Below, piece by piece: positions 1 through 64,000 of a stretch of DNA of 64,000 nt. Source of the stretch: Planctomycetota bacterium. GTDB taxonomy: Bacteria > Planctomycetota > B15-G4 > JADJEK01. The notes beneath the pieces were generated by a model. The model ran no database searches. It was not told the origin of the DNA and worked only from the letters and a program-made list of their open reading frames with translations. A program made the translations under genes and the position numbers. The stretch is taken from NCBI GenBank assembly GCA_044225365.1, contig JBGAIQ010000019.1, forward strand, positions 1 to 64,000, in the 5' to 3' direction. Within the stretch, counting starts at the first letter, position 1. Every line of letters begins with the position of its first letter.

Positions 1-372
1 ATGCTCCTCCAATACGTGATCGTCTTCGTCCGAGACATGAAACGGTCGACGGCGTTCTATCGCGACGTCGTCGGGATCCCCCTGCGCTTCGAGTCCCCGG
101 GATGGACCGAGTTCGCAACGGAGGGAGCGACTCTCGCGTTGCACTCGAGCGAGGGGGGCGCGGTCGCGGCCGATCCGCCGGGTCGCATGCCGCCGGGTCG
201 AAGTCGTCCGGGCTTCGCCGTTCCGGATCTCGATGAATTCCATCGTCGGATGGTCGCGCAGAAGGTGGTCTGCGTACGCGAGCCGACGGAGACCTTCGGC
301 GTTCGGATCGCAGAGTATTCCGATCCCGATGGGCTGTCGTTCTCGGTTTCGCAGGCGCGGCGCAGTCCGTGA
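1..372 (+). CDS. VOC/glyoxalase family protein
   Basis: YVIVFVRDM..STAFYRDVVG, F.VPDLD, ETFGVR...SDPDG motifs typical of the VOC fold. Confidence 0.85.
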   Translation: MLLQYVIVFVRDMKRSTAFYRDVVGIPLRFESPGWTEFATEGATLALHSSEGGAVAADPPGRMPPGRSRPGFAVPDLDEFHRRMVAQKVVCVREPTETFGVRIAEYSDPDGLSFSVSQARRSP

Positions 373-391
373 CGGCGAGGCCCACGCCCGA

Positions 392-715
392 ATGAGCGAG
401 AACACGTTCGAGAAGATCTACGCCGTGGTGGCACGCATCCCGAGGGGTCGCGTCGCGACCTACGGTCAGATCGCCCGCCTCGCGGGTCTGCCGCGCCAAG
501 CGCGACAGGTCGGCTACGCGCTCGCTGCAACGACGGAGGATCGTGAGTTGCCGTGGCATCGCGTGATCAACGCCAAGGGCGAAGTCAGTCGGCGCGCCAA
601 TCCGTATCACGAGACCGTGCAGCAGGCGATGCTGGAGCAGGAGGGGGTTCGCTTCGACGAGAGAGGAAGGGTCGCACTCGAGGAGTTCTCATGGGATGGG
701 AAGTCGAGACGATGA
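392..715 (+). CDS. MGMT-like alkyltransferase-like protein (ATL/YbaZ family)
   Basis: IPRGRVATYGQIA and PWHRV (Trp in place of the catalytic Cys of PCHRV); ATG at 392. Confidence 0.9.
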   Translation: MSENTFEKIYAVVARIPRGRVATYGQIARLAGLPRQARQVGYALAATTEDRELPWHRVINAKGEVSRRANPYHETVQQAMLEQEGVRFDERGRVALEEFSWDGKSRR

Positions 716-816
716 TGGAAGTCGCCGCGAATCGCAGCGAATGGATAGGATCCGTGGTCGCGAACGAGAGGCTCGGGTGAATCGTCGAGCTCGCCGCCGC
801 GAAGGGAGCGAACGTC

Positions 817-1305
817 ATGGTCGAGATCGAAGCCAAGCTCGAAGCAAGGGGGCTCGTGTTGCCCGCCTCGATGCAGTCGCCGGGCGGAATGAAGCTCCCG
901 TTCGCCGCCGTTCGCATCGTCGGTCGGCGTGCGATCGTCTCGGGGCATGGCCCCCTCGCTGCGGACGGCTCGCTCGCGCAGCCTCTCGGGAAGGTCGGGA
1001 GCGAACTCACGGAGGAGCAGGGGCGCCATGCCGCGATGCTCACGGGACTCGCGATCCTCTCCAGCCTGAAGCGAGCGATCGGAGATCTCGATCGGATCGT
1101 CGCGTGGACGCGCGTGTTCGGCATGGTGAATTCGGCGTCCGGTTTCGTACGGCAACCGAGCGTCATCAACGGTTTCTCGGAGTTGATCCTCGATCTCTAC
1201 GGACCCGAGGTCGGAGCACACGCGCGCAGCGCCGTCGGGCTCTTCGAGTTGCCCTTCCGAATCCCCGTCGAGATCGAGTGCGAGGTCGAGATCGCCGCGC
1301 CGTGA
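817..1305 (+). CDS. RidA/YjgF family protein
   Basis: VSGHGP, GKVG, VINGFSELI, HARSAVG, LPFRIPVEIE motifs. Confidence 0.9.
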   Translation: MVEIEAKLEARGLVLPASMQSPGGMKLPFAAVRIVGRRAIVSGHGPLAADGSLAQPLGKVGSELTEEQGRHAAMLTGLAILSSLKRAIGDLDRIVAWTRVFGMVNSASGFVRQPSVINGFSELILDLYGPEVGAHARSAVGLFELPFRIPVEIECEVEIAAP

Positions 1306-1543
1306 TGGCCATTCCGTCATCGAGGTGGTTTCGAGACCCACTCGCGTGGGAGAAGGAAATCGCGACCGATGGGTCGTGAAATCCTTCTCGCGCGAGGAGT
1401 TTTCCTCGGATCCTGACTCCGTGCGACGCCGATCGGCAAGTCCTCCCGCGGCACGTCGATTGCCCTAGATGAGCCGTCCCAACGATTCCCAGCAAACGCG
1501 CGCGTAGCGCGTGCTGGATCTCGCCTCGAAAAGGATGGCAGAA

Positions 1544-2512
1544 ATGAAAACGACGCTCGGCTCCCATCGTTCCTGGTCCGACCGTTCCAAAGTGTTGGGG
1601 ATGGGTTTGATCGCTGCTGGCCTGATCGCAGGCAGTGCTCACGCCGGCACCATCAACTTCGATTTCGACAACGCTCCGGCCTACACCTCGTTGCCCGTCG
1701 ATGTCGCGGCGGGCGGAGTGACGGCCCATCTCACTGCCACGGCCCAGGGTTTCTCGATCCAGAATGCCAACGTCCTCGGATTCACCCCGGTCGGATTCGC
1801 CGGGCACAGCATCTATCCGAACAGCGTCTTCGCCGCGGATCTGAAGATCGCCTTCACGACGTCGCTCAGCGACTTCTCGATCCAGTACGCGCCCGAGGAG
1901 TACGACTGCGACTCCTCCGCGACGATGCGCGTCACAGCCTATCTCGGAGGCGTGTACGTCGGGACCAACACGGCGACCACCTACGCCGGCACCTGGCCGA
2001 CGGGGACGCTCGCGATCCACACCACGAGTCCCTTCGACAACGTCGTGGTTCACTACGATTCGCCGCCTCCGACCGGTGGCGACTGGGGTCCGATCTTCAT
2101 GGCCGACAACATGGTCGTGAAGACGTACTCGAACAGCGCCTGGTCGAACTACGGCGCAGGCTGGCCGGGCAAGAACGGAATCCCGGCGCTCACGATGAGC
2201 GCGAATCCCGTGCTCTGCGCGACGCCGAACCTGCATATCGGGAACTCGACGAACGTGGCGGCGCCGTCGATGCTCTTCCTCGGTCTCTCGCAAGTCGACC
2301 TGCCGACGGGATACGCGGGTCATCTCCTCGTGTCCCCGTTCACTTCGATGGCGCTCACCGTGCCGGGAGCCGGAGTCGATCTCCCGCTCGCGATCCCGTG
2401 CGACAACGCACTGAACGGTGTCGTCGTCTACCTGCAGGTCCTCGAATCGGACGCCCTCGCGAGCAAGGGGGTCTCGTTCACGAAGGGTCTGAAGCTCACG
2501 CTTGGAACCTGA
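1544..2512 (+). CDS. Secreted hypothetical protein with conserved C-terminal domain
   Basis: Signal peptide ending SAHA-GTINFD; C-terminal YGAGWPG...YLQ...SFTKGLKLTLG domain also found in two FG-GAP proteins; start could be 1535 or 1544. Confidence 0.75.
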   Translation: MKTTLGSHRSWSDRSKVLGMGLIAAGLIAGSAHAGTINFDFDNAPAYTSLPVDVAAGGVTAHLTATAQGFSIQNANVLGFTPVGFAGHSIYPNSVFAADLKIAFTTSLSDFSIQYAPEEYDCDSSATMRVTAYLGGVYVGTNTATTYAGTWPTGTLAIHTTSPFDNVVVHYDSPPPTGGDWGPIFMADNMVVKTYSNSAWSNYGAGWPGKNGIPALTMSANPVLCATPNLHIGNSTNVAAPSMLFLGLSQVDLPTGYAGHLLVSPFTSMALTVPGAGVDLPLAIPCDNALNGVVVYLQVLESDALASKGVSFTKGLKLTLGT

Positions 2513-2541
2513 ACTCGATTCGCGACGAATTCCTCCCTACC

Positions 2542-2754
2542 ATGGCGGCGATGGAACGAGACGATCGATCCACGCCGCCATGGTGCTTGTACCGCACCGA
2601 CGATCACGGAAACGAGTTCGTGGTTCGCAGCGGCCTTTCTCGGGAGGAGGCGAAACGTCTTATGGGAGAATTCGAAAGGAAGGGCCACAAGCAGACCTAC
2701 ACGGTGCGCCAGGTGGCTCCCTCTCCACTCGAACAGTTCGATCGTGGAACGTAG
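2542..2754 (+). CDS. Small hypothetical protein (DDxGNxF...EFExKGHKQTY family)
   Basis: WCLYRTDDHGNEFVV...EAKRL..EFERKGHKQTY resembles a conserved small-protein family. Confidence 0.65.
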   Translation: MAAMERDDRSTPPWCLYRTDDHGNEFVVRSGLSREEAKRLMGEFERKGHKQTYTVRQVAPSPLEQFDRGT

Positions 2755-2912
2755 CCGAAGGGATTTGGATCCACTTTCGAGCTGTGACCGTGTGAATTCG
2801 GTATGAGCGTTAGCCTACGGGAGAAGATCGCGTCGGGGACAAGACCGTCCATCGTGGCTGCGACGGGATCGGATACCCGCGGGCGATCCAAGAACGCAAG
2901 AGGTCCGGTGCC

Positions 2913-5150
2913 ATGGATTCAGGGGATGGTGTCGCCATCGCATCCGCTGCGCTCCGCGAGTCCTGTCTCGCGGTATTCGATTCTTGCGCACGCGGCGGAT
3001 TCGACGCCGCGGCGAGCGTCCTCGCGGAGGAGGCCAGGCGAATCGTGGGGGCCGCGATCTGCTGCGTGCATCGCGCGCGCACCGCGGGAAGCGAGCGACG
3101 GATCTGCGCGTCGGCGGGTGTGGACCGGGTCCCGACGCCGCACGACGTCATCTCCGCGATCGACTCGATTTCTTCGGTGAACCTCGATCGCGTTCTCGCG
3201 GACGGTCGGAAGAGCGCGGTTCCCTCTCTCGAGATTCCGACGTCGTCGAGCGAACCGGCTCGTCGCGGCTGGATGGGGGTGCCCGTTCGTACGGCGAGCG
3301 GTGAGGTGCTCGCTGCACTCGAAGTCGGGGGACGACTCGACGGCTCCGATTTCACGGTGGTCGATCTCGAACGCCTCGAAGCACTGGCTCGCGTGATCGC
3401 GCCGCTGTTCGAATTGGAGTCGGCACGCGAGCGCGCGCTCGGCGGTGCGCTCGAGATCGAGGAGCGACGCATCGTCGAACGTCGTGAGCGAAATCGTGGG
3501 ACGATCCTCGAGCAGTTGGCGAAGGGTCGCGCACTGACCTCGATCCTGGAGTCGATCGTCGCGCTCGTCGAAGAAGAGTCCGCCGACGCTCGGTGTTCGA
3601 TCCTGTTGCTCTCTCCGACCGGTCGTCAGTTGCTCCATGGAGCCGCGCCGCGTCTCCCGGAATTCTACAACGAAGCGATCCACGGGATCGAGATCGGGCC
3701 GGCGGTGGGCTCCTGTGGAGCCGCGGCGCACTCCGGCAAGCGCATCGTCGTCGAGGACATCGACGCGCATCCCAACTGGGCGCCGTACCGAGCGCTTGCG
3801 CAGCGAGCGAACCTGCGATCGTGTTGGTCCGAGCCGATCCTGGCGTCGTCGGGGGCCGTCCTCGGGACCTTCGCGATCTACCATTCTCGCCCGCGGGCTC
3901 CGAGTGCTCGAGAACTCGAGGCGATCACGATCGCCGCGAATCTCGCGAGCATCGCGATCGAGAAGACCCGGGCCGAGGAGGAGCGCCGCAGACTCGAGGC
4001 GCAATTGCTCCACGCCCAGAAGCTCGAGAGCCTCGGTCTGCTCGCGGGCGGCATCGCGCACGACTTCAACAACCTGTTGACGAGCATCCTCGGGTTCTCC
4101 GATCTTGCCCTCGTCGAGATCCCCGAGCACTCGCCGGCCCGGCCCCTCGTGATGGAAGCGATCCATGGTGCGCGGCGCGCTGCGGAACTCACGAAGCAGA
4201 TGCTCGCCTATTCCGGCAAGGGCCGCTTCGTCTCCGATCCCGTCGATCTGTCGAGCCTCGTCACGGACATGGTCCGCTTGCTCGAAGTGTCGATCTCGAA
4301 GAAGTGCGTGCTGCGGCTCCATCTCGCGTCGGGACTGCCGGCGATCGAGGCGGACTCCGTGCAGTTGCGACAAGTCATCATGAACCTCATCATCAACGCT
4401 TCGGAAGCGATCGGTGAGGAAGGCGGGGTGATCTCCGTCCACACGGGGATCACGAGCTGCACGCGCGAGGAACTGCGCGAGGCCTACCTCGACGCGAGTC
4501 TGCGCGACGGTGAGTATGTCTACCTCGACGTGATCGATTCGGGATGCGGGATGTCGGACGAGACGAAGGCCAAGATCTTCGATCCGTTCTTCTCGACGAA
4601 GTTCTCGGGACGCGGTCTCGGGCTCTCGGCCGTACTCGGCATCGTGCGGGGACATGGCGGCGCCATCAAGGTGCGCAGTTCGATCGGGAAGGGGACGACG
4701 TTCCGGGTGCTATTCCCAGCGACGCGGCGTAGCGTCGTGGGCACGAGCAAGAATGCGGTGTCGCACGACTCGTGGCGCGGCAGCGGCGTCGTCCTCATCG
4801 TCGACGACGAAGAATCGGTCCGCATGTTGGCGACGCGCATGCTGGAGGAACTCGGGTTCTCCGTGCTCACCGCGAACGACGGAGTCGAGGCACTGGAAGT
4901 GTTCTCGCGGGAACGCGAGAATCTGCGACTCGTGCTGCTCGACCTCACCATGCCCCGAAAGGGCGGGGAAGAAACGCTTCTCGAGATTCGCCGCCTCGAT
5001 CCGAATGCACCCGTGATCCTCTCGAGCGGTTATTCTGAGCATGCCGCGACTCGGGCGGAAGGGGACGTCCACGTGGCGTTCATCCAGAAGCCGTATCGGC
5101 TCGACGATCTGCGGCAGGTCGTGCGAGGGATCCTATCGCGATCATCCTGA
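2913..5150 (+). CDS. Hybrid sensor histidine kinase (GAF-GAF-HisKA-HATPase-REC)
   Basis: LAGGIAHDFNNLL H-box, NLIINASEA, DSGCGM, FDPFFSTK, GRGLGL; C-terminal receiver VDDE..LLDLTMP..QKP. Confidence 0.95.
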   Translation: MDSGDGVAIASAALRESCLAVFDSCARGGFDAAASVLAEEARRIVGAAICCVHRARTAGSERRICASAGVDRVPTPHDVISAIDSISSVNLDRVLADGRKSAVPSLEIPTSSSEPARRGWMGVPVRTASGEVLAALEVGGRLDGSDFTVVDLERLEALARVIAPLFELESARERALGGALEIEERRIVERRERNRGTILEQLAKGRALTSILESIVALVEEESADARCSILLLSPTGRQLLHGAAPRLPEFYNEAIHGIEIGPAVGSCGAAAHSGKRIVVEDIDAHPNWAPYRALAQRANLRSCWSEPILASSGAVLGTFAIYHSRPRAPSARELEAITIAANLASIAIEKTRAEEERRRLEAQLLHAQKLESLGLLAGGIAHDFNNLLTSILGFSDLALVEIPEHSPARPLVMEAIHGARRAAELTKQMLAYSGKGRFVSDPVDLSSLVTDMVRLLEVSISKKCVLRLHLASGLPAIEADSVQLRQVIMNLIINASEAIGEEGGVISVHTGITSCTREELREAYLDASLRDGEYVYLDVIDSGCGMSDETKAKIFDPFFSTKFSGRGLGLSAVLGIVRGHGGAIKVRSSIGKGTTFRVLFPATRRSVVGTSKNAVSHDSWRGSGVVLIVDDEESVRMLATRMLEELGFSVLTANDGVEALEVFSRERENLRLVLLDLTMPRKGGEETLLEIRRLDPNAPVILSSGYSEHAATRAEGDVHVAFIQKPYRLDDLRQVVRGILSRSS

Positions 5151-5166
5151 TCGAGGAGCACGGCGC

Positions 5167-5835
5167 ATGGCCTCGTTCGTCACGTCGAAGCGGGTGTTCG
5201 CGAACGGGATGTTCAGCATCGCAGCCTTCGCGCTGATCGGATGCGATCCGAAGTCTACGCCGAATCCGAGGGCCGCGGTCGCCTACGAGATCCCGACGAA
5301 CACTTCGCTTCCGTCACCCGTACTCACCCCTTCGAACGAACCGGTCGTGTCGATCCATCGAGACGTCCGTTCCGTTCGCTTCGGTAAACGGCCGCCCGCT
5401 GATTTCACGGTGGTTTACCCGGATGGTCGAATCCTCTGGCGGCATGGTGAACAGGCACTCGAGGGACGAATCGACACCGCGCTCGTCGAGTCCTTCCTCC
5501 TGGATCTCCATCGCGAAAGCGTCTTCGGTGACGGGAGGGTGGCCGTCAAGAAATTCGGTCCGGATTCGATCTACGACGTGATCATCGTGAAGACCATGGA
5601 TCGCGAGATCGTGCTCGGGTCGTGGCATGAGGTCGCCGAGGAGAGGGGAACTGCGATCGGAACCGCCCATGGACTCGAGGCGCGCGAGGGACGCGATCCC
5701 AAGGACGTCCTCGAGAAGCAGCCCGAGTCGTATCGCCGATTTCGCAAGCTATGGTCGGAGATCCGCGATCGCGTCGAGTCGTGGGTGCCCGCGACCGGGA
5801 CGGCGTACACGGGTCCGATGCCGGAGTGGAAATGA
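5167..5835 (+). CDS. Hypothetical lipoprotein
   Basis: Hydrophobic stretch with lipobox-like LIGC; stop overlaps the next start (ATGA). Confidence 0.65.
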   Translation: MASFVTSKRVFANGMFSIAAFALIGCDPKSTPNPRAAVAYEIPTNTSLPSPVLTPSNEPVVSIHRDVRSVRFGKRPPADFTVVYPDGRILWRHGEQALEGRIDTALVESFLLDLHRESVFGDGRVAVKKFGPDSIYDVIIVKTMDREIVLGSWHEVAEERGTAIGTAHGLEAREGRDPKDVLEKQPESYRRFRKLWSEIRDRVESWVPATGTAYTGPMPEWK

Positions 5836-6416
5836 CGGTGCCCAAGTCGCGGCGGTCGCCACAGCCGAAGAATGCGAGCCGCGCAACGCACGTCGCATTG
5901 CTGCGGGGCATCAACGTCGGCAAGGCGAAGCGCATCGCGATGGCGGATCTGAAGCGAGTCGTCGCGGATCTCGCCTACGAGAACGTTCGCACGCTGCTGA
6001 ACAGTGGAAATATCGTGTTCACCGCAACGAAGGGTGAATCGGCCGGCCACGCCGCGCGTATCGGGCGCGCGATCGAGCAGGAGCTCGGCGTGAAATCGCG
6101 CGTCACGGTGCTCGAGGTCGCGGAACTCGAAGTGATCGTCGCGAACAATCCGCTCCACTCGATCGCGAACGATCCGTCCCGATTGCTCGTCACGGTTCCG
6201 CAGGACGTGAAGGACTGCTCCCGACTCGTCGCGCTGGCGAAGGCGAACTGGCACCCCGATGCCCTCGCGGTCGGCGAACGCGTTGCCTACGCTTGGTGCT
6301 CGAAGGGCGTACTCGACAGCGCGGTCAGCAAGGCGATCGATCGCGAGTTCAAGGATGCGGTCACGAGTCGGAACTGGTCGACGATCCTCAAACTGAGTGC
6401 GCTCGCCAAGGAGTGA
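5832..6416 (+). CDS. DUF1697 family protein
   Basis: ALLRGINVG, VRTLLNSGNIVF, TSRNWST motifs. Confidence 0.9.
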   Translation: MTVPKSRRSPQPKNASRATHVALLRGINVGKAKRIAMADLKRVVADLAYENVRTLLNSGNIVFTATKGESAGHAARIGRAIEQELGVKSRVTVLEVAELEVIVANNPLHSIANDPSRLLVTVPQDVKDCSRLVALAKANWHPDALAVGERVAYAWCSKGVLDSAVSKAIDREFKDAVTSRNWSTILKLSALAKE

Positions 6417-6423
6417 TTCGAAG

Positions 6424-7035
6424 ATGGGATTGCTGCGCAAGTGGTTCGGCCCGAGTCGTGAGGAGATCTGGCGCAAGCTCGCCGCGGAGTACGGTGCCAC
6501 GTACGTCGAGGGCGGCTTCATGGAGCGCGGCAAGGTCGAAGTGACACACGGCGAGTGGACGATCACGCTCGACTCGTACGTCGTCTCGACCGGCAAGTCC
6601 CATGCACGATTCACGAGGATGCGCGCGCCTTACGTCAATCCCGAGGGGTTCCGCTTCGACATCCATCGTCGCGGCGTGTTCACCGACATCGCGAAGTGGT
6701 TCGGGGCGACCGATATCGAAGTGGGGTACCCCGAATTCGATCACGACTTCGTGATCCAAGGGACCGACGAAGCCCGCGTGAAGCGGCTCTTCCAGAACGA
6801 CAGGATTCGCGCGCTCATCGCCGCCCAGCCGAGGATCGAGCTCTCCGTGCGCGACGACGAAGGGTGGTTCGGTCGGCGATTCCCGGAGCAGACCGATGAG
6901 CTCTACTTTCGAGTCCTCGGCGACATCAAGGAGGTCGAGCGACTGAAGCAGTTGTTCGATCTCTTCTCGGAAACGCTCGACGAACTCTGCCGCATGGGAG
7001 CGGCGTACGACGACGAGCCGGGAGTGAAGATCTGA
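6424..7035 (+). CDS. Conserved hypothetical protein (DUF3137-like)
   Basis: TRMRAPY, DIEVGYPEFDHDFVIQG motifs; in operon with neighbours. Confidence 0.7.
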   Translation: MGLLRKWFGPSREEIWRKLAAEYGATYVEGGFMERGKVEVTHGEWTITLDSYVVSTGKSHARFTRMRAPYVNPEGFRFDIHRRGVFTDIAKWFGATDIEVGYPEFDHDFVIQGTDEARVKRLFQNDRIRALIAAQPRIELSVRDDEGWFGRRFPEQTDELYFRVLGDIKEVERLKQLFDLFSETLDELCRMGAAYDDEPGVKI

Positions 7036-7067
7036 CGGCCCGCGTACGTGCAGCGACCGCCGCGGAC

Positions 7068-7514
7068 GTGCCGCGTCTCGTCGACCTCGCGAAGCGTTCA
7101 TGGCTCAGTGCGTTCCAAGGCAGCGCGCCGCCGCAGCTCGTCGCGTATTGGCGGAACCTAGAGCGCGAGGAGAGCTGGTATCCCAGGTACTACGCGTCGA
7201 TGCTCGTGGTCGAAGCCGAGGGCCGGGTCGTCGGCCTCGTCCAGCCGCAGGAATCCGAGATCAACGGCCTGTGGGTCGACCCGGATCATCAGGGACGTGG
7301 ATTCGGAGCGGTACTCCTTCGCGCGGGCGAGGCGGAGATCGAACGATCGGGTCATGGCGTCGCGTGGCTCACGTGCTCGGGATTCAACGAACGCGCGCGG
7401 CGGTTCTACTCGAGGATGGGCTACGTCGAATCCTCGCGAACGGAGTTCGATCATCCGAGCGGCCTAAGGGTCGTGGAGCTCCGAATGGAGCGGACGCTCG
7501 GAATGAAGGCGTGA
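7068..7514 (+). CDS. GNAT family N-acetyltransferase
   Basis: LWVDPDHQGRGFG acetyl-CoA motif, NERARRFY..GY; start uncertain. Confidence 0.85.
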   Translation: MPRLVDLAKRSWLSAFQGSAPPQLVAYWRNLEREESWYPRYYASMLVVEAEGRVVGLVQPQESEINGLWVDPDHQGRGFGAVLLRAGEAEIERSGHGVAWLTCSGFNERARRFYSRMGYVESSRTEFDHPSGLRVVELRMERTLGMKA

Positions 7515-7632
7515 GAGCGGACTCGCGGCGAGGGCGATGCATGCGATCGAGTGCCTGATAACATGCCGTCCTTCGCCCATCGCAGCGGCGGATCTGCCGT
7601 GCGCGGTCTAGGGCGAAACGAACAGGCACCCC

Positions 7633-8538
7633 ATGCTCCCGATCTCGTTCGCGACCTGGTCCGCACTCCTGCTCGCCACCTTTGTCCTCTTCGCGGCGAG
7701 GACGGACACCCGCCCGACTCCGATGCCGCTGTGGAAGGAGGGCGCCCCGCTCGCGAAGGGGACGGAACAAACGGACATTCCGTCGATCGCGATGTACGCG
7801 CCCAAGAAGGAGGACCAGAGCGGTGCGGCCGTCATCGTCTGCCCCGGAGGCGCGTACTGGATGCTCGCCGATCACGAGGGCCACGACATCGCCGTGTGGT
7901 TGAACGCGCATGGCATCACCGCCTTCGTCTTGAAGTACCGGCTCGCGCCGAACTACGGCTACCCCGCGCCGATCCTCGACGCCGCGCGCGCGGTGCGCAC
8001 GGTGCGCGCACGAGCAGGGGAGTGGGGGATCGATCCGCATCGCATCGGGATCATCGGATTCTCGGCGGGAGGGCACGTCGCGTCGACGACGGCGACGCAT
8101 TTCGACGACGGAGATCCGAAGGCGAATGACCCCATCGATCGAGTGAGCAGTCGGCCCGACCTCGCGATCCTGTGCTACGCCGTGATCTCGATGGAGGACG
8201 GAGTGACTCACGGCGGATCGAAGAAGAACCTGCTCGGCGATGCACCCGCGGCCGATCTCGTGAAGCTCCTGTCCAACGAGACGCAGGTGACTCCGAATAC
8301 TCCGCCGACCTTCCTCTTCCACACCGCCGACGACGGCGCGGTCCCGGCGGAGAACGCCCTTCGATTCGCCTCCGCGCTCGCCAAGGCGAAGGTCCCGTAC
8401 GAGCTGCATCTCTACGCGAACGGTCCGCATGGCGTGGGACTCGCCCAAGGCGACCCGGTCCTGAAGACGTGGCCCGGACTTCTCGCGAATTGGTTGTACG
8501 TTCGCGGATTCATCAAGACTCCGGACGCTTCGCACTGA
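7633..8538 (+). CDS. Secreted alpha/beta hydrolase (BD-FAE/acetyl-xylan esterase-like)
   Basis: CPGGAY, GFSAGG nucleophile elbow, DDGAV and HGVG catalytic residues; signal peptide. Confidence 0.9.
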
Positions 8539-8548
8539 TCCACACGCC

Positions 8549-8899
8549 ATGGCCATCACCTACGCCGACGTTCAGCAGCTCGCTCGCACCCTTCCCGGCG
8601 TCGAGGAAGGCCCCTGGTACGGCAAGCCCGCGATGAAGGTCCTCGGCAAGGGGTTCCTGCGCCTCTTCGAGGACGAGGAATCGGTCGTCCTCCGCATCGA
8701 GATCGCCCGTCGTGACGTCCTGCTGCGCGACGACCCCGCGAAGTACTACATCACCGATCACTATGCGAACTACCCGGCGATGCTCGCGCGGTTGTCGCGG
8801 CTCAAGAAGAGCGAGGCGCGCGAACTCGTCGAGGGCGCGTGGCGAATGGTCGCGCCGAAGCGTCTCGTCGCGGAATTCGACGCGAGACGTCCCTCGTGA
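8549..8899 (+). CDS. MmcQ/YjbR family protein
   Basis: LPGVEE..WYGKPA.KV.GK.F, YYITDHYANYP..L.RL, AWR.VAPKRL. Confidence 0.85.
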   Translation: MAITYADVQQLARTLPGVEEGPWYGKPAMKVLGKGFLRLFEDEESVVLRIEIARRDVLLRDDPAKYYITDHYANYPAMLARLSRLKKSEARELVEGAWRMVAPKRLVAEFDARRPS

Positions 8900-10443
8900 G
8901 CCCCGACGCGAACGATTCGCCGAATCGCCGAGTTCGCCAGATCGCGGGCATCTCCATCCTGCTCGCTCTCGTCTGCTGGTTCACGCGCGACTTCCTGCCT
9001 TCGTTCGCGGCGGATCAGGTGTCGGCGAACGCCGAGGTGACGACGATCGGGGAGACGAACGACGATCGCGTTCGCCGCGCCTTCGAGAAGGCGATTCGCT
9101 CGACCCATATCAAGAGTCGAGACGTCGACATCGCCACCGAGCCGCCCTCGAACGACACGATCCGCGATTCGACGATCACGATTCGCGCCGCGAACGAGGC
9201 CGAGGTCCTCGACGGCCTGCATGCGATCACGGAATCGATGCGACTCGCGTACGAGGGCGAGGGCGGCGGAGAGTTCCAGGTGAACGAGCGACGGCTCGTC
9301 ACGCCGGTCGAGAACGACCGGATGCGGCGTTACGGATTCCTGCTGCGTTGCGTGTCCTTCCTGCTCGCGCTCGTCGGCATCGCGGGACTCACCGTGCTGT
9401 GGCAGCGCAAGGAGATCGACAAACGCATCTTCCTGATCGCGATCCCGCTCGGGATCCCGTTCGTGCTCTCCTTCATCGGAGATCTCGGCGAGTGGGCGGC
9501 CATCGGGCTCATCGTGATGCCGATCCCGATCGTCATCACCGTGCTCGTCGTGAAGAAGTCGATCGAGGTGAAGCGCGCACGCAGTTGGAACTCGGCGACG
9601 GCAGAGATCCTGAAGTCCTCCGTGAAGGTCGAGCGCCATCGGTTCGGCGACGACGAGATGACCGTCAAGAACAAGGCGGCCGTGACCTACGAGTTCGAAG
9701 TGAATGGCGAACGCATCGTCGGGGATCGGATCGGGATCGGAGAGATCGCCGAGTCGGACGTCGATGCGACCGTGAAGAAGTATGCGGTGGGGTCGAAGGT
9801 CACCGTCTACTACGACGCCGCGGAGCCCAAGAATTGCGTGCTCGAGCGCGATCCGCCCGCGAGCATCGGATGCATGTTCATCGGCGCCGGCAGTCTGCTC
9901 GCGCTCGGCGCCGTCGTCGTGGCGTTCTTCACGTACGGCTCCGACATCGACTCCGCGATCCGCGATCGGTTCCCGAACGTTCACCATCCGCTCATGGCGC
10001 TCATGCTCGTGGGAATGAGCGCTTTCACTCTCGTGTTCTATGTGGCGGGCCGGAAGCGCGCGAAGCAGATCGCGACCTGGCCGACGACGAAGGGGAGGAT
10101 CGTCACGAGTCGCACGGAGGAGTTCCGCGAGTCGATGAGGAGCTCGAACACCGGACGGTCGTCGAAGATGTACCGCACTTTCGTGGAGTACCGATACGAA
10201 GTCGACGGTCGCGAGTATCACAGCACGCAGTTGGCGATCGGCGCGAAGCTCTCCTCGAGCTCGAAGGCGCTCGCGGACGCGGTCACGGCGAAGTACAAGG
10301 AGGGTTCGACGATCGACGTCCGGTACGATCCGAACGATGTGAGTCAGGCGGTCGTGCAGACCGGCTTCGCAGGCGGCGTAATCCTCCTCGTGATCGCGGC
10401 GGGTCTCCTCGCTCTCGCCTACTTCGTGGCGACCCACGGCTGA
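8896..10443 (+). CDS. Membrane protein with two DUF3592 domains
   Basis: Two W..T.G.I..S...V.Y.YEV.G...KY..G..V.VYYD units separated by TM helices; GTG overlaps upstream stop. Confidence 0.8.
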   Translation: MSPDANDSPNRRVRQIAGISILLALVCWFTRDFLPSFAADQVSANAEVTTIGETNDDRVRRAFEKAIRSTHIKSRDVDIATEPPSNDTIRDSTITIRAANEAEVLDGLHAITESMRLAYEGEGGGEFQVNERRLVTPVENDRMRRYGFLLRCVSFLLALVGIAGLTVLWQRKEIDKRIFLIAIPLGIPFVLSFIGDLGEWAAIGLIVMPIPIVITVLVVKKSIEVKRARSWNSATAEILKSSVKVERHRFGDDEMTVKNKAAVTYEFEVNGERIVGDRIGIGEIAESDVDATVKKYAVGSKVTVYYDAAEPKNCVLERDPPASIGCMFIGAGSLLALGAVVVAFFTYGSDIDSAIRDRFPNVHHPLMALMLVGMSAFTLVFYVAGRKRAKQIATWPTTKGRIVTSRTEEFRESMRSSNTGRSSKMYRTFVEYRYEVDGREYHSTQLAIGAKLSSSSKALADAVTAKYKEGSTIDVRYDPNDVSQAVVQTGFAGGVILLVIAAGLLALAYFVATHG

Positions 10444-10511
10444 GTCTTTCGATTCCAATCGATACCGCGCAGCGTTGGATCCAGCACAGGAAGAGTACCT
10501 CGGACGCGAGC

Positions 10512-11903
10512 ATGACGACTGCTACGACGAACGCGAGACTCCTTCCGCGCGGACCCGGCTCGCCGGGCGCGTGGCAGCTCCTGCGTTATTCGCAATCGCC
10601 CTTGCCGTTCCTCGAGGAGTGCTCGCGACGCTTCGGGGAGGCGTTCACGATGCGGTTTCCCGGTTACGGCAACCTCGTGATCCTGACGGATCCCGATTCG
10701 GTGCGCGACGTCTTCCGAGCCGACAACTTCGTCCTGCATTCGGGAGAAGGGAACGAGTTCCTCTCCGCCGCGGTGGGCAAGAACTCGGTGCTCGTCCTCG
10801 ACGGTGAACCGCACGCGCGTCAGCGCCGAACGCTCCTGCCTCCGCTGCGGGGAGAGCGCATGCGCGCATTCTTCGGCGCGATGACTGCGGCGACGCGACG
10901 AGCGGTGGCGTCCTGGCATCCCGGTGCGACGCTTCCCGCGCTGAAACCCATGCAGGACATCACGCTCGAAGTGATGCTGCGCGTCGTCCTTGGCATCGAA
11001 GGGCAGGCGGAGATCGATGTGTTCGCCGGCAAGGTGAATCGCGTGCTCGCGACGCTGCGCGCTCGACACGGACTCATCCTCGTGAAGCTGCTTCCGATCG
11101 ACGCCATCCAGCGCTCGAAGTTCCTGCCGTTCCAGCGCAGGATCGCTGAACTCGATGCGGCGATCTTCGGCGTCGTCGAGCGATTGCGGGCGTTGCCGAT
11201 CTCGGCGCGAGGTGACTCGATCGTCGCGCAGATGCTCGCGGGTAAGGACGAATCGGGCCAGGCGCCGACCGATCCGGAGATTCGCGACGCCGTGCTCACA
11301 GTGATCATCGCGGGTCATGACACGACGGCGATCGCGCTCGCCTGGGCGTTCGAGCAGATCGCCGCCCGTCCCGACGTCGCTTCGAGGATTCGTGAGGAAG
11401 TCGATTCGGTGATCGACGGCGGCGAGTTGCGCGAGGAACATCTCGATCGCTTGCCCTATCTCGACGCCGTCGTTCGGGAGTGTCTGCGGATTCGAACGGT
11501 GCTGCCCTTCGTCGTGCGACTCGTGAAGGAGCCCTTCACGGCGAACGGCATCGAGTACGCCGTGGGAACGCTGCTCTGTCCCTGCATGCATCTCGTGCAT
11601 CGCCGCGAGGACCTCTTTCCCGAGCCGCAGGTCTTTCGCCCAGAGCGATTCATCGAGCGGCGCTACGCGGCGCACGAGTACTTCCCGTTCGGCGGCGGAG
11701 GCCGCACCTGCCTCGGAATGGCGTTCGCCCTCTTCGAGATGAAGGTCGTGCTCGCGAGCGTGATCTCGCGCGCTGCGTTCGTCCGTCCCGAAGGGGTGCG
11801 GTCGGTTCCGGTGCGGCGGGGCATCGCGCTCGCGCCTCAGGATGGCGCGGTGATCCGGATCGTCGAGAATCGAGGAGTCGGATTCGGATGGGACCCGAAC
11901 TGA
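10512..11903 (+). CDS. Cytochrome P450
   Basis: AGHDTT I-helix, ECLR (ExxR), FRPERF, heme motif FPFGGGGRTCLG; ATG at 10512 within a longer ORF. Confidence 0.95.
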   Translation: MTTATTNARLLPRGPGSPGAWQLLRYSQSPLPFLEECSRRFGEAFTMRFPGYGNLVILTDPDSVRDVFRADNFVLHSGEGNEFLSAAVGKNSVLVLDGEPHARQRRTLLPPLRGERMRAFFGAMTAATRRAVASWHPGATLPALKPMQDITLEVMLRVVLGIEGQAEIDVFAGKVNRVLATLRARHGLILVKLLPIDAIQRSKFLPFQRRIAELDAAIFGVVERLRALPISARGDSIVAQMLAGKDESGQAPTDPEIRDAVLTVIIAGHDTTAIALAWAFEQIAARPDVASRIREEVDSVIDGGELREEHLDRLPYLDAVVRECLRIRTVLPFVVRLVKEPFTANGIEYAVGTLLCPCMHLVHRREDLFPEPQVFRPERFIERRYAAHEYFPFGGGGRTCLGMAFALFEMKVVLASVISRAAFVRPEGVRSVPVRRGIALAPQDGAVIRIVENRGVGFGWDPN

Positions 11904-12454
11904 AGACCGAACGCCTGCTCCTTCGCGATTGGCGGGACGAGGATGCCGCCGCCGCGTTCGAGATGTACAGCGATCCGGAGGTGCGTCGTTTCCTCGGGGA
12001 CGGTCGCTTCGCGCAGAGCATCGAGGAGATGAAGATCCAGCTCCGTTCGTGGCACGCGAAGTATGCGCAACCGGAGTTCGCGGGCATGCACTTCTGGGCC
12101 GTGGAAGTGCATGAAAAAGGAACCGATGCGGGAGAAGTCGTCGGCACCGCACTCGTGAAACCGATCCCGGGCGGCGACGGCGAGATCGAGATCGGCTGGC
12201 ACTTGATGCGCCGGCACTGGGGCAAGGGCTACGCGACCGAGTTCGCTCGCGCCCTCGTCGCCTACGCCTTCGACGTCTTGCTTCTCGACTTCGTCCTCGC
12301 GCTCGTCGCACCAGAGAACACGAAGTCCGCGGCCGTCACGGAGCGGCTCGGCATGGAGCGCGGGGAGCGAACGACGCGCTTCTACGGCATGGAGGCCGAT
12401 GTCTACCGGCTCGACGCCGCGACCTGGCGGGCGCGTGGATCAGCCGCTCGGTGA
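11888..12454 (+). CDS. GNAT N-acetyltransferase (RimJ/RimL type)
   Basis: LKTERLLLR, EIEIGW..HWGKGYATE, N..S..V.ERLGM. Confidence 0.9.
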   Translation: MGPELKTERLLLRDWRDEDAAAAFEMYSDPEVRRFLGDGRFAQSIEEMKIQLRSWHAKYAQPEFAGMHFWAVEVHEKGTDAGEVVGTALVKPIPGGDGEIEIGWHLMRRHWGKGYATEFARALVAYAFDVLLLDFVLALVAPENTKSAAVTERLGMERGERTTRFYGMEADVYRLDAATWRARGSAAR

Positions 12455-13858
12455 CGTGGAACGGGGCACCCGTTGCCCACGACGCGATGTGACCGCCACG
12501 ACGAGTGCGAGCGCCGTCAGCACCGCGAGCACGTAGAACGCGCGGTGCATCGTCGCGATGAACTCGATCGGATGCATCGTGACCGGATCGTTCTTCAGGT
12601 CGATCGAGATCAGGAGTGCGGTGATCAGCATGCCGCAGATCGTTCCGAGCGATCGCGCCTTGGCGCCGAGAGCCGACGCGATGCTCGCTTCCTCCGGCGG
12701 GACGCTGTTCATGATGAGCGCCATGTTGGGCGACGAGAACAAGGCGAAGCCGACTCCTTGGACGGCGACGACGAGTCCCACGGCCCAGCGACTCGATTCG
12801 GCGTGGAGGAGGAGGCCGAGAAGCGTTGCTGCGAGCACGCCGGCGACCCCGAACGCCGCGAGCGCCGTCTTGGAAGCGCGATCCGACAGCGAACCCGCGT
12901 AGGGCGCGACGATCGCCATCAGCACGGAGCCGAGCGCGATCACCTGCCCCGCGGCCTTCGCCGTATGACCGAGCGAGACCTGCGTGAACAGGTTCAGCAT
13001 GAAGATCGAGCAGAAGCCGTTCGAGTAGAGCAGGAACTGGATGAACAGCGAGCTGCGCAGCGGCAGATTCCTCATCATCGCATCGACATCGACGAGCGGC
13101 GAGTCGATCCTGCGCTGCAGGACGACGAACACGACGGCGAGCGCGATCCCCAGCGCGATGGCGGCGTAGCCTGCGACACCAAAGTGGAGGAACGACGTGC
13201 CGCCGACGAGCGCGACGACGGACGCGAGGACGAGCAGCGCGCTCGGTAGATGGATCGGCGGTTGTTCGGGTGCGACCCAGCGCGACGGCAATTTCCAGCG
13301 GACGAGGACGTAGGCGAGGAGCAGCATCGCGGCGCCGGCGTGGAACACCGCGCGCCACGAGAAGAAGTCGACGAGGTAACCCGCGACGACGGGCCCGAGC
13401 GTCAGACCGGCGTAGATGACTCCGATCGATGCTCCGTAGGCCCGTCCGCGCTGCGGCGCGGGAACGATCTCCGCCAGGATCGCGGGTCCGGTCACCGAGA
13501 AGGCGGCGGAGATCCCGCCCTGCAGGAATCGGAGCGCGAGGATGAGCGGTAGCGAATTCAGGCTCCCGATGAGGATGGCCGTGAGCGCGAAGCCGACGAG
13601 GCTCCACTTGTAGATCGTGCGCGTGTCGCTGGCATCCGCGAGCTTCCCGACGGGAAGGAGGAAGGCGAGCCCGCCGGCGAGGAAGAGCGTCTCGACGAGG
13701 CCGAGTGACGTCGCCCCGGCCGAGAGTTCCTTGCCGAGGGAGGGCAAACCGACCGCGACGCCGGAGAACATGAACGGCGCAGCGAACTGCGACGCGATGA
13801 TCGCGCGCACGAGGAGGCGATCGTCGCCGGGTGAGTGGGTCTCGGGAGTGTCAACCAT
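12440..13858 (-). CDS. MFS transporter (DHA2-like efflux)
   Basis: About 14 hydrophobic segments, GKLAD motif A, RFLQG, GP..GG..SWR..F. Confidence 0.9.
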   Translation of the reverse strand: MVDTPETHSPGDDRLLVRAIIASQFAAPFMFSGVAVGLPSLGKELSAGATSLGLVETLFLAGGLAFLLPVGKLADASDTRTIYKWSLVGFALTAILIGSLNSLPLILALRFLQGGISAAFSVTGPAILAEIVPAPQRGRAYGASIGVIYAGLTLGPVVAGYLVDFFSWRAVFHAGAAMLLLAYVLVRWKLPSRWVAPEQPPIHLPSALLVLASVVALVGGTSFLHFGVAGYAAIALGIALAVVFVVLQRRIDSPLVDVDAMMRNLPLRSSLFIQFLLYSNGFCSIFMLNLFTQVSLGHTAKAAGQVIALGSVLMAIVAPYAGSLSDRASKTALAAFGVAGVLAATLLGLLLHAESSRWAVGLVVAVQGVGFALFSSPNMALIMNSVPPEEASIASALGAKARSLGTICGMLITALLISIDLKNDPVTMHPIEFIATMHRAFYVLAVLTALALVVAVTSRRGQRVPRSTSPSG

Positions 13859-13936
13859 CGGATCCTGGGGATCGCTCGAAGCGAAGCGATGCTACACGGC
13901 CCGCTGGTGTTCTTTGAGACCTCCGCGATCCGATCT

Positions 13937-15259
13937 TCACCGCAAGGGCATCGATCGCCACCACAGCTCGGAGGCGTCGCGCGATCCGTACTCGATCCGA
14001 TCGCCCTTGAAGGCCGGTCTTCCGACCTCGTCATGAGGATCGCTGCGAAGCTCGCCGCAGACGATCGTCCATCCCGCGCTCGTCCGCGCGCAATACGCGA
14101 GGCGCTCGCCCTTCTCGTCCCACACGAGGTCGTGCACGTCCTGGAATCGCTCGTGTTCGACGAGTTCCGCGCCCGAACCGATGTCGCGGACGACGACGAA
14201 GCGCTCGCCGCCTTCGATCGAACCGGGGGCGCGCTCGCTCGCCGTTCCCCCGGCAAGTGCGATGAACGCGACTTTCTTCCCCGTCGGATCGAACGTGAGA
14301 TCGAGCACGTGTTCGAATGCGCCGGGAGGCGTTTTCTCGTCGTCGATCGCGACGGTCATGCCGCCGTTGCTCGAGGCGGCGTACGCGACGTGCTTTCCTT
14401 CGGCGTCGACGGTCGGGCTGGTCACGATCGCGAAGGCGCGTCCGACGCGCTTCTTCTGGAAGTAGAGCTCGGGTGCGTTCTCCTTCCGGGGCTCGAAGGA
14501 CGCTCCGTTCGGCGCGCTCGCAAGACGGACCACGGCGAGGGCCTGCCCATTGAGAGAGATCGCGAACGAATCGATGGCGGCGCACGGATCGGACGCCGCG
14601 GCTTCCTTGGTGCCCGCATCGATCACGACGACGCCCTTCGGCCCCTTCGCCGTGGTGAAGACGTGGACCCCATCTGTCGAGAAGCGGGGAGCTCGCGGGC
14701 CGCAGCGCGACCATTTCGAGCCGCGGCTCACGGTCCACGAGTCGCTGCCCGAGAGTGCCGCGATCGCGAGGAGATCCTTCTCGATCGGCGCGGGCGCATC
14801 GCTTCCCACCTTCGCTCCCGGCTGGGTCCAGTACGCGAGCTTCCTGCCGTCGGGGCTCGCGCCCACGGGTTGGATCCAATCCTCGGCGCCGAGCTTCTTG
14901 CCGTCGATCCACACCCAGAAACGCTGGGAGTCCTTCGATGCGTTCTTCACGACGACGAAGACGGCGCGATCGCCCGCGAACACGGGCGTCAGGACCCCGA
15001 CGTAGGGCTCGTGGACCGTGGATCCGACGATCGGGAACCACTGTTCGCCCTTGCGTCCGACGTAGGCCACCGCCTTTCCGTCGCCACGGAAGACGAGCGT
15101 GCTCTTCCACTCGGTGCTGCCGCGCTCGTCGCGAGGAACCAGATCGCTCGCGATCGTGATGCCGTCGGGGACGGTCGCGAGTTTCTCGTCGGCGTGCGAA
15201 GAGAGCGCGGTCGCGGCGACAATGGGTATCAGGACGCTTGCACAACGATGCCGCGGCAT
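13937..15259 (-). CDS. Secreted beta-propeller (TolB/WD40-like) hypothetical protein
   Basis: Signal peptide; repeated SPDGRKLAY, DAEGKHVAY, DPTGKKVAF, DEKGERLAY blades. Confidence 0.7.
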   Translation of the reverse strand: MPRHRCASVLIPIVAATALSSHADEKLATVPDGITIASDLVPRDERGSTEWKSTLVFRGDGKAVAYVGRKGEQWFPIVGSTVHEPYVGVLTPVFAGDRAVFVVVKNASKDSQRFWVWIDGKKLGAEDWIQPVGASPDGRKLAYWTQPGAKVGSDAPAPIEKDLLAIAALSGSDSWTVSRGSKWSRCGPRAPRFSTDGVHVFTTAKGPKGVVVIDAGTKEAAASDPCAAIDSFAISLNGQALAVVRLASAPNGASFEPRKENAPELYFQKKRVGRAFAIVTSPTVDAEGKHVAYAASSNGGMTVAIDDEKTPPGAFEHVLDLTFDPTGKKVAFIALAGGTASERAPGSIEGGERFVVVRDIGSGAELVEHERFQDVHDLVWDEKGERLAYCARTSAGWTIVCGELRSDPHDEVGRPAFKGDRIEYGSRDASELWWRSMPLR

Positions 15260-15359
15260 GGGTGGCTTCTCGCTCCTTCGTTCGAGTCCGGTGTCCAATC
15301 GTACCGCATCGATCGGATTTGCGGCGAATCGACGAAGCGATCGCGCGTAGGAAGCCGCC

Positions 15360-15551
15360 ATGATCCTCGCCTACGACGTCGTCACCATCGTCCGAGACAA
15401 TCAACAGGGCGCAGTCGGGTGGTTCACGCTCGCGCTGATCAACGCCGGCCTCGCCCAGGGGAAGAAGCGCAGCGGCTTCGCGTGGTTCCTGATCTCGCTG
15501 TTCCTGGGGCCGCTCGCGACCTTCCTCATCGTGATCCTCGATCGCGAGTGA
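15360..15551 (+). CDS. Small membrane protein
   Basis: GWFTLALINAGLAQGKKRSG..WFLISLFLGPLAT, a conserved two-TM small-protein pattern. Confidence 0.7.
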   Translation: MILAYDVVTIVRDNQQGAVGWFTLALINAGLAQGKKRSGFAWFLISLFLGPLATFLIVILDRE

Positions 15552-15649
15552 AGCACTCGTGCCATCGCGACGTTCGAAGCGTAGTCTTCGGGCGTCCCGG
15601 GCACGAACGGTTCGCGGCTCCGGGCATCGTCCGAGATGGGAGCCCGCGA

Positions 15650-16657
15650 ATGCTGCGACGAAACTCGCTTCGAATCGTCTTCATCACGATCCTCGGTTCC
15701 ACCGCGGTGGGCTGCGCGGGATTCTCAGCCAAGGTGTTCGGCGAGCCGGTCACGGGTTGGATCCGCACCAAGGACGGCAAGGACATCGAGGGCGAATTGT
15801 CGTCTGGTTCGCTCGCGTTCACGATCGACGGCAAGCCGCGAACGATCGGATTCGGCGAGCTCCTGTCGTACGAATCGGGTGATCCCGCCTCGGAGTGGGA
15901 GGGCGCGAAGATCGCGACCGACCTGGTGTCGATCGGCGGAGCCGACTTCAAACAGATCCAGGTGGCGGCGGAGGAGCTGTCGGAAATCGGACTCCCGGTC
16001 CTGACGCCCCTGCTGCGCAGCTACCAGGACACCGACGGCCACGAACCCGACTGGCGCTACCGCCTGTTCGCGCGAATCGTACCGGGCTACGCCGATCGCC
16101 AGGACCGTACGCTCGACCTCGTGCGCCTCGCGAACGGTGATGTCCTGCGCGGCAAAGTCACGGCTTCCGAGATCGTGATCCGCGGCGCGGACTCGAAGGA
16201 GGTCACGGTCTCCGGGAGTGCGATTCGGCGACTCGCGATCCTCCGCAAGAACGTCGAGCGCACGATCGATCTGCATGCGCTACGCGACAGCACGTATGTG
16301 AGCTACTGCGATTCCGGGATCCGGACGCGACCCAACACGCTCCTCTTCGCGGACGCTACGGGCTACGTGCGACTCTCGTTCGACGAAGACGGGTGGGCGA
16401 CCGATCCCGATGGGATCCATGATCCGTTGCCGGGCAAACGCAGGCTCCAAGAGGGATTCCGCTGGGGCTCCCTGCTCGGTCGGGTCGGCGTCGGGGGCGA
16501 GCGCTTCTTCGTCGGGACGCATCTCGAGAAGAACGATCTCGGAAGTGGCGCGCTCTACTTCTCGATCAACGACAACGAGCACTGGCAGAACAATGTCGGG
16601 AGCTTCCGCGTGAAGCTCGTCGCGACCAACGCGTACGACGTCGGCGATCCGCACTGA
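15650..16657 (+). CDS. Hypothetical lipoprotein with C-terminal lectin-like (PA-IL-like) domain
   Basis: Lipobox AVGC; C-terminal GSLLGRVG..F.VG...G.LYFSIND....NN.GSFRV pattern. Confidence 0.6.
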   Translation: MLRRNSLRIVFITILGSTAVGCAGFSAKVFGEPVTGWIRTKDGKDIEGELSSGSLAFTIDGKPRTIGFGELLSYESGDPASEWEGAKIATDLVSIGGADFKQIQVAAEELSEIGLPVLTPLLRSYQDTDGHEPDWRYRLFARIVPGYADRQDRTLDLVRLANGDVLRGKVTASEIVIRGADSKEVTVSGSAIRRLAILRKNVERTIDLHALRDSTYVSYCDSGIRTRPNTLLFADATGYVRLSFDEDGWATDPDGIHDPLPGKRRLQEGFRWGSLLGRVGVGGERFFVGTHLEKNDLGSGALYFSINDNEHWQNNVGSFRVKLVATNAYDVGDPH

Positions 16658-16786
16658 CCGCGACGAAAACTCCTCGCACAGCGTCACCTTCGCGGCATCG
16701 ACGCTATCTTCCAACGACTACACCGATTCGTAGACTCGTCCCGCCGAGTCCTTCTCGATCGGCATCGTCGAAGAAGAGGCGTCCTC

Positions 16787-19420
16787 ATGAGCGCGCAGCG
16801 GGTCCTTTCGAACATCGCATTCCTCGTCGTCCTTGCTGTTCTTCTCGACGCATGTCGCGAGAGTGGCGGCTCCAAGCCCTCCTCTTCGACGGATACTCCT
16901 CGGGTGGCGGAGCTGAACGCAGGAGGGGCGCCGACCGCGGCATCCGAACTTGGCACCCAAGCGCATCGCGATCGCGTGATGATGAGCGTCTCCTGCGCGG
17001 GATGTCATCCGGCGATCTACGCCGAGCACGAACTCAACACGCACGGCCGCGCCTTCCACGACGAGGAAGCGCGCCTCGCGACGCGCGACTTCCGGCGGGA
17101 CGACTGCGTGCGATGCCACACGCCGCGTCCGGTCTTCGAGACGGGCATCGGTCTCACGCCGATGCAACGCTGGACGGATCTGCAGGAGGGCAACACCTGC
17201 ATGTCCTGCCACTTCAAGGACGGGTACGACTACAGCCGGTTCGAGGGCGGCAAGGAGTGCACGCAGGCGTTCGATCCGCGCGTGGGTTCCGTCCAGGCCT
17301 GCGCGTCGTGTCATCGCATCGCGGGGACCCCCGATCAGTGGTCGCGAGCCGAGCGAGGTCAGAAGGCGGGCAAGGTCTGCCTCGACTGTCACATGAAGGA
17401 AGTCGAACGCCCGGTCGCGGTGGGTGAGCCGTCGCGCAAGGTGCGATCGCACGTCTTCCCGGCGTCGCGCTCCGAGGACCAACTGCGTCGCGCCTACGAA
17501 TACGAGGCGAAGATCGAAGGCAACGAGGTGGTCGTCAAGATCACGAATCGCGGAGCCGGCCACAACTTCCCGACCGCGACGCGCCAGCGAGCCGTCGAGT
17601 CGCTCGTCACGGTGCGCGATGTCGAGGGCAAGGTGATCGGCACCTCGCGTCTCGTCTGTCGTTATCCGTACGCTTCCGAGCTCGCGCCGGGCCAGCTCAC
17701 GATGCCGGTCGGCACTCAGATCCCGTCCGGCAAGACGAAGGAGCATCGCGTCCCGCTCCCCGTCGCGGGCGGCTCGGTCGAATGCGAGTTGTTCTTCAAG
17801 CTGTATCGCCCGATCGGCGATTTCGATCCGCAGCTATCGCGAAGGCTCGAGGACGAGCATCTCTACTTCGACGGCATCGCACCGAATCCGAACAAGATCG
17901 AGGACGCGCCGATCGTGGGATTCCCAGCCCCGCAGGCGGACATCCACGACTTCTTCGATCCGAACGGATACTCGAACGTCGCGCGGCCGGCGCCCAAGCC
18001 GGGACCGATCGAGATCCCGCAGGGCGACAGCGATGACGACATCGCGCGGCTCGTCTCCATGCTCGAGTTCCATCTCCCCGAGGCGCGGCGAATCGCGCGC
18101 GAACGGCTCGTCGCGATCGGCGCCAAGGCGTATCCGGCGCTCATCCAGGCATTGGGAGCATGGAGCAACGAGTCGTACAACGAGGCGATGGAGATCCTCG
18201 TCGCGATCGGCCCTCCGGCGGTGCCGTCGCTCGTCGTGGCGCTGAAGAGCGATCAGCTCTACATCCGCTGCCACTCTCGATTCGTGCTTGCTCGGATCGG
18301 TTTCCCCGCCGAGCCGAAGTCGCGAGAGGAGATGTTCGTCGCGATCGCGGACGGCCTCAGCCGTGAGAACGCGCTCGACCGCCGTAGCACCTCAAGCGCA
18401 CTCGGCGACCTGGCCGATCCGCGGGCCGTGCCGCTGCTGCTCCCGAGGCTCGACGATCCGGATTGGGACGTCGTCGCTGCCGCCGCGCGAAGCCTCGCTC
18501 GATTCGATGCGAAGGCGGCGATCCCGCAGCTCGAGGCGGTGCTCGCGCGCGCTACGTTCCCCGAATCGAAACACGATCTCGGACTCGCGCTTGCGCAACT
18601 CGGCGCAGCGAGCGGGATCGCGCCATTGCTCGACGGCATGGGCGCGAACGATCCCGTCGTTCGAGCGTCGTTCTTCGAGGCCTTCTACTCGGTGACGGGG
18701 CAGCATTTCGGCTACGACCCCGCGGCCCCGGACACCGAGCGACTGGAATCGCTCGCCAAGGCGAAGAGCTGGTGGGAGCAGCAGGCCGAGGCGCCGGCGC
18801 TCCATCGCGAAAGAGCGGTCGATGCAAAGAACGCGGCGCGAGCGCGAGAGATCGTGCTCGCGCTCGGCGGCGGCACCGATACCGAAGCGGGCGGCGACGA
18901 CGCTGCGCTCCTTCAGGAGATCACGAGCCTCGGGCAGGACGCGACGACCGCATTGATCGAGGGATTGACCTTTCCGTCGGGGTTCGTCGAGAAGCGCAAG
19001 CTCGTGTGTCAGGCACTCGGCGCGATCGGCGACAAGCGCGCCGCGCCGTTCGTGATGGCGGCGCTCCGCGATCCGTCGCTCGAGGTCGCGGCCGCGGCGT
19101 GCGAAGCTCTAGAGCGCGCGGGGGATCCGGACGTGTTGCCCGCCGTGCAGCGTTTCGCGGCGCGCGGACTCGCGCTGACGACGAATCCGAACACGGCGGC
19201 CACCGGCGAGCTGGGGGCCGCGACGGCCGCGCGCACGCGACTGATGCTCGGCGATCCGCGAGCACGCACGGATCTCGTGAACCTGCTGATGGCGGAGGAC
19301 GAAGGCGCTCGCGACGTCGCGATCACGGCGCTCGAGGACGTCTACGGCGAGCGTCGTGGTTACGACCCGAGCGCGAGCCGCCAGGACCGAATCGAGTCCG
19401 TGAAGGCGTGGCAACGCTGA
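16787..19420 (+). CDS. Multiheme c-type cytochrome fused to HEAT repeats (lipoprotein)
   Basis: Five CxxCH motifs (CAGCH, CVRCH, CMSCH, CASCH, CLDCH), AGHNFPT motif, C-terminal ALG.L.DPRAVP.L HEAT repeats. Confidence 0.85.
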   Translation: MSAQRVLSNIAFLVVLAVLLDACRESGGSKPSSSTDTPRVAELNAGGAPTAASELGTQAHRDRVMMSVSCAGCHPAIYAEHELNTHGRAFHDEEARLATRDFRRDDCVRCHTPRPVFETGIGLTPMQRWTDLQEGNTCMSCHFKDGYDYSRFEGGKECTQAFDPRVGSVQACASCHRIAGTPDQWSRAERGQKAGKVCLDCHMKEVERPVAVGEPSRKVRSHVFPASRSEDQLRRAYEYEAKIEGNEVVVKITNRGAGHNFPTATRQRAVESLVTVRDVEGKVIGTSRLVCRYPYASELAPGQLTMPVGTQIPSGKTKEHRVPLPVAGGSVECELFFKLYRPIGDFDPQLSRRLEDEHLYFDGIAPNPNKIEDAPIVGFPAPQADIHDFFDPNGYSNVARPAPKPGPIEIPQGDSDDDIARLVSMLEFHLPEARRIARERLVAIGAKAYPALIQALGAWSNESYNEAMEILVAIGPPAVPSLVVALKSDQLYIRCHSRFVLARIGFPAEPKSREEMFVAIADGLSRENALDRRSTSSALGDLADPRAVPLLLPRLDDPDWDVVAAAARSLARFDAKAAIPQLEAVLARATFPESKHDLGLALAQLGAASGIAPLLDGMGANDPVVRASFFEAFYSVTGQHFGYDPAAPDTERLESLAKAKSWWEQQAEAPALHRERAVDAKNAARAREIVLALGGGTDTEAGGDDAALLQEITSLGQDATTALIEGLTFPSGFVEKRKLVCQALGAIGDKRAAPFVMAALRDPSLEVAAAACEALERAGDPDVLPAVQRFAARGLALTTNPNTAATGELGAATAARTRLMLGDPRARTDLVNLLMAEDEGARDVAITALEDVYGERRGYDPSASRQDRIESVKAWQR

Positions 19421-19434
19421 CCATGACACGAGTC

Positions 19435-19516
19435 GTAGGGGGAAGACGGCTGTCTGCCCGTCTTGGCGCGCATGTTGTGAATCGCAGCGGCGGGCGCACA
19501 GCCTGTGCGCCCCTAC
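19435..19516. repeat. GTAG-type REP doublet
   Basis: GTAGGGGGAAGACGGCTGTCTGCCC ... GGGCGCACAGCCTGTGCGCCCCTAC in inverted orientation between convergent genes. Confidence 0.7.
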
Positions 19517-20151
19517 GCGGGGCAACGTTTCAGGGCGATCCCCGTCGCGATGAACCATGTCGCTTGCACCAGAACGATCGCACCGAGTCCGTGGACATCG
19601 AGACGGACGTGACCGCTGAGCAGCGCGAGGATCACGAGCGGTGACGTGAGGATTCCGAAGAGCGCGATTCCGCGGGCGAACGAGATCTTCCGCATGTCGA
19701 TCGACCAGAGCAGGATCGCGAGGCTCGTTGCGACGACGTGAATCCGCGCGAACACCTGATTCACGCGACCGCTGAAGTGCAGAACGATGTCCCAGGTTTC
19801 CTTCGCGGTGGCCGTCGCAGCGTCCATCTCGCGCACGAGACCGGGAGCGACGAATCCCGTGAAGACGGTCGCGCACATCGCGGCGATCGCGGCGAAGCCG
19901 AACGCGACGAGCGCAGGGATTCCAAGACGCCCGGAAGCACGTAGCCGATTCGTGAGGGCGAGGCCGCCGAGGAACAATGTGGCGAGTCCCAGATTCGCCA
20001 GGATGTGGGAGACGTAGGATCGCCGCGCCGCCGACTCGATCTGATCCATCGTCCCCGCGAGATCGTGCCCCGTCGGATGGAGGGCCATCGTCAACAGTAC
20101 GAGAGAAGAGCCGAGCAGGAGTGCGTAGCCGCCGCGTCGATCGTCGTTCAT
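19513..20151 (-). CDS. Hypothetical integral membrane protein
   Basis: About six TM helices, TMALHPTG motif; divergent from a TetR gene. Confidence 0.75.
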   Translation of the reverse strand: MNDDRRGGYALLLGSSLVLLTMALHPTGHDLAGTMDQIESAARRSYVSHILANLGLATLFLGGLALTNRLRASGRLGIPALVAFGFAAIAAMCATVFTGFVAPGLVREMDAATATAKETWDIVLHFSGRVNQVFARIHVVATSLAILLWSIDMRKISFARGIALFGILTSPLVILALLSGHVRLDVHGLGAIVLVQATWFIATGIALKRCPA

Positions 20152-20244
20152 CGCGGTAGAGTAGAAAGCGGTGTCCTCGCCGGCCGCGAAGCTGCGAGAG
20201 AAGGCGGAGAATTTCGTCCGCGAAATCGAACGAAGAGGTCTCGA

Positions 20245-20838
20245 ATGTCCGAAAACGCGGCGCGACCGACTCGGATCGACGCTCGCGTCCGCCGAACGCG
20301 CGACGCGCTCGGCGACGCGCTCGTCGCACTCATCCAGGAGAAACCGTTCGACTCGATCGCGGTGCAAGACGTGCTCGACCGCGCAGGCGTCTCCCGTTCG
20401 ACCTTCTATGCGCACTTCGAAAGCAAGGACGATCTCTTCGCAGCCGACGCGAAGGAGTTCCTCGACGCGATGGCGGTGCGTCTCTTCCGCACGAAGGAAG
20501 CGTCGAGTCGGATCTTTCCGGTACGCGAGCTCCTCGAGCATCTTCGCGAGATGCGCCGATTCCATGCCGCGCTCGTGGAATCGGGGAAGATCGAGGACGT
20601 CTTGCGACTGGCGCAGGATTCGTTCGCGAGAGGCATCGAGGAGCGGCTCACCCAGATCGAACGGATCTCGACGTCGCGAAAGAGCACGCCGGAAGGGCGT
20701 CCGTGGCTCGCGCAGGCCTTCGCGGGCGCGCTTCTCGCGCTCCTCACGAAGTGGCTCACCGACGACATGCCGCACGAACCGGCCTACATGGACGTACTCT
20801 TCCATCGAATGGTCCAAGTCGGGCTCGGTTCGCCGTAG
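20245..20838 (+). CDS. TetR/AcrR family transcriptional regulator
   Basis: DARVRRTR..L..AL..L...RAGVSRSTFYAHFESKDDL HTH. Confidence 0.92.
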   Translation: MSENAARPTRIDARVRRTRDALGDALVALIQEKPFDSIAVQDVLDRAGVSRSTFYAHFESKDDLFAADAKEFLDAMAVRLFRTKEASSRIFPVRELLEHLREMRRFHAALVESGKIEDVLRLAQDSFARGIEERLTQIERISTSRKSTPEGRPWLAQAFAGALLALLTKWLTDDMPHEPAYMDVLFHRMVQVGLGSP

Positions 20839-20862
20839 CGCGAGGGTGAGGAGAGCTCTCGT

Positions 20863-21870
20863 TCAGCGAAGCGTCGTCGCTACCGCGCGCGCGACGTCCG
20901 CGAGAAGCGCCTCGCGTTCGGCCTCGGGCAGACTCGAGTCGGAAAGGAACGCGGCGATGGCGACCCGGCGACCCGAGGGAAGCGTCGCGATGCCGTAGTC
21001 GTTCGTCGCCCCGTTTCGACCATTCACGGTTCCTGAAGTCCCGGTCTTGTGCTCGAGACGAGTTCCCGCGTCGAGACCTGCGCGCAGGCGGTTCTTGCCG
21101 GTCATCGTCTCCGCCATCGTCTGCCGCAACCACCGGGTCGATTCCTCGCCCAGCAATCTTCCAGCGGCGAGTGCATCGAGGAACGTGATGGCGGCGCGGG
21201 GAGAAGCGCGGTCCCGCGGGTCGGCGAGATACGCTTCGTACGCCGCGATCCGGCGCTCCGGGGGCACGCTCGCCACGGCTGCATCCGATCCTTCGGAGGT
21301 GCTCATCGAAGCGTCGAATCGCGGGATCCCATGGAACTCCGACTGCAGATCGCGCTCGTAGCGGTCGACGCGGAAGTTCGAGATTCCGTGCTCCTCCAGG
21401 AAGCGAGAGACGGCTGGCGGTCCGCCGATCTTCTCGAGGAGGACGTCGGCTGCGGTGTTGTCGCTCGTAGTGACCGCCGCGTCGACGAGTTCACGAAACG
21501 AGAACGACCTCTCCGTCACGTTCGCTCGCAGGAAATCCTGGGCAATCGGGCTGTAGTCGATCGACAGGTCTTTCGCGGTCAGCACGATGGCGTCGTCGAG
21601 TCGGAGTTGCTTCGAATCGACGCGGGACAGCACGGCCGCAGCGAGCGCGGCCTTGAACGCGCTCTGCAAGGGCAGCGGACGATCGCCTTCGACGTACCAG
21701 TCCTCGCGCGAGTCGAGATCGAGTACGCCGATGCCGAACTTCGCCGGACGCGCTCGTCTGGCGATCGATTCGAGGCGCGTCTGCAACGTGGCAGGACCCT
21801 CGGAAGGAGCAGTCGAACACGCGGCGAGGACGAGGCAAAGGAGGACGAGGCTTGGACGTGGCATTCCCAT
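20863..21870 (-). CDS. bla: Class A serine beta-lactamase (lipoprotein)
   Basis: SAFK (SxxK), SDN, omega-loop Glu in DRYE, KTGT; lipobox LAAC. Confidence 0.88.
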   Translation of the reverse strand: MGMPRPSLVLLCLVLAACSTAPSEGPATLQTRLESIARRARPAKFGIGVLDLDSREDWYVEGDRPLPLQSAFKAALAAAVLSRVDSKQLRLDDAIVLTAKDLSIDYSPIAQDFLRANVTERSFSFRELVDAAVTTSDNTAADVLLEKIGGPPAVSRFLEEHGISNFRVDRYERDLQSEFHGIPRFDASMSTSEGSDAAVASVPPERRIAAYEAYLADPRDRASPRAAITFLDALAAGRLLGEESTRWLRQTMAETMTGKNRLRAGLDAGTRLEHKTGTSGTVNGRNGATNDYGIATLPSGRRVAIAAFLSDSSLPEAEREALLADVARAVATTLR

Positions 21871-22060
21871 GGTTTCGTTTCGACGGCGGACGCCAAGCGC
21901 TGCCACGTGAGGGATCGTCGCAGCGCTTCGTTCGTCCGTGGGGATCGAAGGCTACGGACGCGGCGGACGGCGTCGAGCGGGAAACTTCCGATTCGAGCGT
22001 CTCGCGCGACAGTATCATCCTCTCGTGAGGAGACTCGACCTTCGCGGTGGGTGACGTGCG

Positions 22061-22810
22061 ATGACCGATTTCTACGACGCGCTCGCGCCCTTCTATCACC
22101 TGCTCTTCCAGGACTGGGAAGCGAGCATCGAGCGGCAAGGAGCGCAGCTCGCGGACCTGATCCGCTCGCGATGGAGCGGAGAGAAGGTTCTCGATGTCTC
22201 CTGCGGGATCGGGACGCAGTCGTTCGGCCTCGCCGAGAACGGTTTCCACGTGACGGCCTCGGATCCTTCGCGGGGAGCCGTAACCCGCGCTCGGGCCGAA
22301 GCGCACAAGCGAGGACTCACGGTCGCGTTCGACGTGTTGGATATGCGCGCGGCGCACGAGAGGCATGGCGGAGGATTCGACTGCGTCATCTCGTGCGACA
22401 ACTCGATTCCGCATCTGCTCGATGACGCTGAGATCCTGCGCGCGCTCTCCCAGGTGCTCCTCTGCCTGCGACCCGGTGGAGGATGCCTGCTCAGTGTCCG
22501 CGACTATGCGAAGGAGGAGCGCGGCCGGAATCTCGTGAAGACGTACGGGGCGAGGATCGAGAACTCGAAGCGCTACCTTCCCTTCCAGGTATGGGACTTC
22601 GAGGGTGATCACTACGACTTCACGCTCTACCTGGTCGAAGACGATCTCGAGACGCACGCGGTGACGACGCGCTCGATGCGTTCGCGCTACTACGCGATCC
22701 GTACGGACGCTCTGATCGAACTGGTCCGGCGAGCGGGATTCGTCGAAGTCTCGCGCCTCGACGGCGTGTTCTATCAACCCTGCATCGTCGGGACGCGGCC
22801 CCGCGCATGA
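22061..22810 (+). CDS. Class I SAM-dependent methyltransferase
   Basis: VLDVSCGIG, DMR, FDCVISCDNSIPHL, LRPGG. Confidence 0.9.
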   Translation: MTDFYDALAPFYHLLFQDWEASIERQGAQLADLIRSRWSGEKVLDVSCGIGTQSFGLAENGFHVTASDPSRGAVTRARAEAHKRGLTVAFDVLDMRAAHERHGGGFDCVISCDNSIPHLLDDAEILRALSQVLLCLRPGGGCLLSVRDYAKEERGRNLVKTYGARIENSKRYLPFQVWDFEGDHYDFTLYLVEDDLETHAVTTRSMRSRYYAIRTDALIELVRRAGFVEVSRLDGVFYQPCIVGTRPRA

Positions 22811-23751
22811 CACTGCGATCCCCGTCCTCGTTGCGTGGATTCCATCGAACGCTTGCGTTTCGCGTCGTGCGAGCGATCAGCGCGGTATGCCAGGGCGCTC
22901 TCTTCGCTGGGGGATGGGGCCCCGTACTCGCGATGCGAATCGGATTGCAGGGCGCGTTTCGAACGCAGGCGCACCAGCATTTCGTCGCGACTTCGTTGCC
23001 GTGGCCTCGTCCGCTCAAGCTCGCGTTCGCCTCGGATCTTCATTTCGGTCCTCTCACGCACCCGAGCGTCTTCAAGGCCGCGGCGGCGGAGATCGCGAGG
23101 TTCGGCCCGGATGTGCTGTTGCTCGGTGGGGACTTCGTCGGCCCCCTTCGCAAGTACATCTCGAAGCTCGGTCCCTTCGTCGCACCGCTCGCCGAGCGCA
23201 TGCAGGTGATCGCCGTGCTCGGAAATCACGACCTGATGCTCGACCGGTCGCGGATCGCATCCGAGTTGCGCTCGAATGGGGCGCGACTGCTCTGCAACGA
23301 GGTTTGCACGTTGCGTGCACCCTACTCCAATATCGAGGTCATCGGTCTCGACGACCCGATGTTCGGTGACCCGCGGATGCCCGTTCTCGACTCCGCCGCG
23401 GACGTACGGATCCTCCTCGTGCACTCGCCCGACGGACTGCTGCATCTCGACGGCCGTGGCGTGACGATGGCGTTCTGCGGACACACTCATGGGGGACAGG
23501 TCTGCCTGCGCAATGGACACGCTCCGATCGTGCCGCCCGGCCGGCTGTCCCGAGTCCACGTCGCGGGGGAATACCGAGTGAGCGGGATCTCGGATCGGCT
23601 CATCGTGAGTCGAGGCCTCGGTTGTGCCGTTCTTCCGATCCGGTTGAACTCACCGTCCGAGATCCACCTCTGCACTCTCCACGCCGGGGCGTCCCCGATA
23701 CCGAAGCCGTCGACGCAGAGCCCCTCCCAAGATCAGGACGTCGCGATCTGA
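22807..23751 (+). CDS. Metallophosphoesterase (YkuE-like)
   Basis: SDLH, GGD, GNHD, H, GHTHGGQ, SRGLG motifs. Confidence 0.9.
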   Translation: MTLRSPSSLRGFHRTLAFRVVRAISAVCQGALFAGGWGPVLAMRIGLQGAFRTQAHQHFVATSLPWPRPLKLAFASDLHFGPLTHPSVFKAAAAEIARFGPDVLLLGGDFVGPLRKYISKLGPFVAPLAERMQVIAVLGNHDLMLDRSRIASELRSNGARLLCNEVCTLRAPYSNIEVIGLDDPMFGDPRMPVLDSAADVRILLVHSPDGLLHLDGRGVTMAFCGHTHGGQVCLRNGHAPIVPPGRLSRVHVAGEYRVSGISDRLIVSRGLGCAVLPIRLNSPSEIHLCTLHAGASPIPKPSTQSPSQDQDVAI

Positions 23752-23949
23752 ATGTGGTTTTTCTGCTGACATGGAAATCCTCCCCGCTACCATGCGCCGC
23801 GGATTCCGGGCGGCTGCGATGGGAAGCGTAAGACAGCCGCGGAGCCGATACGACTCCACTCGGTCTTCGGATCGAGGGTATTCCCGCCCGGGCCACTTCC
23901 GCATCCCTGCGACCGCGTTCTCGCCACTTCGCAAGCGGTATCTCGCTGC

Positions 23950-25005
23950 TCAGTCGGGCAGGGACGCCATGTCGATCACGAAGCGGTACTTCACATCACC
24001 CTTCGACATCCGCTCGTAGGCATCGTTGATCCTGTCGATCGGGATCTTCTCGATGTCGGCCACGATCCCCTTCGCCGCACAGAAATCGAGCATCTCCTGT
24101 GTCTCGGAAAGGCCGCCGATGATCGAGCCCGCGATCCGGCGACGTTTCATGAGCAGGCTTCCGACGTCGATCGCAGGGTGCTTGCTCGGCGGGACGCCCA
24201 GGAGGCAGAGCGTGCCGTCGCGGCGCAGGAGCTTCGCGTACGGGTCGAGTTCGTGCGACGCGGCGATCGTGTCGACGATGAGATCGAAGGTGTTCTCCTC
24301 GCGCGCCATCGCGGCTTCGTCGGTGGAGAGGACGACCGCGTCGGCGCCGAGTCGCTTCGCGTCCTCGGCCTTTCCCCGCGAAGTCGTGAAGACGCTCGTT
24401 CGCGCTCCGAGCGCATGCGCGATCTTCACGCCCATGTGGCCGAGTCCGCCGAGCCCGACGATCCCGACCTTCTTCCCCGGGCCCGCACCGAAGTGCTTGA
24501 GGGGTGAGTAGAGCGTGATGCCGGCGCAGAGCAGAGGCGCCACCGCGGCGAAATCGCGCGTCTCTCGAATGTGCAGCACGAAGTGCTGATCGACGACGAT
24601 GTGCTTCGAGTATCCGCCATAGGTCATTCGCCCCGGGAGATGGGGATCCTCGGTGTTGTAGGTGAAGATCGTCTTGTCGTTGCAGTACTGCTCGAGATGG
24701 CTCGCGCAGTTCTCGCATCGCCGACACGATCCGACCATCACGCCGACGCCGACCACATCGCCGACCTTGAACCGGGTGACGGCGTTGCCGACGCTCTTCA
24801 CCTTTCCGACGATCTCGTGACCCGGCACGACGGGGAAGACCACGTCCTCCCATTCGCCGCGCGCGGTGTGGAGATCGGAGTGGCACACCCCGCAATACTG
24901 GATGTCGATCGCGACGTCGGAGCTGCCCAGTTCGCGGCGCTCGATCGTCGTGAGGGCGAGCGGGCTCGTATTCGTCGCTGCGGCGTAGGCCGAGGTCTTG
25001 CGCAT
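23950..25005 (-). CDS. Zn-dependent NAD(P) alcohol dehydrogenase (cinnamyl-ADH/YahK type)
   Basis: CGVCHSD, GHE, Cx2Cx2Cx7C, APLLCAGIT, GLGGLG, DVKYRFVID. Confidence 0.95.
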   Translation of the reverse strand: MRKTSAYAAATNTSPLALTTIERRELGSSDVAIDIQYCGVCHSDLHTARGEWEDVVFPVVPGHEIVGKVKSVGNAVTRFKVGDVVGVGVMVGSCRRCENCASHLEQYCNDKTIFTYNTEDPHLPGRMTYGGYSKHIVVDQHFVLHIRETRDFAAVAPLLCAGITLYSPLKHFGAGPGKKVGIVGLGGLGHMGVKIAHALGARTSVFTTSRGKAEDAKRLGADAVVLSTDEAAMAREENTFDLIVDTIAASHELDPYAKLLRRDGTLCLLGVPPSKHPAIDVGSLLMKRRRIAGSIIGGLSETQEMLDFCAAKGIVADIEKIPIDRINDAYERMSKGDVKYRFVIDMASLPD

Positions 25006-25107
25006 GTTCGGGGACTCGAAGCGTGACTCGAAGAGGAGAAGAGGATCCGAAGAAGTGAGTTCCGCCATCGGGACGACGGACGGCGCTCGATTCGGTAGAC
25101 TACCGCA

Positions 25108-25623
25108 ATGGCTACCGCCGTGAACGAGGGAGTTCGCCGGCGGTCCAAGATCGGAGACTCGCAGATCGTGACGAGTGCGCAGGGATCGACAAGAGGGCCG
25201 CGCCCACGATTGCCGACGAAGGTCAAACTCGTCGCGGCGCTGCTGATCCTCGTCGCAGTGCTCTTCGCATTGCGCATGATCGTCGTCACGACGATCTTCA
25301 TGAAGGGATTCGTGCCGATCGTCGGATTCGCGGGCGTCGGCATCCTGTTCAACATTGGCTGGGCGCGGACGATTGCGATCGTGATCCTGTGGATCGTGGC
25401 GTTCTTCTTCGGACTCTCGCTCGCCCTGATCGTGGGGATCTTCGGACATCGTCTGTTGATCGAGGGCGACGTGCGCGAGTCGATCTTCGCCCTGACGTTC
25501 GTGAGCATCCTCGAAGCGACTTCCATTTGGATGCTCCGCGTCCTCATCGATCGGAAGATCGACCCGCTCTTCGACCCTCGTCGATGGGAGAGTCTCCGGG
25601 ATCGATCCGAGGTGTTCGAGTGA
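25108..25623 (+). CDS. Hypothetical membrane protein (paralog 1)
   Basis: Four TM helices; C-terminal IWMLRVLIDRKIDPLFD. Confidence 0.6.
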   Translation: MATAVNEGVRRRSKIGDSQIVTSAQGSTRGPRPRLPTKVKLVAALLILVAVLFALRMIVVTTIFMKGFVPIVGFAGVGILFNIGWARTIAIVILWIVAFFFGLSLALIVGIFGHRLLIEGDVRESIFALTFVSILEATSIWMLRVLIDRKIDPLFDPRRWESLRDRSEVFE

Positions 25624-25657
25624 TTTCGATACCACCCCGTTCTCGAGGGGCTGCGCC

Positions 25658-26122
25658 ATGAATTCCAGGGCCCCGATCGCGATCGACGCGCGACCCCCGC
25701 TGCCGTGGCGGCTGAAGGTGGTCGCCTGCTTGTTCCTCCTCGACGGGTTGCGTTCGATTCCAGCGTTTCGCAAATCCGAGTTGGACTTCGTCCTCCTCAT
25801 CAGCGCCGTCGAGTTTCTCATCGGATTCGGACTTCTGCGGCACAGCGCTCTCGCACGCGGGGTCGGCACCGTGCTGATGTGGCTCTTGGTCGTTCCCTTG
25901 GGTCTCGGGCTCGTCGCCACCCTGTTCGGGCATCTACTCGGCGGGAAAGCGTCCCACTACTTCGACGGCGACGATCAACTGCGCGCGTCGATCTACCTCA
26001 TCGGCATACCGGTCGAGTGTCTCGCGATCTGGATGCTGCGCGTGCTCGTCGACCGCCGACTCGACGACCTGTTCGACCGTAGGAAGTGGAGGATCGGGAA
26101 CCACGGGGCGGCGTTCGACTGA
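25658..26122 (+). CDS. Hypothetical membrane protein (paralog 2)
   Basis: Four TM helices; C-terminal IWMLRVLVDRRLDDLFD. Confidence 0.6.
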   Translation: MNSRAPIAIDARPPLPWRLKVVACLFLLDGLRSIPAFRKSELDFVLLISAVEFLIGFGLLRHSALARGVGTVLMWLLVVPLGLGLVATLFGHLLGGKASHYFDGDDQLRASIYLIGIPVECLAIWMLRVLVDRRLDDLFDRRKWRIGNHGAAFD

Positions 26123-26278
26123 CATCGGCGAGCGACGCGATCTCTTTCCGATCGCGAATTCGGTTATCCTGTGGGACCGACCCGAGCCGCGTCCGTCGGC
26201 TCGCCCATCCCCGACCCGCTTCGTCGCGCTCTCGCACGCGTGCTTCGTGTGGCGGCGCGCTTCCACCGAGGAGATTCC

Positions 26279-27970
26279 ATGTCGCCGAGCTCTCGATTCG
26301 TGCGCGTCGCTCCCGTTTCGATCGCGATCGCCGTGATGTCCAGTGCCGCGTTCGGTCAAGGCCTTCTCACCCGGCACTACGGCGACAACCTGGGTGACCA
26401 GCTCGGTTCCGCCGTCGCGAATGCGGGCGACATCAACGGCGACGGGATCGACGATCTCGTCGTCGGAGCGCCCGAGGAGCAGTCGGCGGGTGCCTCGACC
26501 GGCATGATCAAGGTCTACTCCGGCGCCGATGGCAGCGTCCTCACTCAGTTCTACGGCTCGATCTCGTTCGCGGAGTTCGGAGCGGCCGTCGATGGAGTCG
26601 GCGACGTCGATCTCGACGGATTCGCCGACTTTCTCGTCGCATCGCCGGGAGATGGGGGATCGGTCGGGTCCATCACGGTCTTCTCGGGCGGGACGAATCT
26701 CGTGCTCCAGACGCTGACGACGGGCCCCGGTTACGGCCAGTTCCCCGCGCTCGGTCGGTCCGCGGCAGGGATCGGCGACATCGACAACGACGGAATCACG
26801 GATGTCGTCGGTGGAGCGCCCGCGGCCAGCGTGGGCGGGACCTACAACGGCGCGGTCCTCGCGTTCTCCGGCGCGACGGGCGCGATCCTGTTCACGTTCG
26901 CGGGCAACCCCGCCGGTGCCGCGTTCGGCGAGCAGTTCGGATACTCGACGGCCGGAGTCGGCGACATCAATGGCGACGGCCGGCCCGACTTCGCCGGCGG
27001 ATCCGTGCTCGCGAACTCGGCGAAGGGTTACGTGAAGGTCTACTCCGGCGCAACGGGACAAACGCTCTACACCTTCAACGGCGATTCGGCGAACGACTGG
27101 TTCGGCTACTCGATCGACGGCGCGGGCGACGTCAACGGCGACGGACGCGGCGACATCGTGGTGGGAGCTCCGCTCGACGACAACACGGGCACGAACTCCG
27201 GGTCGATCCGCGTGTTGTCGGGGTTGAACGGCGGGATCCTCTACACGCGCAATGCGATCGCGGCGGGCGATCAACTCGGAACGCGCGTCGCGGGGCTCGG
27301 GGACGTGGACGGCGATGGCAAGTCCGACGTGATCGGCGGCGCCCCGCTCGGCGACAGCGTCGCGATCAATGCCGGCTACGCGCGCATCTATGGCGGCGCG
27401 ACAGGCGTCACGCTCACCACGATCAACGGCCTCGCCAAGGACGACAACTTCGGCGGCGCGGTGAACAGCGCGGGCGACGCGAATGGGGACGGCAAGGTCG
27501 ATGTGGTGATCGGCGCGCCGCTCGCCGAGCCGACCGGATCGCAGGACAATGGAAGCGCATCCGTGTACTCGCTCGCTTGCGGCGCCATCGCCGCATATGG
27601 CACGGCGTGTCCGGGCAGCGGCGGCTTCGCTCCGAGCTTGTCGCTGTCCGGCTGCGCGACGCCCGGTGGCACGCTCGATTTCTCCATCGCGAACGCGAAC
27701 GGCGCCGGCGGCGCGGCGGTGGTGCTCGTGTCGGTCGTTCAGGGCTCGGGCCCGCTCGGCGGCGGCTGCACGCTGCTCATCGGACCCGCCTTGCTCGCGG
27801 TCACGCTGCCGCTGCTCGGTGTCGGCCCCGGCGCGGGGGGAATCCAGTTCCCCGTCACGCTGCCGATCCCGAGCGCGCTCGGCACGATCAAGATGCAGGC
27901 GTTCTGCCAGGATCCCGCGCTGTTCATCGGCTTCACCGCGACGAACGGAGTGTCCCTGACCATTTCGTGA
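26279..27970 (+). CDS. Secreted FG-GAP/integrin-alpha beta-propeller protein
   Basis: Seven FG....GD.NGDG..D..VGAP repeats; RBS GAGGAG; conserved C-terminal domain. Confidence 0.9.
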   Translation: MSPSSRFVRVAPVSIAIAVMSSAAFGQGLLTRHYGDNLGDQLGSAVANAGDINGDGIDDLVVGAPEEQSAGASTGMIKVYSGADGSVLTQFYGSISFAEFGAAVDGVGDVDLDGFADFLVASPGDGGSVGSITVFSGGTNLVLQTLTTGPGYGQFPALGRSAAGIGDIDNDGITDVVGGAPAASVGGTYNGAVLAFSGATGAILFTFAGNPAGAAFGEQFGYSTAGVGDINGDGRPDFAGGSVLANSAKGYVKVYSGATGQTLYTFNGDSANDWFGYSIDGAGDVNGDGRGDIVVGAPLDDNTGTNSGSIRVLSGLNGGILYTRNAIAAGDQLGTRVAGLGDVDGDGKSDVIGGAPLGDSVAINAGYARIYGGATGVTLTTINGLAKDDNFGGAVNSAGDANGDGKVDVVIGAPLAEPTGSQDNGSASVYSLACGAIAAYGTACPGSGGFAPSLSLSGCATPGGTLDFSIANANGAGGAAVVLVSVVQGSGPLGGGCTLLIGPALLAVTLPLLGVGPGAGGIQFPVTLPIPSALGTIKMQAFCQDPALFIGFTATNGVSLTIS

Positions 27971-27978
27971 GCGGATTG

Positions 27979-28376
27979 GGACCGCCACGCTCCAGCGTGG
28001 CAGGAATACGAAGAGATCCATGCCAGGCAGAGCCTGGCGTTCCCGCCGGACCGCCACGCTCCAGCGTGGCAGGAATTAGAAAAGATCCATGCCAGGTGGA
28101 GCCTGACGGTCCGGATGCCGGGACCGCCGCGCTCCAGCGTGGCAGGAATACGAAGGGATGCATGCCAGGCAGAGCCTGGCGTTCCCGCCGGACCGCCACG
28201 CTCCAGCGTGGCAGGAATTAGAAAAGATCCATGCCAGGCGGAGCCTGACGGTCCGGATGCCGGGACCGCCACGCTCCAGCGTGGCAGGAATACGAAGAGA
28301 TCCATGCCAGGCAGAGCCTGGCGGTCCGGGCCAGGCGAAGCCTGGCGGTCCGGGCCAGGCGGAGCCTGGCGCTCCG
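27979..28376. repeat. BIME-like array of GGAC-type REP palindromes
   Basis: Five units starting 27979, 28048, 28121, 28190, 28263 (alternating 69/73 bp), each GGACC-GCCACGCTCCAGCGTGGC...GCCAGGC(A/G)GAGCCTGGC, then shorter tail copies. Confidence 0.85.
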
Positions 28377-28404
28377 GCCGGGCGGTCCATCCGCCAAGCC
28401 TCGC

Positions 28405-30120
28405 TCAGCCCTTGCCGCCGCCGTCCGCCGGGGGCGGCGGAGCGTCTGGCTTCTTCTCTTCCCCGCCGCGGCGCTGGCGGTTTGCGCGCGGGTCGATCAC
28501 GTGGATCTCGCCGAACTTCGCGATCGAGTCCTTGATCGCTGCGAGATCTCCCGCGATGCAGATCACGAGCTGATCCGGATTCAGGTGCTTGGCTGCTGCG
28601 GCCTCGAGATCGCGCGGAGTGAGCTTGCGCAGACCCTCGTACTCGACCTGATCGAGATCCGCGGGCCGTCCCTCGATCTCGCGACTGACGAGTCGTTGTA
28701 CGTTGCGTCCGCGATCGGAGAACTGTTGGCCGAACGAGTAGAGGCGTGACTCGAGAGCGGTGTCGAACTCGTTCTTCGAGATCGTTCCGTTCTCACGGAT
28801 GTGAGAGATCTCGCCGAGGATCAGTTCGATCGCGCGCGCGGTCGATGCGGTCTTCGTCTGGACGCTGACCTGGAAGATGCCGGGCGCGCCTTTCGAATCG
28901 GTCGCGAAGCTCGAGCTCGCGCTGTAGGCGAGGCCCTCGTCGTTGCGGACCTTCTCGGTGATGCGCGAGGCGAACGATCCTCCGCCGAGCACGTCGTTCA
29001 TGAGTTGGATGGCGAAGCGATCGGGATCATCGCGCGTGATGCCCAGGTGACCGACGAGGATCGCGCTCTGTGGGGTCGGCGTATCGATCACGTAGACTCC
29101 GGGCTTTCCGCCCTGGATCGGTGGCTGCGGCTTCTCGATCTTGGCGGCAACCGGTTCGGCGGGCGCGGTCCAGGCGCCGAATGCGGACTCGATCTTCGCG
29201 AGCATCGCCTTCGTGTCGAAGTCGCCGACGACGGTGAGGAATGCCGCGTCGGGGCGTACGAACTTGGCGTAGGCCGCCTTCACCTTCTCGGGTGGAAAAC
29301 GATCCGGTCGCGCGCTCGGATCACCGCCGCCGAAATCGCCACCCGGACCACCGGGCCCGCCGGGACCACCGGGTCCGCCACCGCCGCGACCGCCGAAACG
29401 ATTGCGCGCGAGCGGGTGATCCGGGCCGTAGAGCAGCTTGCGGAACTCCTGACCGACGACTTGCTGCGGACCACGGCCGCCGCGGCCACCGCCGCCGAAG
29501 CCACCGAATCCGCCGCCGCCGCGCCGCTCGTTCTCGGCAGGCGGCTCGAGCGCAGGGCGAAGTGCGACCTCCGCGAAGAGTCGGAACGCCTCGTCGAAGT
29601 CGCCGACCATCGAATCGACGCTGATCGTCGCAGTCGCCGCACCGCCGCGACCCGAGATCGACGCCGAGATCTCTTCGAGCTTCGCATCGAGCTCGGAGCT
29701 CTTGAGACCGGCCGCTCCGCCGCGACGCATGCGATCGGCGAGCGCGTTCCCGAGGCCGCGATCCTCTTCGCTCTCGTAGTCCTCACCGGCGCGGAACTCG
29801 AGCTGCGCGTTCACGAGGGGGAGCTTGGTGTCCGGCGCGAGATAGACGACGAGCCCGTTCGCGAGCACATGGCGCTCGATTGCGTCGCCGACCTTCGGGA
29901 ATCGCGGCGGGAGCGGCTCACCCTTGAGGGCGAGGACTTCGCTCCAGCCCTTACCATGGACATCGCCGCGCTTGCCCTGAACGTGGGCTTCCGCCGGCTT
30001 CTCGTTCGGATCCTGCGCATCGACCTGCGCGAGCAACGATGAGGTCGCCGACGCGACGGCGAAGAACGCGAGAGCCCTTCGGATCGAGGGGAGATTCGAG
30101 GACACGAAACCGATCTTCAT
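28405..30120 (-). CDS. M16 family peptidase, non-catalytic partner subunit
   Basis: L.NGL.VYL..D..LPLV, NDVLGGGSFASRI..KVR..EGLAYS; lacks HxxEH. Confidence 0.88.
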   Translation of the reverse strand: MKIGFVSSNLPSIRRALAFFAVASATSSLLAQVDAQDPNEKPAEAHVQGKRGDVHGKGWSEVLALKGEPLPPRFPKVGDAIERHVLANGLVVYLAPDTKLPLVNAQLEFRAGEDYESEEDRGLGNALADRMRRGGAAGLKSSELDAKLEEISASISGRGGAATATISVDSMVGDFDEAFRLFAEVALRPALEPPAENERRGGGGFGGFGGGGRGGRGPQQVVGQEFRKLLYGPDHPLARNRFGGRGGGGPGGPGGPGGPGGDFGGGDPSARPDRFPPEKVKAAYAKFVRPDAAFLTVVGDFDTKAMLAKIESAFGAWTAPAEPVAAKIEKPQPPIQGGKPGVYVIDTPTPQSAILVGHLGITRDDPDRFAIQLMNDVLGGGSFASRITEKVRNDEGLAYSASSSFATDSKGAPGIFQVSVQTKTASTARAIELILGEISHIRENGTISKNEFDTALESRLYSFGQQFSDRGRNVQRLVSREIEGRPADLDQVEYEGLRKLTPRDLEAAAAKHLNPDQLVICIAGDLAAIKDSIAKFGEIHVIDPRANRQRRGGEEKKPDAPPPPADGGGKG

Positions 30121-31703
30121 CGCCGACCCTCCTGCGAGCCGTTCTCCGAATCGTCTTCTTCCGGGCGAGTGCCGTCGATGACCCCGACGACGCGGTTGCT
30201 CGGCGTGAGGTACTTCTTCACCACGCGGACGACATCCTGCGCGGTCACCGCGAGCACCGCGGCACGTTGCTTCTCGATGTCGTGCCAGTCACCGCCAAGC
30301 CCTTCGGCGTCGGCGAGTGCACGAGCGATTCCCGTGGGGGAGCGCAACGATCGCACGGCCTGCGATGCGACCGCGCGGCGGATCTTCGCGAGTTCCACGT
30401 CCGTGGGGGGCTCGGAGCACAGTCGATCGAGCTCGGCGTAGATGCCCTTCTCGAGCTCGTCCATCGTCTTGTCGCGCGCGGGCGATCCGCTGACCTGGAA
30501 GAGTCCGGGATAACGGCCGAACGACGCCGAAGCGTTCACGCGCTGAGCGACCTTCGAGCCGTCGACGAGGTGTTCGCGGAAGCGACCACCGCCGCCGCCA
30601 CCGCCGCGGCCGCCGCGGAATCCGCCGCCGAAGCCGCCGCCCGATCCGTTGAGGATCCGCGTGGCGACGGTCAGCGCGGCTTGATCGGGATCTCCATGCC
30701 CCGGGATGTGCCAGCCGATCGTGATCTCGCTGTTCGTCTCGAGCGCGAGGTGGAATCGGCGTTCCCCGGTGTTCATCGGCTCGGGCGTGATGTGCCGCCG
30801 CGGGAGCGGTTGCGCGGCGATCGGGCCGAACCACTTCTCCATCAGCGGAATCACCTGCTTCGGATCGACATCGCCGACGAGGACCGCGACGCAATTGTTC
30901 GGCGCGTACCAGGTCTTGAAGTAATGCAGCACCTCGTCGTAGTCCGTGGCGTCGATGTCCTCGGACCATCCGACGACGGGCTGTCGATAGGGGTGGACGA
31001 GGTACGCGATCGCATCGAACGCCTCCGAGAAGCGACCGTTCGCGACCGAGTCGGTTCGCAGGCGGCGCTCCTCGTGGACGACGTCGCGCTCGGAGAAGAA
31101 CTCGCGGAACACCGGATGCGCGATGCGATCGGATTCGACGCGCGCCCAGACCTCGAGCTGATTCGCCGGCAGTGTCACGTAGTACTGCGTGGAGTCGTTG
31201 TCGGTCGACGCGTTGAGACCGGTGCCGCCGCAGCGCTCGTAGATCTGCCAGATCTCGTTCTTCACGACGAACGCATCGTGTTCCTTGTGGACCTTCGCGA
31301 TCTCCGCGTCGAGATCGGCGAGGACCTTGGCGTCGGCGCCGGCGAGCCGAGCGTCGTCACGCTTCGTCCACAGCGCGTTCAGCCGCGCGAGGACGGGCTT
31401 CTCGGCGTCGTAGTCCGTCGTGCCGAGCGACGTCGTCCCCTTGAACATCATGTGTTCGAGGAGATGTGCGATCCCGGTCACGCCCTTCGGATCGTCGACG
31501 CCGCCGACGTTGAATCGCAGGTACGTCGCGACGACGGGAGCGTCGCCCCACGGGACGATGAGCACTCGCATTCCGTTCGCGAGGACGTGCTTCGTGACGT
31601 CGAGCCGGATCTCGTCGTCGTGAGCCGTAGCGAGTTGGGGTAGGGCGTGGAGGAACGACACCGCGACCACGGCGATGATTGCCCGTCGGGCAGAACCGAT
31701 CAT
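30117..31703 (-). CDS. M16 family zinc peptidase, catalytic subunit
   Basis: GIAHLLEHMMFKG (HxxEH), NAST, ERDVVHEERR, HPYRQPVVGW, WYAPNN. Confidence 0.92.
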   Translation of the reverse strand: MIGSARRAIIAVVAVSFLHALPQLATAHDDEIRLDVTKHVLANGMRVLIVPWGDAPVVATYLRFNVGGVDDPKGVTGIAHLLEHMMFKGTTSLGTTDYDAEKPVLARLNALWTKRDDARLAGADAKVLADLDAEIAKVHKEHDAFVVKNEIWQIYERCGGTGLNASTDNDSTQYYVTLPANQLEVWARVESDRIAHPVFREFFSERDVVHEERRLRTDSVANGRFSEAFDAIAYLVHPYRQPVVGWSEDIDATDYDEVLHYFKTWYAPNNCVAVLVGDVDPKQVIPLMEKWFGPIAAQPLPRRHITPEPMNTGERRFHLALETNSEITIGWHIPGHGDPDQAALTVATRILNGSGGGFGGGFRGGRGGGGGGGRFREHLVDGSKVAQRVNASASFGRYPGLFQVSGSPARDKTMDELEKGIYAELDRLCSEPPTDVELAKIRRAVASQAVRSLRSPTGIARALADAEGLGGDWHDIEKQRAAVLAVTAQDVVRVVKKYLTPSNRVVGVIDGTRPEEDDSENGSQEGRR

Positions 31704-31922
31704 TCGGTAGCTCCTTCTTGCTTCCTTCGTCGGCGAAGCGCACTCGATCGGTGAGCCCGATCGCGGACGCGCGATCATCGCGATCCGCCGGCGCGCTGTC
31801 CACTAGAGGTGGCGACCTCGCAGGGGACTTTCGCCAAATCCACTTTTCCTCGACAGGGCGCGGACGAAGGGCGCGTGGTTCGATACCGTCGTACGTGCTC
31901 GATCCAGTTCTGGAGGTTCCCC

Positions 31923-33608
31923 ATGTCTCAGCTCCACGGCGCGGGGCGGACCGCGCGCTTCCCGGTCGCCCCGGTCGTATGGATGTTTTGCGGCTTCGTC
32001 GCGGGGATCATCGGCTGCACGACCGCGCATGAGGCGAGGCTCGATCCTCTCCTCTTTCCGGACCTCGGTGATTGGCGTCCTGCGGCGAGCACCTCGTCGG
32101 ACGAAGCCCGCCGCTGGTTCGATCAGGGCAGCGTCTTCTACTGGGGCTTCAATCACAAGGAAGCGGAGCGATCGTTCGCCCGCGCTTTCGAACTCGACCC
32201 CACGTTCGCGCTCGCCGCGGCCTTCGAGGCGCTCGCGGACGGGCCCAACATCAACAGCCCGGAGATGAGCGAACAGCAGAGCGAGTCGGCATTCGCAGCG
32301 GCACGCCGCGCCCTCGGCGCGGCCACTGCGACGACCTCGCCGCGGGATCGCGCGATCATCGATGCGGTGCTCACTCGTTATTCGTCGCCGCCGCCGGCCG
32401 ACCGCAGCGCGTTGAATCAGGCGTACGCCACGGCAATGCGCGCGGCCCATCATCGATTCCCGAAGGATGCCGAGATCGCGACTCTCTTCGCCGAGTCGAT
32501 GCTGGATCTGCGTCCGTGGGACCAATGGACCCACGATGGCACTCCGCAGGAGGGGACGCTCGAATGCGTCGCGGCGCTCGACGTCGCGCTCGACCTCGAG
32601 CCGAATCATCCCGGCGCGAATCACCTGTACATCCACGCCCTCGAGGGATCGACCCATCCCGAACGCGCGATGGTGGCTGCCGATCGTCTGCGCACGCTCG
32701 TGCCGGGGATCGCGCATCTCGTGCACATGCCGGCGCACATCGACGTGCGCACCGGTCGCTATGCCGAAGCGATCGCCACGAACGAGCGCGCCGTCGAGGT
32801 CGATCGAGCGTACAACGCCGTCCGACCGCGCACGGGGATCTACGCGATGTATCGCGCGCACAACCCGCACTTCATCGTGTTCGCGGCAATGTTCGCGGGC
32901 AACAAGAAGGAAGCGTTGCGCGGCCTCGACATCCTGGACGAAGTCCTCGCGCCCGCGGTCGTCGCGTCGCTTCCCGACGTGCTCGACGGGTTCCTCGTGA
33001 CGCGCGATCACGTCTACGTCCGATTCGGGATGTGGAACGAGATCCTGGCGCTTCCCGATCCGCCCGCGTCGTCGCCGCTGCGCCAGGCAATGCGCCATTA
33101 CTCGCGAGGCGTCGCGCTCGCCGCGCTCTCACGCGTCGATGCCGCGCTCGTCGAACAGTCGGCCTACGCGGCAGCCGCGGCCAAGGTCGATTCGAAGACG
33201 ATGGTCGGCAACAACCCCGCCTCGCTCGTGCTCTCGATCGGAGCTGCGCAGTTGCGAGGCGAGATCGAATATCGTCGGGGCCGCTACGATGCCGCGTTCG
33301 AGCATCTGCGCGAAGCAACTCGTCTGTACGACTCCCTTCGCTACGACGAACCCTCGTCGTGGGTGATGCCGCCGCGCCACGCGCTCGGCGCGCTACTTCT
33401 CGAACAAGGCAAGGCGGAAGAGGCTCTCGTCGAGTATCGAGCCGACCTCGTCGCGAACCCCGAGAACGTGTGGTCGCTGCAAGGCCTCACAGAGTGCTTG
33501 ACGAAACTTGACCGGGGCGACGAAGCCGCCGCCGCGCGAGCCCGCTTCGACAAAGCCCGCGCCGGCGCCGATATCGAGATCGCCGTGTCGTGCTTCTGTC
33601 GACGATGA
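31923..33608 (+). CDS. TPR-containing lipoprotein with His-rich motifs
   Basis: WFDQG..FYWGFNHKEA.R.F, GPNIN, HLYIHALE, HLVHMPAHI; ends SCFCRR. Confidence 0.8.
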   Translation: MSQLHGAGRTARFPVAPVVWMFCGFVAGIIGCTTAHEARLDPLLFPDLGDWRPAASTSSDEARRWFDQGSVFYWGFNHKEAERSFARAFELDPTFALAAAFEALADGPNINSPEMSEQQSESAFAAARRALGAATATTSPRDRAIIDAVLTRYSSPPPADRSALNQAYATAMRAAHHRFPKDAEIATLFAESMLDLRPWDQWTHDGTPQEGTLECVAALDVALDLEPNHPGANHLYIHALEGSTHPERAMVAADRLRTLVPGIAHLVHMPAHIDVRTGRYAEAIATNERAVEVDRAYNAVRPRTGIYAMYRAHNPHFIVFAAMFAGNKKEALRGLDILDEVLAPAVVASLPDVLDGFLVTRDHVYVRFGMWNEILALPDPPASSPLRQAMRHYSRGVALAALSRVDAALVEQSAYAAAAAKVDSKTMVGNNPASLVLSIGAAQLRGEIEYRRGRYDAAFEHLREATRLYDSLRYDEPSSWVMPPRHALGALLLEQGKAEEALVEYRADLVANPENVWSLQGLTECLTKLDRGDEAAAARARFDKARAGADIEIAVSCFCRR

Positions 33609-33619
33609 AGATCAGGAAT

Positions 33620-33722
33620 GCCGGGCAGAGCCCGGCGGTCCTGCGGATCGGTCCTGCGGATCGGCCCTGCGGATCGGATGGCCGGGCAGAGCCCGGCATC
33701 GGACCGCCGGGCTCTGCCCGGC
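33620..33722. repeat. REP-like palindrome cluster
   Basis: Three GCCGGGC-AGA/TCT-GCCCGGC hairpins plus three 13-bp GG(T/C)CCTGCGGATC repeats, between convergent genes. Confidence 0.75.
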
Positions 33723-33762
33723 ATCTTGAATGGGCGGGCCTGCGGAGTTCGGCGCTAGGGCG

Positions 33763-34263
33763 TCAGGCGCTCGCGGCTCGCACGCCCTTCTTGTAGGTTT
33801 CGTAGACGAAGACGTCGATGCCGAGGGGACCGAGCACCTTCTCGATCACGGGCTTGACGTCGTTCCAATCGAGTCCACCGACGCCCGTCGCGAGCCGGGG
33901 GAGCGCGAGGCTCTTGATCCCTTCATCGCGAACGAGACGCGCCAGGGCGTGCAGTGCGTGATTCACGTACTCGAGGTGAGCTTTGCCAGGATGCTCCCCC
34001 GAATGCGTCGGCGCAGGTTCCTGAGTCAGGAGGTTGATCACACGGATCGAGTGACCGGCGGGCCCGACGCCGGCCCAGCAGAAGAGGTCGCCCGGGATTG
34101 GGTGATGAGCGTGGCAGTAGTGTCGGAAGTCCTTCACCATCGACGGGAACTGCTCGCGAATCGCGAGGCCGAGTCCGGTCTTGAAGTCGTCGTTGGGCGC
34201 GACGCCGTGCGCAATGGCTTCGGCCGTCGTCAGCGTGATGTCGCCCGTCAGATATCGAATCAT
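33763..34263 (-). CDS. Macro domain protein (Poa1p/TARG1-like)
   Basis: GDIT, G.GL...IRE.FP.M...F, SLALPRLATGVGGLDWNDVK.VI. Confidence 0.85.
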   Translation of the reverse strand: MIRYLTGDITLTTAEAIAHGVAPNDDFKTGLGLAIREQFPSMVKDFRHYCHAHHPIPGDLFCWAGVGPAGHSIRVINLLTQEPAPTHSGEHPGKAHLEYVNHALHALARLVRDEGIKSLALPRLATGVGGLDWNDVKPVIEKVLGPLGIDVFVYETYKKGVRAASA

Positions 34264-34429
34264 CGGAGTGTCCTCGTCGCCAAGGGAAGCGTTGTTCTTC
34301 AACGATGGCGAGAGTGCATCGAGCGTGCCGAGCGGGGAAACGTCACGCGAACACGGGCGTGTAGGGCTCGCGGCGCATCGAACTGAACACGGGCGGGTAT
34401 ACCTTCCCGCATGCCGCGTGACTGGGGAT

Positions 34430-35077
34430 CTACGCGCGCCGGAACATTCGCACCACGCCGACGACGCGACCTTGGATGTCGACTTTCGACACGTAGAGCG
34501 GACCGAGCCGAGAATTCGCGGGCTGAAGGCGAATGCGTTTCTTCCCGACCTCGCGGTAGACGCGCTTCAGGGTTGCCGTCCCATCGTCGAGGAGTGCAAC
34601 CGCGATCTCGCCATCGTCGACGTGCGACTGCCGGCGTACGACGATCACGTCGCCATCGAGGATGTGATCGTCGATCATCGAATCGCCGCGCACTCGAAGC
34701 GCGAAGGTATCGCTGTCGACGCTCTCCGCGGGCAGCATCACGGAGTCCTGATCGCCGTCCGGCGCCGTGCTGAGATCGAGCGCTTCGATAGGTGACCCCG
34801 CCGCGATCGTTCCCCGAATGACGACGCGCTTCGCGCGCGTCACCTTCTCCAGCGAGTCGCTCTCGTCCACAGCGCAGGCGCGCCAGCCGTGGGCAGTGCC
34901 GTCGCTCTGCATCAGGTTCTTCTTCTCGAGCGCGCGCAGCATCTGGTGGATCGTCGACGGCGCGCGTCCGAGCGCGCGACAGAGTTCGCGCACGCTGGGG
35001 GTGCGGCCTTGCTTCTCGGCGAAAGCGCGCCAAGCGTCGAGGAGATCCTGCTGGGGCCTTGAAATGGGCAACGTCAT
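34430..35077 (-). CDS. lexA: LexA SOS repressor
   Basis: PSVRELC HTH, Ala-Gly cleavage site IAAGSPI, catalytic Ser in VRGDSM and Lys in ATLKR, LQPAN. Confidence 0.93.
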   Translation of the reverse strand: MTLPISRPQQDLLDAWRAFAEKQGRTPSVRELCRALGRAPSTIHQMLRALEKKNLMQSDGTAHGWRACAVDESDSLEKVTRAKRVVIRGTIAAGSPIEALDLSTAPDGDQDSVMLPAESVDSDTFALRVRGDSMIDDHILDGDVIVVRRQSHVDDGEIAVALLDDGTATLKRVYREVGKKRIRLQPANSRLGPLYVSKVDIQGRVVGVVRMFRRA

Positions 35078-35097
35078 CGCCGCCGAGGTTAGCGACC

Positions 35098-35112
35098 GAA
35101 CGAAATCCGAAC
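35098..35112 (-). promoter_or_regulatory. Candidate LexA operator GTTC-N7-GTTC
   Basis: Plus strand GAACgaaatccGAAC, 21-35 nt upstream of the lexA start. Confidence 0.55.
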
Positions 35113-35216
35113 AAGCGGGAAGGGCGACTCGACGCCCATTCTCGCGGCATGCTCCTTGCACACCTTCTTCGGTGAATTCGAAGCGAAGCCGAAACCGTGA
35201 CGATAGGAGTCGACCG

Positions 35217-35777
35217 ATGATCCGCACCGCCGAGCAATTGATGCAGAAGAACGTGATCGCGATCTCGCCAACGGCGACGCTGCGGGAACTCGCCGAACTC
35301 CTCGACGACGAAGGCGTCCACGGCGTGCCGGTCGTCGACGCCGTCGGCAATCCCGTCGGCGTGGTGTCGCGATCCGACCTCGTTCACGCGATGAACGAGA
35401 GCGAGCCCCGGCAGCGTCCGGTCGAGCGCTACTACGGCGTGCACGAAGAGGACATCGACTGGAGCGACGACGATTCGGGCGTTCGGTTCCAGGACACCGT
35501 CGAGGCGGAGAAGCAGGTCGCCGAGATCATGTCGGCAAGGATCCTCTCGACGAACCTGCGGGCGACCGCGGGGGAGTTGTCGCGCACGATGTTGAAGTTC
35601 GGCGTCCGTCGGCTCCTCGTGCTCGAGGGGCGGCGGCTCGTCGGCATCGTGTCCGCCACCGATCTGTTGCGCTGCCTCTCGCAGTACGAGAAGGCACTCG
35701 CCCCGGTCGTGCGAGCGCCGCGACGCGCGGCGAAGGTCCGCACTCGGGCCCCGGCGAAGAAAGCGGCGAAGCGCTGA
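35217..35777 (+). CDS. CBS domain protein
   Basis: LM.KNVIAISP...GVPVVD..G..VGVVS.SDL; RRLLV..GRLVGIVS.TDLL; RBS AGGAG. Confidence 0.9.
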   Translation: MIRTAEQLMQKNVIAISPTATLRELAELLDDEGVHGVPVVDAVGNPVGVVSRSDLVHAMNESEPRQRPVERYYGVHEEDIDWSDDDSGVRFQDTVEAEKQVAEIMSARILSTNLRATAGELSRTMLKFGVRRLLVLEGRRLVGIVSATDLLRCLSQYEKALAPVVRAPRRAAKVRTRAPAKKAAKR

Positions 35778-35816
35778 TCGGGCGAGGCGCGCCGGCAAAA
35801 TGCCTACACTGCGGGG

Positions 35817-37448
35817 GTGAGCGAACCTTCGCGCAAGGACCGGCGAATCCGTCGCGGTGCGACGTGGACCCTCGCGTTCGCGATCGTCGCGGCCGCGTGC
35901 GGTGCGTGGCTCCATCGTGATTTCGGAACGACGTGGGACGATCCGTTCCACGCGCGGGTCGGCGCGCTCGCGCTGCGGTACTTCCGCGAGGGGTTCGCGC
36001 TGGAGGTGATTGCGACGATCGAGTCGTTCGGGACCGCGCGCATCTACGGCCCATTGCACGATCTCGTCCCTGCGGTGATCCGCGAATTCACCGGACACGG
36101 CGATGCCGTCGATCCCTCGCTCTTCGAGTTGCGCCACGCCTGGAATTTCGCCTTCGCGTTGCTCCTCGTCCCGGCGATCGCCCTGGTAACGCGACGCGTC
36201 GCGTCTCCCGCGCTGCCCGTCTTCGCGTGCATCGCACTCTTCGCGCAGCCGCGATTCTTCGGCGACGCGTTCCTCAACTCGATCGACACGTCGTTCGCGG
36301 TCGCGATGGCGTGGCTGCACGTCGCGCTGCTTCGTTCGTTGCGGATGGGCGCTCCGCGGCGAGTCGATTTCGCCCTGCTCGGCGGCGCGCTCGGATTCGT
36401 ACTGATCGAGCGACCGGGCGCGCTCCCCCTCGGGCTCGTTCTCGTCATCTTGACCTTTGCGCTGCGGGATCTGTTGCGGCGCAAGCAGGCGGGAGAGGGA
36501 GAGACGGGTTTCCTCTTCGGGGTCTGCGTCGCATTCGCGATCGCCTGGGTGCTGATGATCCTGCCCTGGCCCTCGGCACACTTCGAACCGCTGATGAAGC
36601 CGTTCGAGGCGATGAGCGCGTCGGTGCGCTTCGTCGAGTCGTATCCCGTCCTCCACGACGGGGCCTACGTCTCGAGCTCCGAGCTGCCGCGCTCGCACGT
36701 TCCCTGGATGTTCCTGATCACCACTCCGTTGCCGACGCTCGCGCTCTGGGCGATCGGCCTCTTCGTCACCGCGGGGCGAATCATGAGGGCACCGCGCGGC
36801 CGTTCGCGGCATGCTCTGTTCGTCGCGCTCCTGTGGCTCGGTGTGCCGTTCGTCGGGATCGTCGTCGCGCGACCGAACGTGTACGACGGGATTCGTCACT
36901 TCCTCTTCGTCCTTCCCGCGGTCGCGATCTTCGCCGGTCTCGGCGCCGTTCGGGTGGCAAGCCTCGCGAGCCGATTCCTCGGCCGAATCGGAGGTCATGC
37001 CTGCGCGCTCGTCCTGCTGCTCCTTCCCGTGATCGATTGCGTGCGCTTGCATCCCTACGAGTACGTCTTCTTCAACTCGCTCGTCGGCGGCGTCGAGGGC
37101 GCGAGCGGTCGGTACGACACCGAGTACTTCGCAACGTCGTATCGCGAGGGCATGGCGCTCGTGAATGAACGGGCGCGGCGCGAGCCTGCGCGCACCTTCC
37201 GGGTCGCGGTCGGCGGATCGGAATTGATGTTGCCCGGCGTGATCGCGGCCGCGGCGAGGAACGTGGAAGTCGTCCTGGTGCGCCCCGATCGACCGAATCC
37301 TTCGGCCCTGCCGAACGACATCGACTTCTATCTCGGTCTCGCGCGCTACCGCCTCGAACAGCGTCCGTTCGAGGATTCGCCGGTGATCGCGACGATCGGG
37401 CGCGATGGAGCCATCTTCGCGGTGCTGCGCGGCCACGAACAACGCTGA
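35817..37448 (+). CDS. Membrane glycosyltransferase (GT-C/ArnT-like)
   Basis: DFGTTWDDP, YGP, PRFFG..F.N..D, YDGIRHFLF..P, LHPYEY.FFN, many TM helices. Confidence 0.8.
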   Translation: MSEPSRKDRRIRRGATWTLAFAIVAAACGAWLHRDFGTTWDDPFHARVGALALRYFREGFALEVIATIESFGTARIYGPLHDLVPAVIREFTGHGDAVDPSLFELRHAWNFAFALLLVPAIALVTRRVASPALPVFACIALFAQPRFFGDAFLNSIDTSFAVAMAWLHVALLRSLRMGAPRRVDFALLGGALGFVLIERPGALPLGLVLVILTFALRDLLRRKQAGEGETGFLFGVCVAFAIAWVLMILPWPSAHFEPLMKPFEAMSASVRFVESYPVLHDGAYVSSSELPRSHVPWMFLITTPLPTLALWAIGLFVTAGRIMRAPRGRSRHALFVALLWLGVPFVGIVVARPNVYDGIRHFLFVLPAVAIFAGLGAVRVASLASRFLGRIGGHACALVLLLLPVIDCVRLHPYEYVFFNSLVGGVEGASGRYDTEYFATSYREGMALVNERARREPARTFRVAVGGSELMLPGVIAAAARNVEVVLVRPDRPNPSALPNDIDFYLGLARYRLEQRPFEDSPVIATIGRDGAIFAVLRGHEQR

Positions 37449-37513
37449 TCCGTCCGTCCTCGGTTTGGTACAACTTCGAGGTAGCCGCATCACGACAACG
37501 GACGGAGACGACG

Positions 37514-39589
37514 ATGACGACGACGATCACGAGAGACCGGCTGCGACGAAAGGCGTCCCCGGCTCTGCTGTTCCTCTTCACTCTTGCGAGCGCCGCGACG
37601 GCCGAGGATCGCCATCCACTCACGATCCACGACATGCTCGCGATGCAGCGCGTGGGGGACGTCGCCGTGTCGGCGGGCGGCACCAAACTCGCGTTCACCG
37701 TGCGCACGACGGACGTCGCCGCGAACACGGGTCGCTACGACGTGTGGCTCGTCGATGCGAAGGAGGGCGGTCCGCGTCGCCTCACGTCGAACGTCGCGAA
37801 CGACACGTCCCCGCGTTTCTCGCGCGACGATCTCTCGATCTACTTCCTCTCGTCCCGCAGCGGGTCCTCGCAGATCTGGTCGCTGTCCCTCATGGGCGGC
37901 GAGCCGACGCAGATCACGGACCTGCCGCTCGACATCGACAACTTCCTCGTCTTCCCCGATGGCCGTCGATTCCTCGTCTCCATGGAGGTGTATCCCGACG
38001 CCAAGGACCTCGCCGAGACCGCGGCGCGCGATGAAGCGAAGGCGAAGTCCAAGATGAAGGCGAAGGTCTACGACTCGCTCCTGTTCCGCCATTGGGATCA
38101 GTGGGAGGACGGCAAGCGCAGCCATTGGTTCACGCTCGACGCCGTGACGGGGAAAGCGACCGACCTGATGGCGGGCATGCCTTGCGACGCTCCGAACAAA
38201 CCGTTCGGCGGTGCGGAAGAAGCGACGATCCGGAACGACGGCAAGACGGTCGTGTTCGCGACGACGAACATGGGTCGCGAGGCGGCGTGGTCGACGAACG
38301 TCGATCTCTACAGCGTTCCTTCCGACGGATCCGCGGCGCCGACCTGCCTCACCACCGACAACCCGGCGACCGACAATCTCCCGCAATTCTCACCCGACGG
38401 ACGTTTCCTCGCGTACGTCGCGATGAAGCGGCCCATGTACGAATCGGATCGTCAGGGGCTCATGATCCGCGAGGTCGAGAGCGGAAAGGTCCGTGAGATC
38501 GCGCCCAACTGGGATCGTTCCGCGAGCGGCTTCACGTGGAGCCGCGACGGAAAGACGCTCTACGCGACCGCCGATCACATCGGCAACACCGGCCTGTTCG
38601 CCGTCGACGTCGGAAGCGGCACGGTGAAGCCGCTCATCGAGAAGGGCGCCGCGGGCGGCCCGGTCGCGATCGAGGGCGGAGTTGCGTTCCTCTGGAACGA
38701 CATGAAGCACCCCGATGAGATCCACACGCTCGACGCCGCGGGGAATCGAAAGGTCCTGACCGCGATCAACGCACCGCTGCTCGAGAAGATCGCCTTTGGC
38801 GACTACGAGCAGTACTCGTTCAAGGGCGCGCACGACGACACGGTCTACGGCTACGTGATGAAGCCGTGGAACTACGAGAGCGGCAAGAAGTACCCCGTCG
38901 CGTTCTTGATCCACGGCGGCCCGCAGGGCTCGTTCTCGGATCACTTCCACTATCGTTGGAACGCCGAAGCGTTCGCGGGCCGCGGACTCGGCGTCGTGTT
39001 CGTCGACTTCCATGGGTCGACGGGATACGGCCAGGCCTTCTGCGACTCGATCCGCGGCGATTGGGGCGGCGCACCGTACGAGGACTTGATGAAGGGCCTC
39101 GACGCCGCGCTCGCGAAGTACTCGTTCCTCGATGGCTCGCGCGTCGCGGCGGCGGGCGCGAGCTACGGCGGTTACATGATCAACTGGATCGCGGGCCAGA
39201 CGGATCGCTTCAAGTGCCTCGTCTGCCACGACGGCAATCTCGACAACCGAATGGCCTACCTCGACACCGAGGAACTCTGGTTCGACGAATGGGAGCACCA
39301 CGGCACGCCGTGGGAGAATCCCGACGCGTTCAGCAAGCACAACCCGATCGACTTCATCAAGAACTGGAAGACTCCGACGCTCGTCCTGCACGGCGGCAAC
39401 GACTTCCGCGTCGTCGATACGCACGGCATGGCGACGTTCACGGCGCTGCAGCGCAAAGGGATTCCGTCGAAGTTCGTGTTCTTCCCGGACGAGAATCACT
39501 GGGTGCTGAAGCCGCAGAATTCGATCCTCTGGCACGACAGCGTGCTCGACTGGATCGATCAGTGGACCAAGTCGCCGCCCGCCAAGTGA
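37514..39589 (+). CDS. S9 family peptidase (dipeptidyl-peptidase V-like)
   Basis: Signal peptide, beta-propeller, IHGGPQG, GASYGG, DFRV, ENHWVLKPQN. Confidence 0.93.
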   Translation: MTTTITRDRLRRKASPALLFLFTLASAATAEDRHPLTIHDMLAMQRVGDVAVSAGGTKLAFTVRTTDVAANTGRYDVWLVDAKEGGPRRLTSNVANDTSPRFSRDDLSIYFLSSRSGSSQIWSLSLMGGEPTQITDLPLDIDNFLVFPDGRRFLVSMEVYPDAKDLAETAARDEAKAKSKMKAKVYDSLLFRHWDQWEDGKRSHWFTLDAVTGKATDLMAGMPCDAPNKPFGGAEEATIRNDGKTVVFATTNMGREAAWSTNVDLYSVPSDGSAAPTCLTTDNPATDNLPQFSPDGRFLAYVAMKRPMYESDRQGLMIREVESGKVREIAPNWDRSASGFTWSRDGKTLYATADHIGNTGLFAVDVGSGTVKPLIEKGAAGGPVAIEGGVAFLWNDMKHPDEIHTLDAAGNRKVLTAINAPLLEKIAFGDYEQYSFKGAHDDTVYGYVMKPWNYESGKKYPVAFLIHGGPQGSFSDHFHYRWNAEAFAGRGLGVVFVDFHGSTGYGQAFCDSIRGDWGGAPYEDLMKGLDAALAKYSFLDGSRVAAAGASYGGYMINWIAGQTDRFKCLVCHDGNLDNRMAYLDTEELWFDEWEHHGTPWENPDAFSKHNPIDFIKNWKTPTLVLHGGNDFRVVDTHGMATFTALQRKGIPSKFVFFPDENHWVLKPQNSILWHDSVLDWIDQWTKSPPAK

Positions 39590-40254
39590 CGGCGGATCCA
39601 GAAGCGCTTCAGTGTGCGGGGGCTGTCCTTCGGGAGTTCGCCGCGTCCATGCACGATCCGCGTGTTGTCGACGTAGAGGCTCTGGCCCGGCTCGAGTCGC
39701 ACGTCGATCCGCGGCGAGGATTCGATCGCGTCGGAGAATCTCCGAAAGGTCTCGCGAACCGCCGGGTCTTCGATCGGAGCGACGTTCCAAGCGGCGTAGT
39801 AGACCCGCGGCCCTCCGCTGTCACGCGAGAGCAGCGGGACGAGCGTCGCGTCGAGGCGGCCGTCGACGTCCGGGCAACGCATCGTGATCTGGCCGAGACG
39901 ATCGCGATCGTCGTCGCTCAGTGAGTCGAGGATCGGCCTGCTGTCGACGAGGCGCGTCGCGCCCCCGATCTCCGCCGCGCGGACGCAATACCACGCGATC
40001 CGATCGACGTAGTGCTGATCCGTATGCAGTCCGAGTTCGCGCGGCGAATGCGCGCCGCGCGGACTGTTGCCGAGCTTGATGTCCTCGATTCGCAGGACGC
40101 TACCCAGGCATCTCCCGAGGTGGTAGAACGACCCGACGCGAATCGGTTGCTCGAGCACGTGGAAGCCGCGAGATTCCAGATCCCGCTCGATCATGGCGAC
40201 CGCTGCGGCGCCATCGAACGGGACTTCGCGAGGAGTGTCGGTCGATGCGGACAT
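39559..40254 (-). CDS. TauD/TfdA family Fe(II)/2-oxoglutarate dioxygenase
   Basis: LHTD facial-triad motif, C...A..GG.T.LVD, DN.RI.HGR, R.L.R; start could extend to 40311. Confidence 0.82.
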   Translation of the reverse strand: MSASTDTPREVPFDGAAAVAMIERDLESRGFHVLEQPIRVGSFYHLGRCLGSVLRIEDIKLGNSPRGAHSPRELGLHTDQHYVDRIAWYCVRAAEIGGATRLVDSRPILDSLSDDDRDRLGQITMRCPDVDGRLDATLVPLLSRDSGGPRVYYAAWNVAPIEDPAVRETFRRFSDAIESSPRIDVRLEPGQSLYVDNTRIVHGRGELPKDSPRTLKRFWIRRHLAGGDLVH

Positions 40255-40345
40255 CACGATGTCGTATCCTCTCGGAATCTTCTCGCTTTCGTCGGCGACT
40301 CGGAGCGGCATTCGACATGACCAACGAACGGGGCAGCGAGCGCAA

Positions 40346-40852
40346 ATGAGCTACTCCACTCCATACCACGAACACGGCGTTCCCATCGACTCCGAGTTCT
40401 GTCGCGGCTCGAACACGGCGCGCAAGGCGCGACACGTTCTCGAGGATTCGCGCAGATTGCTGGGTTGCGACGAGGCCGCTCTCTGGGTGTTCAGCAAGGA
40501 CAACCAGAATCTCGTCGCCGCGCTGAATCACGGCAAGCACGAGAAGAGCGTCGAGGGACTCGAGGTCCAGATCCGCGGTTCGCTCGTCGGGCTCGTCGCA
40601 ATGACGGGCGAGGGCATCTGCGTAGGGCCCGATGCGAACTACAACCCGGAGGTCGCCCGCGCCCTCGACGTCAAGACGTACGCGATGGTCGCCGCCGCCG
40701 TCGTGGTCGACGACGAGATCTGTGGCGTGATCTCCGCGGTCAACCTGTACGGGACGACGGAGTCGATCTTCACCGTCGAGCACCTGCGTGCGGTGCAATG
40801 GGCGGCGTACGTCATGGGTCTCGTGCTCTCGGATTGCAAGAAGCGTGATTGA
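40346..40852 (+). CDS. Stand-alone GAF domain protein
   Basis: GSLVGLVAMTGEGI...MVAAAV......GVISAVN.....FT.EHL GAF pattern; stop overlaps the S8 gene start. Confidence 0.8.
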   Translation: MSYSTPYHEHGVPIDSEFCRGSNTARKARHVLEDSRRLLGCDEAALWVFSKDNQNLVAALNHGKHEKSVEGLEVQIRGSLVGLVAMTGEGICVGPDANYNPEVARALDVKTYAMVAAAVVVDDEICGVISAVNLYGTTESIFTVEHLRAVQWAAYVMGLVLSDCKKRD

Positions 40853-41636
40853 CGCGCCGCTCACCGACGACGAATTGACCGCCGCGACCGGCGAGGGAAT
40901 TCGGGTGCTCGTGATGGACTCCGGAATCGAGTCCGATCACCCGACGCTCGTCGGCCGCGAGATCCCGAACTTCGAGGTCCTGCCGTTCCCGATCGGCGCC
41001 GACGTCACGTATCGAGTCCAATCGGCGCCCGGCGGCGATGCGTTCGGGCACGGAACCGCCGTCGCTTCCCTGCTCGTCGCGCATGCGCCAGGCGTGAAGA
41101 TCGAGAGCTTGCGGATGCTCGACGCCGATCGTCAGGGCAGTTCCGAGCGCGTCCTCGCCGGGCTGCGCTGGGCGATCGAGCGGCGCTTCGACATCGTGAA
41201 CTGCAGCTTCGGCACCTTCGGTCCGTCGACGACCAAGTTCCTCGCCTCCTACAAACGAGTCGTCGACATCGCATTCTGTGAGAACGTGCTGCTCATCGGC
41301 GCGTGCTCGAACTCGGACCATCGACTGACGTCGCTCCCGGCCTCGTTCCCGACCGTGCTCTCGACCGATGCCGGACGGATCGAGGATTCGCCGCTGCCGA
41401 AGGTGAAGCGACGCAAGGGACAACTCGTCGAGTTCGTGACGCGCGGCGTCGACGTCTCGGTGTCCTGGAAGGATGGCAGTTCGCGCCTCGTAACGGGTAG
41501 CAGCTTCGCTGCCCCGCACCTCGCGGCGCTCGTCGCCCGCATCCGACAATTGCGACCGCATTGGAATGCTTGCGAGATGAAGGCGGAGTTGTACCGTCGA
41601 TCCGAGCCCGTCACGGCCGCGGACGACGCCGACTGA
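40845..41636 (+). CDS. Small S8 subtilisin-like serine protease (no signal or propeptide)
   Basis: Catalytic triad motifs VMDSGI, GHGTAVA, TGSSFAAPH. Confidence 0.88.
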   Translation: MIDAPLTDDELTAATGEGIRVLVMDSGIESDHPTLVGREIPNFEVLPFPIGADVTYRVQSAPGGDAFGHGTAVASLLVAHAPGVKIESLRMLDADRQGSSERVLAGLRWAIERRFDIVNCSFGTFGPSTTKFLASYKRVVDIAFCENVLLIGACSNSDHRLTSLPASFPTVLSTDAGRIEDSPLPKVKRRKGQLVEFVTRGVDVSVSWKDGSSRLVTGSSFAAPHLAALVARIRQLRPHWNACEMKAELYRRSEPVTAADDAD

Positions 41637-41711
41637 GGTCGCTGCGCGTGATGATCGAATTCGTTTCGATCGCGATTCAGGACCGATGGGGCGGGCAGGA
41701 GCGACCTCGAA

Positions 41712-42383
41712 GTGAGTGAAGCCGACGAATCGAAGAAGCCATCTCCATCGCTCGTACGCGCTCGCGGCGAGCCCTCGCTCGCAGAGTCCGCGCGCGAGTG
41801 GGATGCGTTCTTCACGAGCGGCAGGTATCGCGAGGAATGGCACCTCGATCAGGCGTCCCCCGAACTCATGTGCCTGCTCGCAGCGGGGATCGTCGTGCCG
41901 CCAGGGCGCGCGCTCGACCTGGGTTGTGGAGGTGGCACGGAGGCCGTGCATCTCGCGCAACAGGGTTTCACGGTGACGGCCCTCGACGTTTCGGGCGAGG
42001 CACTTGCGATGACTCGGCGGCTCGCGGCGCGGCGCGGCGTCAAGCTTGCAACGCTTCAGGCCTTCGTGCCGAGAACCGAGCTCCCCGACCAGTCCTTCGA
42101 CTTCATCAATGATCGCAGCTGCTTCCACGCCATCGAGCCGAGGCTCGAGGTGCTCACCGCCTACGCCGCGGAGATCCAGCGCATCCTGGTTCCGGGCGGC
42201 GTCCTGTTCATTCGCAGGTTCGGTCAGCCGCAGATCTCCCTCTCGACGTTCTCGTCCGTATTCTCAGAAGAAGCCGGATTCGATCTCGGGCGCGTTCAAG
42301 AGGTCCCCTTCCACGAACCTCATTTTCCCTCGCGAGTCGCCGTGATCCGGTGGCGGGGGAAGAGTGCGTCGCGAGCATCATGA
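41712..42383 (+). CDS. Class I SAM-dependent methyltransferase (TPMT/thiol-MT-like)
   Basis: W....SPEL, GRALDLGCGGG.EA..LA..GF.VTALDVS, FD.I.DRSCFH. Confidence 0.88.
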   Translation: MSEADESKKPSPSLVRARGEPSLAESAREWDAFFTSGRYREEWHLDQASPELMCLLAAGIVVPPGRALDLGCGGGTEAVHLAQQGFTVTALDVSGEALAMTRRLAARRGVKLATLQAFVPRTELPDQSFDFINDRSCFHAIEPRLEVLTAYAAEIQRILVPGGVLFIRRFGQPQISLSTFSSVFSEEAGFDLGRVQEVPFHEPHFPSRVAVIRWRGKSASRAS

Positions 42384-42396
42384 TGGAGGCAGTCGC

Positions 42397-43578
42397 ATGA
42401 GCATCGTCCTCGACCGTCGATCGTCGTCGCAGCCGCAATCGAACGATCCGCGAACCCTCCTTCCGCTCGAGGTGTTCTTCCAGAACATCCGCTACGTGAC
42501 GCTCAAGCTGACGAACGGCTGCAATCTGAAGTGCTCGTACTGCAACGTCGAGGCCGATTCGCCCACCACGCCGAAGATGAAGATCGAGACCTTCAAGAAG
42601 GTCGCGAAGCTCCTCATCGAGAACTCGAAGTTCCCGCAACTCGGACTCGAATTTCACGGCGGCGAGCCGATGCTCCTCCCCGATGCGTGGTACGAAGAAG
42701 CGGTCGGTTACGCGGGAGAACTCGCGAAGAAGCACGGCAAGTTCATTACGCATCCGCTGCAGACGAACGGCACGTTGCTCACGGAGGAACGCGCGAACAA
42801 GCTGATGTCGCTCGGAATCCAGATCGGCTTCTCGATCGACGGTCCGCCCGACATCAATGACAAGATGCGCGGCGCCGGCAAAGCCGTCGAGAAGGTGATT
42901 CGACGCATGAAGTCGCAGGGCCGCGGCTTCGGCTGCCTGCTCGTCCTGAACCGCTCGAACTGCAATCACATGTACCGGGTGATGGACTATTTCCGGGAGA
43001 TCGGGATCGAGAACTACCGGATCAACTTCCTGCAGCCGCAGGGTCGTGGCTTGACGCAGGATCTCCTGACGGCGGAGGAGATGTTCGCGGGTCTCAAGGG
43101 CATCTTCGATCACATGCTCGACACGAATTGCTCGGTGCTCGAGTCGACGACGCAGACGATGGTCCAGCGGTTCGCGATCGGTCGCAATCCGCAGCCGGCG
43201 CTCTCCTGCTGGGAATTCCAGTGTCAGGCCGGCCGCGTCTATTGCGCAATGAACGATCGCGGCGAACTCCACGCCTGCGGCACGGACATGCAGCACCATC
43301 GACTCGGTGACATCGACACGCCACTGAACCGCCCGCACGTGGAGGCGGTGCTGAAGAAGCTTCACCACAAGGACGAGTGGTACGTGCGCTGCTTCGACTG
43401 CAAGGCGCGGCGCATCTGTTCGATGTCGTGCCCGACGAGCGACCACAACGATCTCTTGTATCGCGAACGCGAGTGCGCGTACACCAAGATGATCTACCGC
43501 TACTACGCGGAGAACGAAGACAAGGTGCTGCAGCTCCATGCCCGGCTGCAGCAACTCCGCCCGAATGGGGCGATGTAA
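42397..43578 (+). CDS. Radical SAM/SPASM peptide maturase
   Basis: CNLKCSYC, FHGGEP, QTNG, SIDGP; SPASM Cys array C..C...C...CFDCx5Cx3Cx14C; RBS GGAGG. Confidence 0.93.
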   Translation: MSIVLDRRSSSQPQSNDPRTLLPLEVFFQNIRYVTLKLTNGCNLKCSYCNVEADSPTTPKMKIETFKKVAKLLIENSKFPQLGLEFHGGEPMLLPDAWYEEAVGYAGELAKKHGKFITHPLQTNGTLLTEERANKLMSLGIQIGFSIDGPPDINDKMRGAGKAVEKVIRRMKSQGRGFGCLLVLNRSNCNHMYRVMDYFREIGIENYRINFLQPQGRGLTQDLLTAEEMFAGLKGIFDHMLDTNCSVLESTTQTMVQRFAIGRNPQPALSCWEFQCQAGRVYCAMNDRGELHACGTDMQHHRLGDIDTPLNRPHVEAVLKKLHHKDEWYVRCFDCKARRICSMSCPTSDHNDLLYRERECAYTKMIYRYYAENEDKVLQLHARLQQLRPNGAM

Positions 43579-43641
43579 GCGCGGAATTCCGCGCCTACGA
43601 TGCGAGGGCAGAGGTACTACGTCCCAAAAAGGAGTTTGAAC

Positions 43642-44088
43642 ATGGCTATCGTCCGCAGTGAGGACGGCCGTTTCTTCGACGTCGACGACACGGAACTCGA
43701 CAAGCATGAGATCAAGCCGGAAGACCTCCCGACCGGATCGGTCTACGCCCGCCCGCAAGGTGGGCCCGGGATGGGCGGTCCCGGCGCCGGTGGACCCGGG
43801 ATGGGCGGCCCGCGCGGCGGCGGCGGTGGTCCGGTGCAACTCGTCATCAATCTCGGCGGCGGCGGTGGAATGGGCGGCGGTGCGCCGCAGATGGGCTCCG
43901 GCCCGCAGGCGTCGGGTCCGGTTCAGCGCGGTCAGGGCGGGCAACAGGCCGGCGCGCGCGGTGATGTCCAGGCTCACAATTGGTGCGGCATGCCGTGGCC
44001 GTGGGGCAACTGGCACAACTGGCACAATTGGAACAACTGGAACAACTGGATGAACTGCTGGAACAACTGCTGGCACAACTGCAGCTGA
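43642..44088 (+). CDS. RiPP precursor peptide with Trp/Asn/Cys-rich repetitive core
   Basis: Strong RBS AAGGAG; acidic leader, Gly/Pro linker, then DVQAH-NWCGMPWPWGNWHNWHNWNNWNNWMNCWNNCWHNCS; lies between the rSAM and DUF692 genes. Confidence 0.88.
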   Translation: MAIVRSEDGRFFDVDDTELDKHEIKPEDLPTGSVYARPQGGPGMGGPGAGGPGMGGPRGGGGGPVQLVINLGGGGGMGGGAPQMGSGPQASGPVQRGQGGQQAGARGDVQAHNWCGMPWPWGNWHNWHNWNNWNNWMNCWNNCWHNCS

Positions 44089-44096
44089 GATCCAGC

Positions 44097-44134
44097 GCGG
44101 GGTGCGCCCGGTCGAGCGACCGCGCGCACCCCGC
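44097..44134 (+). terminator. GC-rich stem-loop immediately after the precursor gene
   Basis: GCGGGGTGCGC-c-CGGTC gagc GACCG-c-GCGCACCCCGC; no U-tract. Confidence 0.65.
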
Positions 44135-44185
44135 TCACCTCGAATCCCTCGTCCGTCCAAATCGCCCGGCGCCGAAGAGGTCCTC

Positions 44186-44575
44186 ATGACTCGGGTCTAC
44201 TCTCTCGATGGTCGCGTCTTCGAACTCGACGAATCGATGCTCGCCAAGTCGCAGATGGCGGCCGAAAAGGTGAGTCGCCTGATCGACAAGGACACGTTGC
44301 CCGAGCCGCCGCCGGTCGGCGACTTCCCGCAACAGGGCATTCCGCCGCACATCCAGCAGATGCTCGCGCAAGGGGTCGAACTGCCGATCCCCGAGGAAGC
44401 GCGTCACCTGGTGCGTGCGCGCAGCTTCATGGACGGAACGATCGTCATCGACATCGACGTTCGAGCGCTTCCCGGTTCGTCGGCGTGCGGGGGTCCCGCC
44501 TGTGGGCCCGCTCCGCGCGATCCCGCGGGGCAAACGCGGCCGGGCGAATGCGACTCCGGGGCCCGTCCGGCATGA
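44186..44575 (+). CDS. Precursor-like protein sharing the leader motif
   Basis: RVYSLDGRVFELDESMLAK aligns with precursor IVRSEDGRFFDVDDTELDK; RBS GAGG; stop overlaps MNIO start (ATGA). Confidence 0.75.
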   Translation: MTRVYSLDGRVFELDESMLAKSQMAAEKVSRLIDKDTLPEPPPVGDFPQQGIPPHIQQMLAQGVELPIPEEARHLVRARSFMDGTIVIDIDVRALPGSSACGGPACGPAPRDPAGQTRPGECDSGARPA

Positions 44576-45711
44576 GGCCACGGCTTCCGGCGTACGGAGT
44601 GGGCATCGGCTACCGATACTGCATCCATCGCGAGATCTTGCGCTGCGCGCCGATGATCGATTTCCTCGAAGTCCCGTCGGAGGATTACGTCGAGGACGAT
44701 CGGCGAGCGCGATTCGATCCCGACGAATCCCTGCTGCGCGCCGCGGTCGAACGCTTCCCGTGCGTCGCGCACGGCACGGGTCTCTCGCTCGGCACTGCCG
44801 CGCCGCCGGATGAGAACTATCTGCAGCGGCTCGCGAACTTCGCCGAACGGACGCCGATCGGCGAGTATTCCGAGCACCTGTCGTTCATCCGCGGGATCGA
44901 TCACGAGGTCGATGCGTTCATGGCGCTCCCGTTCACCGACCTCGGCGTCGCGATCGCCGCCGAGAACGTGATGCGTTCCGCTCGAGCTCTCGGCGTCCCC
45001 TTCCTCGTCGAGAACGTGAGCTACTACTTCGCGCTGCCGGAGTCGACGTACAGTGAGGCCGAGTTCATCTCGCGGGTCGCGCAGGCTGCTGATTGCGGCA
45101 TCCTGCTGGATGTCGCGAACCTCCACATCAACGCCACGAATCACCATTACGACCCCGAGGCCTTCATCCGCGCCTTGCCGAAGGAGCGCGTGCTCCATTC
45201 GCATTTCTGCGGCGCGAGCCGAGGTCCGGATCGGTTCCTCTACGACACGCACTTCGAAGTGACGATGCCCGCCGTCTGGCGCATCCTCGATACGGCGTTG
45301 CGGGAGACGGCGCTGCGTGCGCTCGTGTTCGAACGCGATCAGCGGTTCGTTCCGTTCCAGGAGCCGATGGAAGAGATCTTCCAGGCGCGCGAGTTGTTCC
45401 GCCGGCATCGCAAGACCAAGCCATTGCTGCCCGTCACGACGCACTCGCCGGCTCCCGCGGGTGGCGACGATGCGGTCTACTCTCGGGAGTTGCGAAAGCT
45501 CCAGGACGTGCTGTGCCGGTTGTTGACCGACGAGGATCTCGGGCGCGCGGTCGAGCGCGAGGGTGAAACCGCGCTCGTCCACACCGGGATCGACCGCGAT
45601 TCGCGGCGCATCCTCGCCGCGATTCCGGGCGTCGCGCGCGAGCGCATCGGCCGGCGGCTGCGCGAGCGGCTGCGAAAGGGTGGGCGCTCCAACGTGGAAT
45701 CGTTGCCATGA
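44572..45711 (+). CDS. DUF692 family multinuclear non-heme iron oxidative enzyme (MNIO) with C-terminal extension
   Basis: GVGIGYR, DFLEV, HG.GLSLG, SEHLSF, LVENVSYY, LLDVANL.IN..NH, H, DTH, ERD. Confidence 0.92.
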   Translation: MRPRLPAYGVGIGYRYCIHREILRCAPMIDFLEVPSEDYVEDDRRARFDPDESLLRAAVERFPCVAHGTGLSLGTAAPPDENYLQRLANFAERTPIGEYSEHLSFIRGIDHEVDAFMALPFTDLGVAIAAENVMRSARALGVPFLVENVSYYFALPESTYSEAEFISRVAQAADCGILLDVANLHINATNHHYDPEAFIRALPKERVLHSHFCGASRGPDRFLYDTHFEVTMPAVWRILDTALRETALRALVFERDQRFVPFQEPMEEIFQARELFRRHRKTKPLLPVTTHSPAPAGGDDAVYSRELRKLQDVLCRLLTDEDLGRAVEREGETALVHTGIDRDSRRILAAIPGVARERIGRRLRERLRKGGRSNVESLP

Positions 45712-47600
45712 CCGAATCGAGAGATCCGGGGCCGCCGCCGGGCATGAAGGACGCGGGACCTCCGAAGGGAGTTGCGGATAGTGGTCCGCCGCCGGGGATG
45801 AAGGACGAACCCCCGGCCGATGGCGGTCCACCGCCCGGGATGATCGACGCCCCGCCGAAGCTGGATCGGGAGACGATCGCGTTCTTCGTACCCTACGTGC
45901 GAAAGCAGCGCGGACGTCTCCTCGCGATCCTCGGCATGCTCCTGTTCTCCGCGCTGATGCCGGTCGCGATGAGCTTCCTGCCGACGAAGCTCGCTCAGAA
46001 TTGGCATCCGGGCGGCGAACACGAAGTCATGAAGTGGCTCGTGGCATTCCTGGCGCTCTCGGTCGTCGCGCTCACGCTCGCGCCCGTCCAGGGTTATCTG
46101 ACGGCGCGCGTCGCGCAGGACCTCGCGTGTGATCTGAAGGGCGCGATCTTCCGCAAGGTCGGCGCGATGTCGAAGACCGCGATGGCGTTCCGGTCGGTCG
46201 GATCGCTCGCGCATCGCAGCTCCGGCGATGTCGCTCATCTCCAGGAGTTCCTCGCCCGCTTCGTGCCCGATGCCGTCGCGAACGTGATCCAGCTCGTGTT
46301 CGTCGTCCTCGCGATGCTCTGGCTGCAGCCGGTCATCGCGATCGTCGGGCTCGTCCTCGTTCCGACGATCTGGTTCATCATGGACCGCTTCAACGCGAAG
46401 GTTCGACTGCTCGCACGCAGTTCGCAGAAACAGAGCGAGTCGTCGCTCACGCGGCTGATCGAGGGCGTCGCGGGGTACATCGATCTCGTCGCCGCCGGAC
46501 GCTTCCCCAAGGCCGCGGACGAATACGTGAGCGTGCTCGACGATCTGCGGCGCACGGCGATCAAGATGACGCTGACGAGTTCGATCGCCGCGCTCATTCC
46601 GAGCATCGCGTTCATGGCGATCACGAACGGCTACTACTTCGTCGCCGCGGCCGACGAGAAAATGCTCGCCGCGACGACGGTCGGATTCGGCCAGGTGATG
46701 ACCTTCGTTTCGCTGATCAACGTCGTGCGCATGCCGATCATGACGCTCGCTCGGTTCTTCACCGAGACCGCGATCGCCGCTCCGAGCTTCCACGAAGTGA
46801 AGAAGCTCCTCGAGTCGCCCGAGGTGTCCGCGCCGACGCACGGCGTGAAGATCGACGGCAGCGCGATCGAGTTCAAGGGCGTGGTATTCAGTTACGGCCC
46901 AGGCTTCCCGCCCGTGCTCGATGGCGTCTCGTTCCGGATTCCCGAAGGGAGCTTCACAGCGATCGTCGGCGAGACCGGGTCCGGCAAGACGACGCTCTTC
47001 CACATGCTGCTGCGGCTCCTCGAGCCGACGAGCGGAGAGATCCGCCTCGGCAACTCGACGCTCGGCGCGATCGCCCTCGAGGATTTGCGGTCGTACGTCG
47101 GATTCATTCCGCAGTCGCCTTTCCTGTTCGATGCGACGATTCGTGAGAACGTCGCGATCGCGCTCGCCGAGAACGAAGTCGATCAGGAGCGATTGCTGCG
47201 GGCCGTGAAGCTCGCGCGGCTGGAGCCCGTCGTCGAGAAGCGCAAATCCCAGGGCGGACTCGATGCCAAGGTCGGCGCCGCCGGCGCGAGTCTCTCGGGC
47301 GGAGAACGGCAGCGCGTCGCGCTCGCGCGCGTCTTCCTGCGCGATCCCAAGATCATCGTCTGCGACGAATACACGGCGAACATCGACAACGCGACGGCGC
47401 GGATCATCCAGGAGTCGATCGCACGCGAATTCGCCGGGCGCACGCGCGTCGTCATCACGCATCAGCTCTACACGATCCGCGGGGCGGATCAGATCCTGGT
47501 GCTCGACCGCGGGCGAATCGTCGATCGGGGCACGCACGAGGAACTCGTCGCGCGCGGCGGGCTGTATCGTGAGATGTGGGAAGTCCAGCGGCTCGCGTGA
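45708..47600 (+). CDS. ABC exporter (fused TMD-NBD)
   Basis: TM domain, Walker A GETGSGKT, LSGGERQR, Walker B IIVCDE, H-loop; no C39 domain; start overlaps MNIO stop. Confidence 0.93.
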   Translation: MTESRDPGPPPGMKDAGPPKGVADSGPPPGMKDEPPADGGPPPGMIDAPPKLDRETIAFFVPYVRKQRGRLLAILGMLLFSALMPVAMSFLPTKLAQNWHPGGEHEVMKWLVAFLALSVVALTLAPVQGYLTARVAQDLACDLKGAIFRKVGAMSKTAMAFRSVGSLAHRSSGDVAHLQEFLARFVPDAVANVIQLVFVVLAMLWLQPVIAIVGLVLVPTIWFIMDRFNAKVRLLARSSQKQSESSLTRLIEGVAGYIDLVAAGRFPKAADEYVSVLDDLRRTAIKMTLTSSIAALIPSIAFMAITNGYYFVAAADEKMLAATTVGFGQVMTFVSLINVVRMPIMTLARFFTETAIAAPSFHEVKKLLESPEVSAPTHGVKIDGSAIEFKGVVFSYGPGFPPVLDGVSFRIPEGSFTAIVGETGSGKTTLFHMLLRLLEPTSGEIRLGNSTLGAIALEDLRSYVGFIPQSPFLFDATIRENVAIALAENEVDQERLLRAVKLARLEPVVEKRKSQGGLDAKVGAAGASLSGGERQRVALARVFLRDPKIIVCDEYTANIDNATARIIQESIAREFAGRTRVVITHQLYTIRGADQILVLDRGRIVDRGTHEELVARGGLYREMWEVQRLA

Positions 47601-47648
47601 GCCGTCGTCGGATACTCCCCGCTTCGCTCTCGTTCCCGGAATCCTCCC

Positions 47649-48698
47649 GTGACCTCGCAATCGGTCCACGGCCGCGGCGCGGCCGACAATCCCGACAACC
47701 GATTCGTCCGCCTCACGGTCGAGCCCGATCCGGAGTGCAGCCAAGAAGAGCGGGCGATCGTCACCGAGTACTTCGTCGATGCCTCGAAGACGATCCTGTC
47801 GCGCAACGACAGCCCCGACATCGGATTCGAGTTCAGCGTCAACCCTTATCGGGGCTGCGAGCACGGATGCATCTACTGCTACGCGCGGCCGACGCACGAA
47901 TACCTCGGCCTCTCCGCGGGGCTCGAGTTCGAGAGCAAGATCTTCGTGAAGGAGAAGGCGCCCGAACTCCTGCGCGCGGAACTGATGAACGAGAGGTGGC
48001 GGCCGCAGGCGATCAACTTCTCGGGTGTGACCGATTGTTATCAACCGCTCGAGCGACGGCTGCGCCTCACGCGGCGCTGTCTCGAAGTGCTGATCGAGTT
48101 CAAGAACCCGGCGGCCGTCATCACCAAGAGCGCGCTGATCGAGCGCGACATCGACGTGCTGGCCGAACTCGCGGCGATCGGCGGAGCGCTCGTGGGCATC
48201 ACGATCACGACGCTCGATGAGTCGCTCGCTTCCAAGCTCGAGCCGCGCGCCGCTTCCCCGCGGCGGCGAATCGGCGCGATCGCAGCACTGGCAAACGCGG
48301 GCGTCCCGGTGCACGTGATGACGGCGCCGATCGTGCCCGGGCTCACCGATCACGAGATCCCGGCGATCCTGAAGGCCGCTGCAGAAGCCGGTGCGCGGTC
48401 AGCGGGATGGACTCTTCTGCGGCTCCCGCACGCCGTGAACCCGTTGTTCGAGGACTGGCTCACGCGGTACGCGCCGGGTCAGAAGGAGAAGGTGCTGCGA
48501 CGCATCGAGGACGCGCGCGGCGGCGAGCGGCACGACTCCAGATTCCATGTTCGGATGCGCGGTGAAGGACGCATCGCCGAGGAAGTTGCCGACATGTTCG
48601 CCTTCGCGCGCGACCGCGCGGGCCTCGCGCCGGATGCTCCGAAACTGTCCGCGACGCACTTTCGTCGACCTGGCCCGCAACAGGGCAAGCTCTTCTGA
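47649..48698 (+). CDS. PA0069/Rv2578c family radical SAM protein (SplB-like, DNA repair-associated)
   Basis: GRGA..NP.NRF, SVNPYRGCEHGCIYCYARPTHEYLG, TDCYQPLE; ends QGKLF. Confidence 0.9.
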   Translation: MTSQSVHGRGAADNPDNRFVRLTVEPDPECSQEERAIVTEYFVDASKTILSRNDSPDIGFEFSVNPYRGCEHGCIYCYARPTHEYLGLSAGLEFESKIFVKEKAPELLRAELMNERWRPQAINFSGVTDCYQPLERRLRLTRRCLEVLIEFKNPAAVITKSALIERDIDVLAELAAIGGALVGITITTLDESLASKLEPRAASPRRRIGAIAALANAGVPVHVMTAPIVPGLTDHEIPAILKAAAEAGARSAGWTLLRLPHAVNPLFEDWLTRYAPGQKEKVLRRIEDARGGERHDSRFHVRMRGEGRIAEEVADMFAFARDRAGLAPDAPKLSATHFRRPGPQQGKLF

Positions 48699-48777
48699 TG
48701 GACCGCCAAGCTCCAGCTTGGCTCCTCTCTTCTCTTCCGATGGACCGCCAAGCTCCAGCTTGGCTCCTCTCTTCTCT
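48697..48777. repeat. Tandem pair of GGAC-type REP palindromes (42-bp period)
   Basis: Two copies of GATGGACC-GCCAAGCTCCAGCTTGGC-TCCTCTCTTCTCT between convergent genes. Confidence 0.8.
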
Positions 48778-48801
48778 GAGAGCCCATCGCTCCCACGCTG
48801 C

Positions 48802-49176
48802 TCAGCCCGCCGCTGCCGCCCCCGCAGCCCCGGCGGCCCCGGCACCTGCCGCCGCCTGGTCGCTCGCCTCCTGAGCCGCGAGGATCGCGAGCAGTTCGCT
48901 CCGGTTCGACCCTATGGCGCTCGTGACGTACACGATCCCGCTTCCGAGTCCGGGAAGATCGTTCGTCCAGAGGATCGCGCCGTTCTCTGGGTCGAGCGCG
49001 AAGGCGCGGCCACCCGCCGCGCAGAACACGAGCCCGTCTTCGTAGAGGATCGAGACGACGCCGTAGCCGGTGCTCGGCAGGGAGGTCTGCCAGATGGTCC
49101 TACCGCTCGCCTTCTCGATTGCGGCCACATGACCGTAGGTGCCGAGGAAGAGGAGTTTGTGCGCAGCGATCGTCAT
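48802..49176 (-). CDS. Small PQQ-binding-like beta-propeller repeat protein
   Basis: V.AIEKASG..IW...L and FALDPENG.ILW.N.L.GLG repeats; Ala-rich tail. Confidence 0.75.
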   Translation of the reverse strand: MTIAAHKLLFLGTYGHVAAIEKASGRTIWQTSLPSTGYGVVSILYEDGLVFCAAGGRAFALDPENGAILWTNDLPGLGSGIVYVTSAIGSNRSELLAILAAQEASDQAAAGAGAAGAAGAAAAG

Positions 49177-49279
49177 TTCGCGCCCTCGTAGAGATCGACG
49201 GATCCTCTCCAGTGTACCGCCGATCGACTCCTTTCTATGCTGCGCGGCTTCGTCGCCACCTCCCGATCGGAACCCGAGC

Positions 49280-50593
49280 ATGAACGCAGCCGCGCCGCCG
49301 CTCTCGATCTCGTTGAACATCCGTCTGTCGCTGATGATGTTCCTGCAGCTCGCGATCTGGGGAGCGTGGTTGCCGCTCATGTGGACTTTCCTCGAGACGC
49401 ATCGGCACTTCACGGCCGATCAGATCGGCTTCATGTTCATGGTGGGCGGCGTCGGCGCGATCGCCGCGCCTTTCATCGCGGGGCAGATCGCCGATCGTTG
49501 GTTCAATACGGAGCGATTCCTCGCGATCAGCCATCTCGTCGGGGCGATCCTCGTCTGGCAGCTGGCGAACATCGAGACGTATTCGAGCTTCCTCGTCTTT
49601 TCGCTGCTGTACTCGCTCGTGTATTCCCCGACGCTCTCGCTCACCAATTCGCTCGCGTTCCATCACGTGCCCGATCGCGATCGCGACTTCGGACGAGTTC
49701 GCGTGTGGGGGACGTTTGGCTGGATCGCGGTTGGGATCGGCATCGGCCAGTGGCTCCTGCATCACCACACTCCGCAAGGCGCGAGCGTCGAGGTCGTGAA
49801 GGCGGCGCAAGCAGCGGGCATCGCCGATGCGTTCCGTCTCAGCGCGATCCTCGGCGCGATCATGGGCGTCTTCTGCCTCACCTTGCCCGCAACCCCGCCG
49901 TCGAAGGGCCAGCGTGCGAGTGCGATCGCCGAGGCGCTCCTCGAGATCAAGAAGCAGCCGCTGTTCACGCTCTTCCTTCTCGCGATCCCCGTCTCGTGCG
50001 TTCACCAGTTCTACTTCGTCCACACGGCGAGCTTCCTCGGGAAGTTCCAATCCGAGATGGCGAGCAAGATCAACGAATTCGTTGGCGTGGGCGGCGGCGG
50101 CCTCATGACCATCGGGCAGATGTCGGAGCTCGCCGTGCTCGCGGTGATCCCGTTCGTGGCGCGCGCTCTCTCGCGCAAGACCCTGCTCTCGATCGGAATC
50201 CTGGCGTACGCCGTCCGCATGGCGCTGTTCGCGTACGTTCATCCCATTCACGAAGCCACGGGGCTCCCTGAAGTGGCGATCCTGATCACCGGCATCGCGA
50301 TGCACGGGATCTGCTTCGGGTGCTTCATCTTCGTCGCGTTCATGGTGATCGACGAGGAGACGACGAGCGACGTGCGGGCGACGGCGCAGAGCCTATTCGG
50401 CCTCGTCGTCTTCGGCGTCGGCATCATCGTGGGATCGATCGTCGCGGCGCGAGTCGCGGACTGGGCGAAACAGGTAGAGAGCGAGTACTACACGCGCCTG
50501 TTCAGCGTGCCGTTCTACGGCGCGATCCTCTGCGTCGTGCTGTTGCTGTTGCTCTACCCGAATCGGAGCCGAATCGCGGAGGACCCAGCGTGA
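49280..50593 (+). CDS. MFS nucleoside:H+ symporter (NupG/YegT family)
   Basis: LSLMMFLQ..IWGAW, ADRWF..ER, F..VRVWGT.GWI, GQMSE, HGICF. Confidence 0.9.
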   Translation: MNAAAPPLSISLNIRLSLMMFLQLAIWGAWLPLMWTFLETHRHFTADQIGFMFMVGGVGAIAAPFIAGQIADRWFNTERFLAISHLVGAILVWQLANIETYSSFLVFSLLYSLVYSPTLSLTNSLAFHHVPDRDRDFGRVRVWGTFGWIAVGIGIGQWLLHHHTPQGASVEVVKAAQAAGIADAFRLSAILGAIMGVFCLTLPATPPSKGQRASAIAEALLEIKKQPLFTLFLLAIPVSCVHQFYFVHTASFLGKFQSEMASKINEFVGVGGGGLMTIGQMSELAVLAVIPFVARALSRKTLLSIGILAYAVRMALFAYVHPIHEATGLPEVAILITGIAMHGICFGCFIFVAFMVIDEETTSDVRATAQSLFGLVVFGVGIIVGSIVAARVADWAKQVESEYYTRLFSVPFYGAILCVVLLLLLYPNRSRIAEDPA

Positions 50594-51078
50594 AGCTCGC
50601 CGGTCTCGCGATCCTCGAGTTGGCCTCGTGCTGCGCCTTCGTGTTGGTGGGCTGCGCCGCGGGCCCCGCGAGAACGGAGGCCGAGGTCTTCGCTCGCCAC
50701 GCGGTCCTGCAGCGCCTCGACGACTACATGGTCGCATCGCGCGCCGTGGATGCCGATGCGATCGCGGCCTTCTACTCGACGACCGGAACGCTCTTCGAAC
50801 CCGGGATCGAGCCCATCGTGTCGGCCGATGCGATCCGCTCTTTCATCCGGTCGTTCCCCGGCGCGATGGTCGAAGTCGCCAACGTGACCCCGGACGAGGT
50901 CGAAGTGTTCGGCGCCACCGTTGTGATCTGGGGCTCGTACCACGAGCGCCTGAGTTTCCCGGGCCAGCCCGTCAGCGAGCAGGATGGGAAGTTCGTGATG
51001 GAGTGGAAGAAGGATCCATACGGCGTGTGGCTCGTCGAGCGGTTGCTCCGCGTGCCCTTGCCGCCCAAGACGCCGTGA
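50590..51078 (+). CDS. NTF2-like/DUF4440 lipoprotein
   Basis: Lipobox LVGC; DADAIAAFY, GKF..EWKK...G.W.V. Confidence 0.7.
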   Translation: MKLAGLAILELASCCAFVLVGCAAGPARTEAEVFARHAVLQRLDDYMVASRAVDADAIAAFYSTTGTLFEPGIEPIVSADAIRSFIRSFPGAMVEVANVTPDEVEVFGATVVIWGSYHERLSFPGQPVSEQDGKFVMEWKKDPYGVWLVERLLRVPLPPKTP

Positions 51079-51082
51079 TGCG

Positions 51083-51298
51083 GGAGCGCCGGGCTCTGCC
51101 CGGCAATGGGGCGGCGATGCGGAGGAAAGAAGATGCCAGGCTGGAGCCTGGCGGTCCGCCTGGCGGTCCGAATTTGGAGCGCCGGGCTCTGCCCGGCAAT
51201 GGGGCGGCGATGCGGAGGAAAGAAGATGCCAGGCTGGAGCCTGGCGCTCCGCCTGGCGGTCCACCTGGCGGTCCACCGGGCGCTCCGCCTGGTGGTCC
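51083..51298. repeat. REP doublet array (93-bp period) with 12-bp tail repeats
   Basis: Two copies of GGAGC-GCCGGGCTCTGCCCGGC...GCCAGGCTGGAGCCTGGC, then CCTGGCGGTCC-like repeats; between convergent genes. Confidence 0.8.
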
Positions 51299-51304
51299 GG
51301 CCGC

Positions 51305-54085
51305 TCAATCCTTCATGCGATACGCGTCGTTCGTCGGGCGGACGGCGCGGGCGAAGTGGAGGGGGCGTCGGAGGCCACCGGGATGTACCGGCCGGGCTTT
51401 CTTCACCCACTCCTCGAAGACCTCCATCGACTTCTTCGTGTCGATGAACACGTCGCCGTATTGATCGCCTTCGCGCGCTCGTTCCACCGTCACCGCCTGG
51501 TGCCAGCAGTGCATTCCGGAGACCGGGTCGGGCTGGACGCAGAACGTAAGGTTCTGATGCACTCCGCCGTCGGTCCACCACACGCGCTTGCTGTCGGGGT
51601 CCTTGCTCTCGAACGGAGCGACGTCCTTCAGGCGTGAGAAGCGCACCTTGCCCGCGGCGTCGATCTCCTTCTTCACGAGCGCGCTCGCCCAGCGATCCGT
51701 GCCGACCGTCTCGAAGAGACGCCAGCGTCCGAGGTGATGCGAGCACGCGATCACGCCGGGCCGGATGCCCTCGGTCACCCAGGCGCGATTCACGAAGTGC
51801 CCGATCCGGGTCGATACACGCACGAGTCCGGCCATCTCGATGCCGAGGCGTTTCGCGTCCTCCGGATGGACCCAGACGGGATTCGTGTTCGATAGCTCGT
51901 ACAGCCACTTCGCATTCGCGGACCGCGTGTGGATGAGCGTCGGAAGACGGAACGTCGCGACGAGCACCATCTGGCCCTTCGCCGGATCCATGTGCTTGCG
52001 ATGGACGTGGCTCTCGATGTAGGTCGGCAGCGCGAACTCGGGCCAGCCCCAGTCGGAAGTCGTCTTGCTGTAGATCTCGAGCCGCTTGCTCGGCGTCGTG
52101 AACCCGGTTACGGGCTTGCCGTCGGCGACGATGCCGACCTTCGCGCCGTCCTTCGTCACATCGTTCGACTTCTCGTCGATCGTGGCGCCCGTCGCGACCG
52201 CGGCAGCGAGCGACTTCTTGTGGCCGTCCCAGGTCTCCTTCTCGACGAGGAACGCGCCGTGGCGGCGCATGTACTCGAGCGGAGTCATGCCGTGTTTCTT
52301 CGCTTCTTCCGGAAGGCCCGGCACGGAGTTCTCGAAGATCCAGCGGTAGTACTCGGGGACCGTGATCTTCTCGGCTTTGCCGGGGCGATACGGATTCTCG
52401 TAGTACTTGCGGACCCCGAGACTGCCGTCGGGATCGATCGCCCAAGAGAGCTCGATCCAGAATTCGTCCTCCTCCCACACGTCGCCGGGGTTCGTGTCGC
52501 GAGTGCAGTCGACCTTCTTGCCCTGCAGCTCCATCATCGCGCGGACGACGGGCTGGCGGAAGCCGAGCCATTTCGCGGAGTGCGTCTCCTGGCTTTGCAG
52601 GTCGTGACGCTCGGCGCCGACGCCCATCGGAAGGACGTAGTCCGCGTACTGCGCGGTCTCGCTCCACACCGGCGTGAGCGCGGCGTGCAGCTCGATCATC
52701 GATTCATCCTTCAGCACCTGCTCCCAGAGCATGCCGTCGGGATTCGTCCACACCGGGTTGTAGACGCGCGTGAAGTAGGCGGAGAGCTTCTTCCTGCGCG
52801 ACAACATCAGGTGGGGGAGCAGGAACGAGAGCTCGTGATGCGAGAGGGGCCACTCGGGGGGATAGAGCAGCTCGTTCCACACGTTCTGCGGCGGCGGCTT
52901 GAGGAACGGCGCCGGCACGAACTTGTCGGACGTGTTGAGATTCGTTCCGCCCTTCGCATTGATCGCGCCGACCAGCACCGAGACGAACGCGAGGCAGCGT
53001 GCGACCTGCCAACCGCCTTCGTTGCCGGAGGCAGCCGAACGCCAGACGTGCGAAGCGAACGCGGATCCGGCCTTGCCGATCTCGCGCGCGACCTCGACGA
53101 TCGTCGCCGCCGCTACGCCGCACTCGGCCTCGGCGGCCTGCGGCGTGTACTTCGCGTAGTGTTTCTTCAGCGCCGCGAGGAACGCATCGAAGCCGGTCGC
53201 CCCGGGATCGAGCTGGGCGAGCGTCTCCTGCCAATTGGTCCACGTCCGCAGGAACTCGCGGTCGAAGAGATCCTCGGCGAGCAGCACCTGAGCGAAGGCG
53301 AGCAGGAGGAAGGCTTCGGTGCCGGGATGCGGCGCGAGCCAGTAATCGGCGACCGACGCCGTGTTCGACAATCGCACGTCGATCGCGGCGATCTTCGCGC
53401 CCTTCATCTTGCCGTCGATGATGCGCTGCGCGTGGGGATTGAAGTAGTGACCGGTTTCGAGGTGCGACGAGATCAGGAGGATGAACTTCGCGTTCTCATG
53501 ATCGGGCGACGGGCGATCGGCGCCCTGCCACAATGCGTAGCCGAGGCGGGCCGCGCCCGAGCAGACGTTGGTGTGCGAGTTGTGGCCGTCGACGCCCCAG
53601 CTTTGGAGCACGCGATCCATGTAGCCGTCGTGGCCGGGACGGCCGACGTGATACATCACCTCGGTCCGCCGGTTCTCGATGAGCGCCTTGCGGATCTGCG
53701 CCGCGAAGACCTCGATCACGTGCTCCCACGTGCAGGGCTCGAACTTACCGCTGCCGCGTGGGCCGACGCGCTTCAGCGGAGTGAGGATGCGCTCGGGATC
53801 CTGGATCTGCGAAAGCGTCGCCGGTCCCTTCGCGCAGTTGCGACCCCGCGAGCCGGGGTGATAGGGGTTGCCCTCGACCTTGCGGATCGAGTGATCCTCC
53901 TTGTCGATGTACGCGACGAGGCCGCAGGCCGCTTCGCAGTTGAAGCAGGTCGTCGGCACCAACGTGTAATGCTTCTCGACGCGCTTCGGCCAGGCCTTCG
54001 AATCGAGCTCGACCCAGTCGTTCCACTTCTCGAAGGGCGGGAAGGACTCGAGCGGAGTCACGCGCATTTCGGCGGAATCACTCAT
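51305..54085 (-). CDS. Molybdopterin oxidoreductase catalytic subunit (DMSOR superfamily, Psr/Ttr-like)
   Basis: CFNCEAAC...C 4Fe-4S motif, CAKG, DPERI..PLKR.G.RG.G, SHTNVCS, SETA.YAD.VLP, C-terminal HPEDA..LGI. Confidence 0.92.
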   Translation of the reverse strand: MSDSAEMRVTPLESFPPFEKWNDWVELDSKAWPKRVEKHYTLVPTTCFNCEAACGLVAYIDKEDHSIRKVEGNPYHPGSRGRNCAKGPATLSQIQDPERILTPLKRVGPRGSGKFEPCTWEHVIEVFAAQIRKALIENRRTEVMYHVGRPGHDGYMDRVLQSWGVDGHNSHTNVCSGAARLGYALWQGADRPSPDHENAKFILLISSHLETGHYFNPHAQRIIDGKMKGAKIAAIDVRLSNTASVADYWLAPHPGTEAFLLLAFAQVLLAEDLFDREFLRTWTNWQETLAQLDPGATGFDAFLAALKKHYAKYTPQAAEAECGVAAATIVEVAREIGKAGSAFASHVWRSAASGNEGGWQVARCLAFVSVLVGAINAKGGTNLNTSDKFVPAPFLKPPPQNVWNELLYPPEWPLSHHELSFLLPHLMLSRRKKLSAYFTRVYNPVWTNPDGMLWEQVLKDESMIELHAALTPVWSETAQYADYVLPMGVGAERHDLQSQETHSAKWLGFRQPVVRAMMELQGKKVDCTRDTNPGDVWEEDEFWIELSWAIDPDGSLGVRKYYENPYRPGKAEKITVPEYYRWIFENSVPGLPEEAKKHGMTPLEYMRRHGAFLVEKETWDGHKKSLAAAVATGATIDEKSNDVTKDGAKVGIVADGKPVTGFTTPSKRLEIYSKTTSDWGWPEFALPTYIESHVHRKHMDPAKGQMVLVATFRLPTLIHTRSANAKWLYELSNTNPVWVHPEDAKRLGIEMAGLVRVSTRIGHFVNRAWVTEGIRPGVIACSHHLGRWRLFETVGTDRWASALVKKEIDAAGKVRFSRLKDVAPFESKDPDSKRVWWTDGGVHQNLTFCVQPDPVSGMHCWHQAVTVERAREGDQYGDVFIDTKKSMEVFEEWVKKARPVHPGGLRRPLHFARAVRPTNDAYRMKD

Positions 54086-54091
54086 GGTGTC

Positions 54092-55564
54092 TCACGACAA
54101 CGGCGGTAGCTGGCCTGCGCGGACGAAGGCAGCTTCGAACAGGAACAACGCGAACAGAGCGGGGATCCAGGCGATCATTGGTGCGAAGAGCGCGAGAGGG
54201 ATCGCGAGGAGGGAGAGCGCGATTCCGGTCGAGTAGGCCGGGATCGATCCAAAGCGCACTGCGGTGAGGAATCCAGCGGCCTGCCGTGCGTTCGCCGTGG
54301 CGTGTTTCTTGATCGGCTCCAGGATCGCGAGGAGTACGTGCGCGACGCTTGCCACGATCGCCACGATCGCGAGCGGGCGCGGCGAGTCCGAGAACGGCAA
54401 CAGCGCAAACGCTCCCGCGAGCACGGCCTGCGCGACGAGATGTGGCAGCACGAGCGAGCTCTGCCACAGATCGCGCCCTTCGCACTGCTTGAGCAGGAAC
54501 GCGGTGTAGGCGGCGGCGGCGAAGCCGAACAAGACGTTGGGGATCCGCAATAGGTCCGCGACGCCGTCGAAGCCGAGGAATCGCAGACCGAGGATTGCCG
54601 ATGTCGTCATCGAGAAGGCGATCAGGATGTAGGCACCCTTCACGAGCCAGCTCGTCCGATTGCCGCGAGTCAGGAGCGTGAGGAACTTCCATGGCCGCTT
54701 CAGATCCTCGACCAGGATCGCCGTCGTGATCGTGGTGAAGACGAGCGCGAGGATCTCGGGAGCGTACCGCCCCTTGTTCGCGAGGATTCCGAACGTGGCG
54801 ACGAGCGGCGCGAGCAGCGCGGCGCCGCCCGCGATTCCCTTGGTGAGGAAGTAGAGCGAGACCGCGGCTCCCCATTCGACCTTGTGCCCGGTGTCGAGCA
54901 CCGTGGTCACGTTCGGCAGCGTCGGCACGCTCTCGGGCCACGCTTCCGGTTTGCTCTTCGGCTTGTCGCTCCACAAGTAGATCGGCGGTCGCGCGGCGGC
55001 GCCCGGCGCGAGGATCGAGGGCTCGTGGCCGACGTAATGCACGTTCGGGCCCGTGTTCTGCTCGGGCCGTCGCACCTCGGTCGCGAGCTCGCGAGTCATG
55101 ATCGAGATCTTCGAGTTCGGATCGTGCAGGTCACCCGGGATGATCGCTTGTTCGGGACACACGATGACGCATGCCGGCTCGAGACCCTGCTCGAGGCGAT
55201 GGTTGCAGAAGTGGCACTTCTCGACGGCGCCCTTGTCCTCGTTCAGGTAGATCGCGTCGTAGGGGCAGGCCTGCATGCACGCGCGGCAACCGATGCAGAC
55301 GTCGCGATCGATGTCGACGACGCCGTTCTTCTCCTTGGAGAGCGCGGTCACCGGGCAGATCGTGACGCAGGGCGCGTTCGTGCAGTGGTTGCACCGCAGC
55401 ACGGCGAAGTGTCGCTTCACCGTCGGAAACGTTCCCGTCTCCTGGTACTTGACCCAGGTGCGGAAATCGCCGACCGGGACGTCGTTCTCGGACTTGCAGG
55501 CGACGGTGCACGCGTGGCAGCCGATGCATCGCCGATGATCGATCAAAAAGCCGTACTGGGTCAC
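54092..55564 (-). CDS. 4Fe-4S dicluster protein fused to NrfD/PsrC-type membrane anchor
   Basis: CIGCHAC..AC, CNHC..APC..ICP, CIGCRAC.QACP, KCHFC...PAC..VCP, then W...VSLY...DL.RP..F....SWL TM domain. Confidence 0.92.
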   Translation of the reverse strand: MTQYGFLIDHRRCIGCHACTVACKSENDVPVGDFRTWVKYQETGTFPTVKRHFAVLRCNHCTNAPCVTICPVTALSKEKNGVVDIDRDVCIGCRACMQACPYDAIYLNEDKGAVEKCHFCNHRLEQGLEPACVIVCPEQAIIPGDLHDPNSKISIMTRELATEVRRPEQNTGPNVHYVGHEPSILAPGAAARPPIYLWSDKPKSKPEAWPESVPTLPNVTTVLDTGHKVEWGAAVSLYFLTKGIAGGAALLAPLVATFGILANKGRYAPEILALVFTTITTAILVEDLKRPWKFLTLLTRGNRTSWLVKGAYILIAFSMTTSAILGLRFLGFDGVADLLRIPNVLFGFAAAAYTAFLLKQCEGRDLWQSSLVLPHLVAQAVLAGAFALLPFSDSPRPLAIVAIVASVAHVLLAILEPIKKHATANARQAAGFLTAVRFGSIPAYSTGIALSLLAIPLALFAPMIAWIPALFALFLFEAAFVRAGQLPPLS

Positions 55565-55721
55565 GAACGGTTCCTCGCTTCGAAGGTGTGAGAAGCTACC
55601 CGAGGAACGGTTCGGAACGCTCGAGATTCAGCCCTGGAGCGGCCGCGCGTTTCGGATCCAGAAGGGGCGCGGTATCCTCCGCCAGGACGCTTCGGTTTCC
55701 CCGTGCCCTGCGGAGTCCTCG

Positions 55722-57029
55722 ATGATCGCGCTCCTTCCATTCTTCTCGTTCCTTTTTCCCGCCTCGGGAGTGCTCGCCGCAGCGCAAGAGCAAGCGGGCG
55801 ACGTCGTCGGCACCGGCTCCTTCGAGCTGAACAGCCACCTCGCGCGCGGCGATTTCTATCGCGACAACTTCCTCGGCTTCACGCCCGCGACGATCGCGCT
55901 CTCGAAGGACAAACCCTCGAGCGTCGCGAAGATCCCCGCCGTCGCAGATTCCGCGCTCTACGGGACCGTGGTGTTCGGGAACGGCCCGCATGCGGCGACG
56001 AACGTCCTCGTCGACGACGCCGCGAAGAAGATCTTCATCGATGCCAATCAAGATGGCGATCTCTCGAACGATCCAGAGGTGAAGTGGAGCAAGGTCGACA
56101 AGAACGAGCGCGGCGAGTTCCTCTCCGGTGAGTTCGAGTTCCTCGCCTCGTGGAAACTCTCGGACGGGAAGTTCACGGCGGGGAGGTACGAGATCGCGAT
56201 GTACCGCGGCGCGGGCGACGCCCGCGCGTTCTACTACCCGTTGAGCGGACTCTCGGGGAAGGTGACGATCGAGGGCAAGACGTATTCAGCGGCGATGATC
56301 GACGTCGGAGGTCCGACCGGGGGACACGCCTTGTTCGGTTCGCCCGGGGCCGATGGCGCGGCGACGGCGGCGCCCACATTGCTCATCGACCTCGACGCCG
56401 ATGGCACGTTTCGTTCCCTCGGCCACGGCGAGGCGTTCGGCACGGACGGTGAACGCGCGTCTCCGATCGGTGAGGCCTGGTACCTGTTCTCGGCGTCGGA
56501 CTTCGGAACCCGGCTCGCCGTGAAGAAGGGCGACATCCCCCTCGAGGTGAAGTACCGCAAGCCGATGGCGAAGGCGGGCGACGTCGCGCCGGGCTTCGAC
56601 ATGATCGGCGCCGACGGATCGAGATCGAGCCTCGCCGATCGCAAGGGCAAGGTCGTCCTCGTCGACTTCTGGGCGACGTGGTGCGGCCCGTGCCAGAAAG
56701 CGATGCCGATGGTTCAGCAGATGCACGAGAAGACGAAGGACCGAAAGGACTTCGAGATCATCGGTCTCTGCGTCGGCGACGAGAAGACGGCGTTCGACGA
56801 GTGGGTCGTCAAGAACCGCGAGAAGTACACGTTCACGATCGGCTTCGACCCCGTCGGCAGGAAGGTCGAAGAGAATGCGCAGATGTTCCGCTGGGGCATC
56901 TCGGGCATTCCCTTCGGCGCCGTCATCGACAAGGAAGGAAAGGTCGTGGAGACCGTCACCGGCTACACGCCGGAGAACGAGAAGAAGATCAAGGACGCGC
57001 TGAAGAAGCTCGGTGTCGACGTCGAGTGA
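55722..57029 (+). CDS. Secreted TlpA-family thiol-disulfide oxidoreductase with N-terminal extension
   Basis: GKVVLVDFWATWCGPC, GIP, IDKEGKV; signal peptide. Confidence 0.88.
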   Translation: MIALLPFFSFLFPASGVLAAAQEQAGDVVGTGSFELNSHLARGDFYRDNFLGFTPATIALSKDKPSSVAKIPAVADSALYGTVVFGNGPHAATNVLVDDAAKKIFIDANQDGDLSNDPEVKWSKVDKNERGEFLSGEFEFLASWKLSDGKFTAGRYEIAMYRGAGDARAFYYPLSGLSGKVTIEGKTYSAAMIDVGGPTGGHALFGSPGADGAATAAPTLLIDLDADGTFRSLGHGEAFGTDGERASPIGEAWYLFSASDFGTRLAVKKGDIPLEVKYRKPMAKAGDVAPGFDMIGADGSRSSLADRKGKVVLVDFWATWCGPCQKAMPMVQQMHEKTKDRKDFEIIGLCVGDEKTAFDEWVVKNREKYTFTIGFDPVGRKVEENAQMFRWGISGIPFGAVIDKEGKVVETVTGYTPENEKKIKDALKKLGVDVE

Positions 57030-59287
57030 GATTCACTTGGCCGCACCGACACTCGCCGCCGCAGGCGCCGCTTCCTTCTCGACGGTGGCGCTGCTCGCAG
57101 CGGAGGAAGGCTGAGCGCGATCACGCCTTGTCGGCCGGCCATGAGCAGGCGCCCGACCAGTGTGCGATGCGCTTCGGAATCGAACTCGACGGTCTCAGCA
57201 GGCGTGATCGGGTCGGCGCTGCGCGGCAGCTTCGAATCGATCCAACGGTCGCCGCGCTTGTAGAACGCGCGATCGCCGATCTGCGCGACGCCCTGGATCT
57301 CCACGTTCTTGAAGGTCGAGTCGAGCATCCGATTGCGTCGGTTCTGCTGCGATTGCGCGGCCTGGCCCCGGGTGTTGATCGCTTGCACGATCGCGCCGCG
57401 ACCCGTTCGGACGTTCTGCAGTCGACTCGCGATCCTGCGGTTCATCTCGCCGACGTTGAGCTTCTCGGCGTCGAGGTTCGTGCCCTCGAGCGCGAGGAAG
57501 GCGGTGTACTCCGTCATCACGCCGAACTCGCGGGACAAGCGGTACACCTCGTTCGCAACCTCGGAGTTCGCTTTCTCGTCGATCTTGGCGTCCTTGCCGA
57601 CGGCGCCCGCCTGTCGCAGTTGATCGACGAGGAAACCGATTCGCCTGCTCGCCCACAGGCGCGGCACGTAGGCGCACTCGAGACTCGCTTTCGCCGGGTT
57701 CAGCTCGAAACGAAATGCGCGCATCGTTCCGAGGTAGTCGCCGCGGATCTCGAGGACGAGCGGCTCCTTGCCGCGATAGCGTCCGGTGAGGACGAGTTCG
57801 TCGCCGTCGAAGAGGTCGGGCAGTGGCGTCGGCAGTAGATCCACGGCGCGCGCATCGGCCGGTTTGCCGCTGGTATCGAGGATCGCGATCTGCGGCGACG
57901 CGAGGATCGGATCCTTCAACTTCACGAAGACCTCGGAGACGCGCTTCTCGACCGCCTCGTTCGGACGCACGTATGCGCTCGTCGCCCGCGATCGCGTCGC
58001 AATCACGTCGAGCAGCGGTGCGTTGACGTCGTCGCCGACGCCGAACGTGAAGATGCGGCGGCGGAACTTGTTCTCCGTCTCCGCGTCGCCGCGGATCGTC
58101 GCTTCGTCGGTGACTCCGATCGTCGGCAATCCGTCGGTGAGGAAGAGGACGATCGGGATCATGGCTTCATCGTGCGGTTGCGCGAGTGCGCGCTCGAGCG
58201 CGCCGTGCAGGTTCGTGCCGCCGAGCGCCTTCATCGTCTCGATGTAGCCGCGCGCCCGCAGAACGGCGTCCTTCGTCTTCGCGATCGGCTCGGACTCGAA
58301 GCTGCGAACCTGATCCGAGTAGTCGATGATGTTGAAGCGCTCGCCTTCGTCGAGTCCTTCGAGCACCTGCAGCGCTGCGGCTTTCGCCTGCTCGATCTTT
58401 GTCCCGGCCATCGAGCCGGAGGTGTCGAGCACGACCACGACCTCGCGCTTACGACTCTTCTCCAACTTCGGATCGCGCTTCACGGGCACTCCGCCGAGCA
58501 GCAGGAAGTAGCCGTCGTCGCCTCGGTCCGGGTAGAGGAAGTACGAGCCGTTCACTCCGTCGCCCTGCAGCAGGTACGAGAAGTCGATGGGCCCGGGCTC
58601 GCGCGCGGCGTCGAGCATGAGGCGGAGGCGCAGCTCGTTCTCCGCGACGCGTATCTGTTGGAACGAATGGGTCGGCGAGTACGCAGAAGCGATCGGTTTG
58701 CTGGCACGGAGGCGCACCTCGACGCGCCAGGGAATCGCGCACGCGGCGAGCGATTCGGAGCGCGGCAGTTCGTAGTCGATGCGGTCGCCGTCACCCTCGA
58801 GGAGATGCTCGTAGACGAGGCGAACCGTCTGCGTTCCCTTGCCGGGGACGGGAAACACCGAGGATCGGACCATTGCGCGGCCCGCGAATTCGAGGATTGC
58901 GGGATCCTTGATCTTCGAGACGAGCGACTCGTACGTCCGGCGCGCCTCGTCGACGGGCAACACCTTCGCGGTCGGTTCGCTCGACTTGCCGAGGAAGTCG
59001 AACGAACGGATCGTGGCGCCGTCGGGGATCGGCATCAGGATCTCGGCCTCTTCGACAGTCGCCGCGAGGTTGCGCAGGTGGATCGTGAGCGACGTCACCG
59101 CGACGCGCTGCATGACGTCGACATCGGCGCCGACGTCGACGATCGCGATCGAGGTCGCGCCGCCGCCCGTGGCGATCGATCGTGACTGCGGGACGACGAC
59201 GTTCCGCGCGAACTGCGCGCGAGCGGAGGCCGTGAAGAGGAGTGCGGTCAAGGCGAGGCAAAGGACGCGACACGCGCTGCGCGACAT
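56963..59287 (-). CDS. VIT and vWA domain protein (probable 3' frameshift; natural stop may be 57033)
   Basis: EAEILMPIP..A, DPAILE, MIDAS DTSGSM, GGTN, FLTDGLPT, FTFGVG.DVN, LWA.RRIG. Confidence 0.88.
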   Translation of the reverse strand: MSRSACRVLCLALTALLFTASARAQFARNVVVPQSRSIATGGGATSIAIVDVGADVDVMQRVAVTSLTIHLRNLAATVEEAEILMPIPDGATIRSFDFLGKSSEPTAKVLPVDEARRTYESLVSKIKDPAILEFAGRAMVRSSVFPVPGKGTQTVRLVYEHLLEGDGDRIDYELPRSESLAACAIPWRVEVRLRASKPIASAYSPTHSFQQIRVAENELRLRLMLDAAREPGPIDFSYLLQGDGVNGSYFLYPDRGDDGYFLLLGGVPVKRDPKLEKSRKREVVVVLDTSGSMAGTKIEQAKAAALQVLEGLDEGERFNIIDYSDQVRSFESEPIAKTKDAVLRARGYIETMKALGGTNLHGALERALAQPHDEAMIPIVLFLTDGLPTIGVTDEATIRGDAETENKFRRRIFTFGVGDDVNAPLLDVIATRSRATSAYVRPNEAVEKRVSEVFVKLKDPILASPQIAILDTSGKPADARAVDLLPTPLPDLFDGDELVLTGRYRGKEPLVLEIRGDYLGTMRAFRFELNPAKASLECAYVPRLWASRRIGFLVDQLRQAGAVGKDAKIDEKANSEVANEVYRLSREFGVMTEYTAFLALEGTNLDAEKLNVGEMNRRIASRLQNVRTGRGAIVQAINTRGQAAQSQQNRRNRMLDSTFKNVEIQGVAQIGDRAFYKRGDRWIDSKLPRSADPITPAETVEFDSEAHRTLVGRLLMAGRQGVIALSLPPLRAAPPSRRKRRLRRRVSVRPSESHSTSTPSFFSASLIFFSFSGV

Positions 59288-59414
59288 GAGGTTCTCCCGT
59301 CGAGTTCGAATTCCGACTTGCTCCTACCGTGACGCGGGGAGCGCGGTCTTCTCGATCGGCAGAACGTAGGTGCGATCCGCGCGCGGCGGAGTAAGCACCG
59401 CGTAACGTGCGCGG

Positions 59415-61985
59415 TTACTGCACGTGCATTTCGACGGCGTTCGAAGCGCAGAAGCCCCAGGGCACGCCGGCGTCCAGCACGATGGCCTGGAAGTCGATGA
59501 AGCCGAGCGCCGCAGGCGTAGGGAGTTTTCCAGAGAGCGTGAGTTTGCCGTTGCCTGCTCCGGTGCCTTGCATGGGCAAGGCGATCGTGACGGGGAACAA
59601 CGGGCTCGTCAGCAGGAAGCAGCCCATACCGAGCGGAACGTGTGCGTGAGACGCGCCGAGGACGAGGATCGCGGTCGCGCCGCCGAGGCCCTTCGTGAGC
59701 GACGCCTTCACCGTACCGCTACTCGTCGCGGTCCCCGAGAGAGCGAGGTTCGGCACGAAGCCACCGGAACCCGCGCACCCCGTTCCATAGGACGTGAAGA
59801 ACCGCGGAAGGAGGTTCTTGTGGAGGACGAGTCGGCTCGGTGCAGCGATGGTGATCGCTGCGAGATTCGCGATGTCCATCCGGCCGTCCCGATTGCCATC
59901 GTAGGTACAAAGACCTCCCGCGAGTTCGCCGCCGGATGCGAACCACCGTGACTCGAGCGCGAACTGCGCATGGCCGCACAGCGCATAGAGCGCGTTCGGT
60001 CCGCTCGCGACGACGTCGTCGTAGCCGTCGCCATCGGCATCGAGGGCGGCGATCGTGTTCGGATGACCCCCTGCGGCGCCGCCGAGGTTTCCATTGAAGA
60101 CGACCGGTGCGGCGAACGTGCCGAGTCCGAGTGCTCGATGGGCACGCAGTTGGCTCGAGTTGTTCGTCGTGACGACGTCCAGATTGCCGTCGCCGTCGAG
60201 ATCCGCGAACGCCACGTCCTGGAGATGAGCGCTTGCTCCGGGATCGATCGATGCCGAGACGAGGAAACCGCCGTGCCCGTTCCCCGGACATACGAACAAG
60301 CGACTGCTCGTGAAGAACGGCGCGCCGTCGGCGACGAGCGCGAGGTCGAGGATTCCGTCGTTGTCGACGTCTCCCACCGCCTGTTGACTGAGGCCGTTCG
60401 CGGAAAGAGGGCCCGAGGTGCCGCTCACGAGCGTTCCGCTCGCCGTGCCGAGGAAGGTCACGAAGTTCGTGCCCTGCTCGAACGTCGCGGCGACGTCGTT
60501 GCGTCCGTCGCCGTCGAAATCGCCGATCGAGAACGACGAGAGCGAGTTCGAGATCGGGACCGTGAAGCCATAGTCGGCCGAAGTCGGGAATCCGCCCGCG
60601 CCGTTGCCCTTCATGACCCGCACGACGCTTCCGTTGCCCGCGACGAACGCGCCGACGATGGCATCGGAAATGCCGTCGCCGGTCACGTCTCCCATCGAGA
60701 AGGACGACACCGATCCGGGTCCCTGCGTGACCGCGGGCACGCTCACGTGCGATGCGACGCCGCCCGAGCCATCACCGGCGTACACCTCGAGCGATTTGCC
60801 CGGGATCGACAGCGCGACGAGATCGGGAGAACCGTTCTGATCGATGTCGGCGCTCTCGACCGCACTCGCTCCATTGGAATCGAACGTGGGATTGCTCGCG
60901 AAGATCGGGACACTGCCCGGGTTCATCAGAGAGACCGCACCGAATGCGGCGCTGACGGCGAGATCGGTCCAACCGTCCCCGTTCCAGTCGCCCGCTGAGA
61001 GGTCCGCAGGCTTCCCCGAGAGGAACGACGTGAGAGCTGGGGCGAAACCGCTTCCGGTGCCGAGGAACACCTGGAGCGAGCGGTCGACCGTTCCCGCCGT
61101 GGCGGCATCGACGAGTCCGTCGCCATTCAGATCGCGGACCACGAGCCCGACGGGAAGCGATGCCGTCGGTATGCCGAACGCCGGCCCGAACGCTCCGCCG
61201 GGCGAACCGAACATCACCTTCAGCGAGGCGGCGGCACTGTCGAGCACGACGGCATCGACCCGGGCATCGACATCGAGGTCGAAGAGCGCGAGGCGCGTGC
61301 CACTCCCCGGCGAGGTGATCGGCGAGTTGAAGATGCCTCCTCCCGCCCCTGTGAACGTTGCGAGATTCGGTCCGATGCCGACGATGTCCTCGATTCCATC
61401 GCCGTCCTTGTCCGCGACCGCGAAATCGGTGTAGCCGTTCGAACCCGCGAGCAGGTGGGCGAACGTGACCGAACCCGTTCCATCGTTCTCGCAGATGTTC
61501 GCGCTGTTCGTGCCGGTGAGGACGTCCGGGCGTCCGTCACCCGTGACGTCGGCCACCGCGAAGATCCGCGTGTCGCTCGTTCCGGCAAGAGGAAGGGTCG
61601 AATGGATCGTGAAACCACCGCTGCCGTTGCCGAATGCGACGACCAGGGATGTGAACGTCCTCACGACGAGATCGACGTTCCCGTCGCCATCCATGTCGCC
61701 GAACTCGACGCCGCTCGTGAAGGCCGGCATCGCGATGGGTGTGCTCGGTCCGAATTTGCCCGTGCCATCGTTCTTGGCGAGCGAGACGAAGGCTTGGCCG
61801 CCGGCGCTCGCCCAATCGAGGTCGCCGTCGTGATCGATGTCCGCGACGGCGAGGCGCGATGCGCTGCCGAGCGGAAAGGTCGGTTGAAGGTACGGGGTCT
61901 GCCCGAGGGCGGTGGTGGGCGCGAGAATCGTCGCGATGAGGGTCGTCAAACGAAGGAATGGCGTGAAGCGCGTTCGCATCGACAT
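59415..61985 (-). CDS. Secreted FG-GAP/VCBS repeat protein with conserved C-terminal domain
   Basis: Many D.DGDG..D Ca-binding repeats, signal peptide, RBS AGGAG. Confidence 0.9.
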   Translation of the reverse strand: MSMRTRFTPFLRLTTLIATILAPTTALGQTPYLQPTFPLGSASRLAVADIDHDGDLDWASAGGQAFVSLAKNDGTGKFGPSTPIAMPAFTSGVEFGDMDGDGNVDLVVRTFTSLVVAFGNGSGGFTIHSTLPLAGTSDTRIFAVADVTGDGRPDVLTGTNSANICENDGTGSVTFAHLLAGSNGYTDFAVADKDGDGIEDIVGIGPNLATFTGAGGGIFNSPITSPGSGTRLALFDLDVDARVDAVVLDSAAASLKVMFGSPGGAFGPAFGIPTASLPVGLVVRDLNGDGLVDAATAGTVDRSLQVFLGTGSGFAPALTSFLSGKPADLSAGDWNGDGWTDLAVSAAFGAVSLMNPGSVPIFASNPTFDSNGASAVESADIDQNGSPDLVALSIPGKSLEVYAGDGSGGVASHVSVPAVTQGPGSVSSFSMGDVTGDGISDAIVGAFVAGNGSVVRVMKGNGAGGFPTSADYGFTVPISNSLSSFSIGDFDGDGRNDVAATFEQGTNFVTFLGTASGTLVSGTSGPLSANGLSQQAVGDVDNDGILDLALVADGAPFFTSSRLFVCPGNGHGGFLVSASIDPGASAHLQDVAFADLDGDGNLDVVTTNNSSQLRAHRALGLGTFAAPVVFNGNLGGAAGGHPNTIAALDADGDGYDDVVASGPNALYALCGHAQFALESRWFASGGELAGGLCTYDGNRDGRMDIANLAAITIAAPSRLVLHKNLLPRFFTSYGTGCAGSGGFVPNLALSGTATSSGTVKASLTKGLGGATAILVLGASHAHVPLGMGCFLLTSPLFPVTIALPMQGTGAGNGKLTLSGKLPTPAALGFIDFQAIVLDAGVPWGFCASNAVEMHVQ

Positions 61986-62096
61986 TTCTCCTGATTCGTC
62001 CCGATCCGGAAACGATGCGCGATCAGGAACTGTAACGCGAGAAGATCGAGCGGGTAACGGAGCAATCCATTTTCGTGGGAGGTCGGCGTCCGACGA

Positions 62097-64000
62097 TCAC
62101 TCGGCGATGACGTTGCTCCGACCGAGCACCGCACCGAACGCGTCGAGTGCGTCTTCGTTCATCGCAACCTTGAATTTCGACCCGGCTCGGATCACGTCGG
62201 CGCGCCCCGTGCCGGTGTCGAAGCACAGGTAGAGCGGGATCTCGCCGGGGAACTTCTTCACCACGGCCTGCACCTTCTCCACGAGCGGGATGTCCGGCGA
62301 GCGCAGTCGCAGCACGAGGCGCGTGATCTGTCGCGAGAGCAGGGCCTCGAGGGACTCGAACTTCACGATGCGGAGAGACGGCTCCTCGCGCGAACGGTCG
62401 ACGGTGCCGCGGAACACGCCGATGGCGTCATCGATGAGGGCGTTCTGCGCACGTTCGTAGTCCTCGGCGAAGCAAACGGCGTCGCAGCTCTCCCCGTCCG
62501 CGCCGGTGACCTTCAGCATCGCCATCTTCTTGCCCATCGAACGGCCGCGCTTCGTGACCACCGTTCGCAATCCCGCGACGGCGCCCGCAAGGCTGACTTC
62601 GCTCTTGTCCTCGAGGTTCCGAAGATCCGCGAGGGTGTGAGTGGAGAATCGACGCAGGACTCCCGCGTTCTGCCGCAGCGGATTGTCGGAGAGGTAGAAG
62701 CCGAGTGCTTCCTTCTCACGCCGCAGCTTCTCGCGCAGCGGCCATTCCTCGATCGCGGGAGGACGGTACTCCGGTTTCTCGTCGTCGCCGAGTGCGTCGA
62801 AGAGCGACTTCTGCCCGCTCTTCTTGTCGCGCTGCGCGATCTGTCCGATCTTCTGCAGGGAGTCGAGCGAAGCGGTGAGCGCCGCGCGCGGGAAACCGGT
62901 CCAGTCGAACGCGCCCGCGGCGATGAGCCTTTCGCCAGCCGCGCGATTGAGCGACGCGGCGTCGACGACCTCGAACATCTCGGCGATCGACTTGAAGGGA
63001 CGTCCGAGCTTCTTCCGGGCCTCGAGCACGGCTTCGACCGCTTTCTCGCCGACGCCCTTGATCGCGCCGAGTCCAAATCGGATCTTCCCTTCCTCGATCG
63101 CGAAATCGAGTTGCGAGGCGTTGACGTCGGGACCGAGGACCTTGATGTTCGAGAGCGCGCATTCGCCGAGATAGAGTCCGACCTTGTCGGTATCGCCTCG
63201 GTCGATCGACATACAGGCAGCGAGGAACTGCTCGGGGAAGTTGGCCTTGAGGTATGCGGTGCGGTAGGTGACGAGTCCGTAGGCGACGGTATGGCTCTTG
63301 TTGAAGCCGTAGCCTGCGAAGAACGCCATCGTCTCCCAGATCTCCGACGCGAGCTTCTCGTCGCAGCCGCGCGCGGCGGATCCCTTCACGAACTTGCCCT
63401 TGAACTTCTCCATCACCTCGGGCTTCTTCTTGCCCATCGCCTTGCGGAGGTTGTCCGCTTCTTCGAGCGTGAAGCCGGCGAGCACGTTCGAGATGCGCAT
63501 GATCTGTTCCTGGTAGACCATGACGCCGTAGGTCTCTTTCAAGATGCTCTCGAGCGAAGGATGCGGGTATTCGATTGGCTCGCGGCCGTGCTTCCTGTTG
63601 ACGAACGTCTCGACCATTCCCGAGCCGAGCGGGCCCGGTCGATACAACGCGAGGATCGCGACGATGTCCTCGAACACGTCGGGCTTCATGCCCTTCAGCA
63701 GTTCGCGCATGCCCGTGGATTCGAGCTGGAACACGCCCGTCGTCTCACCGCGCGTCAGCATCTCGTAGGTCTTGCGGTCGTCGAGAGGGGCGGTAGCAGA
63801 GTCGACCTCGTGACCCGATTCACGGATGAGTTGTTCGGCGCGCTCGATCACGGTGAGCGTCTTCAGGCCGAGGAAGTCCATCTTCAGCAGCCCGATCGAT
63901 TCGAGCTCGGTCATCGCGAACTGGGTGTTCACTTCGCCTTGCACTACGCAGAGCGGCGCATACTCGATGAGCGGTCGGTCGGTGATCACGACGCCGGCGG
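62097..64000 (-). CDS. dnaE: DNA polymerase III alpha subunit (5' part outside window)
   Basis: GLLKMDFLGLKTLT, GVFQLES.GM, ALYRPGP, YQEQ, FAGYGFNKSH, IRFGL.AIKGVG, EKEALGFYLS. Confidence 0.97.
   Translation of the reverse strand, partial: AGVVITDRPLIEYAPLCVVQGEVNTQFAMTELESIGLLKMDFLGLKTLTVIERAEQLIRESGHEVDSATAPLDDRKTYEMLTRGETTGVFQLESTGMRELLKGMKPDVFEDIVAILALYRPGPLGSGMVETFVNRKHGREPIEYPHPSLESILKETYGVMVYQEQIMRISNVLAGFTLEEADNLRKAMGKKKPEVMEKFKGKFVKGSAARGCDEKLASEIWETMAFFAGYGFNKSHTVAYGLVTYRTAYLKANFPEQFLAACMSIDRGDTDKVGLYLGECALSNIKVLGPDVNASQLDFAIEEGKIRFGLGAIKGVGEKAVEAVLEARKKLGRPFKSIAEMFEVVDAASLNRAAGERLIAAGAFDWTGFPRAALTASLDSLQKIGQIAQRDKKSGQKSLFDALGDDEKPEYRPPAIEEWPLREKLRREKEALGFYLSDNPLRQNAGVLRRFSTHTLADLRNLEDKSEVSLAGAVAGLRTVVTKRGRSMGKKMAMLKVTGADGESCDAVCFAEDYERAQNALIDDAIGVFRGTVDRSREEPSLRIVKFESLEALLSRQITRLVLRLRSPDIPLVEKVQAVVKKFPGEIPLYLCFDTGTGRADVIRAGSKFKVAMNEDALDAFGAVLGRSNVIAE

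What the first reader, a model, noticed from the sequence alone, without database searches (positions are those of the whole stretch)
39559..47600. Candidate novel RiPP cluster combining a radical SAM/SPASM enzyme, a DUF692/MNIO, a methyltransferase, an S8 protease and an exporter around a Trp/Asn/Cys repeat precursor
Seen: a co-directional, tightly spaced or overlapping run of GAF, S8 protease, SAM-MT, rSAM/SPASM, precursor, leader-like ORF, DUF692 and ABC exporter, with a divergent TauD-like dioxygenase. Known: SPASM enzymes of the XyeB/GrrM/FxsB type make three-residue cyclophanes on aromatic-x-x motifs, and MNIOs (MbnB, TglH, ChrH, bufferin BufB) mostly modify Cys. Inference: one precursor carries substrates for both enzymes, giving a polycyclophane peptide with MNIO-modified Cys. 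I do not recognise this enzyme set and core from any characterised RiPP class.
Basis: partly seen in the sequence, partly recalled or inferred. Interest (0 to 1): 0.96.

Follow-up and report, generated by a model that had tools for sequence, protein, structure and literature searches.

The report
Uncharacterised rSAM plus MNIO peptide cluster
This is a real and conserved gene cluster for a ribosomal peptide whose tail is built of tryptophan-x-asparagine repeats with interspersed cysteines, matured by a radical SAM enzyme and an iron oxidase that match no characterised subfamily, so it probably makes an undescribed kind of cross-linked peptide.

Summary
Window 39559-47600 holds a divergent TauD-like dioxygenase and a co-directional run: GAF, S8 protease, TPMT/TehB-like methyltransferase, radical SAM/SPASM, a 148-aa precursor, a 129-aa leader-like ORF2, an MNIO and an ABC exporter. 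The precursor's 36-residue core has 8 W-x-N triads and 4 Cys.

The rSAM and the MNIO score far below every curated NCBIfam cutoff. The precursor has no Pfam or NCBIfam family.

The cluster is conserved. Four alphaproteobacterial genomes carry rSAM, 2-3 precursors and MNIO; the three longer loci also show ABC, TauD, GAF and S8. All cores there are (W-R/Q/N-N-C/H)n. Two metagenome loci show rSAM, precursor and ABC without an MNIO in the sequence available.

Best reading: the rSAM makes Trp-to-Asn three-residue cyclophanes, as in triceptides. The MNIO oxidises the neighbouring Cys of the same peptide, S8 removes the leader after GDVQAH, and the ABC pump exports the product.

The chemistry is inferred, not shown. 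A Cys-Asn thioether, and ORF2 as a second MNIO substrate, remain open. Five literature searches found no description. Verdict: new variant of a known kind, interest about 0.62.

The parts
39559..40311 (-). TauD/TfdA-family Fe(II)/2-oxoglutarate dioxygenase, divergent from the operon. The true start is probably a little downstream of the listed ATG.
   Evidence: Pfam PF02668 at 5.9e-17. NCBIfam shows only weak hits to beta-hydroxylases (VioC, GntD), clavaminate synthase and TmpA, all far below cutoff. It is 32% identical (E 6e-32) to the TauD-like gene of the alphaproteobacterial cluster L024. TauD homologues also lie in L033 and L035.
40193..40852 (+). GAF-domain protein (start uncertain), paired with the S8 protease.
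   Evidence: Pfam GAF at 8.2e-10. A GAF gene sits directly upstream of S8 in L014, L020, L024, L033 and L035.
40788..41636 (+). Short cytoplasmic subtilisin-like S8 protease, the presumed leader peptidase (start uncertain).
   Evidence: Pfam Peptidase_S8 at 4.4e-20. The best NCBIfam hits are mycosin and QhpE, below their cutoffs. The DSG, GHGT and GSSFA motifs are present in the translation. Homologues of 30-51% identity lie in L011, L014, L020 and L024.
41712..42383 (+). SAM-dependent methyltransferase of TPMT/TehB type. It is an accessory gene seen only in the window's version of the cluster.
   Evidence: Pfam Methyltransf_11 at 1.5e-16, TPMT 46.6 bits (cutoff 26) and TehB 36.6 bits (cutoff 20.4). 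tblastn found no match in any other locus.
42364..43578 (+). Radical SAM/SPASM peptide maturase of an uncharacterised family. Only about 45 residues precede the CxxxCxxC motif.
   Evidence: Pfam Radical_SAM at 3.4e-17. All 70 NCBIfam matches are below cutoff (25 were shown); the best are PapB 115/340, anSME 105/349, DynA 105/450 and QhpD 104/453. C53/C57/C60 and eight C-terminal Cys are invariant in 17 family members. 183 relatives score at E<=1e-30.
43642..44088 (+). Precursor peptide preA (148 aa): a conserved leader, Gly-rich linkers, a QLVINLGG block, the GDVQAH junction and the core.
   Evidence: AAGGAG lies 7 nt upstream of the ATG. GC by codon position is 0.66/0.57/0.81. There are 8 relatives among 5.8 billion proteins. 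No Pfam or NCBIfam family matches.
43978..44085 (+). Core peptide (36 aa) NWCGMPWPWGNWHNWHNWNNWNNWMNCWNNCWHNCS, with 8 W-x-N triads and 4 Cys.
   Evidence: W136, N138, W140 and N142 are invariant in the 8-row precursor alignment, and no Cys is invariant.
44186..44575 (+). ORF2 (129 aa), a paralogue-like second leader-bearing peptide with a Cys-Gly-Pro tail. Its stop overlaps the MNIO start.
   Evidence: The ATGA overlap is at 44572. GC by codon position is 0.72/0.52/0.78. Its N-terminus is 29% identical to preA's over 63 aligned positions (E 0.005). It has a small family of its own: P0165, P0166, P0167 and P0170, out of 6 hits in 1.84 billion representatives.
44572..45711 (+). MNIO (DUF692) enzyme, 379 aa: a TIM barrel plus a clade-specific four-helix C-terminal module (residues 305-372, nt 45484-45687).
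   Evidence: PF05114 at 2.4e-69. HvfB 193.5/360 and BufB 188.5/310 are both below cutoff. The AF2 model has pLDDT 89.8. Foldseek's best matches are 3bww, TglH and MbnB. There are 28 full-length relatives of 37-73% identity.
45708..47600 (+). ABC exporter (one transmembrane domain and one ATPase domain) with a Pro/Gly-rich N-terminal extension and no C39 peptidase domain.
   Evidence: Pfam finds ABC_membrane and ABC_tran only. The best NCBIfam hit is MsbA at 308 bits against a 602 cutoff. ABC genes follow the precursor in L013 and L014.

Best explanation
This is a RiPP biosynthetic operon of an uncharacterised type. It makes a heavily cross-linked peptide from the 36-residue C-terminal core of a 148-aa precursor.

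Shown here:
- the gene set;
- the precursor family, with a conserved leader (MAI[VL]RSxDG[KR]F[FY]D...) and W-x-N(-C/H) repeat cores;
- its conserved linkage to one rSAM/SPASM family, and in a subset to one MNIO clade, across at least two phyla.

Inferred:
1. The rSAM abstracts a hydrogen from the Asn C-beta of each W-x-N triad and joins it to the indole of the Trp two residues upstream. This gives up to eight contiguous three-residue cyclophanes, the chemistry of triceptides.
2. The MNIO is nearest to the BufB/HvfB group but lacks a DUF2063 partner gene. It oxidises the Cys that follow the last triads of the same precursor (N-C pairs), most simply into thiooxazole-like heterocycles.
3. The TauD-like dioxygenase adds a hydroxyl group. 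In this lineage the TPMT/TehB-like methyltransferase methylates a sulfur or other nucleophile.
4. The S8 protease cuts after the conserved GDVQAH junction, possibly gated by its GAF partner. The ABC pump then exports the product.

The role of the product is unknown. A metal-binding function is the best lead.
For: Gene identities come; operon coupling (ATGA overlaps).

Precursor family and motif:
- The precursor family is shown.
- W and N of the triads are invariant in the alignment while Cys is not.
- W-x-N counts per core: window 8, P0002 9, P0003 8, P0004 8, L014 7, and 4 each in P0005, P0007, P0008, L012, L013, L015 and L020.
- Trp(i)-to-C-beta-Asn(i+2) cyclophanes made by SPASM rSAMs are documented. 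XncB links Trp C6 to Asn or Arg, and OscB links Trp C7 to Asn or Asp (PMC11002830 section 16; the definition of the motif is in PMC11499958).
- The rSAM has a complete radical SAM and SPASM cysteine set, invariant in 17 of 17 family members.

Co-occurrence:
- Loci with an rSAM of this family (51-59% identical by tblastn, or E<=1e-80 against the A4 profile): the window plus 8 others (L013, L014, L020, L024, L033, L034, L035, L036).
- All 7 of the 8 others whose sequence reaches past the 3' end of the rSAM gene have a family precursor next to it.
- The MNIO follows the precursor in 5 of the 7 loci where that stretch is visible: the window, L024, L033, L034 and L035.
- In the alphaproteobacterial loci the gene directly upstream of the MNIO is a W-R-N-C precursor.

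MNIO clade:
- The cluster-linked MNIOs are 38-59% identical to each other, against 25-30% to the canonical MNIO paralogue of the same genome. That paralogue has a DUF2063 partner.
They place precursor and MNIO relatives together in two (11814, 418123). This is an inference, not verified.
- BufB converts Cys to 5-thiooxazoles that bind copper (PMC11626156, abstract and passages).

Metal lead:
- The satellite precursor L012 lies about 700 bp from a DUF1326 gene followed by a PF09948 copper-chaperone gene.
- The L015 precursor lies among RND, OEP and CusB-like efflux genes.
- L017 has the same leader with a His/Cys-only core.
Against: - No enzyme here reaches the cutoff of any characterised subfamily. 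The rSAM's best NCBIfam scores are to thioether or other SPASM enzymes (PapB 115, anSME 105, QhpD 104, DynA 105). The triceptide families score lower (AmcB 77, YhhB 72, GrrM/OscB 68, WgkB 62).
- Its nearest solved structures are CteB, anSME and ChlB, with no discrimination between them.
- Every C-W-x-N stretch also fits a Cys-to-Asn thioether.
- Cys is present in the cores of L013 and L014, where no MNIO is seen. L016 has an MNIO right after a Cys-free core. That MNIO and its rSAM are distant, at 23% and 27% identity.
- In the window itself the gene coupled to the MNIO is ORF2, not preA.
- The nature of the MNIO's C-terminal module is unresolved.
- No leader-binding (RRE) domain was identified in any cluster protein.
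- The metal lead rests on three satellite loci only.
Confidence: 0.5

Rival explanations
1. The rSAM is a thioether synthase. It abstracts the Asn C-beta hydrogen but couples it to a Cys sulfur (C-W-x-N or N-C), as QhpD, PapB and NxxcB do with Asp, Glu or Asn. The Trp residues are then structural, or are modified by another enzyme.
For: - The best NCBIfam score is PapB (114.9 bits, aligned over positions 2-320 of the 330-position profile), and QhpD scores 104 bits.
- The S8 protease's second-best hit is QhpE. So rSAM, S8 and ABC resemble the quinohaemoprotein amine dehydrogenase maturation set (operon content recalled, not from a call).
- The nearest solved structure is the thioether-forming CteB.
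- Most cores contain C-W-x-N.
Against: - All these scores are a third or less of the family cutoffs and differ little from DynA's, a Trp cross-linker.
- W-x-N triads far outnumber Cys: 8 to 4 in the window and 4 to 2 in L012.
- W and N are invariant in the alignment while Cys positions are not. In P0004 one Cys is replaced by Ala.
Confidence: 0.22
2. There are two substrates. In the window's lineage the MNIO acts mainly on ORF2, a second precursor with the same type of leader and a Cys-Gly-Pro tail. The rSAM acts on preA, so the cluster yields two different products.
For: - ORF2 is a real gene (GC pattern) and is translationally coupled to the MNIO.
- The precursor gene usually precedes the MNIO gene in MNIO clusters (PMC12452194 sections 17-18).
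- ORF2 relatives P0165 and P0166 end in SCGPTACGPDACG and ECSTNSCGPNPGACDG, and the window's ends in ACGGPACGP...GECDS.
Against: - The alphaproteobacterial clusters have the same MNIO clade and no ORF2-like gene. There the MNIO follows W-R-N-C precursors.
- An ORF2-like peptide without any Cys occurs in L014, where no MNIO is seen.
- P0167 and P0170 lack the Cys tail.
Confidence: 0.2
3. The MNIO does not touch Cys. It hydroxylates aromatic residues, as PbsC does in biphenomycin-like peptides, or it processes the C-terminus. The Cys residues form disulfides or bind metal as they are.
For: - MNIOs hydroxylate Phe before an rSAM cross-link in the pbs pathway (PMC12257519, abstract and introduction).
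- L016 pairs an MNIO with a Cys-free aromatic core, DPYWFYYWWWTNY.
- Cys is equally present in cores of loci without a visible MNIO.
Against: - The MNIO's closest curated families are the Cys-modifying HvfB and BufB (about 190 bits), well above ApyH (112), ChrH (38) and MbnB (23).
- L016's MNIO is only 23-26% identical to the clade.
Confidence: 0.15
4. The adjacency is fortuitous, and the MNIO, TauD or methyltransferase belong to unrelated pathways.
For: The methyltransferase is found only in the window. The MNIO is not seen in L013 or L014.
Against: - TauD, MNIO, GAF, S8 and ABC recur with the rSAM and precursor in another phylum.
- The ATGA overlaps couple ORF2, MNIO and ABC.
Confidence: 0.03

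Closest known systems
Triceptides (three-residue cyclophane RiPPs; 3-CyFE rSAM/SPASM enzymes such as OscB/GrrM and XncB)
   Same: - A SPASM radical SAM enzyme sits next to a precursor with repeated aromatic-x-x motifs.
- W-x-N is exactly a motif on which OscB and XncB make Trp-to-C-beta cross-links (PMC11002830).
- The rSAM has no long N-terminal domain.
   Different: - The rSAM is outside all curated 3-CyFE families: GrrM/OscB 68/310, YhhB 72/445, AmcB 77/425 and WgkB 62/650.
- The leader family is different and unannotated.
- The triads are contiguous, up to 8-9 per core.
- Cys or His follows many of the triads.
- The cluster adds an MNIO, TauD, a GAF-S8 pair and an ABC pump.
Bufferins and HvfB-type MNIO systems
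   Same: - The MNIO's closest curated families are HvfB and BufB, and the closest structure is 3bww.
- The precursors contain Cys.
- There are hints of a link to metals in satellite loci.
- An ECF sigma gene lies in one relative, L020.
   Different: - The scores are below the equivalog cutoffs.
- There is no Sec signal peptide on the precursor (sequence).
- There is no DUF2063 partner in the cluster, although the same genome has a canonical MNIO-DUF2063 pair elsewhere.
- The MNIO carries a four-helix C-terminal module.
- Export is by an ABC pump.
Biphenomycin-like peptides (pbs cluster)
   Same: An MNIO and a radical SAM enzyme act one after the other on an aromatic-rich motif of a single precursor, and a protease then releases the product (PMC12257519).
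   Different: - There the rSAM is B12-dependent, not SPASM.
- The motif is FHAFRF.
- The MNIO has a separate RRE partner, PbsD.
- The hosts are Actinomycetota and Bacillota.
- Pfam finds no B12-binding domain here.
Ranthipeptide (PapB) and QhpD/QhpE maturation systems
   Same: These give the best or near-best NCBIfam scores for the rSAM (PapB, QhpD) and for the S8 protease (QhpE). The substrate is rich in Cys.
   Different: All scores are far below the cutoffs (115/340, 104/453, 74/165). The acceptor residues here would be Asn rather than Asp or Glu. No dehydrogenase subunits are present.

Membership tests
Triceptide / 3-CyFE systems | Radical SAM enzyme with CxxxCxxC and a full SPASM cysteine set | tested here: met
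   C53/C57/C60 plus C282, C287, C305, C343, C346, C352, C356 and C371 are invariant in 17 of 17 aligned family members. Pfam Radical_SAM scores 3.4e-17.
Triceptide / 3-CyFE systems | Precursor with aromatic(1)-X(2)-X(3) motifs | tested here: met
   The window's core has 8 W-x-N triads. Of the 16 family cores tabulated, 11 have 4-9 triads, 4 have 1-2 (P0009, L011, L016) or none (L017), and the window has 8.
Triceptide / 3-CyFE systems | rSAM belongs to a characterised cyclophane synthase family (GrrM/OscB TIGR04261, YhhB NF041707, AmcB NF041718, WgkB NF050035) | tested here: not met
   68.3/310, 72.1/445, 77.4/425 and 61.9/650 bits.
Triceptide / 3-CyFE systems | Aromatic carbon to C-beta cross-link (-2 Da per motif) | not testable with these tools
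   This needs co-expression followed by MS/MS and NMR.
MNIO (DUF692) superfamily | PF05114 domain above the gathering score, and a TIM-barrel fold like MbnB and TglH | tested here: met
   234 bits against a cutoff of 25. The AF2 model has pLDDT 89.8. Foldseek matches 3bww at 2.7e-18, TglH 8hi7_B at 9.8e-16 and MbnB 7dz9 at 3.6e-12.
MNIO (DUF692) superfamily | Conserved metal-ligand residues | tested here: inconclusive
   H67, H102, E147, D180, N183, H211, D225, H227 and E254 are invariant in 21 clade members. That these are the iron ligands rests on my recollection of MbnB and TglH, not on a call.
Bufferin (BufB/BufC) or HvfB systems | MNIO above the equivalog cutoff | tested here: not met
   BufB 188.5/310 and HvfB 193.5/360.
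Bufferin (BufB/BufC) or HvfB systems | DUF2063 partner gene next to the MNIO | tested here: not met
   No DUF2063 hit in any cluster ORF. The module after the barrel gives no significant match: best 6lk7 at E 1.0, with no MbnC, TglI or DUF2063 structure listed. The genome's other MNIO does have a DUF2063 partner.
Bufferin (BufB/BufC) or HvfB systems | Sec signal peptide on the precursor | tested here: not met
   The N-terminus MAIVRSEDGRFFDVDD is charged and has no hydrophobic stretch. No signal-peptide predictor was run.
Ranthipeptide (PapB family) | rSAM above the NF047865 cutoff | tested here: not met
   114.9/340.
Biphenomycin-like (pbs) clusters | B12-dependent rSAM and an FHAFRF-type motif | tested here: not met
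   Pfam finds no cobalamin-binding domain, and the core has no such motif.

The most novel reading that the evidence does not exclude
This is a new RiPP class: ladder-like peptides in which contiguous Trp-Asn cyclophanes made by a new SPASM clade alternate with MNIO-derived Cys heterocycles. The MNIO works without a DUF2063 partner and carries its own helical module. Maturation is controlled by a GAF-S8 protease pair that responds to cyclic nucleotides, and the exported product binds copper or another metal.
Probability: 0.25. Interest if true: 0.85.

Novelty: new variant of a known kind. Interest (0 to 1): 0.62.

Why it matters
- It would add a precursor family, with its own leader and a W-x-N(-C/H) repeat core, that is unannotated in Pfam and NCBIfam.
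- It would add a SPASM clade of at least 183 mostly metagenomic members with no assigned chemistry.
- It would add an MNIO clade that appears to do without the usual partner protein.
- A SPASM rSAM and an MNIO acting on one aromatic/Cys-rich core has, as far as my searches reach, only one loose precedent: biphenomycins, which use a B12-rSAM.
- Up to eight back-to-back three-residue cyclophanes would be an unusually rigid scaffold.
- The recurring GAF-S8 pair suggests cyclic-nucleotide control of leader removal, which is not a known feature of RiPP pathways. In Alphaproteobacteria the pair comes with an adenylate/guanylate cyclase and a cNMP-binding protein.
- Satellite precursors lie next to copper-chaperone and RND efflux genes, which gives a testable functional lead.
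- The cluster is small (about 8 kb) and suited to heterologous expression.

Tried and rejected
- **MNIO with ORF2 (complex prediction):** verdict 'no answer', score 0.02 against a mark of 0.32. The partner's own fold was uncertain and no controls were run. It counts neither for nor against binding.
- **Is the MNIO's C-terminal module a fused partner (DUF2063, TglI or MbnC-like)?** The clade profile against PDB sequences gave only a weak hit to 6lk7 (E 1). The module folded alone (2-row alignment, pLDDT 72) gave 6lk7 again (E 1.0, TM about 0.5) and no partner protein. Pfam at E<=10 gave nothing meaningful. The idea is left unsupported.
- **Assigning the rSAM's chemistry by homology:** the NCBIfam ranking and PDB sequence search do not discriminate between thioether and cyclophane enzymes. 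I had no sequences of characterised 3-CyFEs to build a tree and typed none from memory.
- **Promoter and terminator scan:** no promoter-like site, and 5 terminator-like sites against 5.0 expected. Uninformative.
- **ESM Atlas with the precursor:** only unnamed clusters at 0.86 and 0.79, below the level that counts.
- **S9 peptidase (37514-39589) as part of the cluster:** rejected, because it has no homologue in any related locus. **PA0069-family rSAM (47649-48698):** rejected, because it is a housekeeping family scoring above its cutoff (460.7/360).
- **Row dropped:** P0006 was left out of alignment A1 because its C-terminal half does not follow the family. It looks like a shifted reading frame on an 805-base contig.
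- **Limits of the loci:** L013 (2.9 kb), L014 (7.2 kb), L020 (5.3 kb), L034 (3.7 kb) and L036 (4.0 kb) end inside or just beside the cluster. A gene not seen there is not shown to be absent.
- **Supplements closed:** the supplements of the MNIO landscape paper (PMC12452194) and of the triceptide landscape papers were closed. Their SSN tables might already list these enzymes as unnamed clusters.

Full report
**1. Observation**

The window is about 65% GC, so long spurious ORFs are common. Third-position GC picks out one co-directional gene run on the + strand between 40.2 and 47.6 kb, plus one divergent gene.

Pfam and NCBIfam identify these genes:
- a TauD/TfdA dioxygenase, 39559-40311 (-)
- a GAF protein, 40193-40852
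- a short S8 protease, 40788-41636
- a TPMT/TehB-like SAM methyltransferase, 41712-42383
- a radical SAM enzyme, 42364-43578
- an MNIO (PF05114, 2.4e-69), 44572-45711
- a half-size ABC exporter without a peptidase domain, 45708-47600

Two small genes lie between the rSAM and the MNIO. The precursor preA (43642-44088, 148 aa) has an AAGGAG seven bases upstream of its ATG. ORF2 (44186-44575, 129 aa) has a stop that overlaps the MNIO start in an ATGA. The MNIO stop overlaps the ABC start in the same way.

After a GDVQAH junction, preA ends in NWCGMPWPWGNWHNWHNWNNWNNWMNCWNNCWHNCS, which has eight W-x-N triads and four Cys.

**2. The enzymes belong to no characterised subfamily**

The rSAM has the CxxxCxxC motif and a complete SPASM cysteine set, invariant in 17 of 17 aligned relatives. 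All of its 70 NCBIfam matches are far below cutoff (25 were shown):

| Family | Bits | Cutoff |
|---|---|---|
| PapB | 115 | 340 |
| anSME | 105 | 349 |
| DynA | 105 | 450 |
| QhpD | 104 | 453 |
| AmcB (cyclophane) | 77 | 425 |
| YhhB (cyclophane) | 72 | 445 |
| GrrM/OscB (cyclophane) | 68 | 310 |
| WgkB (cyclophane) | 62 | 650 |

Its nearest solved structures by sequence are CteB, anSME and ChlB, all with weak, N-terminal-only matches.

The MNIO is nearest to HvfB (193.5/360) and BufB (188.5/310). An AlphaFold model built on 21 clade members is confident (pLDDT 89.8). It shows the TIM barrel followed by a four-helix module at residues 305-372. Foldseek matches the barrel to 3bww, TglH and MbnB.

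The helical module is kept in 28 relatives of 37-73% identity. It is missing from the six more distant MNIOs listed, which cover only 72-75% of the query. Folded alone, it has no significant structural match.

The cluster has no DUF2063, MbnC or TglI-like partner gene. The same genome has a canonical MNIO-DUF2063 pair on another contig.

**3. The precursor family**

A search of 5.8 billion proteins found eight relatives of preA. Scans of genome and metagenome collections, followed by targeted genome searches, added loci L011-L017, L020, L024 and L033-L035.

All members share these parts:
- an N-terminal leader, MAI[VL]RSxDG[KR]F[FY][DE]..D..L, with (I/V)xP[ED]D(L/V) after it
- Gly/Pro-rich linkers
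- a short hydrophobic block (QLVINLGG, QVVIQIHG)
- a DV..[HRY]-type junction
- an aromatic/Asn/Cys/His/Arg-rich tail

Examples of tails:

| Source | Tail |
|---|---|
| L020 | GRYCGWHNCWRNCWRNCWRNYYRY |
| L033 | PYWGWWRNCWQNCWRNCWRNCY |
| L014 | HDWCRPSWQNCWQNWHNWHNWNNWNNSWHNHHRG |
| L012 | GWGWRNHWRNHWRNCWRNCY |

In the 8-row alignment the W and N of the last triads are invariant and no Cys is. P0004 has Ala where its close relatives have Cys. The family has no Pfam or NCBIfam model.

**4. Synteny**

The rSAM family has at least 183 members at E<=1e-30, mostly 51-60% identical. Where they are named at all they are called only 'radical SAM protein'.

It is sporadic in genome collections:
- No close relative in 40 genomes of the window's order; the best match is 29% identical.
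- 2 of 400 other genomes sampled from its phylum at E<=1e-60.
- 0 of 401 in the phylum of the Verrucomicrobiales MAG at E<=1e-80.
- 5 of 401 in the order of a Methyloligellaceae MAG.

I examined the window plus 8 other loci with this rSAM family. All 7 of those 8 whose sequence extends past the 3' end of the rSAM gene have a family precursor beside it. L036 ends inside the rSAM.

GAF and S8 form an adjacent pair in the window, L014, L020, L024, L033 and L035.

The MNIO follows the precursor(s) in the window, L024, L033, L034 and L035. It is not seen between the precursor and ABC in L013 and L014, both short contigs.

A TauD-like gene is present in the window, L024, L033 and L035. The window's and L024's are 32% identical (E 6e-32).

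The order in L033 and L035 is:
ABC, cNMP-binding protein, TauD, TPR-sensor adenylate/guanylate cyclase, rSAM, 2-3 precursors, MNIO, GAF, S8, and one more precursor.

L024 differs: TauD is divergent, there are two precursors and no trailing one, and I did not scan it for the cyclase. L034 shows only rSAM, two precursors and a cut MNIO.

The cluster-linked MNIOs of the two phyla and of the Verrucomicrobiales locus L011 are 38-59% identical to each other. They are only 25-30% identical to the window genome's canonical MNIO. This suggests a single recruitment that then moved with the precursor.

- rSAM with MNIO in four: 418123, 17445, 8902, 11622
- precursor with MNIO in two: 11814, 418123

The methyltransferase occurs only in the window. 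In L020 its place is taken by an ECF sigma factor and an unknown gene.

**5. ORF2**

ORF2 has a coding GC pattern. Its N-terminus resembles the preA leader (29% identity over 63 aligned positions, E 0.005).

A full HMMER scan of 1.84 billion representatives found six hits. Four are short relatives. They share MTRVxSLDGRVFE, LPDAPPPG and PVPxEARGLVRARxFxDGxIVIDIDV. P0165, P0166 and the window's copy end in Cys-Gly-Pro motifs. P0167 and P0170 do not.

L014 has an ORF2-like peptide without Cys and without a visible MNIO. The alphaproteobacterial clusters have none.

So ORF2 is a lineage-specific paralogue of the precursor. It may be a second MNIO substrate, but it cannot be the conserved one.

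**6. Mechanism**

Triceptides are defined by an aromatic(i)-to-C-beta(i+2) cross-link on aromatic-X-X motifs made by SPASM rSAMs (PMC11499958, introduction). XncB and OscB do this on Trp-x-Asn (PMC11002830, section 16).

The invariant, repeated and often contiguous W-x-N unit next to a SPASM rSAM is therefore best read as a poly-cyclophane substrate. I put this at about 55%.

The alternative is that the Asn C-beta radical is captured by a Cys sulfur, as in the QhpD, PapB and NxxcB type of reaction. It cannot be excluded from sequence, and the enzyme's weak best hits lean that way. I put it at about 22%.

For the MNIO, the nearest curated families convert Cys to thiooxazoles that bind copper (PMC11626156). 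Nearly every core in MNIO-bearing loci has N-C pairs. I favour Cys oxidation on the same precursor at about 45%. ORF2 as the substrate, or non-Cys chemistry as in the biphenomycin MNIO PbsC (PMC12257519), are the live rivals.

The remaining roles are inferred from family and position only:
- S8 cleavage at the conserved junction
- ABC export
- hydroxylation by TauD
- methylation by the TPMT/TehB-like enzyme

**7. Function**

Function is unknown. There are three hints toward metals:
- A satellite precursor in the Methyloligellaceae MAG lies about 700 bp from a DUF1326 gene followed by a PF09948 'copper chaperone' gene.
- L015's His-rich member lies among RND, OEP and CusB-like efflux genes.
- L017 carries the leader with a pure His/Cys core.

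These are leads only.

**8. Novelty**

Five full-text searches and a literal motif search found no description of this precursor family, or of a SPASM rSAM paired with an MNIO on such cores. The motif search returned only DNA cre-box matches for one term and zero occurrences for the other three.

What I read:
- sections 17 and 18 of the MNIO landscape paper, plus a term search of its main text, which found no rSAM-linked group
- passages of the biphenomycin, bufferin, triceptide and minviopeptin papers

Supplements were closed. The triceptide landscape papers (Sugiyama 2022, Nguyen 2020) and the rSAM atlas (Clark and Seyedsayamdost 2022) were seen only as references.

The parts are known kinds: rSAM/SPASM, MNIO, S8 and ABC. 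The precursor family, both enzyme clades and their combination are uncharacterised. My verdict is 'new variant of a known kind'.

Noticed in passing
L033:7239-9227 (+), L035:10796-12814 (-), L024:10662-11096 (-); probably also L024:14876-16549 (+): The alphaproteobacterial versions of the cluster carry a TPR-sensor adenylate/guanylate cyclase and a small cNMP-binding protein beside the conserved GAF-S8 pair. This suggests cyclic-nucleotide control of maturation. The L024 cyclase is judged from its sequence only and was not scanned.
   Followed up: partly
G000:C77:9824-10606 (locus L026): The window's genome has a second MNIO (PF05114, 355 bits) followed by a DUF2063 gene. This is the canonical bufferin-like arrangement and contrasts with the partner-less MNIO of the window.
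   Followed up: partly
L012:10001-10207, with L012:7911-9287: A 68-aa satellite member of the precursor family (core GWGWRNHWRNHWRNCWRNCY) lies 1.3 Mb from the full cluster of the same MAG. It is about 700 bp from a DUF1326 gene followed by a PF09948 'copper chaperone' gene.
   Followed up: partly
L015:10001-10312, with L015:3344-8570 and 11641-12318: A family member with a His-rich core (GHHGHGGWGGGGCWNNCWYNQWHNHAWHNHGGW) sits among an RND pump, an outer-membrane efflux protein and a CusB/HlyD-like gene. No rSAM or MNIO lies within 10 kb.
   Followed up: partly
L017:419-781: The same leader is joined to a core made only of His and Cys (HGHGGHHCHHCHRCHRCHNCHHCHHCFF). The contig is too short (1.3 kb) to show the enzymes.
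   Followed up: no
L024:4250-5122 (+): A 290-aa ORF just outside the alphaproteobacterial cluster ends in CVWANCCGRWGCWRWCQWW and has an internal hydrophobic stretch. It has no Pfam family, and whether it is a real gene is unknown.
   Followed up: no
window 37514-39589 (+): An S9 prolyl-oligopeptidase-like protein with a signal-peptide-like N-terminus ends where the TauD gene ends. It has no homologue in any related locus, so I did not count it as part of the cluster. S9 proteases do process some cyclophane RiPPs (PMC12957482, search listing only).
   Followed up: partly
window 47649-48698 (+): A PA0069-family radical SAM protein (460.7 bits against a cutoff of 360) lies directly after the ABC gene. 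It is a housekeeping family and not part of the cluster.
   Followed up: yes
window 51305-55627 (-): A molybdopterin oxidoreductase lies beside a 4Fe-4S dicluster/NrfD fusion protein, a respiratory-type module unrelated to the finding.
   Followed up: no
L021 (G129:C321:4399-7037): Two tandem rSAM genes, 32-34% identical to the window's, are followed by an ABC gene. No leader of this family was found, so this may be a sister system with another precursor type.
   Followed up: no
window 45708-45890; L014:6094-6400; L011:1100-1297 (-): The cluster's ABC exporters start with Pro/Gly-rich repeats (GPPPGM-like) of about 50-60 residues before the membrane domain. Their role is unknown.
   Followed up: no

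Follow-up and report, generated by a model that had tools for sequence, protein, structure and literature searches.

What is made from a peptide whose C-terminus carries eight Trp-x-Asn (WxN) units? The question is raised by a small open reading frame in the window, that is, the whole 64,000-nucleotide stretch of contig JBGAIQ010000019.1 from a Planctomycetota bacterium that was analyzed here. This open reading frame and its surroundings contain the following features:

43642-44088, + strand: precursor ORF, 148 aa, start ATG at 43642, stop codon ending at 44088
43642-43977, + strand: leader peptide, 112 aa, delimited from alignment A1 and the homologs
43978-44088, + strand: core peptide, 36 aa plus stop, with WCG, five WxN and three WxNC
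44007-44050, + strand: 9-bp tandem repeat of 4.9 copies (Tandem Repeats Finder, 91% matches), encoding the period-3 WxN units
44053-44082, + strand: 12-bp tandem repeat of 2.5 copies (Tandem Repeats Finder, 94% matches), encoding WxNC
44097-44134, + strand: GC-rich stem-loop without a U tract, right after the precursor stop codon

The translation of 43600-44088 (+ strand) ends in NWCGMPWPWGNWHNWHNWNNWNNWMNCWNNCWHNCS, and codon 43978-43980 is AAT (Asn). The core has 10 Trp, 12 Asn, 4 Cys and 3 His, and its eight WxN units are WGN, WHN, WHN, WNN and WNN, followed by WMNC, WNNC and WHNC. Five of the eight have no adjacent Cys, and the fourth Cys of the core lies in WCG, outside the N-C sites. The composition and the eight units given by the first-pass annotation were confirmed by re-translation, and the 9-bp repeats that it had described behind the period-3 units were recovered by Tandem Repeats Finder. 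When the 36 core residues are shuffled, WxN motifs average 3.24 per shuffle, and eight or more occur in 90 of 200,000 shuffles. A six-frame translation of the whole window contains no 36-aa stretch beyond the precursor locus with more than one WxN.

The ATG at 43642, preceded by AAAAGGAG, is the likely start, and with this codon as its start the precursor is 148 aa long. An alternative start at 43600 would add 14 residues that are found in no homolog except the window's own database record (P0002). The leader contains the motif MAIVRSEDGRFFDVDD, Gly-rich linkers, the motif QLVINLGG and, at its end, GDVQAH; the consensus of the family leader is MAI[VL]RSxDG[KR]F[FY]..D. The N-terminus, MAIVRSEDGRFFDVDDTELDKHEIKPEDL, is charged and, judged by eye, has no hydrophobic stretch. 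Neither the precursor nor the downstream ORF2 matched any Pfam or NCBIfam model at E <= 0.01. The RNA fold of 44086-44150, which covers the stem-loop, has an energy of -37.2 kcal/mol (z = -4.79), equaled by none of 200 shuffles.

We have identified 27 cluster representatives of the precursor (E <= 1e-3) among 1.84 billion proteins. All 7 of 7 genome loci have a precursor beside an rSAM that is 49-61% identical to that of the window, and four other genomes yielded additional precursors. The family is sporadically distributed in Planctomycetota, Verrucomicrobiales and Hyphomicrobiales; a second phylum scan, centered on G402, resampled the same phylum and yielded no new locus. Among 39 non-identical cores, which are related sequences including near-duplicates (L009, P0012) and thus non-independent observations, Asn occupies the +2 position for 165 of 201 Trp residues (mean of 42.5 and maximum of 59 in 2000 shuffles). 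Conversely, an aromatic residue (W, F or Y) stands two positions ahead of 179 of the 215 Asn residues, and 32 of the 39 cores have two or more WxN motifs. In some members (P0034, P0022) F and Y replace W. The WxN register, whose retention in homologous precursors had been set beforehand as a test, is therefore kept. The spacing between units differs among cores (WxN, WxNC, WxNN, WHNHH); what stays fixed is therefore the i to i+2 relation inside a unit. Repeat number also varies when compared across homologs; for example, the close homologs P0003-P0005 have five or six WxN units and then three four-residue units. The two-module layout of the first-pass annotation holds only in the window's close subclade; mixed spacers are found elsewhere. 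WxNC is enriched 13-fold in the 39 cores (52 observed, 4.0 expected), eight of the cores (those of L002 and L004 included) contain no Cys, and a [D/E]V..[H/R/Y] junction is conserved ahead of the core.

The precursor family is apparently undescribed so far. The core and leader strings WRNCW, WHNHHW, NWHNW and FYDVPD had no mention in a literature search whose scope was text outside supplementary tables, and the matches to WNNWNN were nucleotide patterns, not peptides. Searches for WxN, W-X-N or Trp-X-Asn gave nothing related among the matches listed (best 25 of 167), and no text was found that joins cyclophane, radical SAM, Planctomycetes and precursor. In the MNIO landscape paper (PMC12452194), "radical SAM" occurs in the reference list only and Planctomycetes nowhere. 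The family could already be listed in supplementary tables of triceptide pathways or MNIO networks; about 3900 putative triceptide pathways are referred to a supplement in PMC11499958, and the WxN family could be among them.

The precursor belongs to a same-strand operon in the order GAF, S8 protease, methyltransferase, rSAM/SPASM, precursor, ORF2, MNIO and ABC exporter, the genes being separated by short gaps or joined by overlapping stop and start codons. The genes around the precursor are:

39559-40311, - strand: TauD/TfdA-family Fe/2-oxoglutarate dioxygenase (Pfam PF02668, 62.9 bits)
40193-40852, + strand: GAF-domain protein, start uncertain (Pfam GAF, 39.8 bits)
40788-41636, + strand: subtilisin-like S8 serine protease (Pfam PF00082, 72.6 bits)
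41712-42383, + strand: SAM-dependent methyltransferase, TPMT/TehB-like (Pfam Methyltransf_11, 61.2 bits; TPMT, 46.6 bits)
42364-43578, + strand: radical SAM/SPASM peptide maturase (Pfam PF04055, 63.5 bits)
44186-44575, + strand: ORF2, 129 aa, leader paralog that lacks a WxN core and ends in a Cys-Gly tail
44572-45711, + strand: MNIO (DUF692; Pfam PF05114, 234 bits, cut-off 25)
45708-47600, + strand: ABC exporter, fused permease and ATPase (Pfam ABC_membrane, ABC_tran)

The GAF gene lies directly upstream of the S8 gene in 6 of the 6 loci checked (L001-L005, L007). Homologs of the S8 protease, the presumed leader peptidase, were found by tblastn in L001-L005, L007, L009, L030, L031 and L034, and those of the ABC exporter, in which Pfam detected no C39 peptidase domain, in L001-L005, L008, L009 and L035. 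The divergent TauD/TfdA gene is a recurrent accessory, with tblastn homologs in three related clusters (L030, L031, L034); the methyltransferase had no tblastn match in the other loci and is seen in the window's lineage only. An rSAM of the PA0069 family at 47649-48698 was rejected as a cluster member because it is a full-length housekeeping-type protein (460.7 bits, cut-off 360) with no counterpart in related loci.

The best explanation of the locus, to which we assign a probability of roughly 0.55, is a triceptide-like product that would contain up to eight Trp-to-Asn three-residue cyclophanes and in which the cysteines of the N-C sites would be converted by the MNIO. The proposed crosslink is based on motif conservation and on precedent. 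Triceptides are defined by a link from an aromatic residue to C-beta on aromatic-X-X motifs (PMC11499958); XncB and OscB join Trp to Asn C-beta in an i/i+2 relation (PMC11002830), and the WVN ring of xenorceptide A2 connects Trp-C6 to C-beta (bioRxiv 10.1101/2024.12.16.628070). W-x-N is thus a documented crosslinked triceptide motif, as the first-pass annotation had stated, and the window has both aromatic-X-X motifs in the core and an adjacent SPASM rSAM. In the proposed pathway, the rSAM/SPASM enzyme, which has no RRE, would bind the conserved leader, and 5'-deoxyadenosyl radical chemistry would connect each Trp, through a ring carbon, to C-beta of the Asn at +2, giving up to eight adjoining three-residue cyclophanes. 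The MNIO would then oxidize the N-C cysteines to a sulfur-containing heterocycle or thioamide, by analogy with HvfB and BufB; the S8 protease and its conserved GAF partner would cut the leader off near GDVQAH, and the ABC transporter would carry the product out. We infer every chemical step of this pathway; what the sequences themselves show is that the genes form an operon, that the precursor belongs to a family in which WxN is conserved, and that MNIO and Cys occur together.

The MNIO is present in 9 of 10 systems with Cys-containing cores and in 0 of 2 Cys-free systems. The L001 genome retains three N-C sites, and no MNIO was found there with the window's MNIO as the query; in L011, a divergent MNIO occurs alongside a Cys-free core. 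The sole core Cys of L003 is in a penultimate N-C-H, and in 9 of the 12 Hyphomicrobiales precursors every Cys is in an N-C (WxNC) context; three G405 precursors (L006/L028, L034) also have cysteines in W-C-W, Y-C-W or Y-C-C. The presence of MNIO therefore tracks Cys, but the earlier claim that the N-C sites are reserved for this enzyme is too strong in view of L001. The nearest models are HvfB (193.5 bits, cut-off 360) and BufB (188.5 bits, cut-off 310), both scores lying below equivalog level; these two enzymes act on Cys to give oxazolone-thioamide or thiooxazole groups (PMC12452194). In the structural model of the window's MNIO, a TIM barrel is followed by four helices (residues 300-369), which belong to a C-terminal extension of about 80 residues that has no Pfam match. 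Pfam searches of the ten proteins of the cluster gave no match to a DUF2063/RRE partner.

ORF2, leader-like and Cys-Gly-tailed, was absent from the first-pass annotation. Its similarity to the precursor N-terminus has a pairwise BLASTP E value of 0.004, and both leader motifs are common to the two proteins (alignment A3). ORF2 is a candidate second MNIO substrate. ORF2 may even be the main MNIO substrate in the window, in which case the WxN core would keep its N-C cysteines as thiols or disulfides. The stop codon of ORF2 overlaps the start codon of the MNIO gene (ATGA, 44572-44575), which points to translational coupling, and the Cys-Gly tail is kept in the ORF2 homologs P0036 (93% identical) and P0037 (65%). 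The unaccompanied N-C sites of L001 and the even number of cysteines (four) in the core could also be explained in this way. However, tblastn found no ORF2 homolog at the other MNIO-bearing loci (L003, L005, L007, L030-L032, L034), in which the sole candidate MNIO substrate seen is the WxNC precursor, and the presence of MNIO follows Cys in the WxN cores; we therefore regard this alternative as rather unlikely. A complex prediction of the MNIO with ORF2 (score 0.02, mark 0.32) speaks neither for nor against binding, and the best ESM Atlas score of ORF2 (0.83) is under the meaningful level.

The rSAM has CxxxCxxC at residues 53-60 and the SPASM motif CFDCKARRICSMSC (CxxCx5Cx3C). It has no N-terminal RRE, and the models of the RRE-less PapB, DynA, AmcB, YhhB, GrrM/OscB and WgkB align from their first positions. 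Among the NCBIfam matches listed (the best 25, with the XyeB model outside them), it falls under the cut-off of every curated family, cyclophane synthases included. The best match is PapB (114.9 bits, cut-off 340), as for 13 of 13 members of the rSAM family, and anSME is also among the top matches; SCIFF (74.1, cut-off 425) and CcpM (83.1, cut-off 500) are below membership too. The scores against GrrM/OscB (68.3, cut-off 310), YhhB (72.1, cut-off 445), AmcB (77.4, cut-off 425) and WgkB (61.9, cut-off 650) are likewise below membership, as are those against DynA (104.6, cut-off 450) and DarE (80.8, cut-off 650) of the darobactin/dynobactin (bamabactin) group. The best PDB sequence match is CteB (59 bits). 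The AlphaFold2 model (mean pLDDT 78.9) was matched by Foldseek to anSME, CteB and ChlB; ChlB, a solved triceptide synthase, is a full-length fold match (TM about 0.64-0.69), and anSME and the thioether enzyme CteB rank above it. As a guide to the chemistry, similarity by NCBIfam, PDB or Foldseek was rejected, since it places the enzyme in the SPASM group and does not separate thioether from cyclophane formers.

The rSAM is about equidistant from many SPASM families of differing chemistry, and rSAM cyclophane synthases are known to make C-C, C-O and C-N bonds (PMC11499958; PMC11851443). It could thus act on WxN in another way, by a C-N or C-O link, at another Asn carbon or the amide, or by epimerization or hydroxylation, and the product would not be a strict triceptide. 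This is unlikely, for the fixed i/i+2 spacing from aromatic residue to Asn and the replacement of W by F or Y are those of the triceptide motif, and the bond from Trp to Asn C-beta is the documented outcome in two enzyme families (PMC11002830).

The rSAM might instead form sactipeptide or ranthipeptide thioethers from Cys, linking it for instance to the alpha or beta carbon of Asn, the Trp residues being structural or used for recognition only. The ranthipeptide maturase PapB and CteB are the top sequence matches, WxNC is strongly enriched, and Asn-Cys thioethers made by NxxcB and QmpB are on record (PMC11851443). Yet all scores are far under the family cut-offs, most WxN units of the window core have no neighboring Cys, and the rSAMs of the Cys-free L002 and L004 are 54% and 53% identical to that of the window. 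Chemistry confined to thioethers, which the first-pass annotation had itself set against its reading, is unlikely because 8 of the 39 cores have no Cys, and we consider a thioether product at this locus quite improbable. Least credible is a cassette in which S8 cuts between the units after crosslinking to release many small WxN(C) cyclophanes: repeat number varies freely among homologs and the serine protease WprP2 uniformly cleaves a repeat-motif cyclophane precursor (PMC12957482), but the period-3 units follow one another without intervening residues that could form a cleavage site, the conserved pre-core junction suggests a single leader cut, and the exporter is conserved.

The triceptide-like reading can be further judged by comparison with known systems. 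As in the triceptides of XncB and OscB, Asn is the third residue of an aromatic-X-X motif, several units are present per precursor, and an RRE-less rSAM/SPASM enzyme is adjacent. In contrast, the window's leader is unrelated, very long (112 aa) and Gly-rich, the family has five to nine units back to back, and the rSAM is far under the curated cut-offs of GrrM/OscB, YhhB and AmcB. The partners are also different (GAF plus S8, MNIO and an ABC exporter without C39), and the triceptide hosts are Enterobacterales and cyanobacteria rather than Planctomycetota, Verrucomicrobiales and Hyphomicrobiales. WprA/WprB, with three WPR motifs linked from Trp-C5 to Arg-C-gamma (PMC11851443), is similar in its repeated Trp-x-X, its uniform crosslinking by one rSAM and the serine protease in the pathway (PMC11851443; PMC12957482). 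WprB differs by its twitch domain and its need for a small chaperone, WprC, whereas the window's rSAM carries a complete SPASM motif; in the window, moreover, Asn is the acceptor and unit follows unit without a spacer. The oxazolins (HvfA/HvfBC) and bufferins (BufA/BufBC) share the MNIO type, since HvfB and BufB are its nearest models, but the window has a C-terminal helical extension in place of a DUF2063/RRE partner, inspection of its precursor's N-terminus by eye reveals no obvious Sec signal peptide, and the Cys context is N-C-W instead of EGKCG. In the biphenomycin-like peptides (PbsCD), an MNIO and an rSAM also act on one precursor (PMC12257519; PMC12452194); in that pathway Phe is hydroxylated by the MNIO, and the resulting ortho-Tyr residues are crosslinked by the rSAM. 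The window has WxN and N-C motifs instead, and Cys-free members of its family can do without the MNIO. The ranthipeptides and sactipeptides (PapB, CteB, NxxcB, QmpB) resemble the window in the top rSAM sequence matches and in the existence of Asn-Cys thioethers; they differ in that a Cys donor is missing from part of the present family, though the window core has four Cys.

A more far-reaching reading, which we put forward only tentatively and hold to be doubtful, is that the locus represents a hybrid RiPP class of its own. An unbroken ladder of Trp-to-Asn three-residue cyclophanes, at most eight here and nine elsewhere, would be fused at each N-C site to an MNIO-made thio-heterocycle or thioamide, built on the carbonyl of the crosslinked Asn, and the product would be a metallophore: a rigid, His- and Trp-rich rod with sulfur and nitrogen donors. 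ORF2, as a leader-only paralog, would be a second MNIO substrate or a leader mimic.

If WxN is crosslinked as predicted, the product would have the densest reported run of three-residue cyclophanes, as far as we have seen, and rSAM cyclophane formation would be coupled to MNIO chemistry on the residue right after each ring. Bamabactin-type cyclophane peptides are antibiotic leads, and Cys heterocycles made by MNIOs are copper ligands; metal-binding or antibacterial activity, as suggested in the first-pass annotation, is therefore worth testing. The family offers natural controls in its Cys-free members without MNIO and Cys-containing members with MNIO, in spacers of 0, 1 or 2 residues, and in W, F or Y as the aromatic donor. 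To the RiPP toolbox it adds a family of leaders, the conserved pairing of GAF with S8 for processing, and an MNIO that lacks a partner protein.

Translation of 43978-44088 (+) yields NWCGMPWPWGNWHNWHNWNNWNNWMNCWNNCWHNCS followed by a stop codon, a core with 10 Trp, 12 Asn, 4 Cys and 3 His. This translation bears out the two-module arrangement described in the first-pass annotation, in which five WxN units at a period of three residues are followed by three at a period of four, with Cys as the fourth residue. The period-3 units are encoded by a 9-bp DNA repeat (×4.9, 44007-44050) and the period-4 units by a 12-bp DNA repeat (×2.5, 44053-44082). Eight WxN units are unusual even for the core's own composition (at least eight in 90 of 200,000 residue shuffles; shuffle mean 3.24), and more than one WxN per 36-aa stretch is found nowhere else in the six-frame translation of the window. 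The ATG at 43642, behind AAAAGGAG, is most likely the start of the precursor ORF, which most likely encodes 148 aa, a 112-aa leader plus the 36-aa core. The leader's Gly/Pro-rich linker (GGPGMGGPGAGGPGMGGP), whose length differs widely among homologues, is specified by a 30-bp repeat (×2.4, 43747-43820). The precursor gene is one of eight same-strand genes, separated by short gaps or with overlapping stop and start codons.

Genes of the peptide cluster and the divergent gene upstream of it
40193-40852, +, GAF protein
40788-41636, +, S8 protease
41712-42383, +, methyltransferase, TPMT/TehB-like
42364-43578, +, radical SAM/SPASM enzyme (rSAM)
43642-44088, +, precursor
44186-44575, +, ORF2
44572-45711, +, MNIO
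45708-47600, +, ABC exporter
39559-40311, divergent, upstream of the cluster, TauD-family dioxygenase

The WxN unit is conserved across the family. Our analysis covers 39 non-identical cores, obtained from 46 collected sequences after removal of three fragments without a core (P0023, P0024 and P0029), one protein without an aromatic repeat (P0016) and three with a different N-terminus (P0030-P0032); P0007, in which the tail is frameshifted, is outside the 46, and loci L030-L034 are likewise outside the core count. Asn is found at position +2 of 165 of the 201 Trp, against a mean of 42.5 and a maximum of 59 over 2000 shuffles. Of the 215 Asn, 179 lie two positions after W, F or Y, and at least two WxN are present in 32 of the 39 cores. 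These counts overstate independent support, since the cores come from related sequences with near-duplicates among them. Units either follow one another directly (WxNWxN) or are separated by C, N, Y, A, G or HH, and the constant relation is therefore the one within the unit, from i to i+2. W is replaced by F or Y in some members (seven FxNC in P0034, YRN in P0022), and repeat number differs among the closest homologues, P0003-P0005, which have 5 or 6 WxN units and then three four-residue units. Eight of the 39 cores have no Cys, including those of related loci L002 and L004, whose rSAMs are 53-54% identical to that of the window; the reaction conserved in these rSAMs must therefore be one that proceeds without Cys.

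The defining feature of triceptides is a bond from an aromatic residue to C-beta within three-residue, aromatic-first motifs (PMC11499958). Trp-to-Asn C-beta links are described from Trp C6 by XncB and from Trp C7 by OscB (PMC11002830), and in xenorceptide A2 the WVN ring is closed by a Trp-C6 to C-beta link (bioRxiv 10.1101/2024.12.16.628070). The window matches this signature, with an aromatic residue first and Asn third in a three-residue motif beside an rSAM/SPASM enzyme. By this analogy we infer that the rSAM may form up to eight Trp-to-Asn cyclophanes in the core, a reading to which enzyme similarity gives no support. The rSAM scores below every curated NCBIfam cut-off (PapB 114.9/340, DynA 104.6/450 bits), with 105.1 bits for anSME, 77.4 for AmcB, 72.1 for YhhB and 68.3 for GrrM/OscB, and its predicted model is about equally like anSME, CteB and the triceptide synthase ChlB. 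It has a full SPASM cysteine motif, and its CxxxCxxC is located at residues 53-60, too near the N-terminus for an RRE domain to precede it. This architecture, without an RRE and with models aligning from their first positions, fits the RRE-less group of PapB, DynA and cyclophane synthases.

The MNIO is a clear member of PF05114 (234 bits). Its nearest curated families are HvfB and BufB, both described as modifying Cys (PMC12452194), and it falls below both cut-offs. No separate partner gene accompanies it; in place of one, the predicted model shows a four-helix extension at residues 300-369, which is also found in the homologues of L003, L005 and L007. Twelve systems were informative for core composition and MNIO status, several of them close kin, after G939 (precursor off contig) and the short contigs L008 and L009 had been left out. 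An MNIO is present in nine of the ten Cys-containing systems (the window, loci L003, L005 and L007, and genomes G405, G237, G1012, G846 and G978), and whole-genome searches of the Cys-free pair, L002 and L004, yielded none at E ≤ 1e-20. The sole Cys of L003 lies in a penultimate N-C-H, and in nine of twelve Hyphomicrobiales precursors every Cys is in an N-C context (WxNC); the other three, all from G405 (L006/L028, L034), have additional W-C-W, Y-C-W or Y-C-C cysteines. The earlier assignment of the N-C cysteines to the MNIO is thus favored by co-occurrence and by context, but the exception L001 has N-C sites and no MNIO was found for it.

ORF2, between the precursor and the MNIO, encodes 129 aa, and its stop codon overlaps the ATG of the MNIO. 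It is a paralogue of the precursor leader, with which it has in common an N-terminal motif (pairwise E = 0.004) and a strand motif (TIVIDIDV vs QLVINLGG); it lacks a WxN core, and its C-terminal tail contains Cys-Gly. Conservation extends to two database proteins (93% and 65% identical, the latter terminating in ...GGPGTCGA), and tblastn found no counterpart at the other loci. ORF2 may be a second, MNIO-only precursor or a leader mimic.

Directly 3′ of the precursor stop is a strong GC-rich stem-loop (44097-44134, +; −37.2 kcal/mol, z = −4.8) with no U tract, which may be a transcript stabiliser or a partial terminator raising the precursor-to-enzyme ratio. The GAF gene is directly upstream of the S8 gene, usually overlapping it, in the window and at all six other loci checked (L001-L005 and L007), and this constant pairing suggests joint action in leader removal or its control. 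TauD-like genes recur at L030, L031 and L034, and the methyltransferase is found only in the window among the loci compared. The gene directly downstream of the exporter (47649-48698, +) codes for a full-length radical SAM protein of the PA0069 family (460.7 bits; cut-off 360), which probably does not belong to the peptide cluster. Outside the cluster, near-perfect tandem repeats are located at 48690-48777 and 51083-51299 (42 bp ×2.1, 97% matches; 93 bp ×1.9, 98% matches), adjoined by a 12-bp ×5.1 array.

A word-indexed search with the precursor returned nine proteins at E ≤ 10, including the window's own record, P0002, and an exhaustive HMMER search of 1.84 billion proteins returned 27 cluster representatives at E ≤ 1e-3. 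With the rSAM as query, genome contigs yielded seven loci (rSAMs 49-61% identical to the window's) in MAGs of Verrucomicrobiales, Planctomycetales, Pirellulaceae, Gemmatales, Planctomycetia and Hyphomicrobiales (two), and a metagenome scan added five. Three leader features recur in all precursors: MAI[VL]R[SG]xDG[KR]F[FY][DE][VI]xD; a strand motif of the (I/V)Q(L/I)V(I/V)N type, which is hydrophobic; and, ahead of the core, a junction of the form [D/E]V..[H/R/Y]. The system is rare and patchy, because the rSAM is present in 3 of 401 genomes sampled from the window's own phylum (G000 counted, E ≤ 1e-60) and in 5 of 401 in an order-level scan around one Hyphomicrobiales genome, and is single-copy in the window's genome. 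The sampled phylum is also that of the L002 genome, and phylum scans from either give the same match.

In the Hyphomicrobiales-order clusters L030 (G1012), L031 (G846) and L032 (G978), there are two to four precursor copies, tandem or dispersed, that contain WRNC/WRNH repeats, and a TauD-like dioxygenase is encoded close by. P0030, P0031 and P0032 (95-114 aa) differ in their N-terminus, which resembles a signal peptide, and have a similar C-terminal WxN run (e.g., ...PWGNWRNWNNWNNWRNWRNWGW...), and may be a separate WxN peptide family. The same leader family is found at L012 (419-781) with a quite different core, an HxC-type repeat (HHCHHCHRCHRCHNCHHCHHCFF), and at L011 (6162-6446) with the core WFYYWWWTNY, beside an rSAM and an MNIO that are both divergent (26% and 23% identical, respectively). 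L017 (G092:C321) has two tandem rSAM paralogues, 31-34% identical to the window's rSAM, and no leader-family precursor was found within the 4.1 kb examined. In L002, one in-frame TAG lies within the region aligned to the rSAM N-terminus (about 7998-8120), and the true start is probably downstream of it.

The precursor is matched by no curated Pfam or NCBIfam model, and the rSAM and the MNIO fall below the cut-off of every curated NCBIfam family. Text searches, outside which lie supplementary catalogues that could list the family, found its peptide strings in no paper, and no paper combining cyclophane, radical SAM and Planctomycetes. The chemistry proposed here by analogy is an extension of known kinds, joining triceptide formation with MNIO cysteine chemistry.

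Follow-up and report, generated by a model that had tools for sequence, protein, structure and literature searches.

What a gene encoding a precursor leader without a core contributes to RiPP maturation is the question raised by ORF2, the second of two leader-bearing genes in a cluster of a Planctomycetota bacterium (GTDB lineage B15-G4; JADJEK01). The window, i.e. the whole stretch of DNA analysed, comprises 64,000 nucleotides of contig JBGAIQ010000019.1 (assembly GCA_044225365.1). A preliminary description, made from the letters alone, had considered ORF2 either a second precursor dedicated to the adjacent MNIO or a leader mimic or chaperone acting in trans. The cluster is a same-strand run of GAF, S8 peptidase, methyltransferase, radical SAM/SPASM, precursor, ORF2, MNIO and ABC exporter genes. 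Its features, together with a neighbor on the opposite strand, are as follows.

39559..40311, minus strand: TauD-family dioxygenase, with homologs in clusters L007, L008, L014 and G840
40193..40852, plus strand: GAF-domain protein, with homologs beside the S8 peptidase in L003, L006, L015 and G271
40788..41636, plus strand: S8 peptidase, QhpE-like but below cut-off, with a homolog in most related clusters
41712..42383, plus strand: SAM methyltransferase, without a close match in the related loci compared
42397..43578, plus strand: radical SAM/SPASM maturase, without an N-terminal extension of RRE size; alternative GTG start at 42364
43642..44088, plus strand: RiPP precursor of 148 aa, with leader, Gly/Pro linker including a VQLVINL strand, DVQAH, and a core with 8 W-x-N and 4 Cys
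44097..44133, plus strand: GC-rich stem-loop without U-tract in the spacer between precursor and ORF2 (z -3.9; not called as a terminator)
44186..44575, plus strand: ORF2, coreless leader paralog of 129 aa with ATG start, assigned by sequence comparison; no Pfam or NCBIfam family
44572..45711, plus strand: MNIO (PF05114) with a C-terminal extension of ~105 aa that has no Pfam match
45708..47600, plus strand: ABC exporter with a Pro/Gly-rich N-terminus and no match to the C39 peptidase domain

The maturase matches PF04055 and carries CxxxCxxC near the N-terminus and 8 invariant C-terminal Cys; no gene for an RRE was noticed in the cluster around it. The S8 peptidase is likely the leader peptidase, and the stem-loop is likely an mRNA stabiliser or attenuator. 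A GAF gene directly precedes the S8 peptidase gene in the window (40193-41636), L003, L006, L015 and L062. The ABC exporters of the window (45708-45860), L003, L004, L005, L006, L015 and L061 begin with an additional 50-100 aa of low complexity in which a GPPPG-type unit is repeated.

ORF2 is a real gene under coding constraint, since 22 of the 29 differences listed against a related strain (run X4) fall on codon position 3, five on position 1 and two on position 2 (p 3e-6; one contig, covering ORF2 and the MNIO start). AGAGG stands 5 bases upstream of its ATG. The preliminary description was accurate on the composition of the gene: ORF2 contains neither Trp nor W-x-N and thus no Trp/Asn core, its three Cys (C101, C106, C122) lie in a Pro/Gly tail, and its stop overlaps the MNIO start in an ATGA at 44572. 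The leader module of the W-x-N precursors, MAIxRSxDGxFxxVxDxxL, is present, while the V-x-x-Y/H/R junction and the W-x-N core of a precursor are both missing. Four parts of the protein are distinguished.

44186..44290, plus strand: leader-like module, residues 1-35, with a predicted beta-hairpin (2-5, 11-14) and predicted helices (16-22, 26-34); M1, D8, G9 and L19 invariant in 29 rows
44291..44314, plus strand: residues 36-43 with the DxLPxAPP motif, which is confined to the coreless family; L38 97%, P39 93%, P42 90% (29 rows)
44411..44455, plus strand: second predicted beta-hairpin, residues 76-90, VRAR..GTIVIDI, with PFVRV..IINV in other members; the last strand resembles VQLVINL of the precursor
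44483..44572, plus strand: Pro/Gly tail with C101, C106 and C122 (xCG), modelled with low confidence and present in one sub-lineage only (7 of 35 members)

An AlphaFold2 model on 29 rows has two separate beta-hairpins (2-14 and 76-90) and the two helices (mean pLDDT 75, pTM 0.31); in an earlier model the tail lay below pLDDT 50. With a pTM of 0.31, local structural elements are predicted but no compact domain, and a wide fold search with this low-pTM model gave an uninformative best Z of 2.1 (rmsd 7.7, 43 aligned). Searches of Pfam, NCBIfam and PDB sequences returned no family name for ORF2 or for the precursors; there was no PqqD-like RRE or DUF2063 match among Pfam and NCBIfam profiles, and Pfam held nothing relevant for 29 members. 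A match of VTSLDG to designed propeller repeats in the PDB was short and was judged to be due to chance.

The N-termini of ORF2 and the precursor are identical at 10 of 24 positions without gaps, and the Smith-Waterman score of 49 is equalled by 68 of 10,000 shuffles. This pairwise similarity is modest, and it is the profiles that make homology firm. An HMM built solely from 19 leaders of cored precursors placed ORF2 second among 94,250 stop-to-stop ORFs of the genome (E 0.024), the precursor being first. When family alignments of coreless and cored proteins were compared by hhalign, the match reached 98.3% (E 1.9e-14) over columns 1-35 only. By this profile evidence the first 35 residues of ORF2 are homologous to the precursor leader. 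The shared leader motif claimed in the preliminary description is therefore real, and the N-terminal similarity is significant in the profile comparison that it had proposed as a check. Its second parallel, between GTIVIDI and VQLVINL, fared less well: GTIVIDI is the best ORF2 window for a PSSM of the precursor strand, but p is 0.056 (p<0.05 for 9 of 27 family members), and the pairing is absent from the hhalign alignment. It is plausible, and weaker than the leader match.

In all, 35 coreless proteins, ORF2 among them, form a family without a name. The first searches yielded P0003 and P0004, and a five-sequence profile added 7 further coreless members. The profile scan of 1.84 billion representatives (50% identity clustering) gave 30 matches, namely 26 coreless proteins, 3 cored precursors and 1 precursor-type leader that ends early; P0048 and the G271 gene bring the total to 35. 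The consensus is M-x-x-V-x-S-L-D-G-x-x-Y/F-x-L/I-D-E-x-x-L-x-x-x-R-I-x-D-E-x-V-x-x-L, followed by LPxAPP, then a Pro-rich linker that varies between members and, at the end, a hairpin (V76, I88) that is missing from seven short members (P0030, 32, 34, 35, 39, 40, 42). A single branch of a tree of the 36-column N-terminus parts coreless from cored leaders (SH-aLRT 92), which is consistent with a single origin of the family, probably by one duplication of a precursor gene and loss of the core. Because the extensions in front of the N-termini of P0034 and P0041 resemble a precursor core in other frames, and P0027 reads on into an ABC transporter gene, these proteins hint at the same gene order as in the clusters described below.

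The W-x-N system is rare and patchy. The radical SAM protein was found in none of 60 genomes of relatives and in 2 of 400 of the same phylum. The coreless profile matched none of 400 other genomes in the phylum of L006, none of 19 others in the order of G271, none of 400 others in the class of L005 and none of 41 others in the class of the window genome. Plasmids gave no match, and the matches in viral contigs were limited to distant radical SAM proteins (19-39% identity). In the literature searched, neither the coreless family nor a natural coreless leader paralog is described, although subscription surveys, including large ones on triceptides, and bioRxiv supplements may list the precursors; the supplements of PMC12452194 and PMC10288494 contained zero matches to the motifs searched.

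Radical SAM homologs of 44-61% identity led to 18 loci, to which G271 was added. The preliminary description had made its proposal dependent on the presence of the gene in homologous clusters, and a gene of the ORF2 type indeed occurs in L006 (Verrucomicrobiales), L015 and G271. Together with the window these form one radical SAM subgroup, in which the coreless gene follows the last precursor gene in 4 of 4 clusters; these four are the only carriers with genomic context among the 35 members. The G271 cluster is split over two contigs, and the coreless gene at the start of the second had been predicted beforehand from the radical SAM group. The four carrier maturases make up one side of a branch (72/98) of the radical SAM tree, and 1 of 500 shuffles was as low; the branch is unstarred (72 bootstrap), with long-branch outgroups attaching next to it. 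Locus scans did not find the coreless family in 10 of 10 other clusters with context (L002, L003, L004, L005, L007, L008, L009+L148, L010, L014, L017). Whole-genome scans for seven of these ten non-carriers gave only cored precursors, except for an unrelated truncated leader in G839. The counts omit L020-L048, whose radical SAM proteins are distant and unrelated, and L011, L012, L013, L016, L018 and L019, which are too short to judge; L013 has no coreless ORF between precursor and ABC genes. Genes for an ECF-sigma-like protein and a probable anti-sigma factor, read from translations, lie just upstream of the radical SAM gene in two carrier clusters (L015:5388-6657, L051:2173-3295).

These distributions bear on one rival reading of ORF2, a precursor duplicate that has lost its function and is decaying. 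Precursor genes are frequently duplicated (2-4 copies in L006, L007, L008, L014 and L015), and G839 holds a separate truncated leader copy. Against decay stand the third-position bias, the invariant motifs of the family that are absent from precursors, the 26 coreless representatives at 50% identity clustering and a position of the gene that is shared across more than one phylum. The decayed-duplicate reading is close to refuted and is considered highly improbable. The leader in G839 (L145:3980-4228, minus strand; G839:C276) is of another type, with neither LPxAPP nor a second hairpin and with an acidic Pro/Gly tail that ends in a Cys-containing stretch. It lies ~700 bases upstream of an orphan cored precursor, away from the radical SAM cluster, and is a possible second, independent core loss.

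The proposal of a second precursor dedicated to the MNIO is largely unsupported. The Cys-Gly tail occurs in 7 of the 35 members, all in the ORF2 sub-lineage; the close relative P0022 is without it. A conserved Cys motif was found within the sub-lineage and not across the family. L006 carries the coreless gene, and its genome (G061; completeness not given) has no PF05114 match, while seven MNIO clusters have no coreless gene; obligate linkage of the two genes was thus not found. The ATGA overlap was rejected as a sign of dedication to the MNIO, because in G271 the stop of the coreless gene overlaps the ABC transporter start in the same manner. Among 13 clusters, which are kin and not independent and include L005 with its MNIO gene in two pieces, 3 have both MNIO and coreless gene, 6 only the MNIO, 1 only the coreless gene and 3 neither (Fisher p 1.0). 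The same counts for MNIO and Cys in the precursor core are 9, 0, 1 and 3 (p 0.014), and a fourteenth cluster, G840, fits with an MNIO, Cys cores and no coreless gene between precursor and MNIO. Since the presence of the MNIO tracks core Cys and not the coreless gene, the MNIO likely acts on precursor Cys. In L005 the first ORF of the divided MNIO gene (L005:12086-13095) has 229 aa, and the ABC gene also aligns in two pieces. Precursor cores rich in His (WHNHH repeats, poly-His) occur in L002, L003, L004, L011 and L017 and their products may bind metal; in L002, L004 and L017 the core has no Cys and no MNIO was found.

A narrower form of the MNIO proposal concerns the sub-lineage of ORF2, where the protein would additionally serve as a second substrate: the MNIO would oxidise the xCG Cys of its tail, comparable to the action of HvfB and BufB on the Cys motifs of their precursors. 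This side role is judged unlikely. It is kept under consideration because xCG recurs in seven proteins, at 44-93% identity, and because Cys motifs are the usual targets of MNIOs according to the accessible part of PMC12452194, which also gives precursor before MNIO as the usual order. The overlap of ORF2 with the MNIO gene is kept on the related contig, the best MNIO models are HvfB and BufB (both below cut-off), and the unrelated coreless leader of G839 also ends in Cys. On the other side, 28 of the 35 members are without the tail, among them those of the MNIO clusters L015 and G271, and the cluster counts and G840 speak for the precursor as substrate; the window precursor has its own WCG and three NC motifs.

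The reading preferred here is that ORF2 acts in trans as a leader mimic that is not consumed and docks on the maturation machinery, most likely on the RRE-less radical SAM enzyme, rather than being an MNIO substrate; the chances of this are put at about even. That ORF2 is a partner of the machinery and acts in trans is suggested by three observations: the helix pattern, the placement behind the stem-loop and the maturase without RRE-sized extension. In the helix region of the leader, precursors of carrier clusters have IKPEDLP where the others have IPADQVKE, and the coreless family keeps the latter pattern. Comparison of the first 31 residues gives 27 coreless N-termini a mean score of 55 against 16 non-carrier precursors and of 45 against 13 carrier-type precursors. 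For L015 and G271 the difference is strong; ORF2 itself shows none (43.0 vs 42.6; 47 against its own precursor). Stem-loops lie upstream of the coreless gene in 3 of 3 readable carriers (window, as given above; L006, z -6.7; L015, z -2.4); since hairpins of this sort also come after some precursors of other clusters (L007, z -2.8), the stem-loop is a feature of the clusters. The radical SAM enzyme as target is a guess from co-occurrence, and radical SAM, ABC, S8 and GAF genes co-occur equally. Ten related clusters manage without the coreless gene, which counts against the leader-mimic reading, as do the small number of carriers with context, the low pTM of the model and the seven short members without the second hairpin. 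The mimic or chaperone in trans of the preliminary description thus agrees with the conservation, as the family is coreless throughout, keeps the hairpin and helix of the leader, has a C-terminal hairpin of its own and holds a fixed place after the precursors; the binding and activation that it implied are predictions.

A more specific version, for which the case is tentative, is that ORF2 is a natural stand-alone leader, the precursor having split into a substrate and a coreless sister that would have retained the ancestral recognition helix and become the obligatory trans subunit switching on the RRE-less radical SAM cyclophane synthase. In the preferred reading as such, a precursor gene would have been duplicated once and the core lost in one copy. 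The coreless paralog would have kept the 'IPDExVxxL' helix and gained LPxAPP and a partner strand, while the precursors of the same clusters replaced the helix with 'IKPEDLP'. ORF2 follows the stem-loop, and its gene is coupled to the enzyme or transporter gene after it, so the amount produced likely matches that of the enzymes and not that of the precursor. It would then supply the leader helix that the cognate precursors have lost and hold the leader-binding site active or stable, in the manner of engineered leader fusions. The W-x-N core would be cross-linked, its Cys oxidised where an MNIO is present, and the product cleaved by the S8 peptidase and exported.

The partner of ORF2 could instead be the precursor. 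The leader hairpins might pair, or ORF2 might donate its second hairpin to the VQLVINL strand. ORF2 would then serve as chaperone or carrier, either maintaining the Trp/Asn-repeat core in solution or passing it to the ABC exporter. The hairpin module is common to both proteins, the precursor has a lone hydrophobic strand where ORF2 has a two-stranded hairpin, and in L006, L015 and G271 the ABC gene comes after the coreless gene. A partner of this kind is nevertheless rather doubtful, as the place behind the stem-loop suggests fewer copies of ORF2 than of precursor, in L015 a single coreless gene accompanies three precursor genes, and equally repetitive cores occur in related clusters without such a gene. 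ORF2 might also be a decoy or brake: by occupying the leader-binding site of the radical SAM enzyme or of the S8 peptidase in competition with the precursor, it would time maturation or limit it. The same pattern of conservation would be expected, the recognition module being kept while the junction of DVQAH/EVQPY type and the core are missing. Because ORF2 sits in the same operon, is coupled to the enzymes and has no obvious control of its own (a search of 39500-48800, a weak test, gave no promoter-like site), this role is regarded as quite improbable.

Among known systems, the leader-mimic reading has its closest parallel in engineered proteins. Several RiPP enzymes are known to become active when a leader binds, which is the basis of engineered leader-enzyme fusions. 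In the accessible text of PMC10604976, a leader without a core occupies and activates the enzyme for leaderless cores, either fused to ThurKC or added in trans, and leader fusions of LctM and of a cyanobactin YcaO are cited there. ORF2 likewise is a coreless leader, but those leaders are engineered, whereas here a natural, separate gene family with added conserved motifs is concerned, for which activation is a prediction. A helper role for the tag only was found in the searched literature for engineered leaders alone; the natural coreless family appears new, with a proposed function. Small accessory proteins thought to link RiPP precursor and enzyme are named in the accessible parts of PMC10858898 and PMC12452194 (PqqD-like RRE, lasso B1, DUF2063/TglI/BufC). 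ORF2 is also a small accessory protein, but it differs from stand-alone RREs and MNIO partners in being a homolog of the precursor leader, in having no Pfam match and in not tracking the MNIO. The leader of proteusins (NHLP) is described, in the part of PMC10858898 seen, as a structured N-terminal portion, a Pro-rich joint and an unstructured recognition stretch; the long structured layout is similar here, but it is built of a short hairpin and helices and matches neither the NHLP nor the Nif11 model.

The pathway as a whole resembles that of triceptides, RiPPs with three-residue cyclophanes made from aromatic-X-X motifs by radical SAM/SPASM enzymes (maturases GrrM/OscB, YhhB, AmcB and HtkB), according to the accessible text of PMC11499958. 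In the window a radical SAM/SPASM gene likewise lies beside a precursor with 8 W-x-N, and W-x-N recurs in related cores, so that the cluster likely works like a triceptide pathway, with a predicted cross-link. In contrast, the maturase remains far below the named cut-offs (best PapB, 115 of 340 bits; GrrM/OscB, 68 of 310) and is not a member of GrrM/OscB, YhhB or AmcB, and clusters of the window type add an S8 peptidase, a GAF protein, an optional MNIO and the coreless paralog. No relevant NCBIfam model was found for 30 precursors, and the leader matches none. The poly-W-x-N RiPP family of Planctomycetota, Verrucomicrobiota and Hyphomicrobiales appears to be undescribed in the libraries and literature searched. 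For the MNIO, the bufferin and oxazolin enzymes BufB and HvfB are the closest models (189 of 310 and 194 of 360), and Cys-directed chemistry is likely; unlike those systems, the window cluster shows no DUF2063 partner encoded by a gene of its own, and the MNIO has its own C-terminal extension.

If the leader-mimic reading is correct, evolution has sub-functionalised a precursor duplicate in parallel to the leader-enzyme fusions of engineers, and substrate recognition by RRE-less radical SAM maturases becomes open to a direct test. As related clusters exist both with and without the coreless gene, a ready-made comparison is at hand. Genome-mining tools would overlook ORF2 or list it as a precursor, and carrier clusters expressed in another host might fail in its absence.

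C-terminal extensions of the MNIO of ~105-140 aa are shared by the window (45397-45708), L003, L007, L008, L010, L014, L015, L061 and L148; five were compared with Pfam and gave no meaningful match, and the extension is possibly a fused partner-like domain. A second, unrelated MNIO of 30% identity is encoded elsewhere in the same genome (G000:C77:9824-10597). In a distant twin radical SAM cluster, L052 (G134:C321), the leader is short and of another kind, and the core consists of Y-x-N / W-x-N repeats that come after a Trp-Cys-Cys stretch; an ABC transporter gene follows. Short repeated intergenic units, with repeated peptide text in several frames, lie at 48700-48850 and 51080-51300 of the window and are probably REP-like elements.
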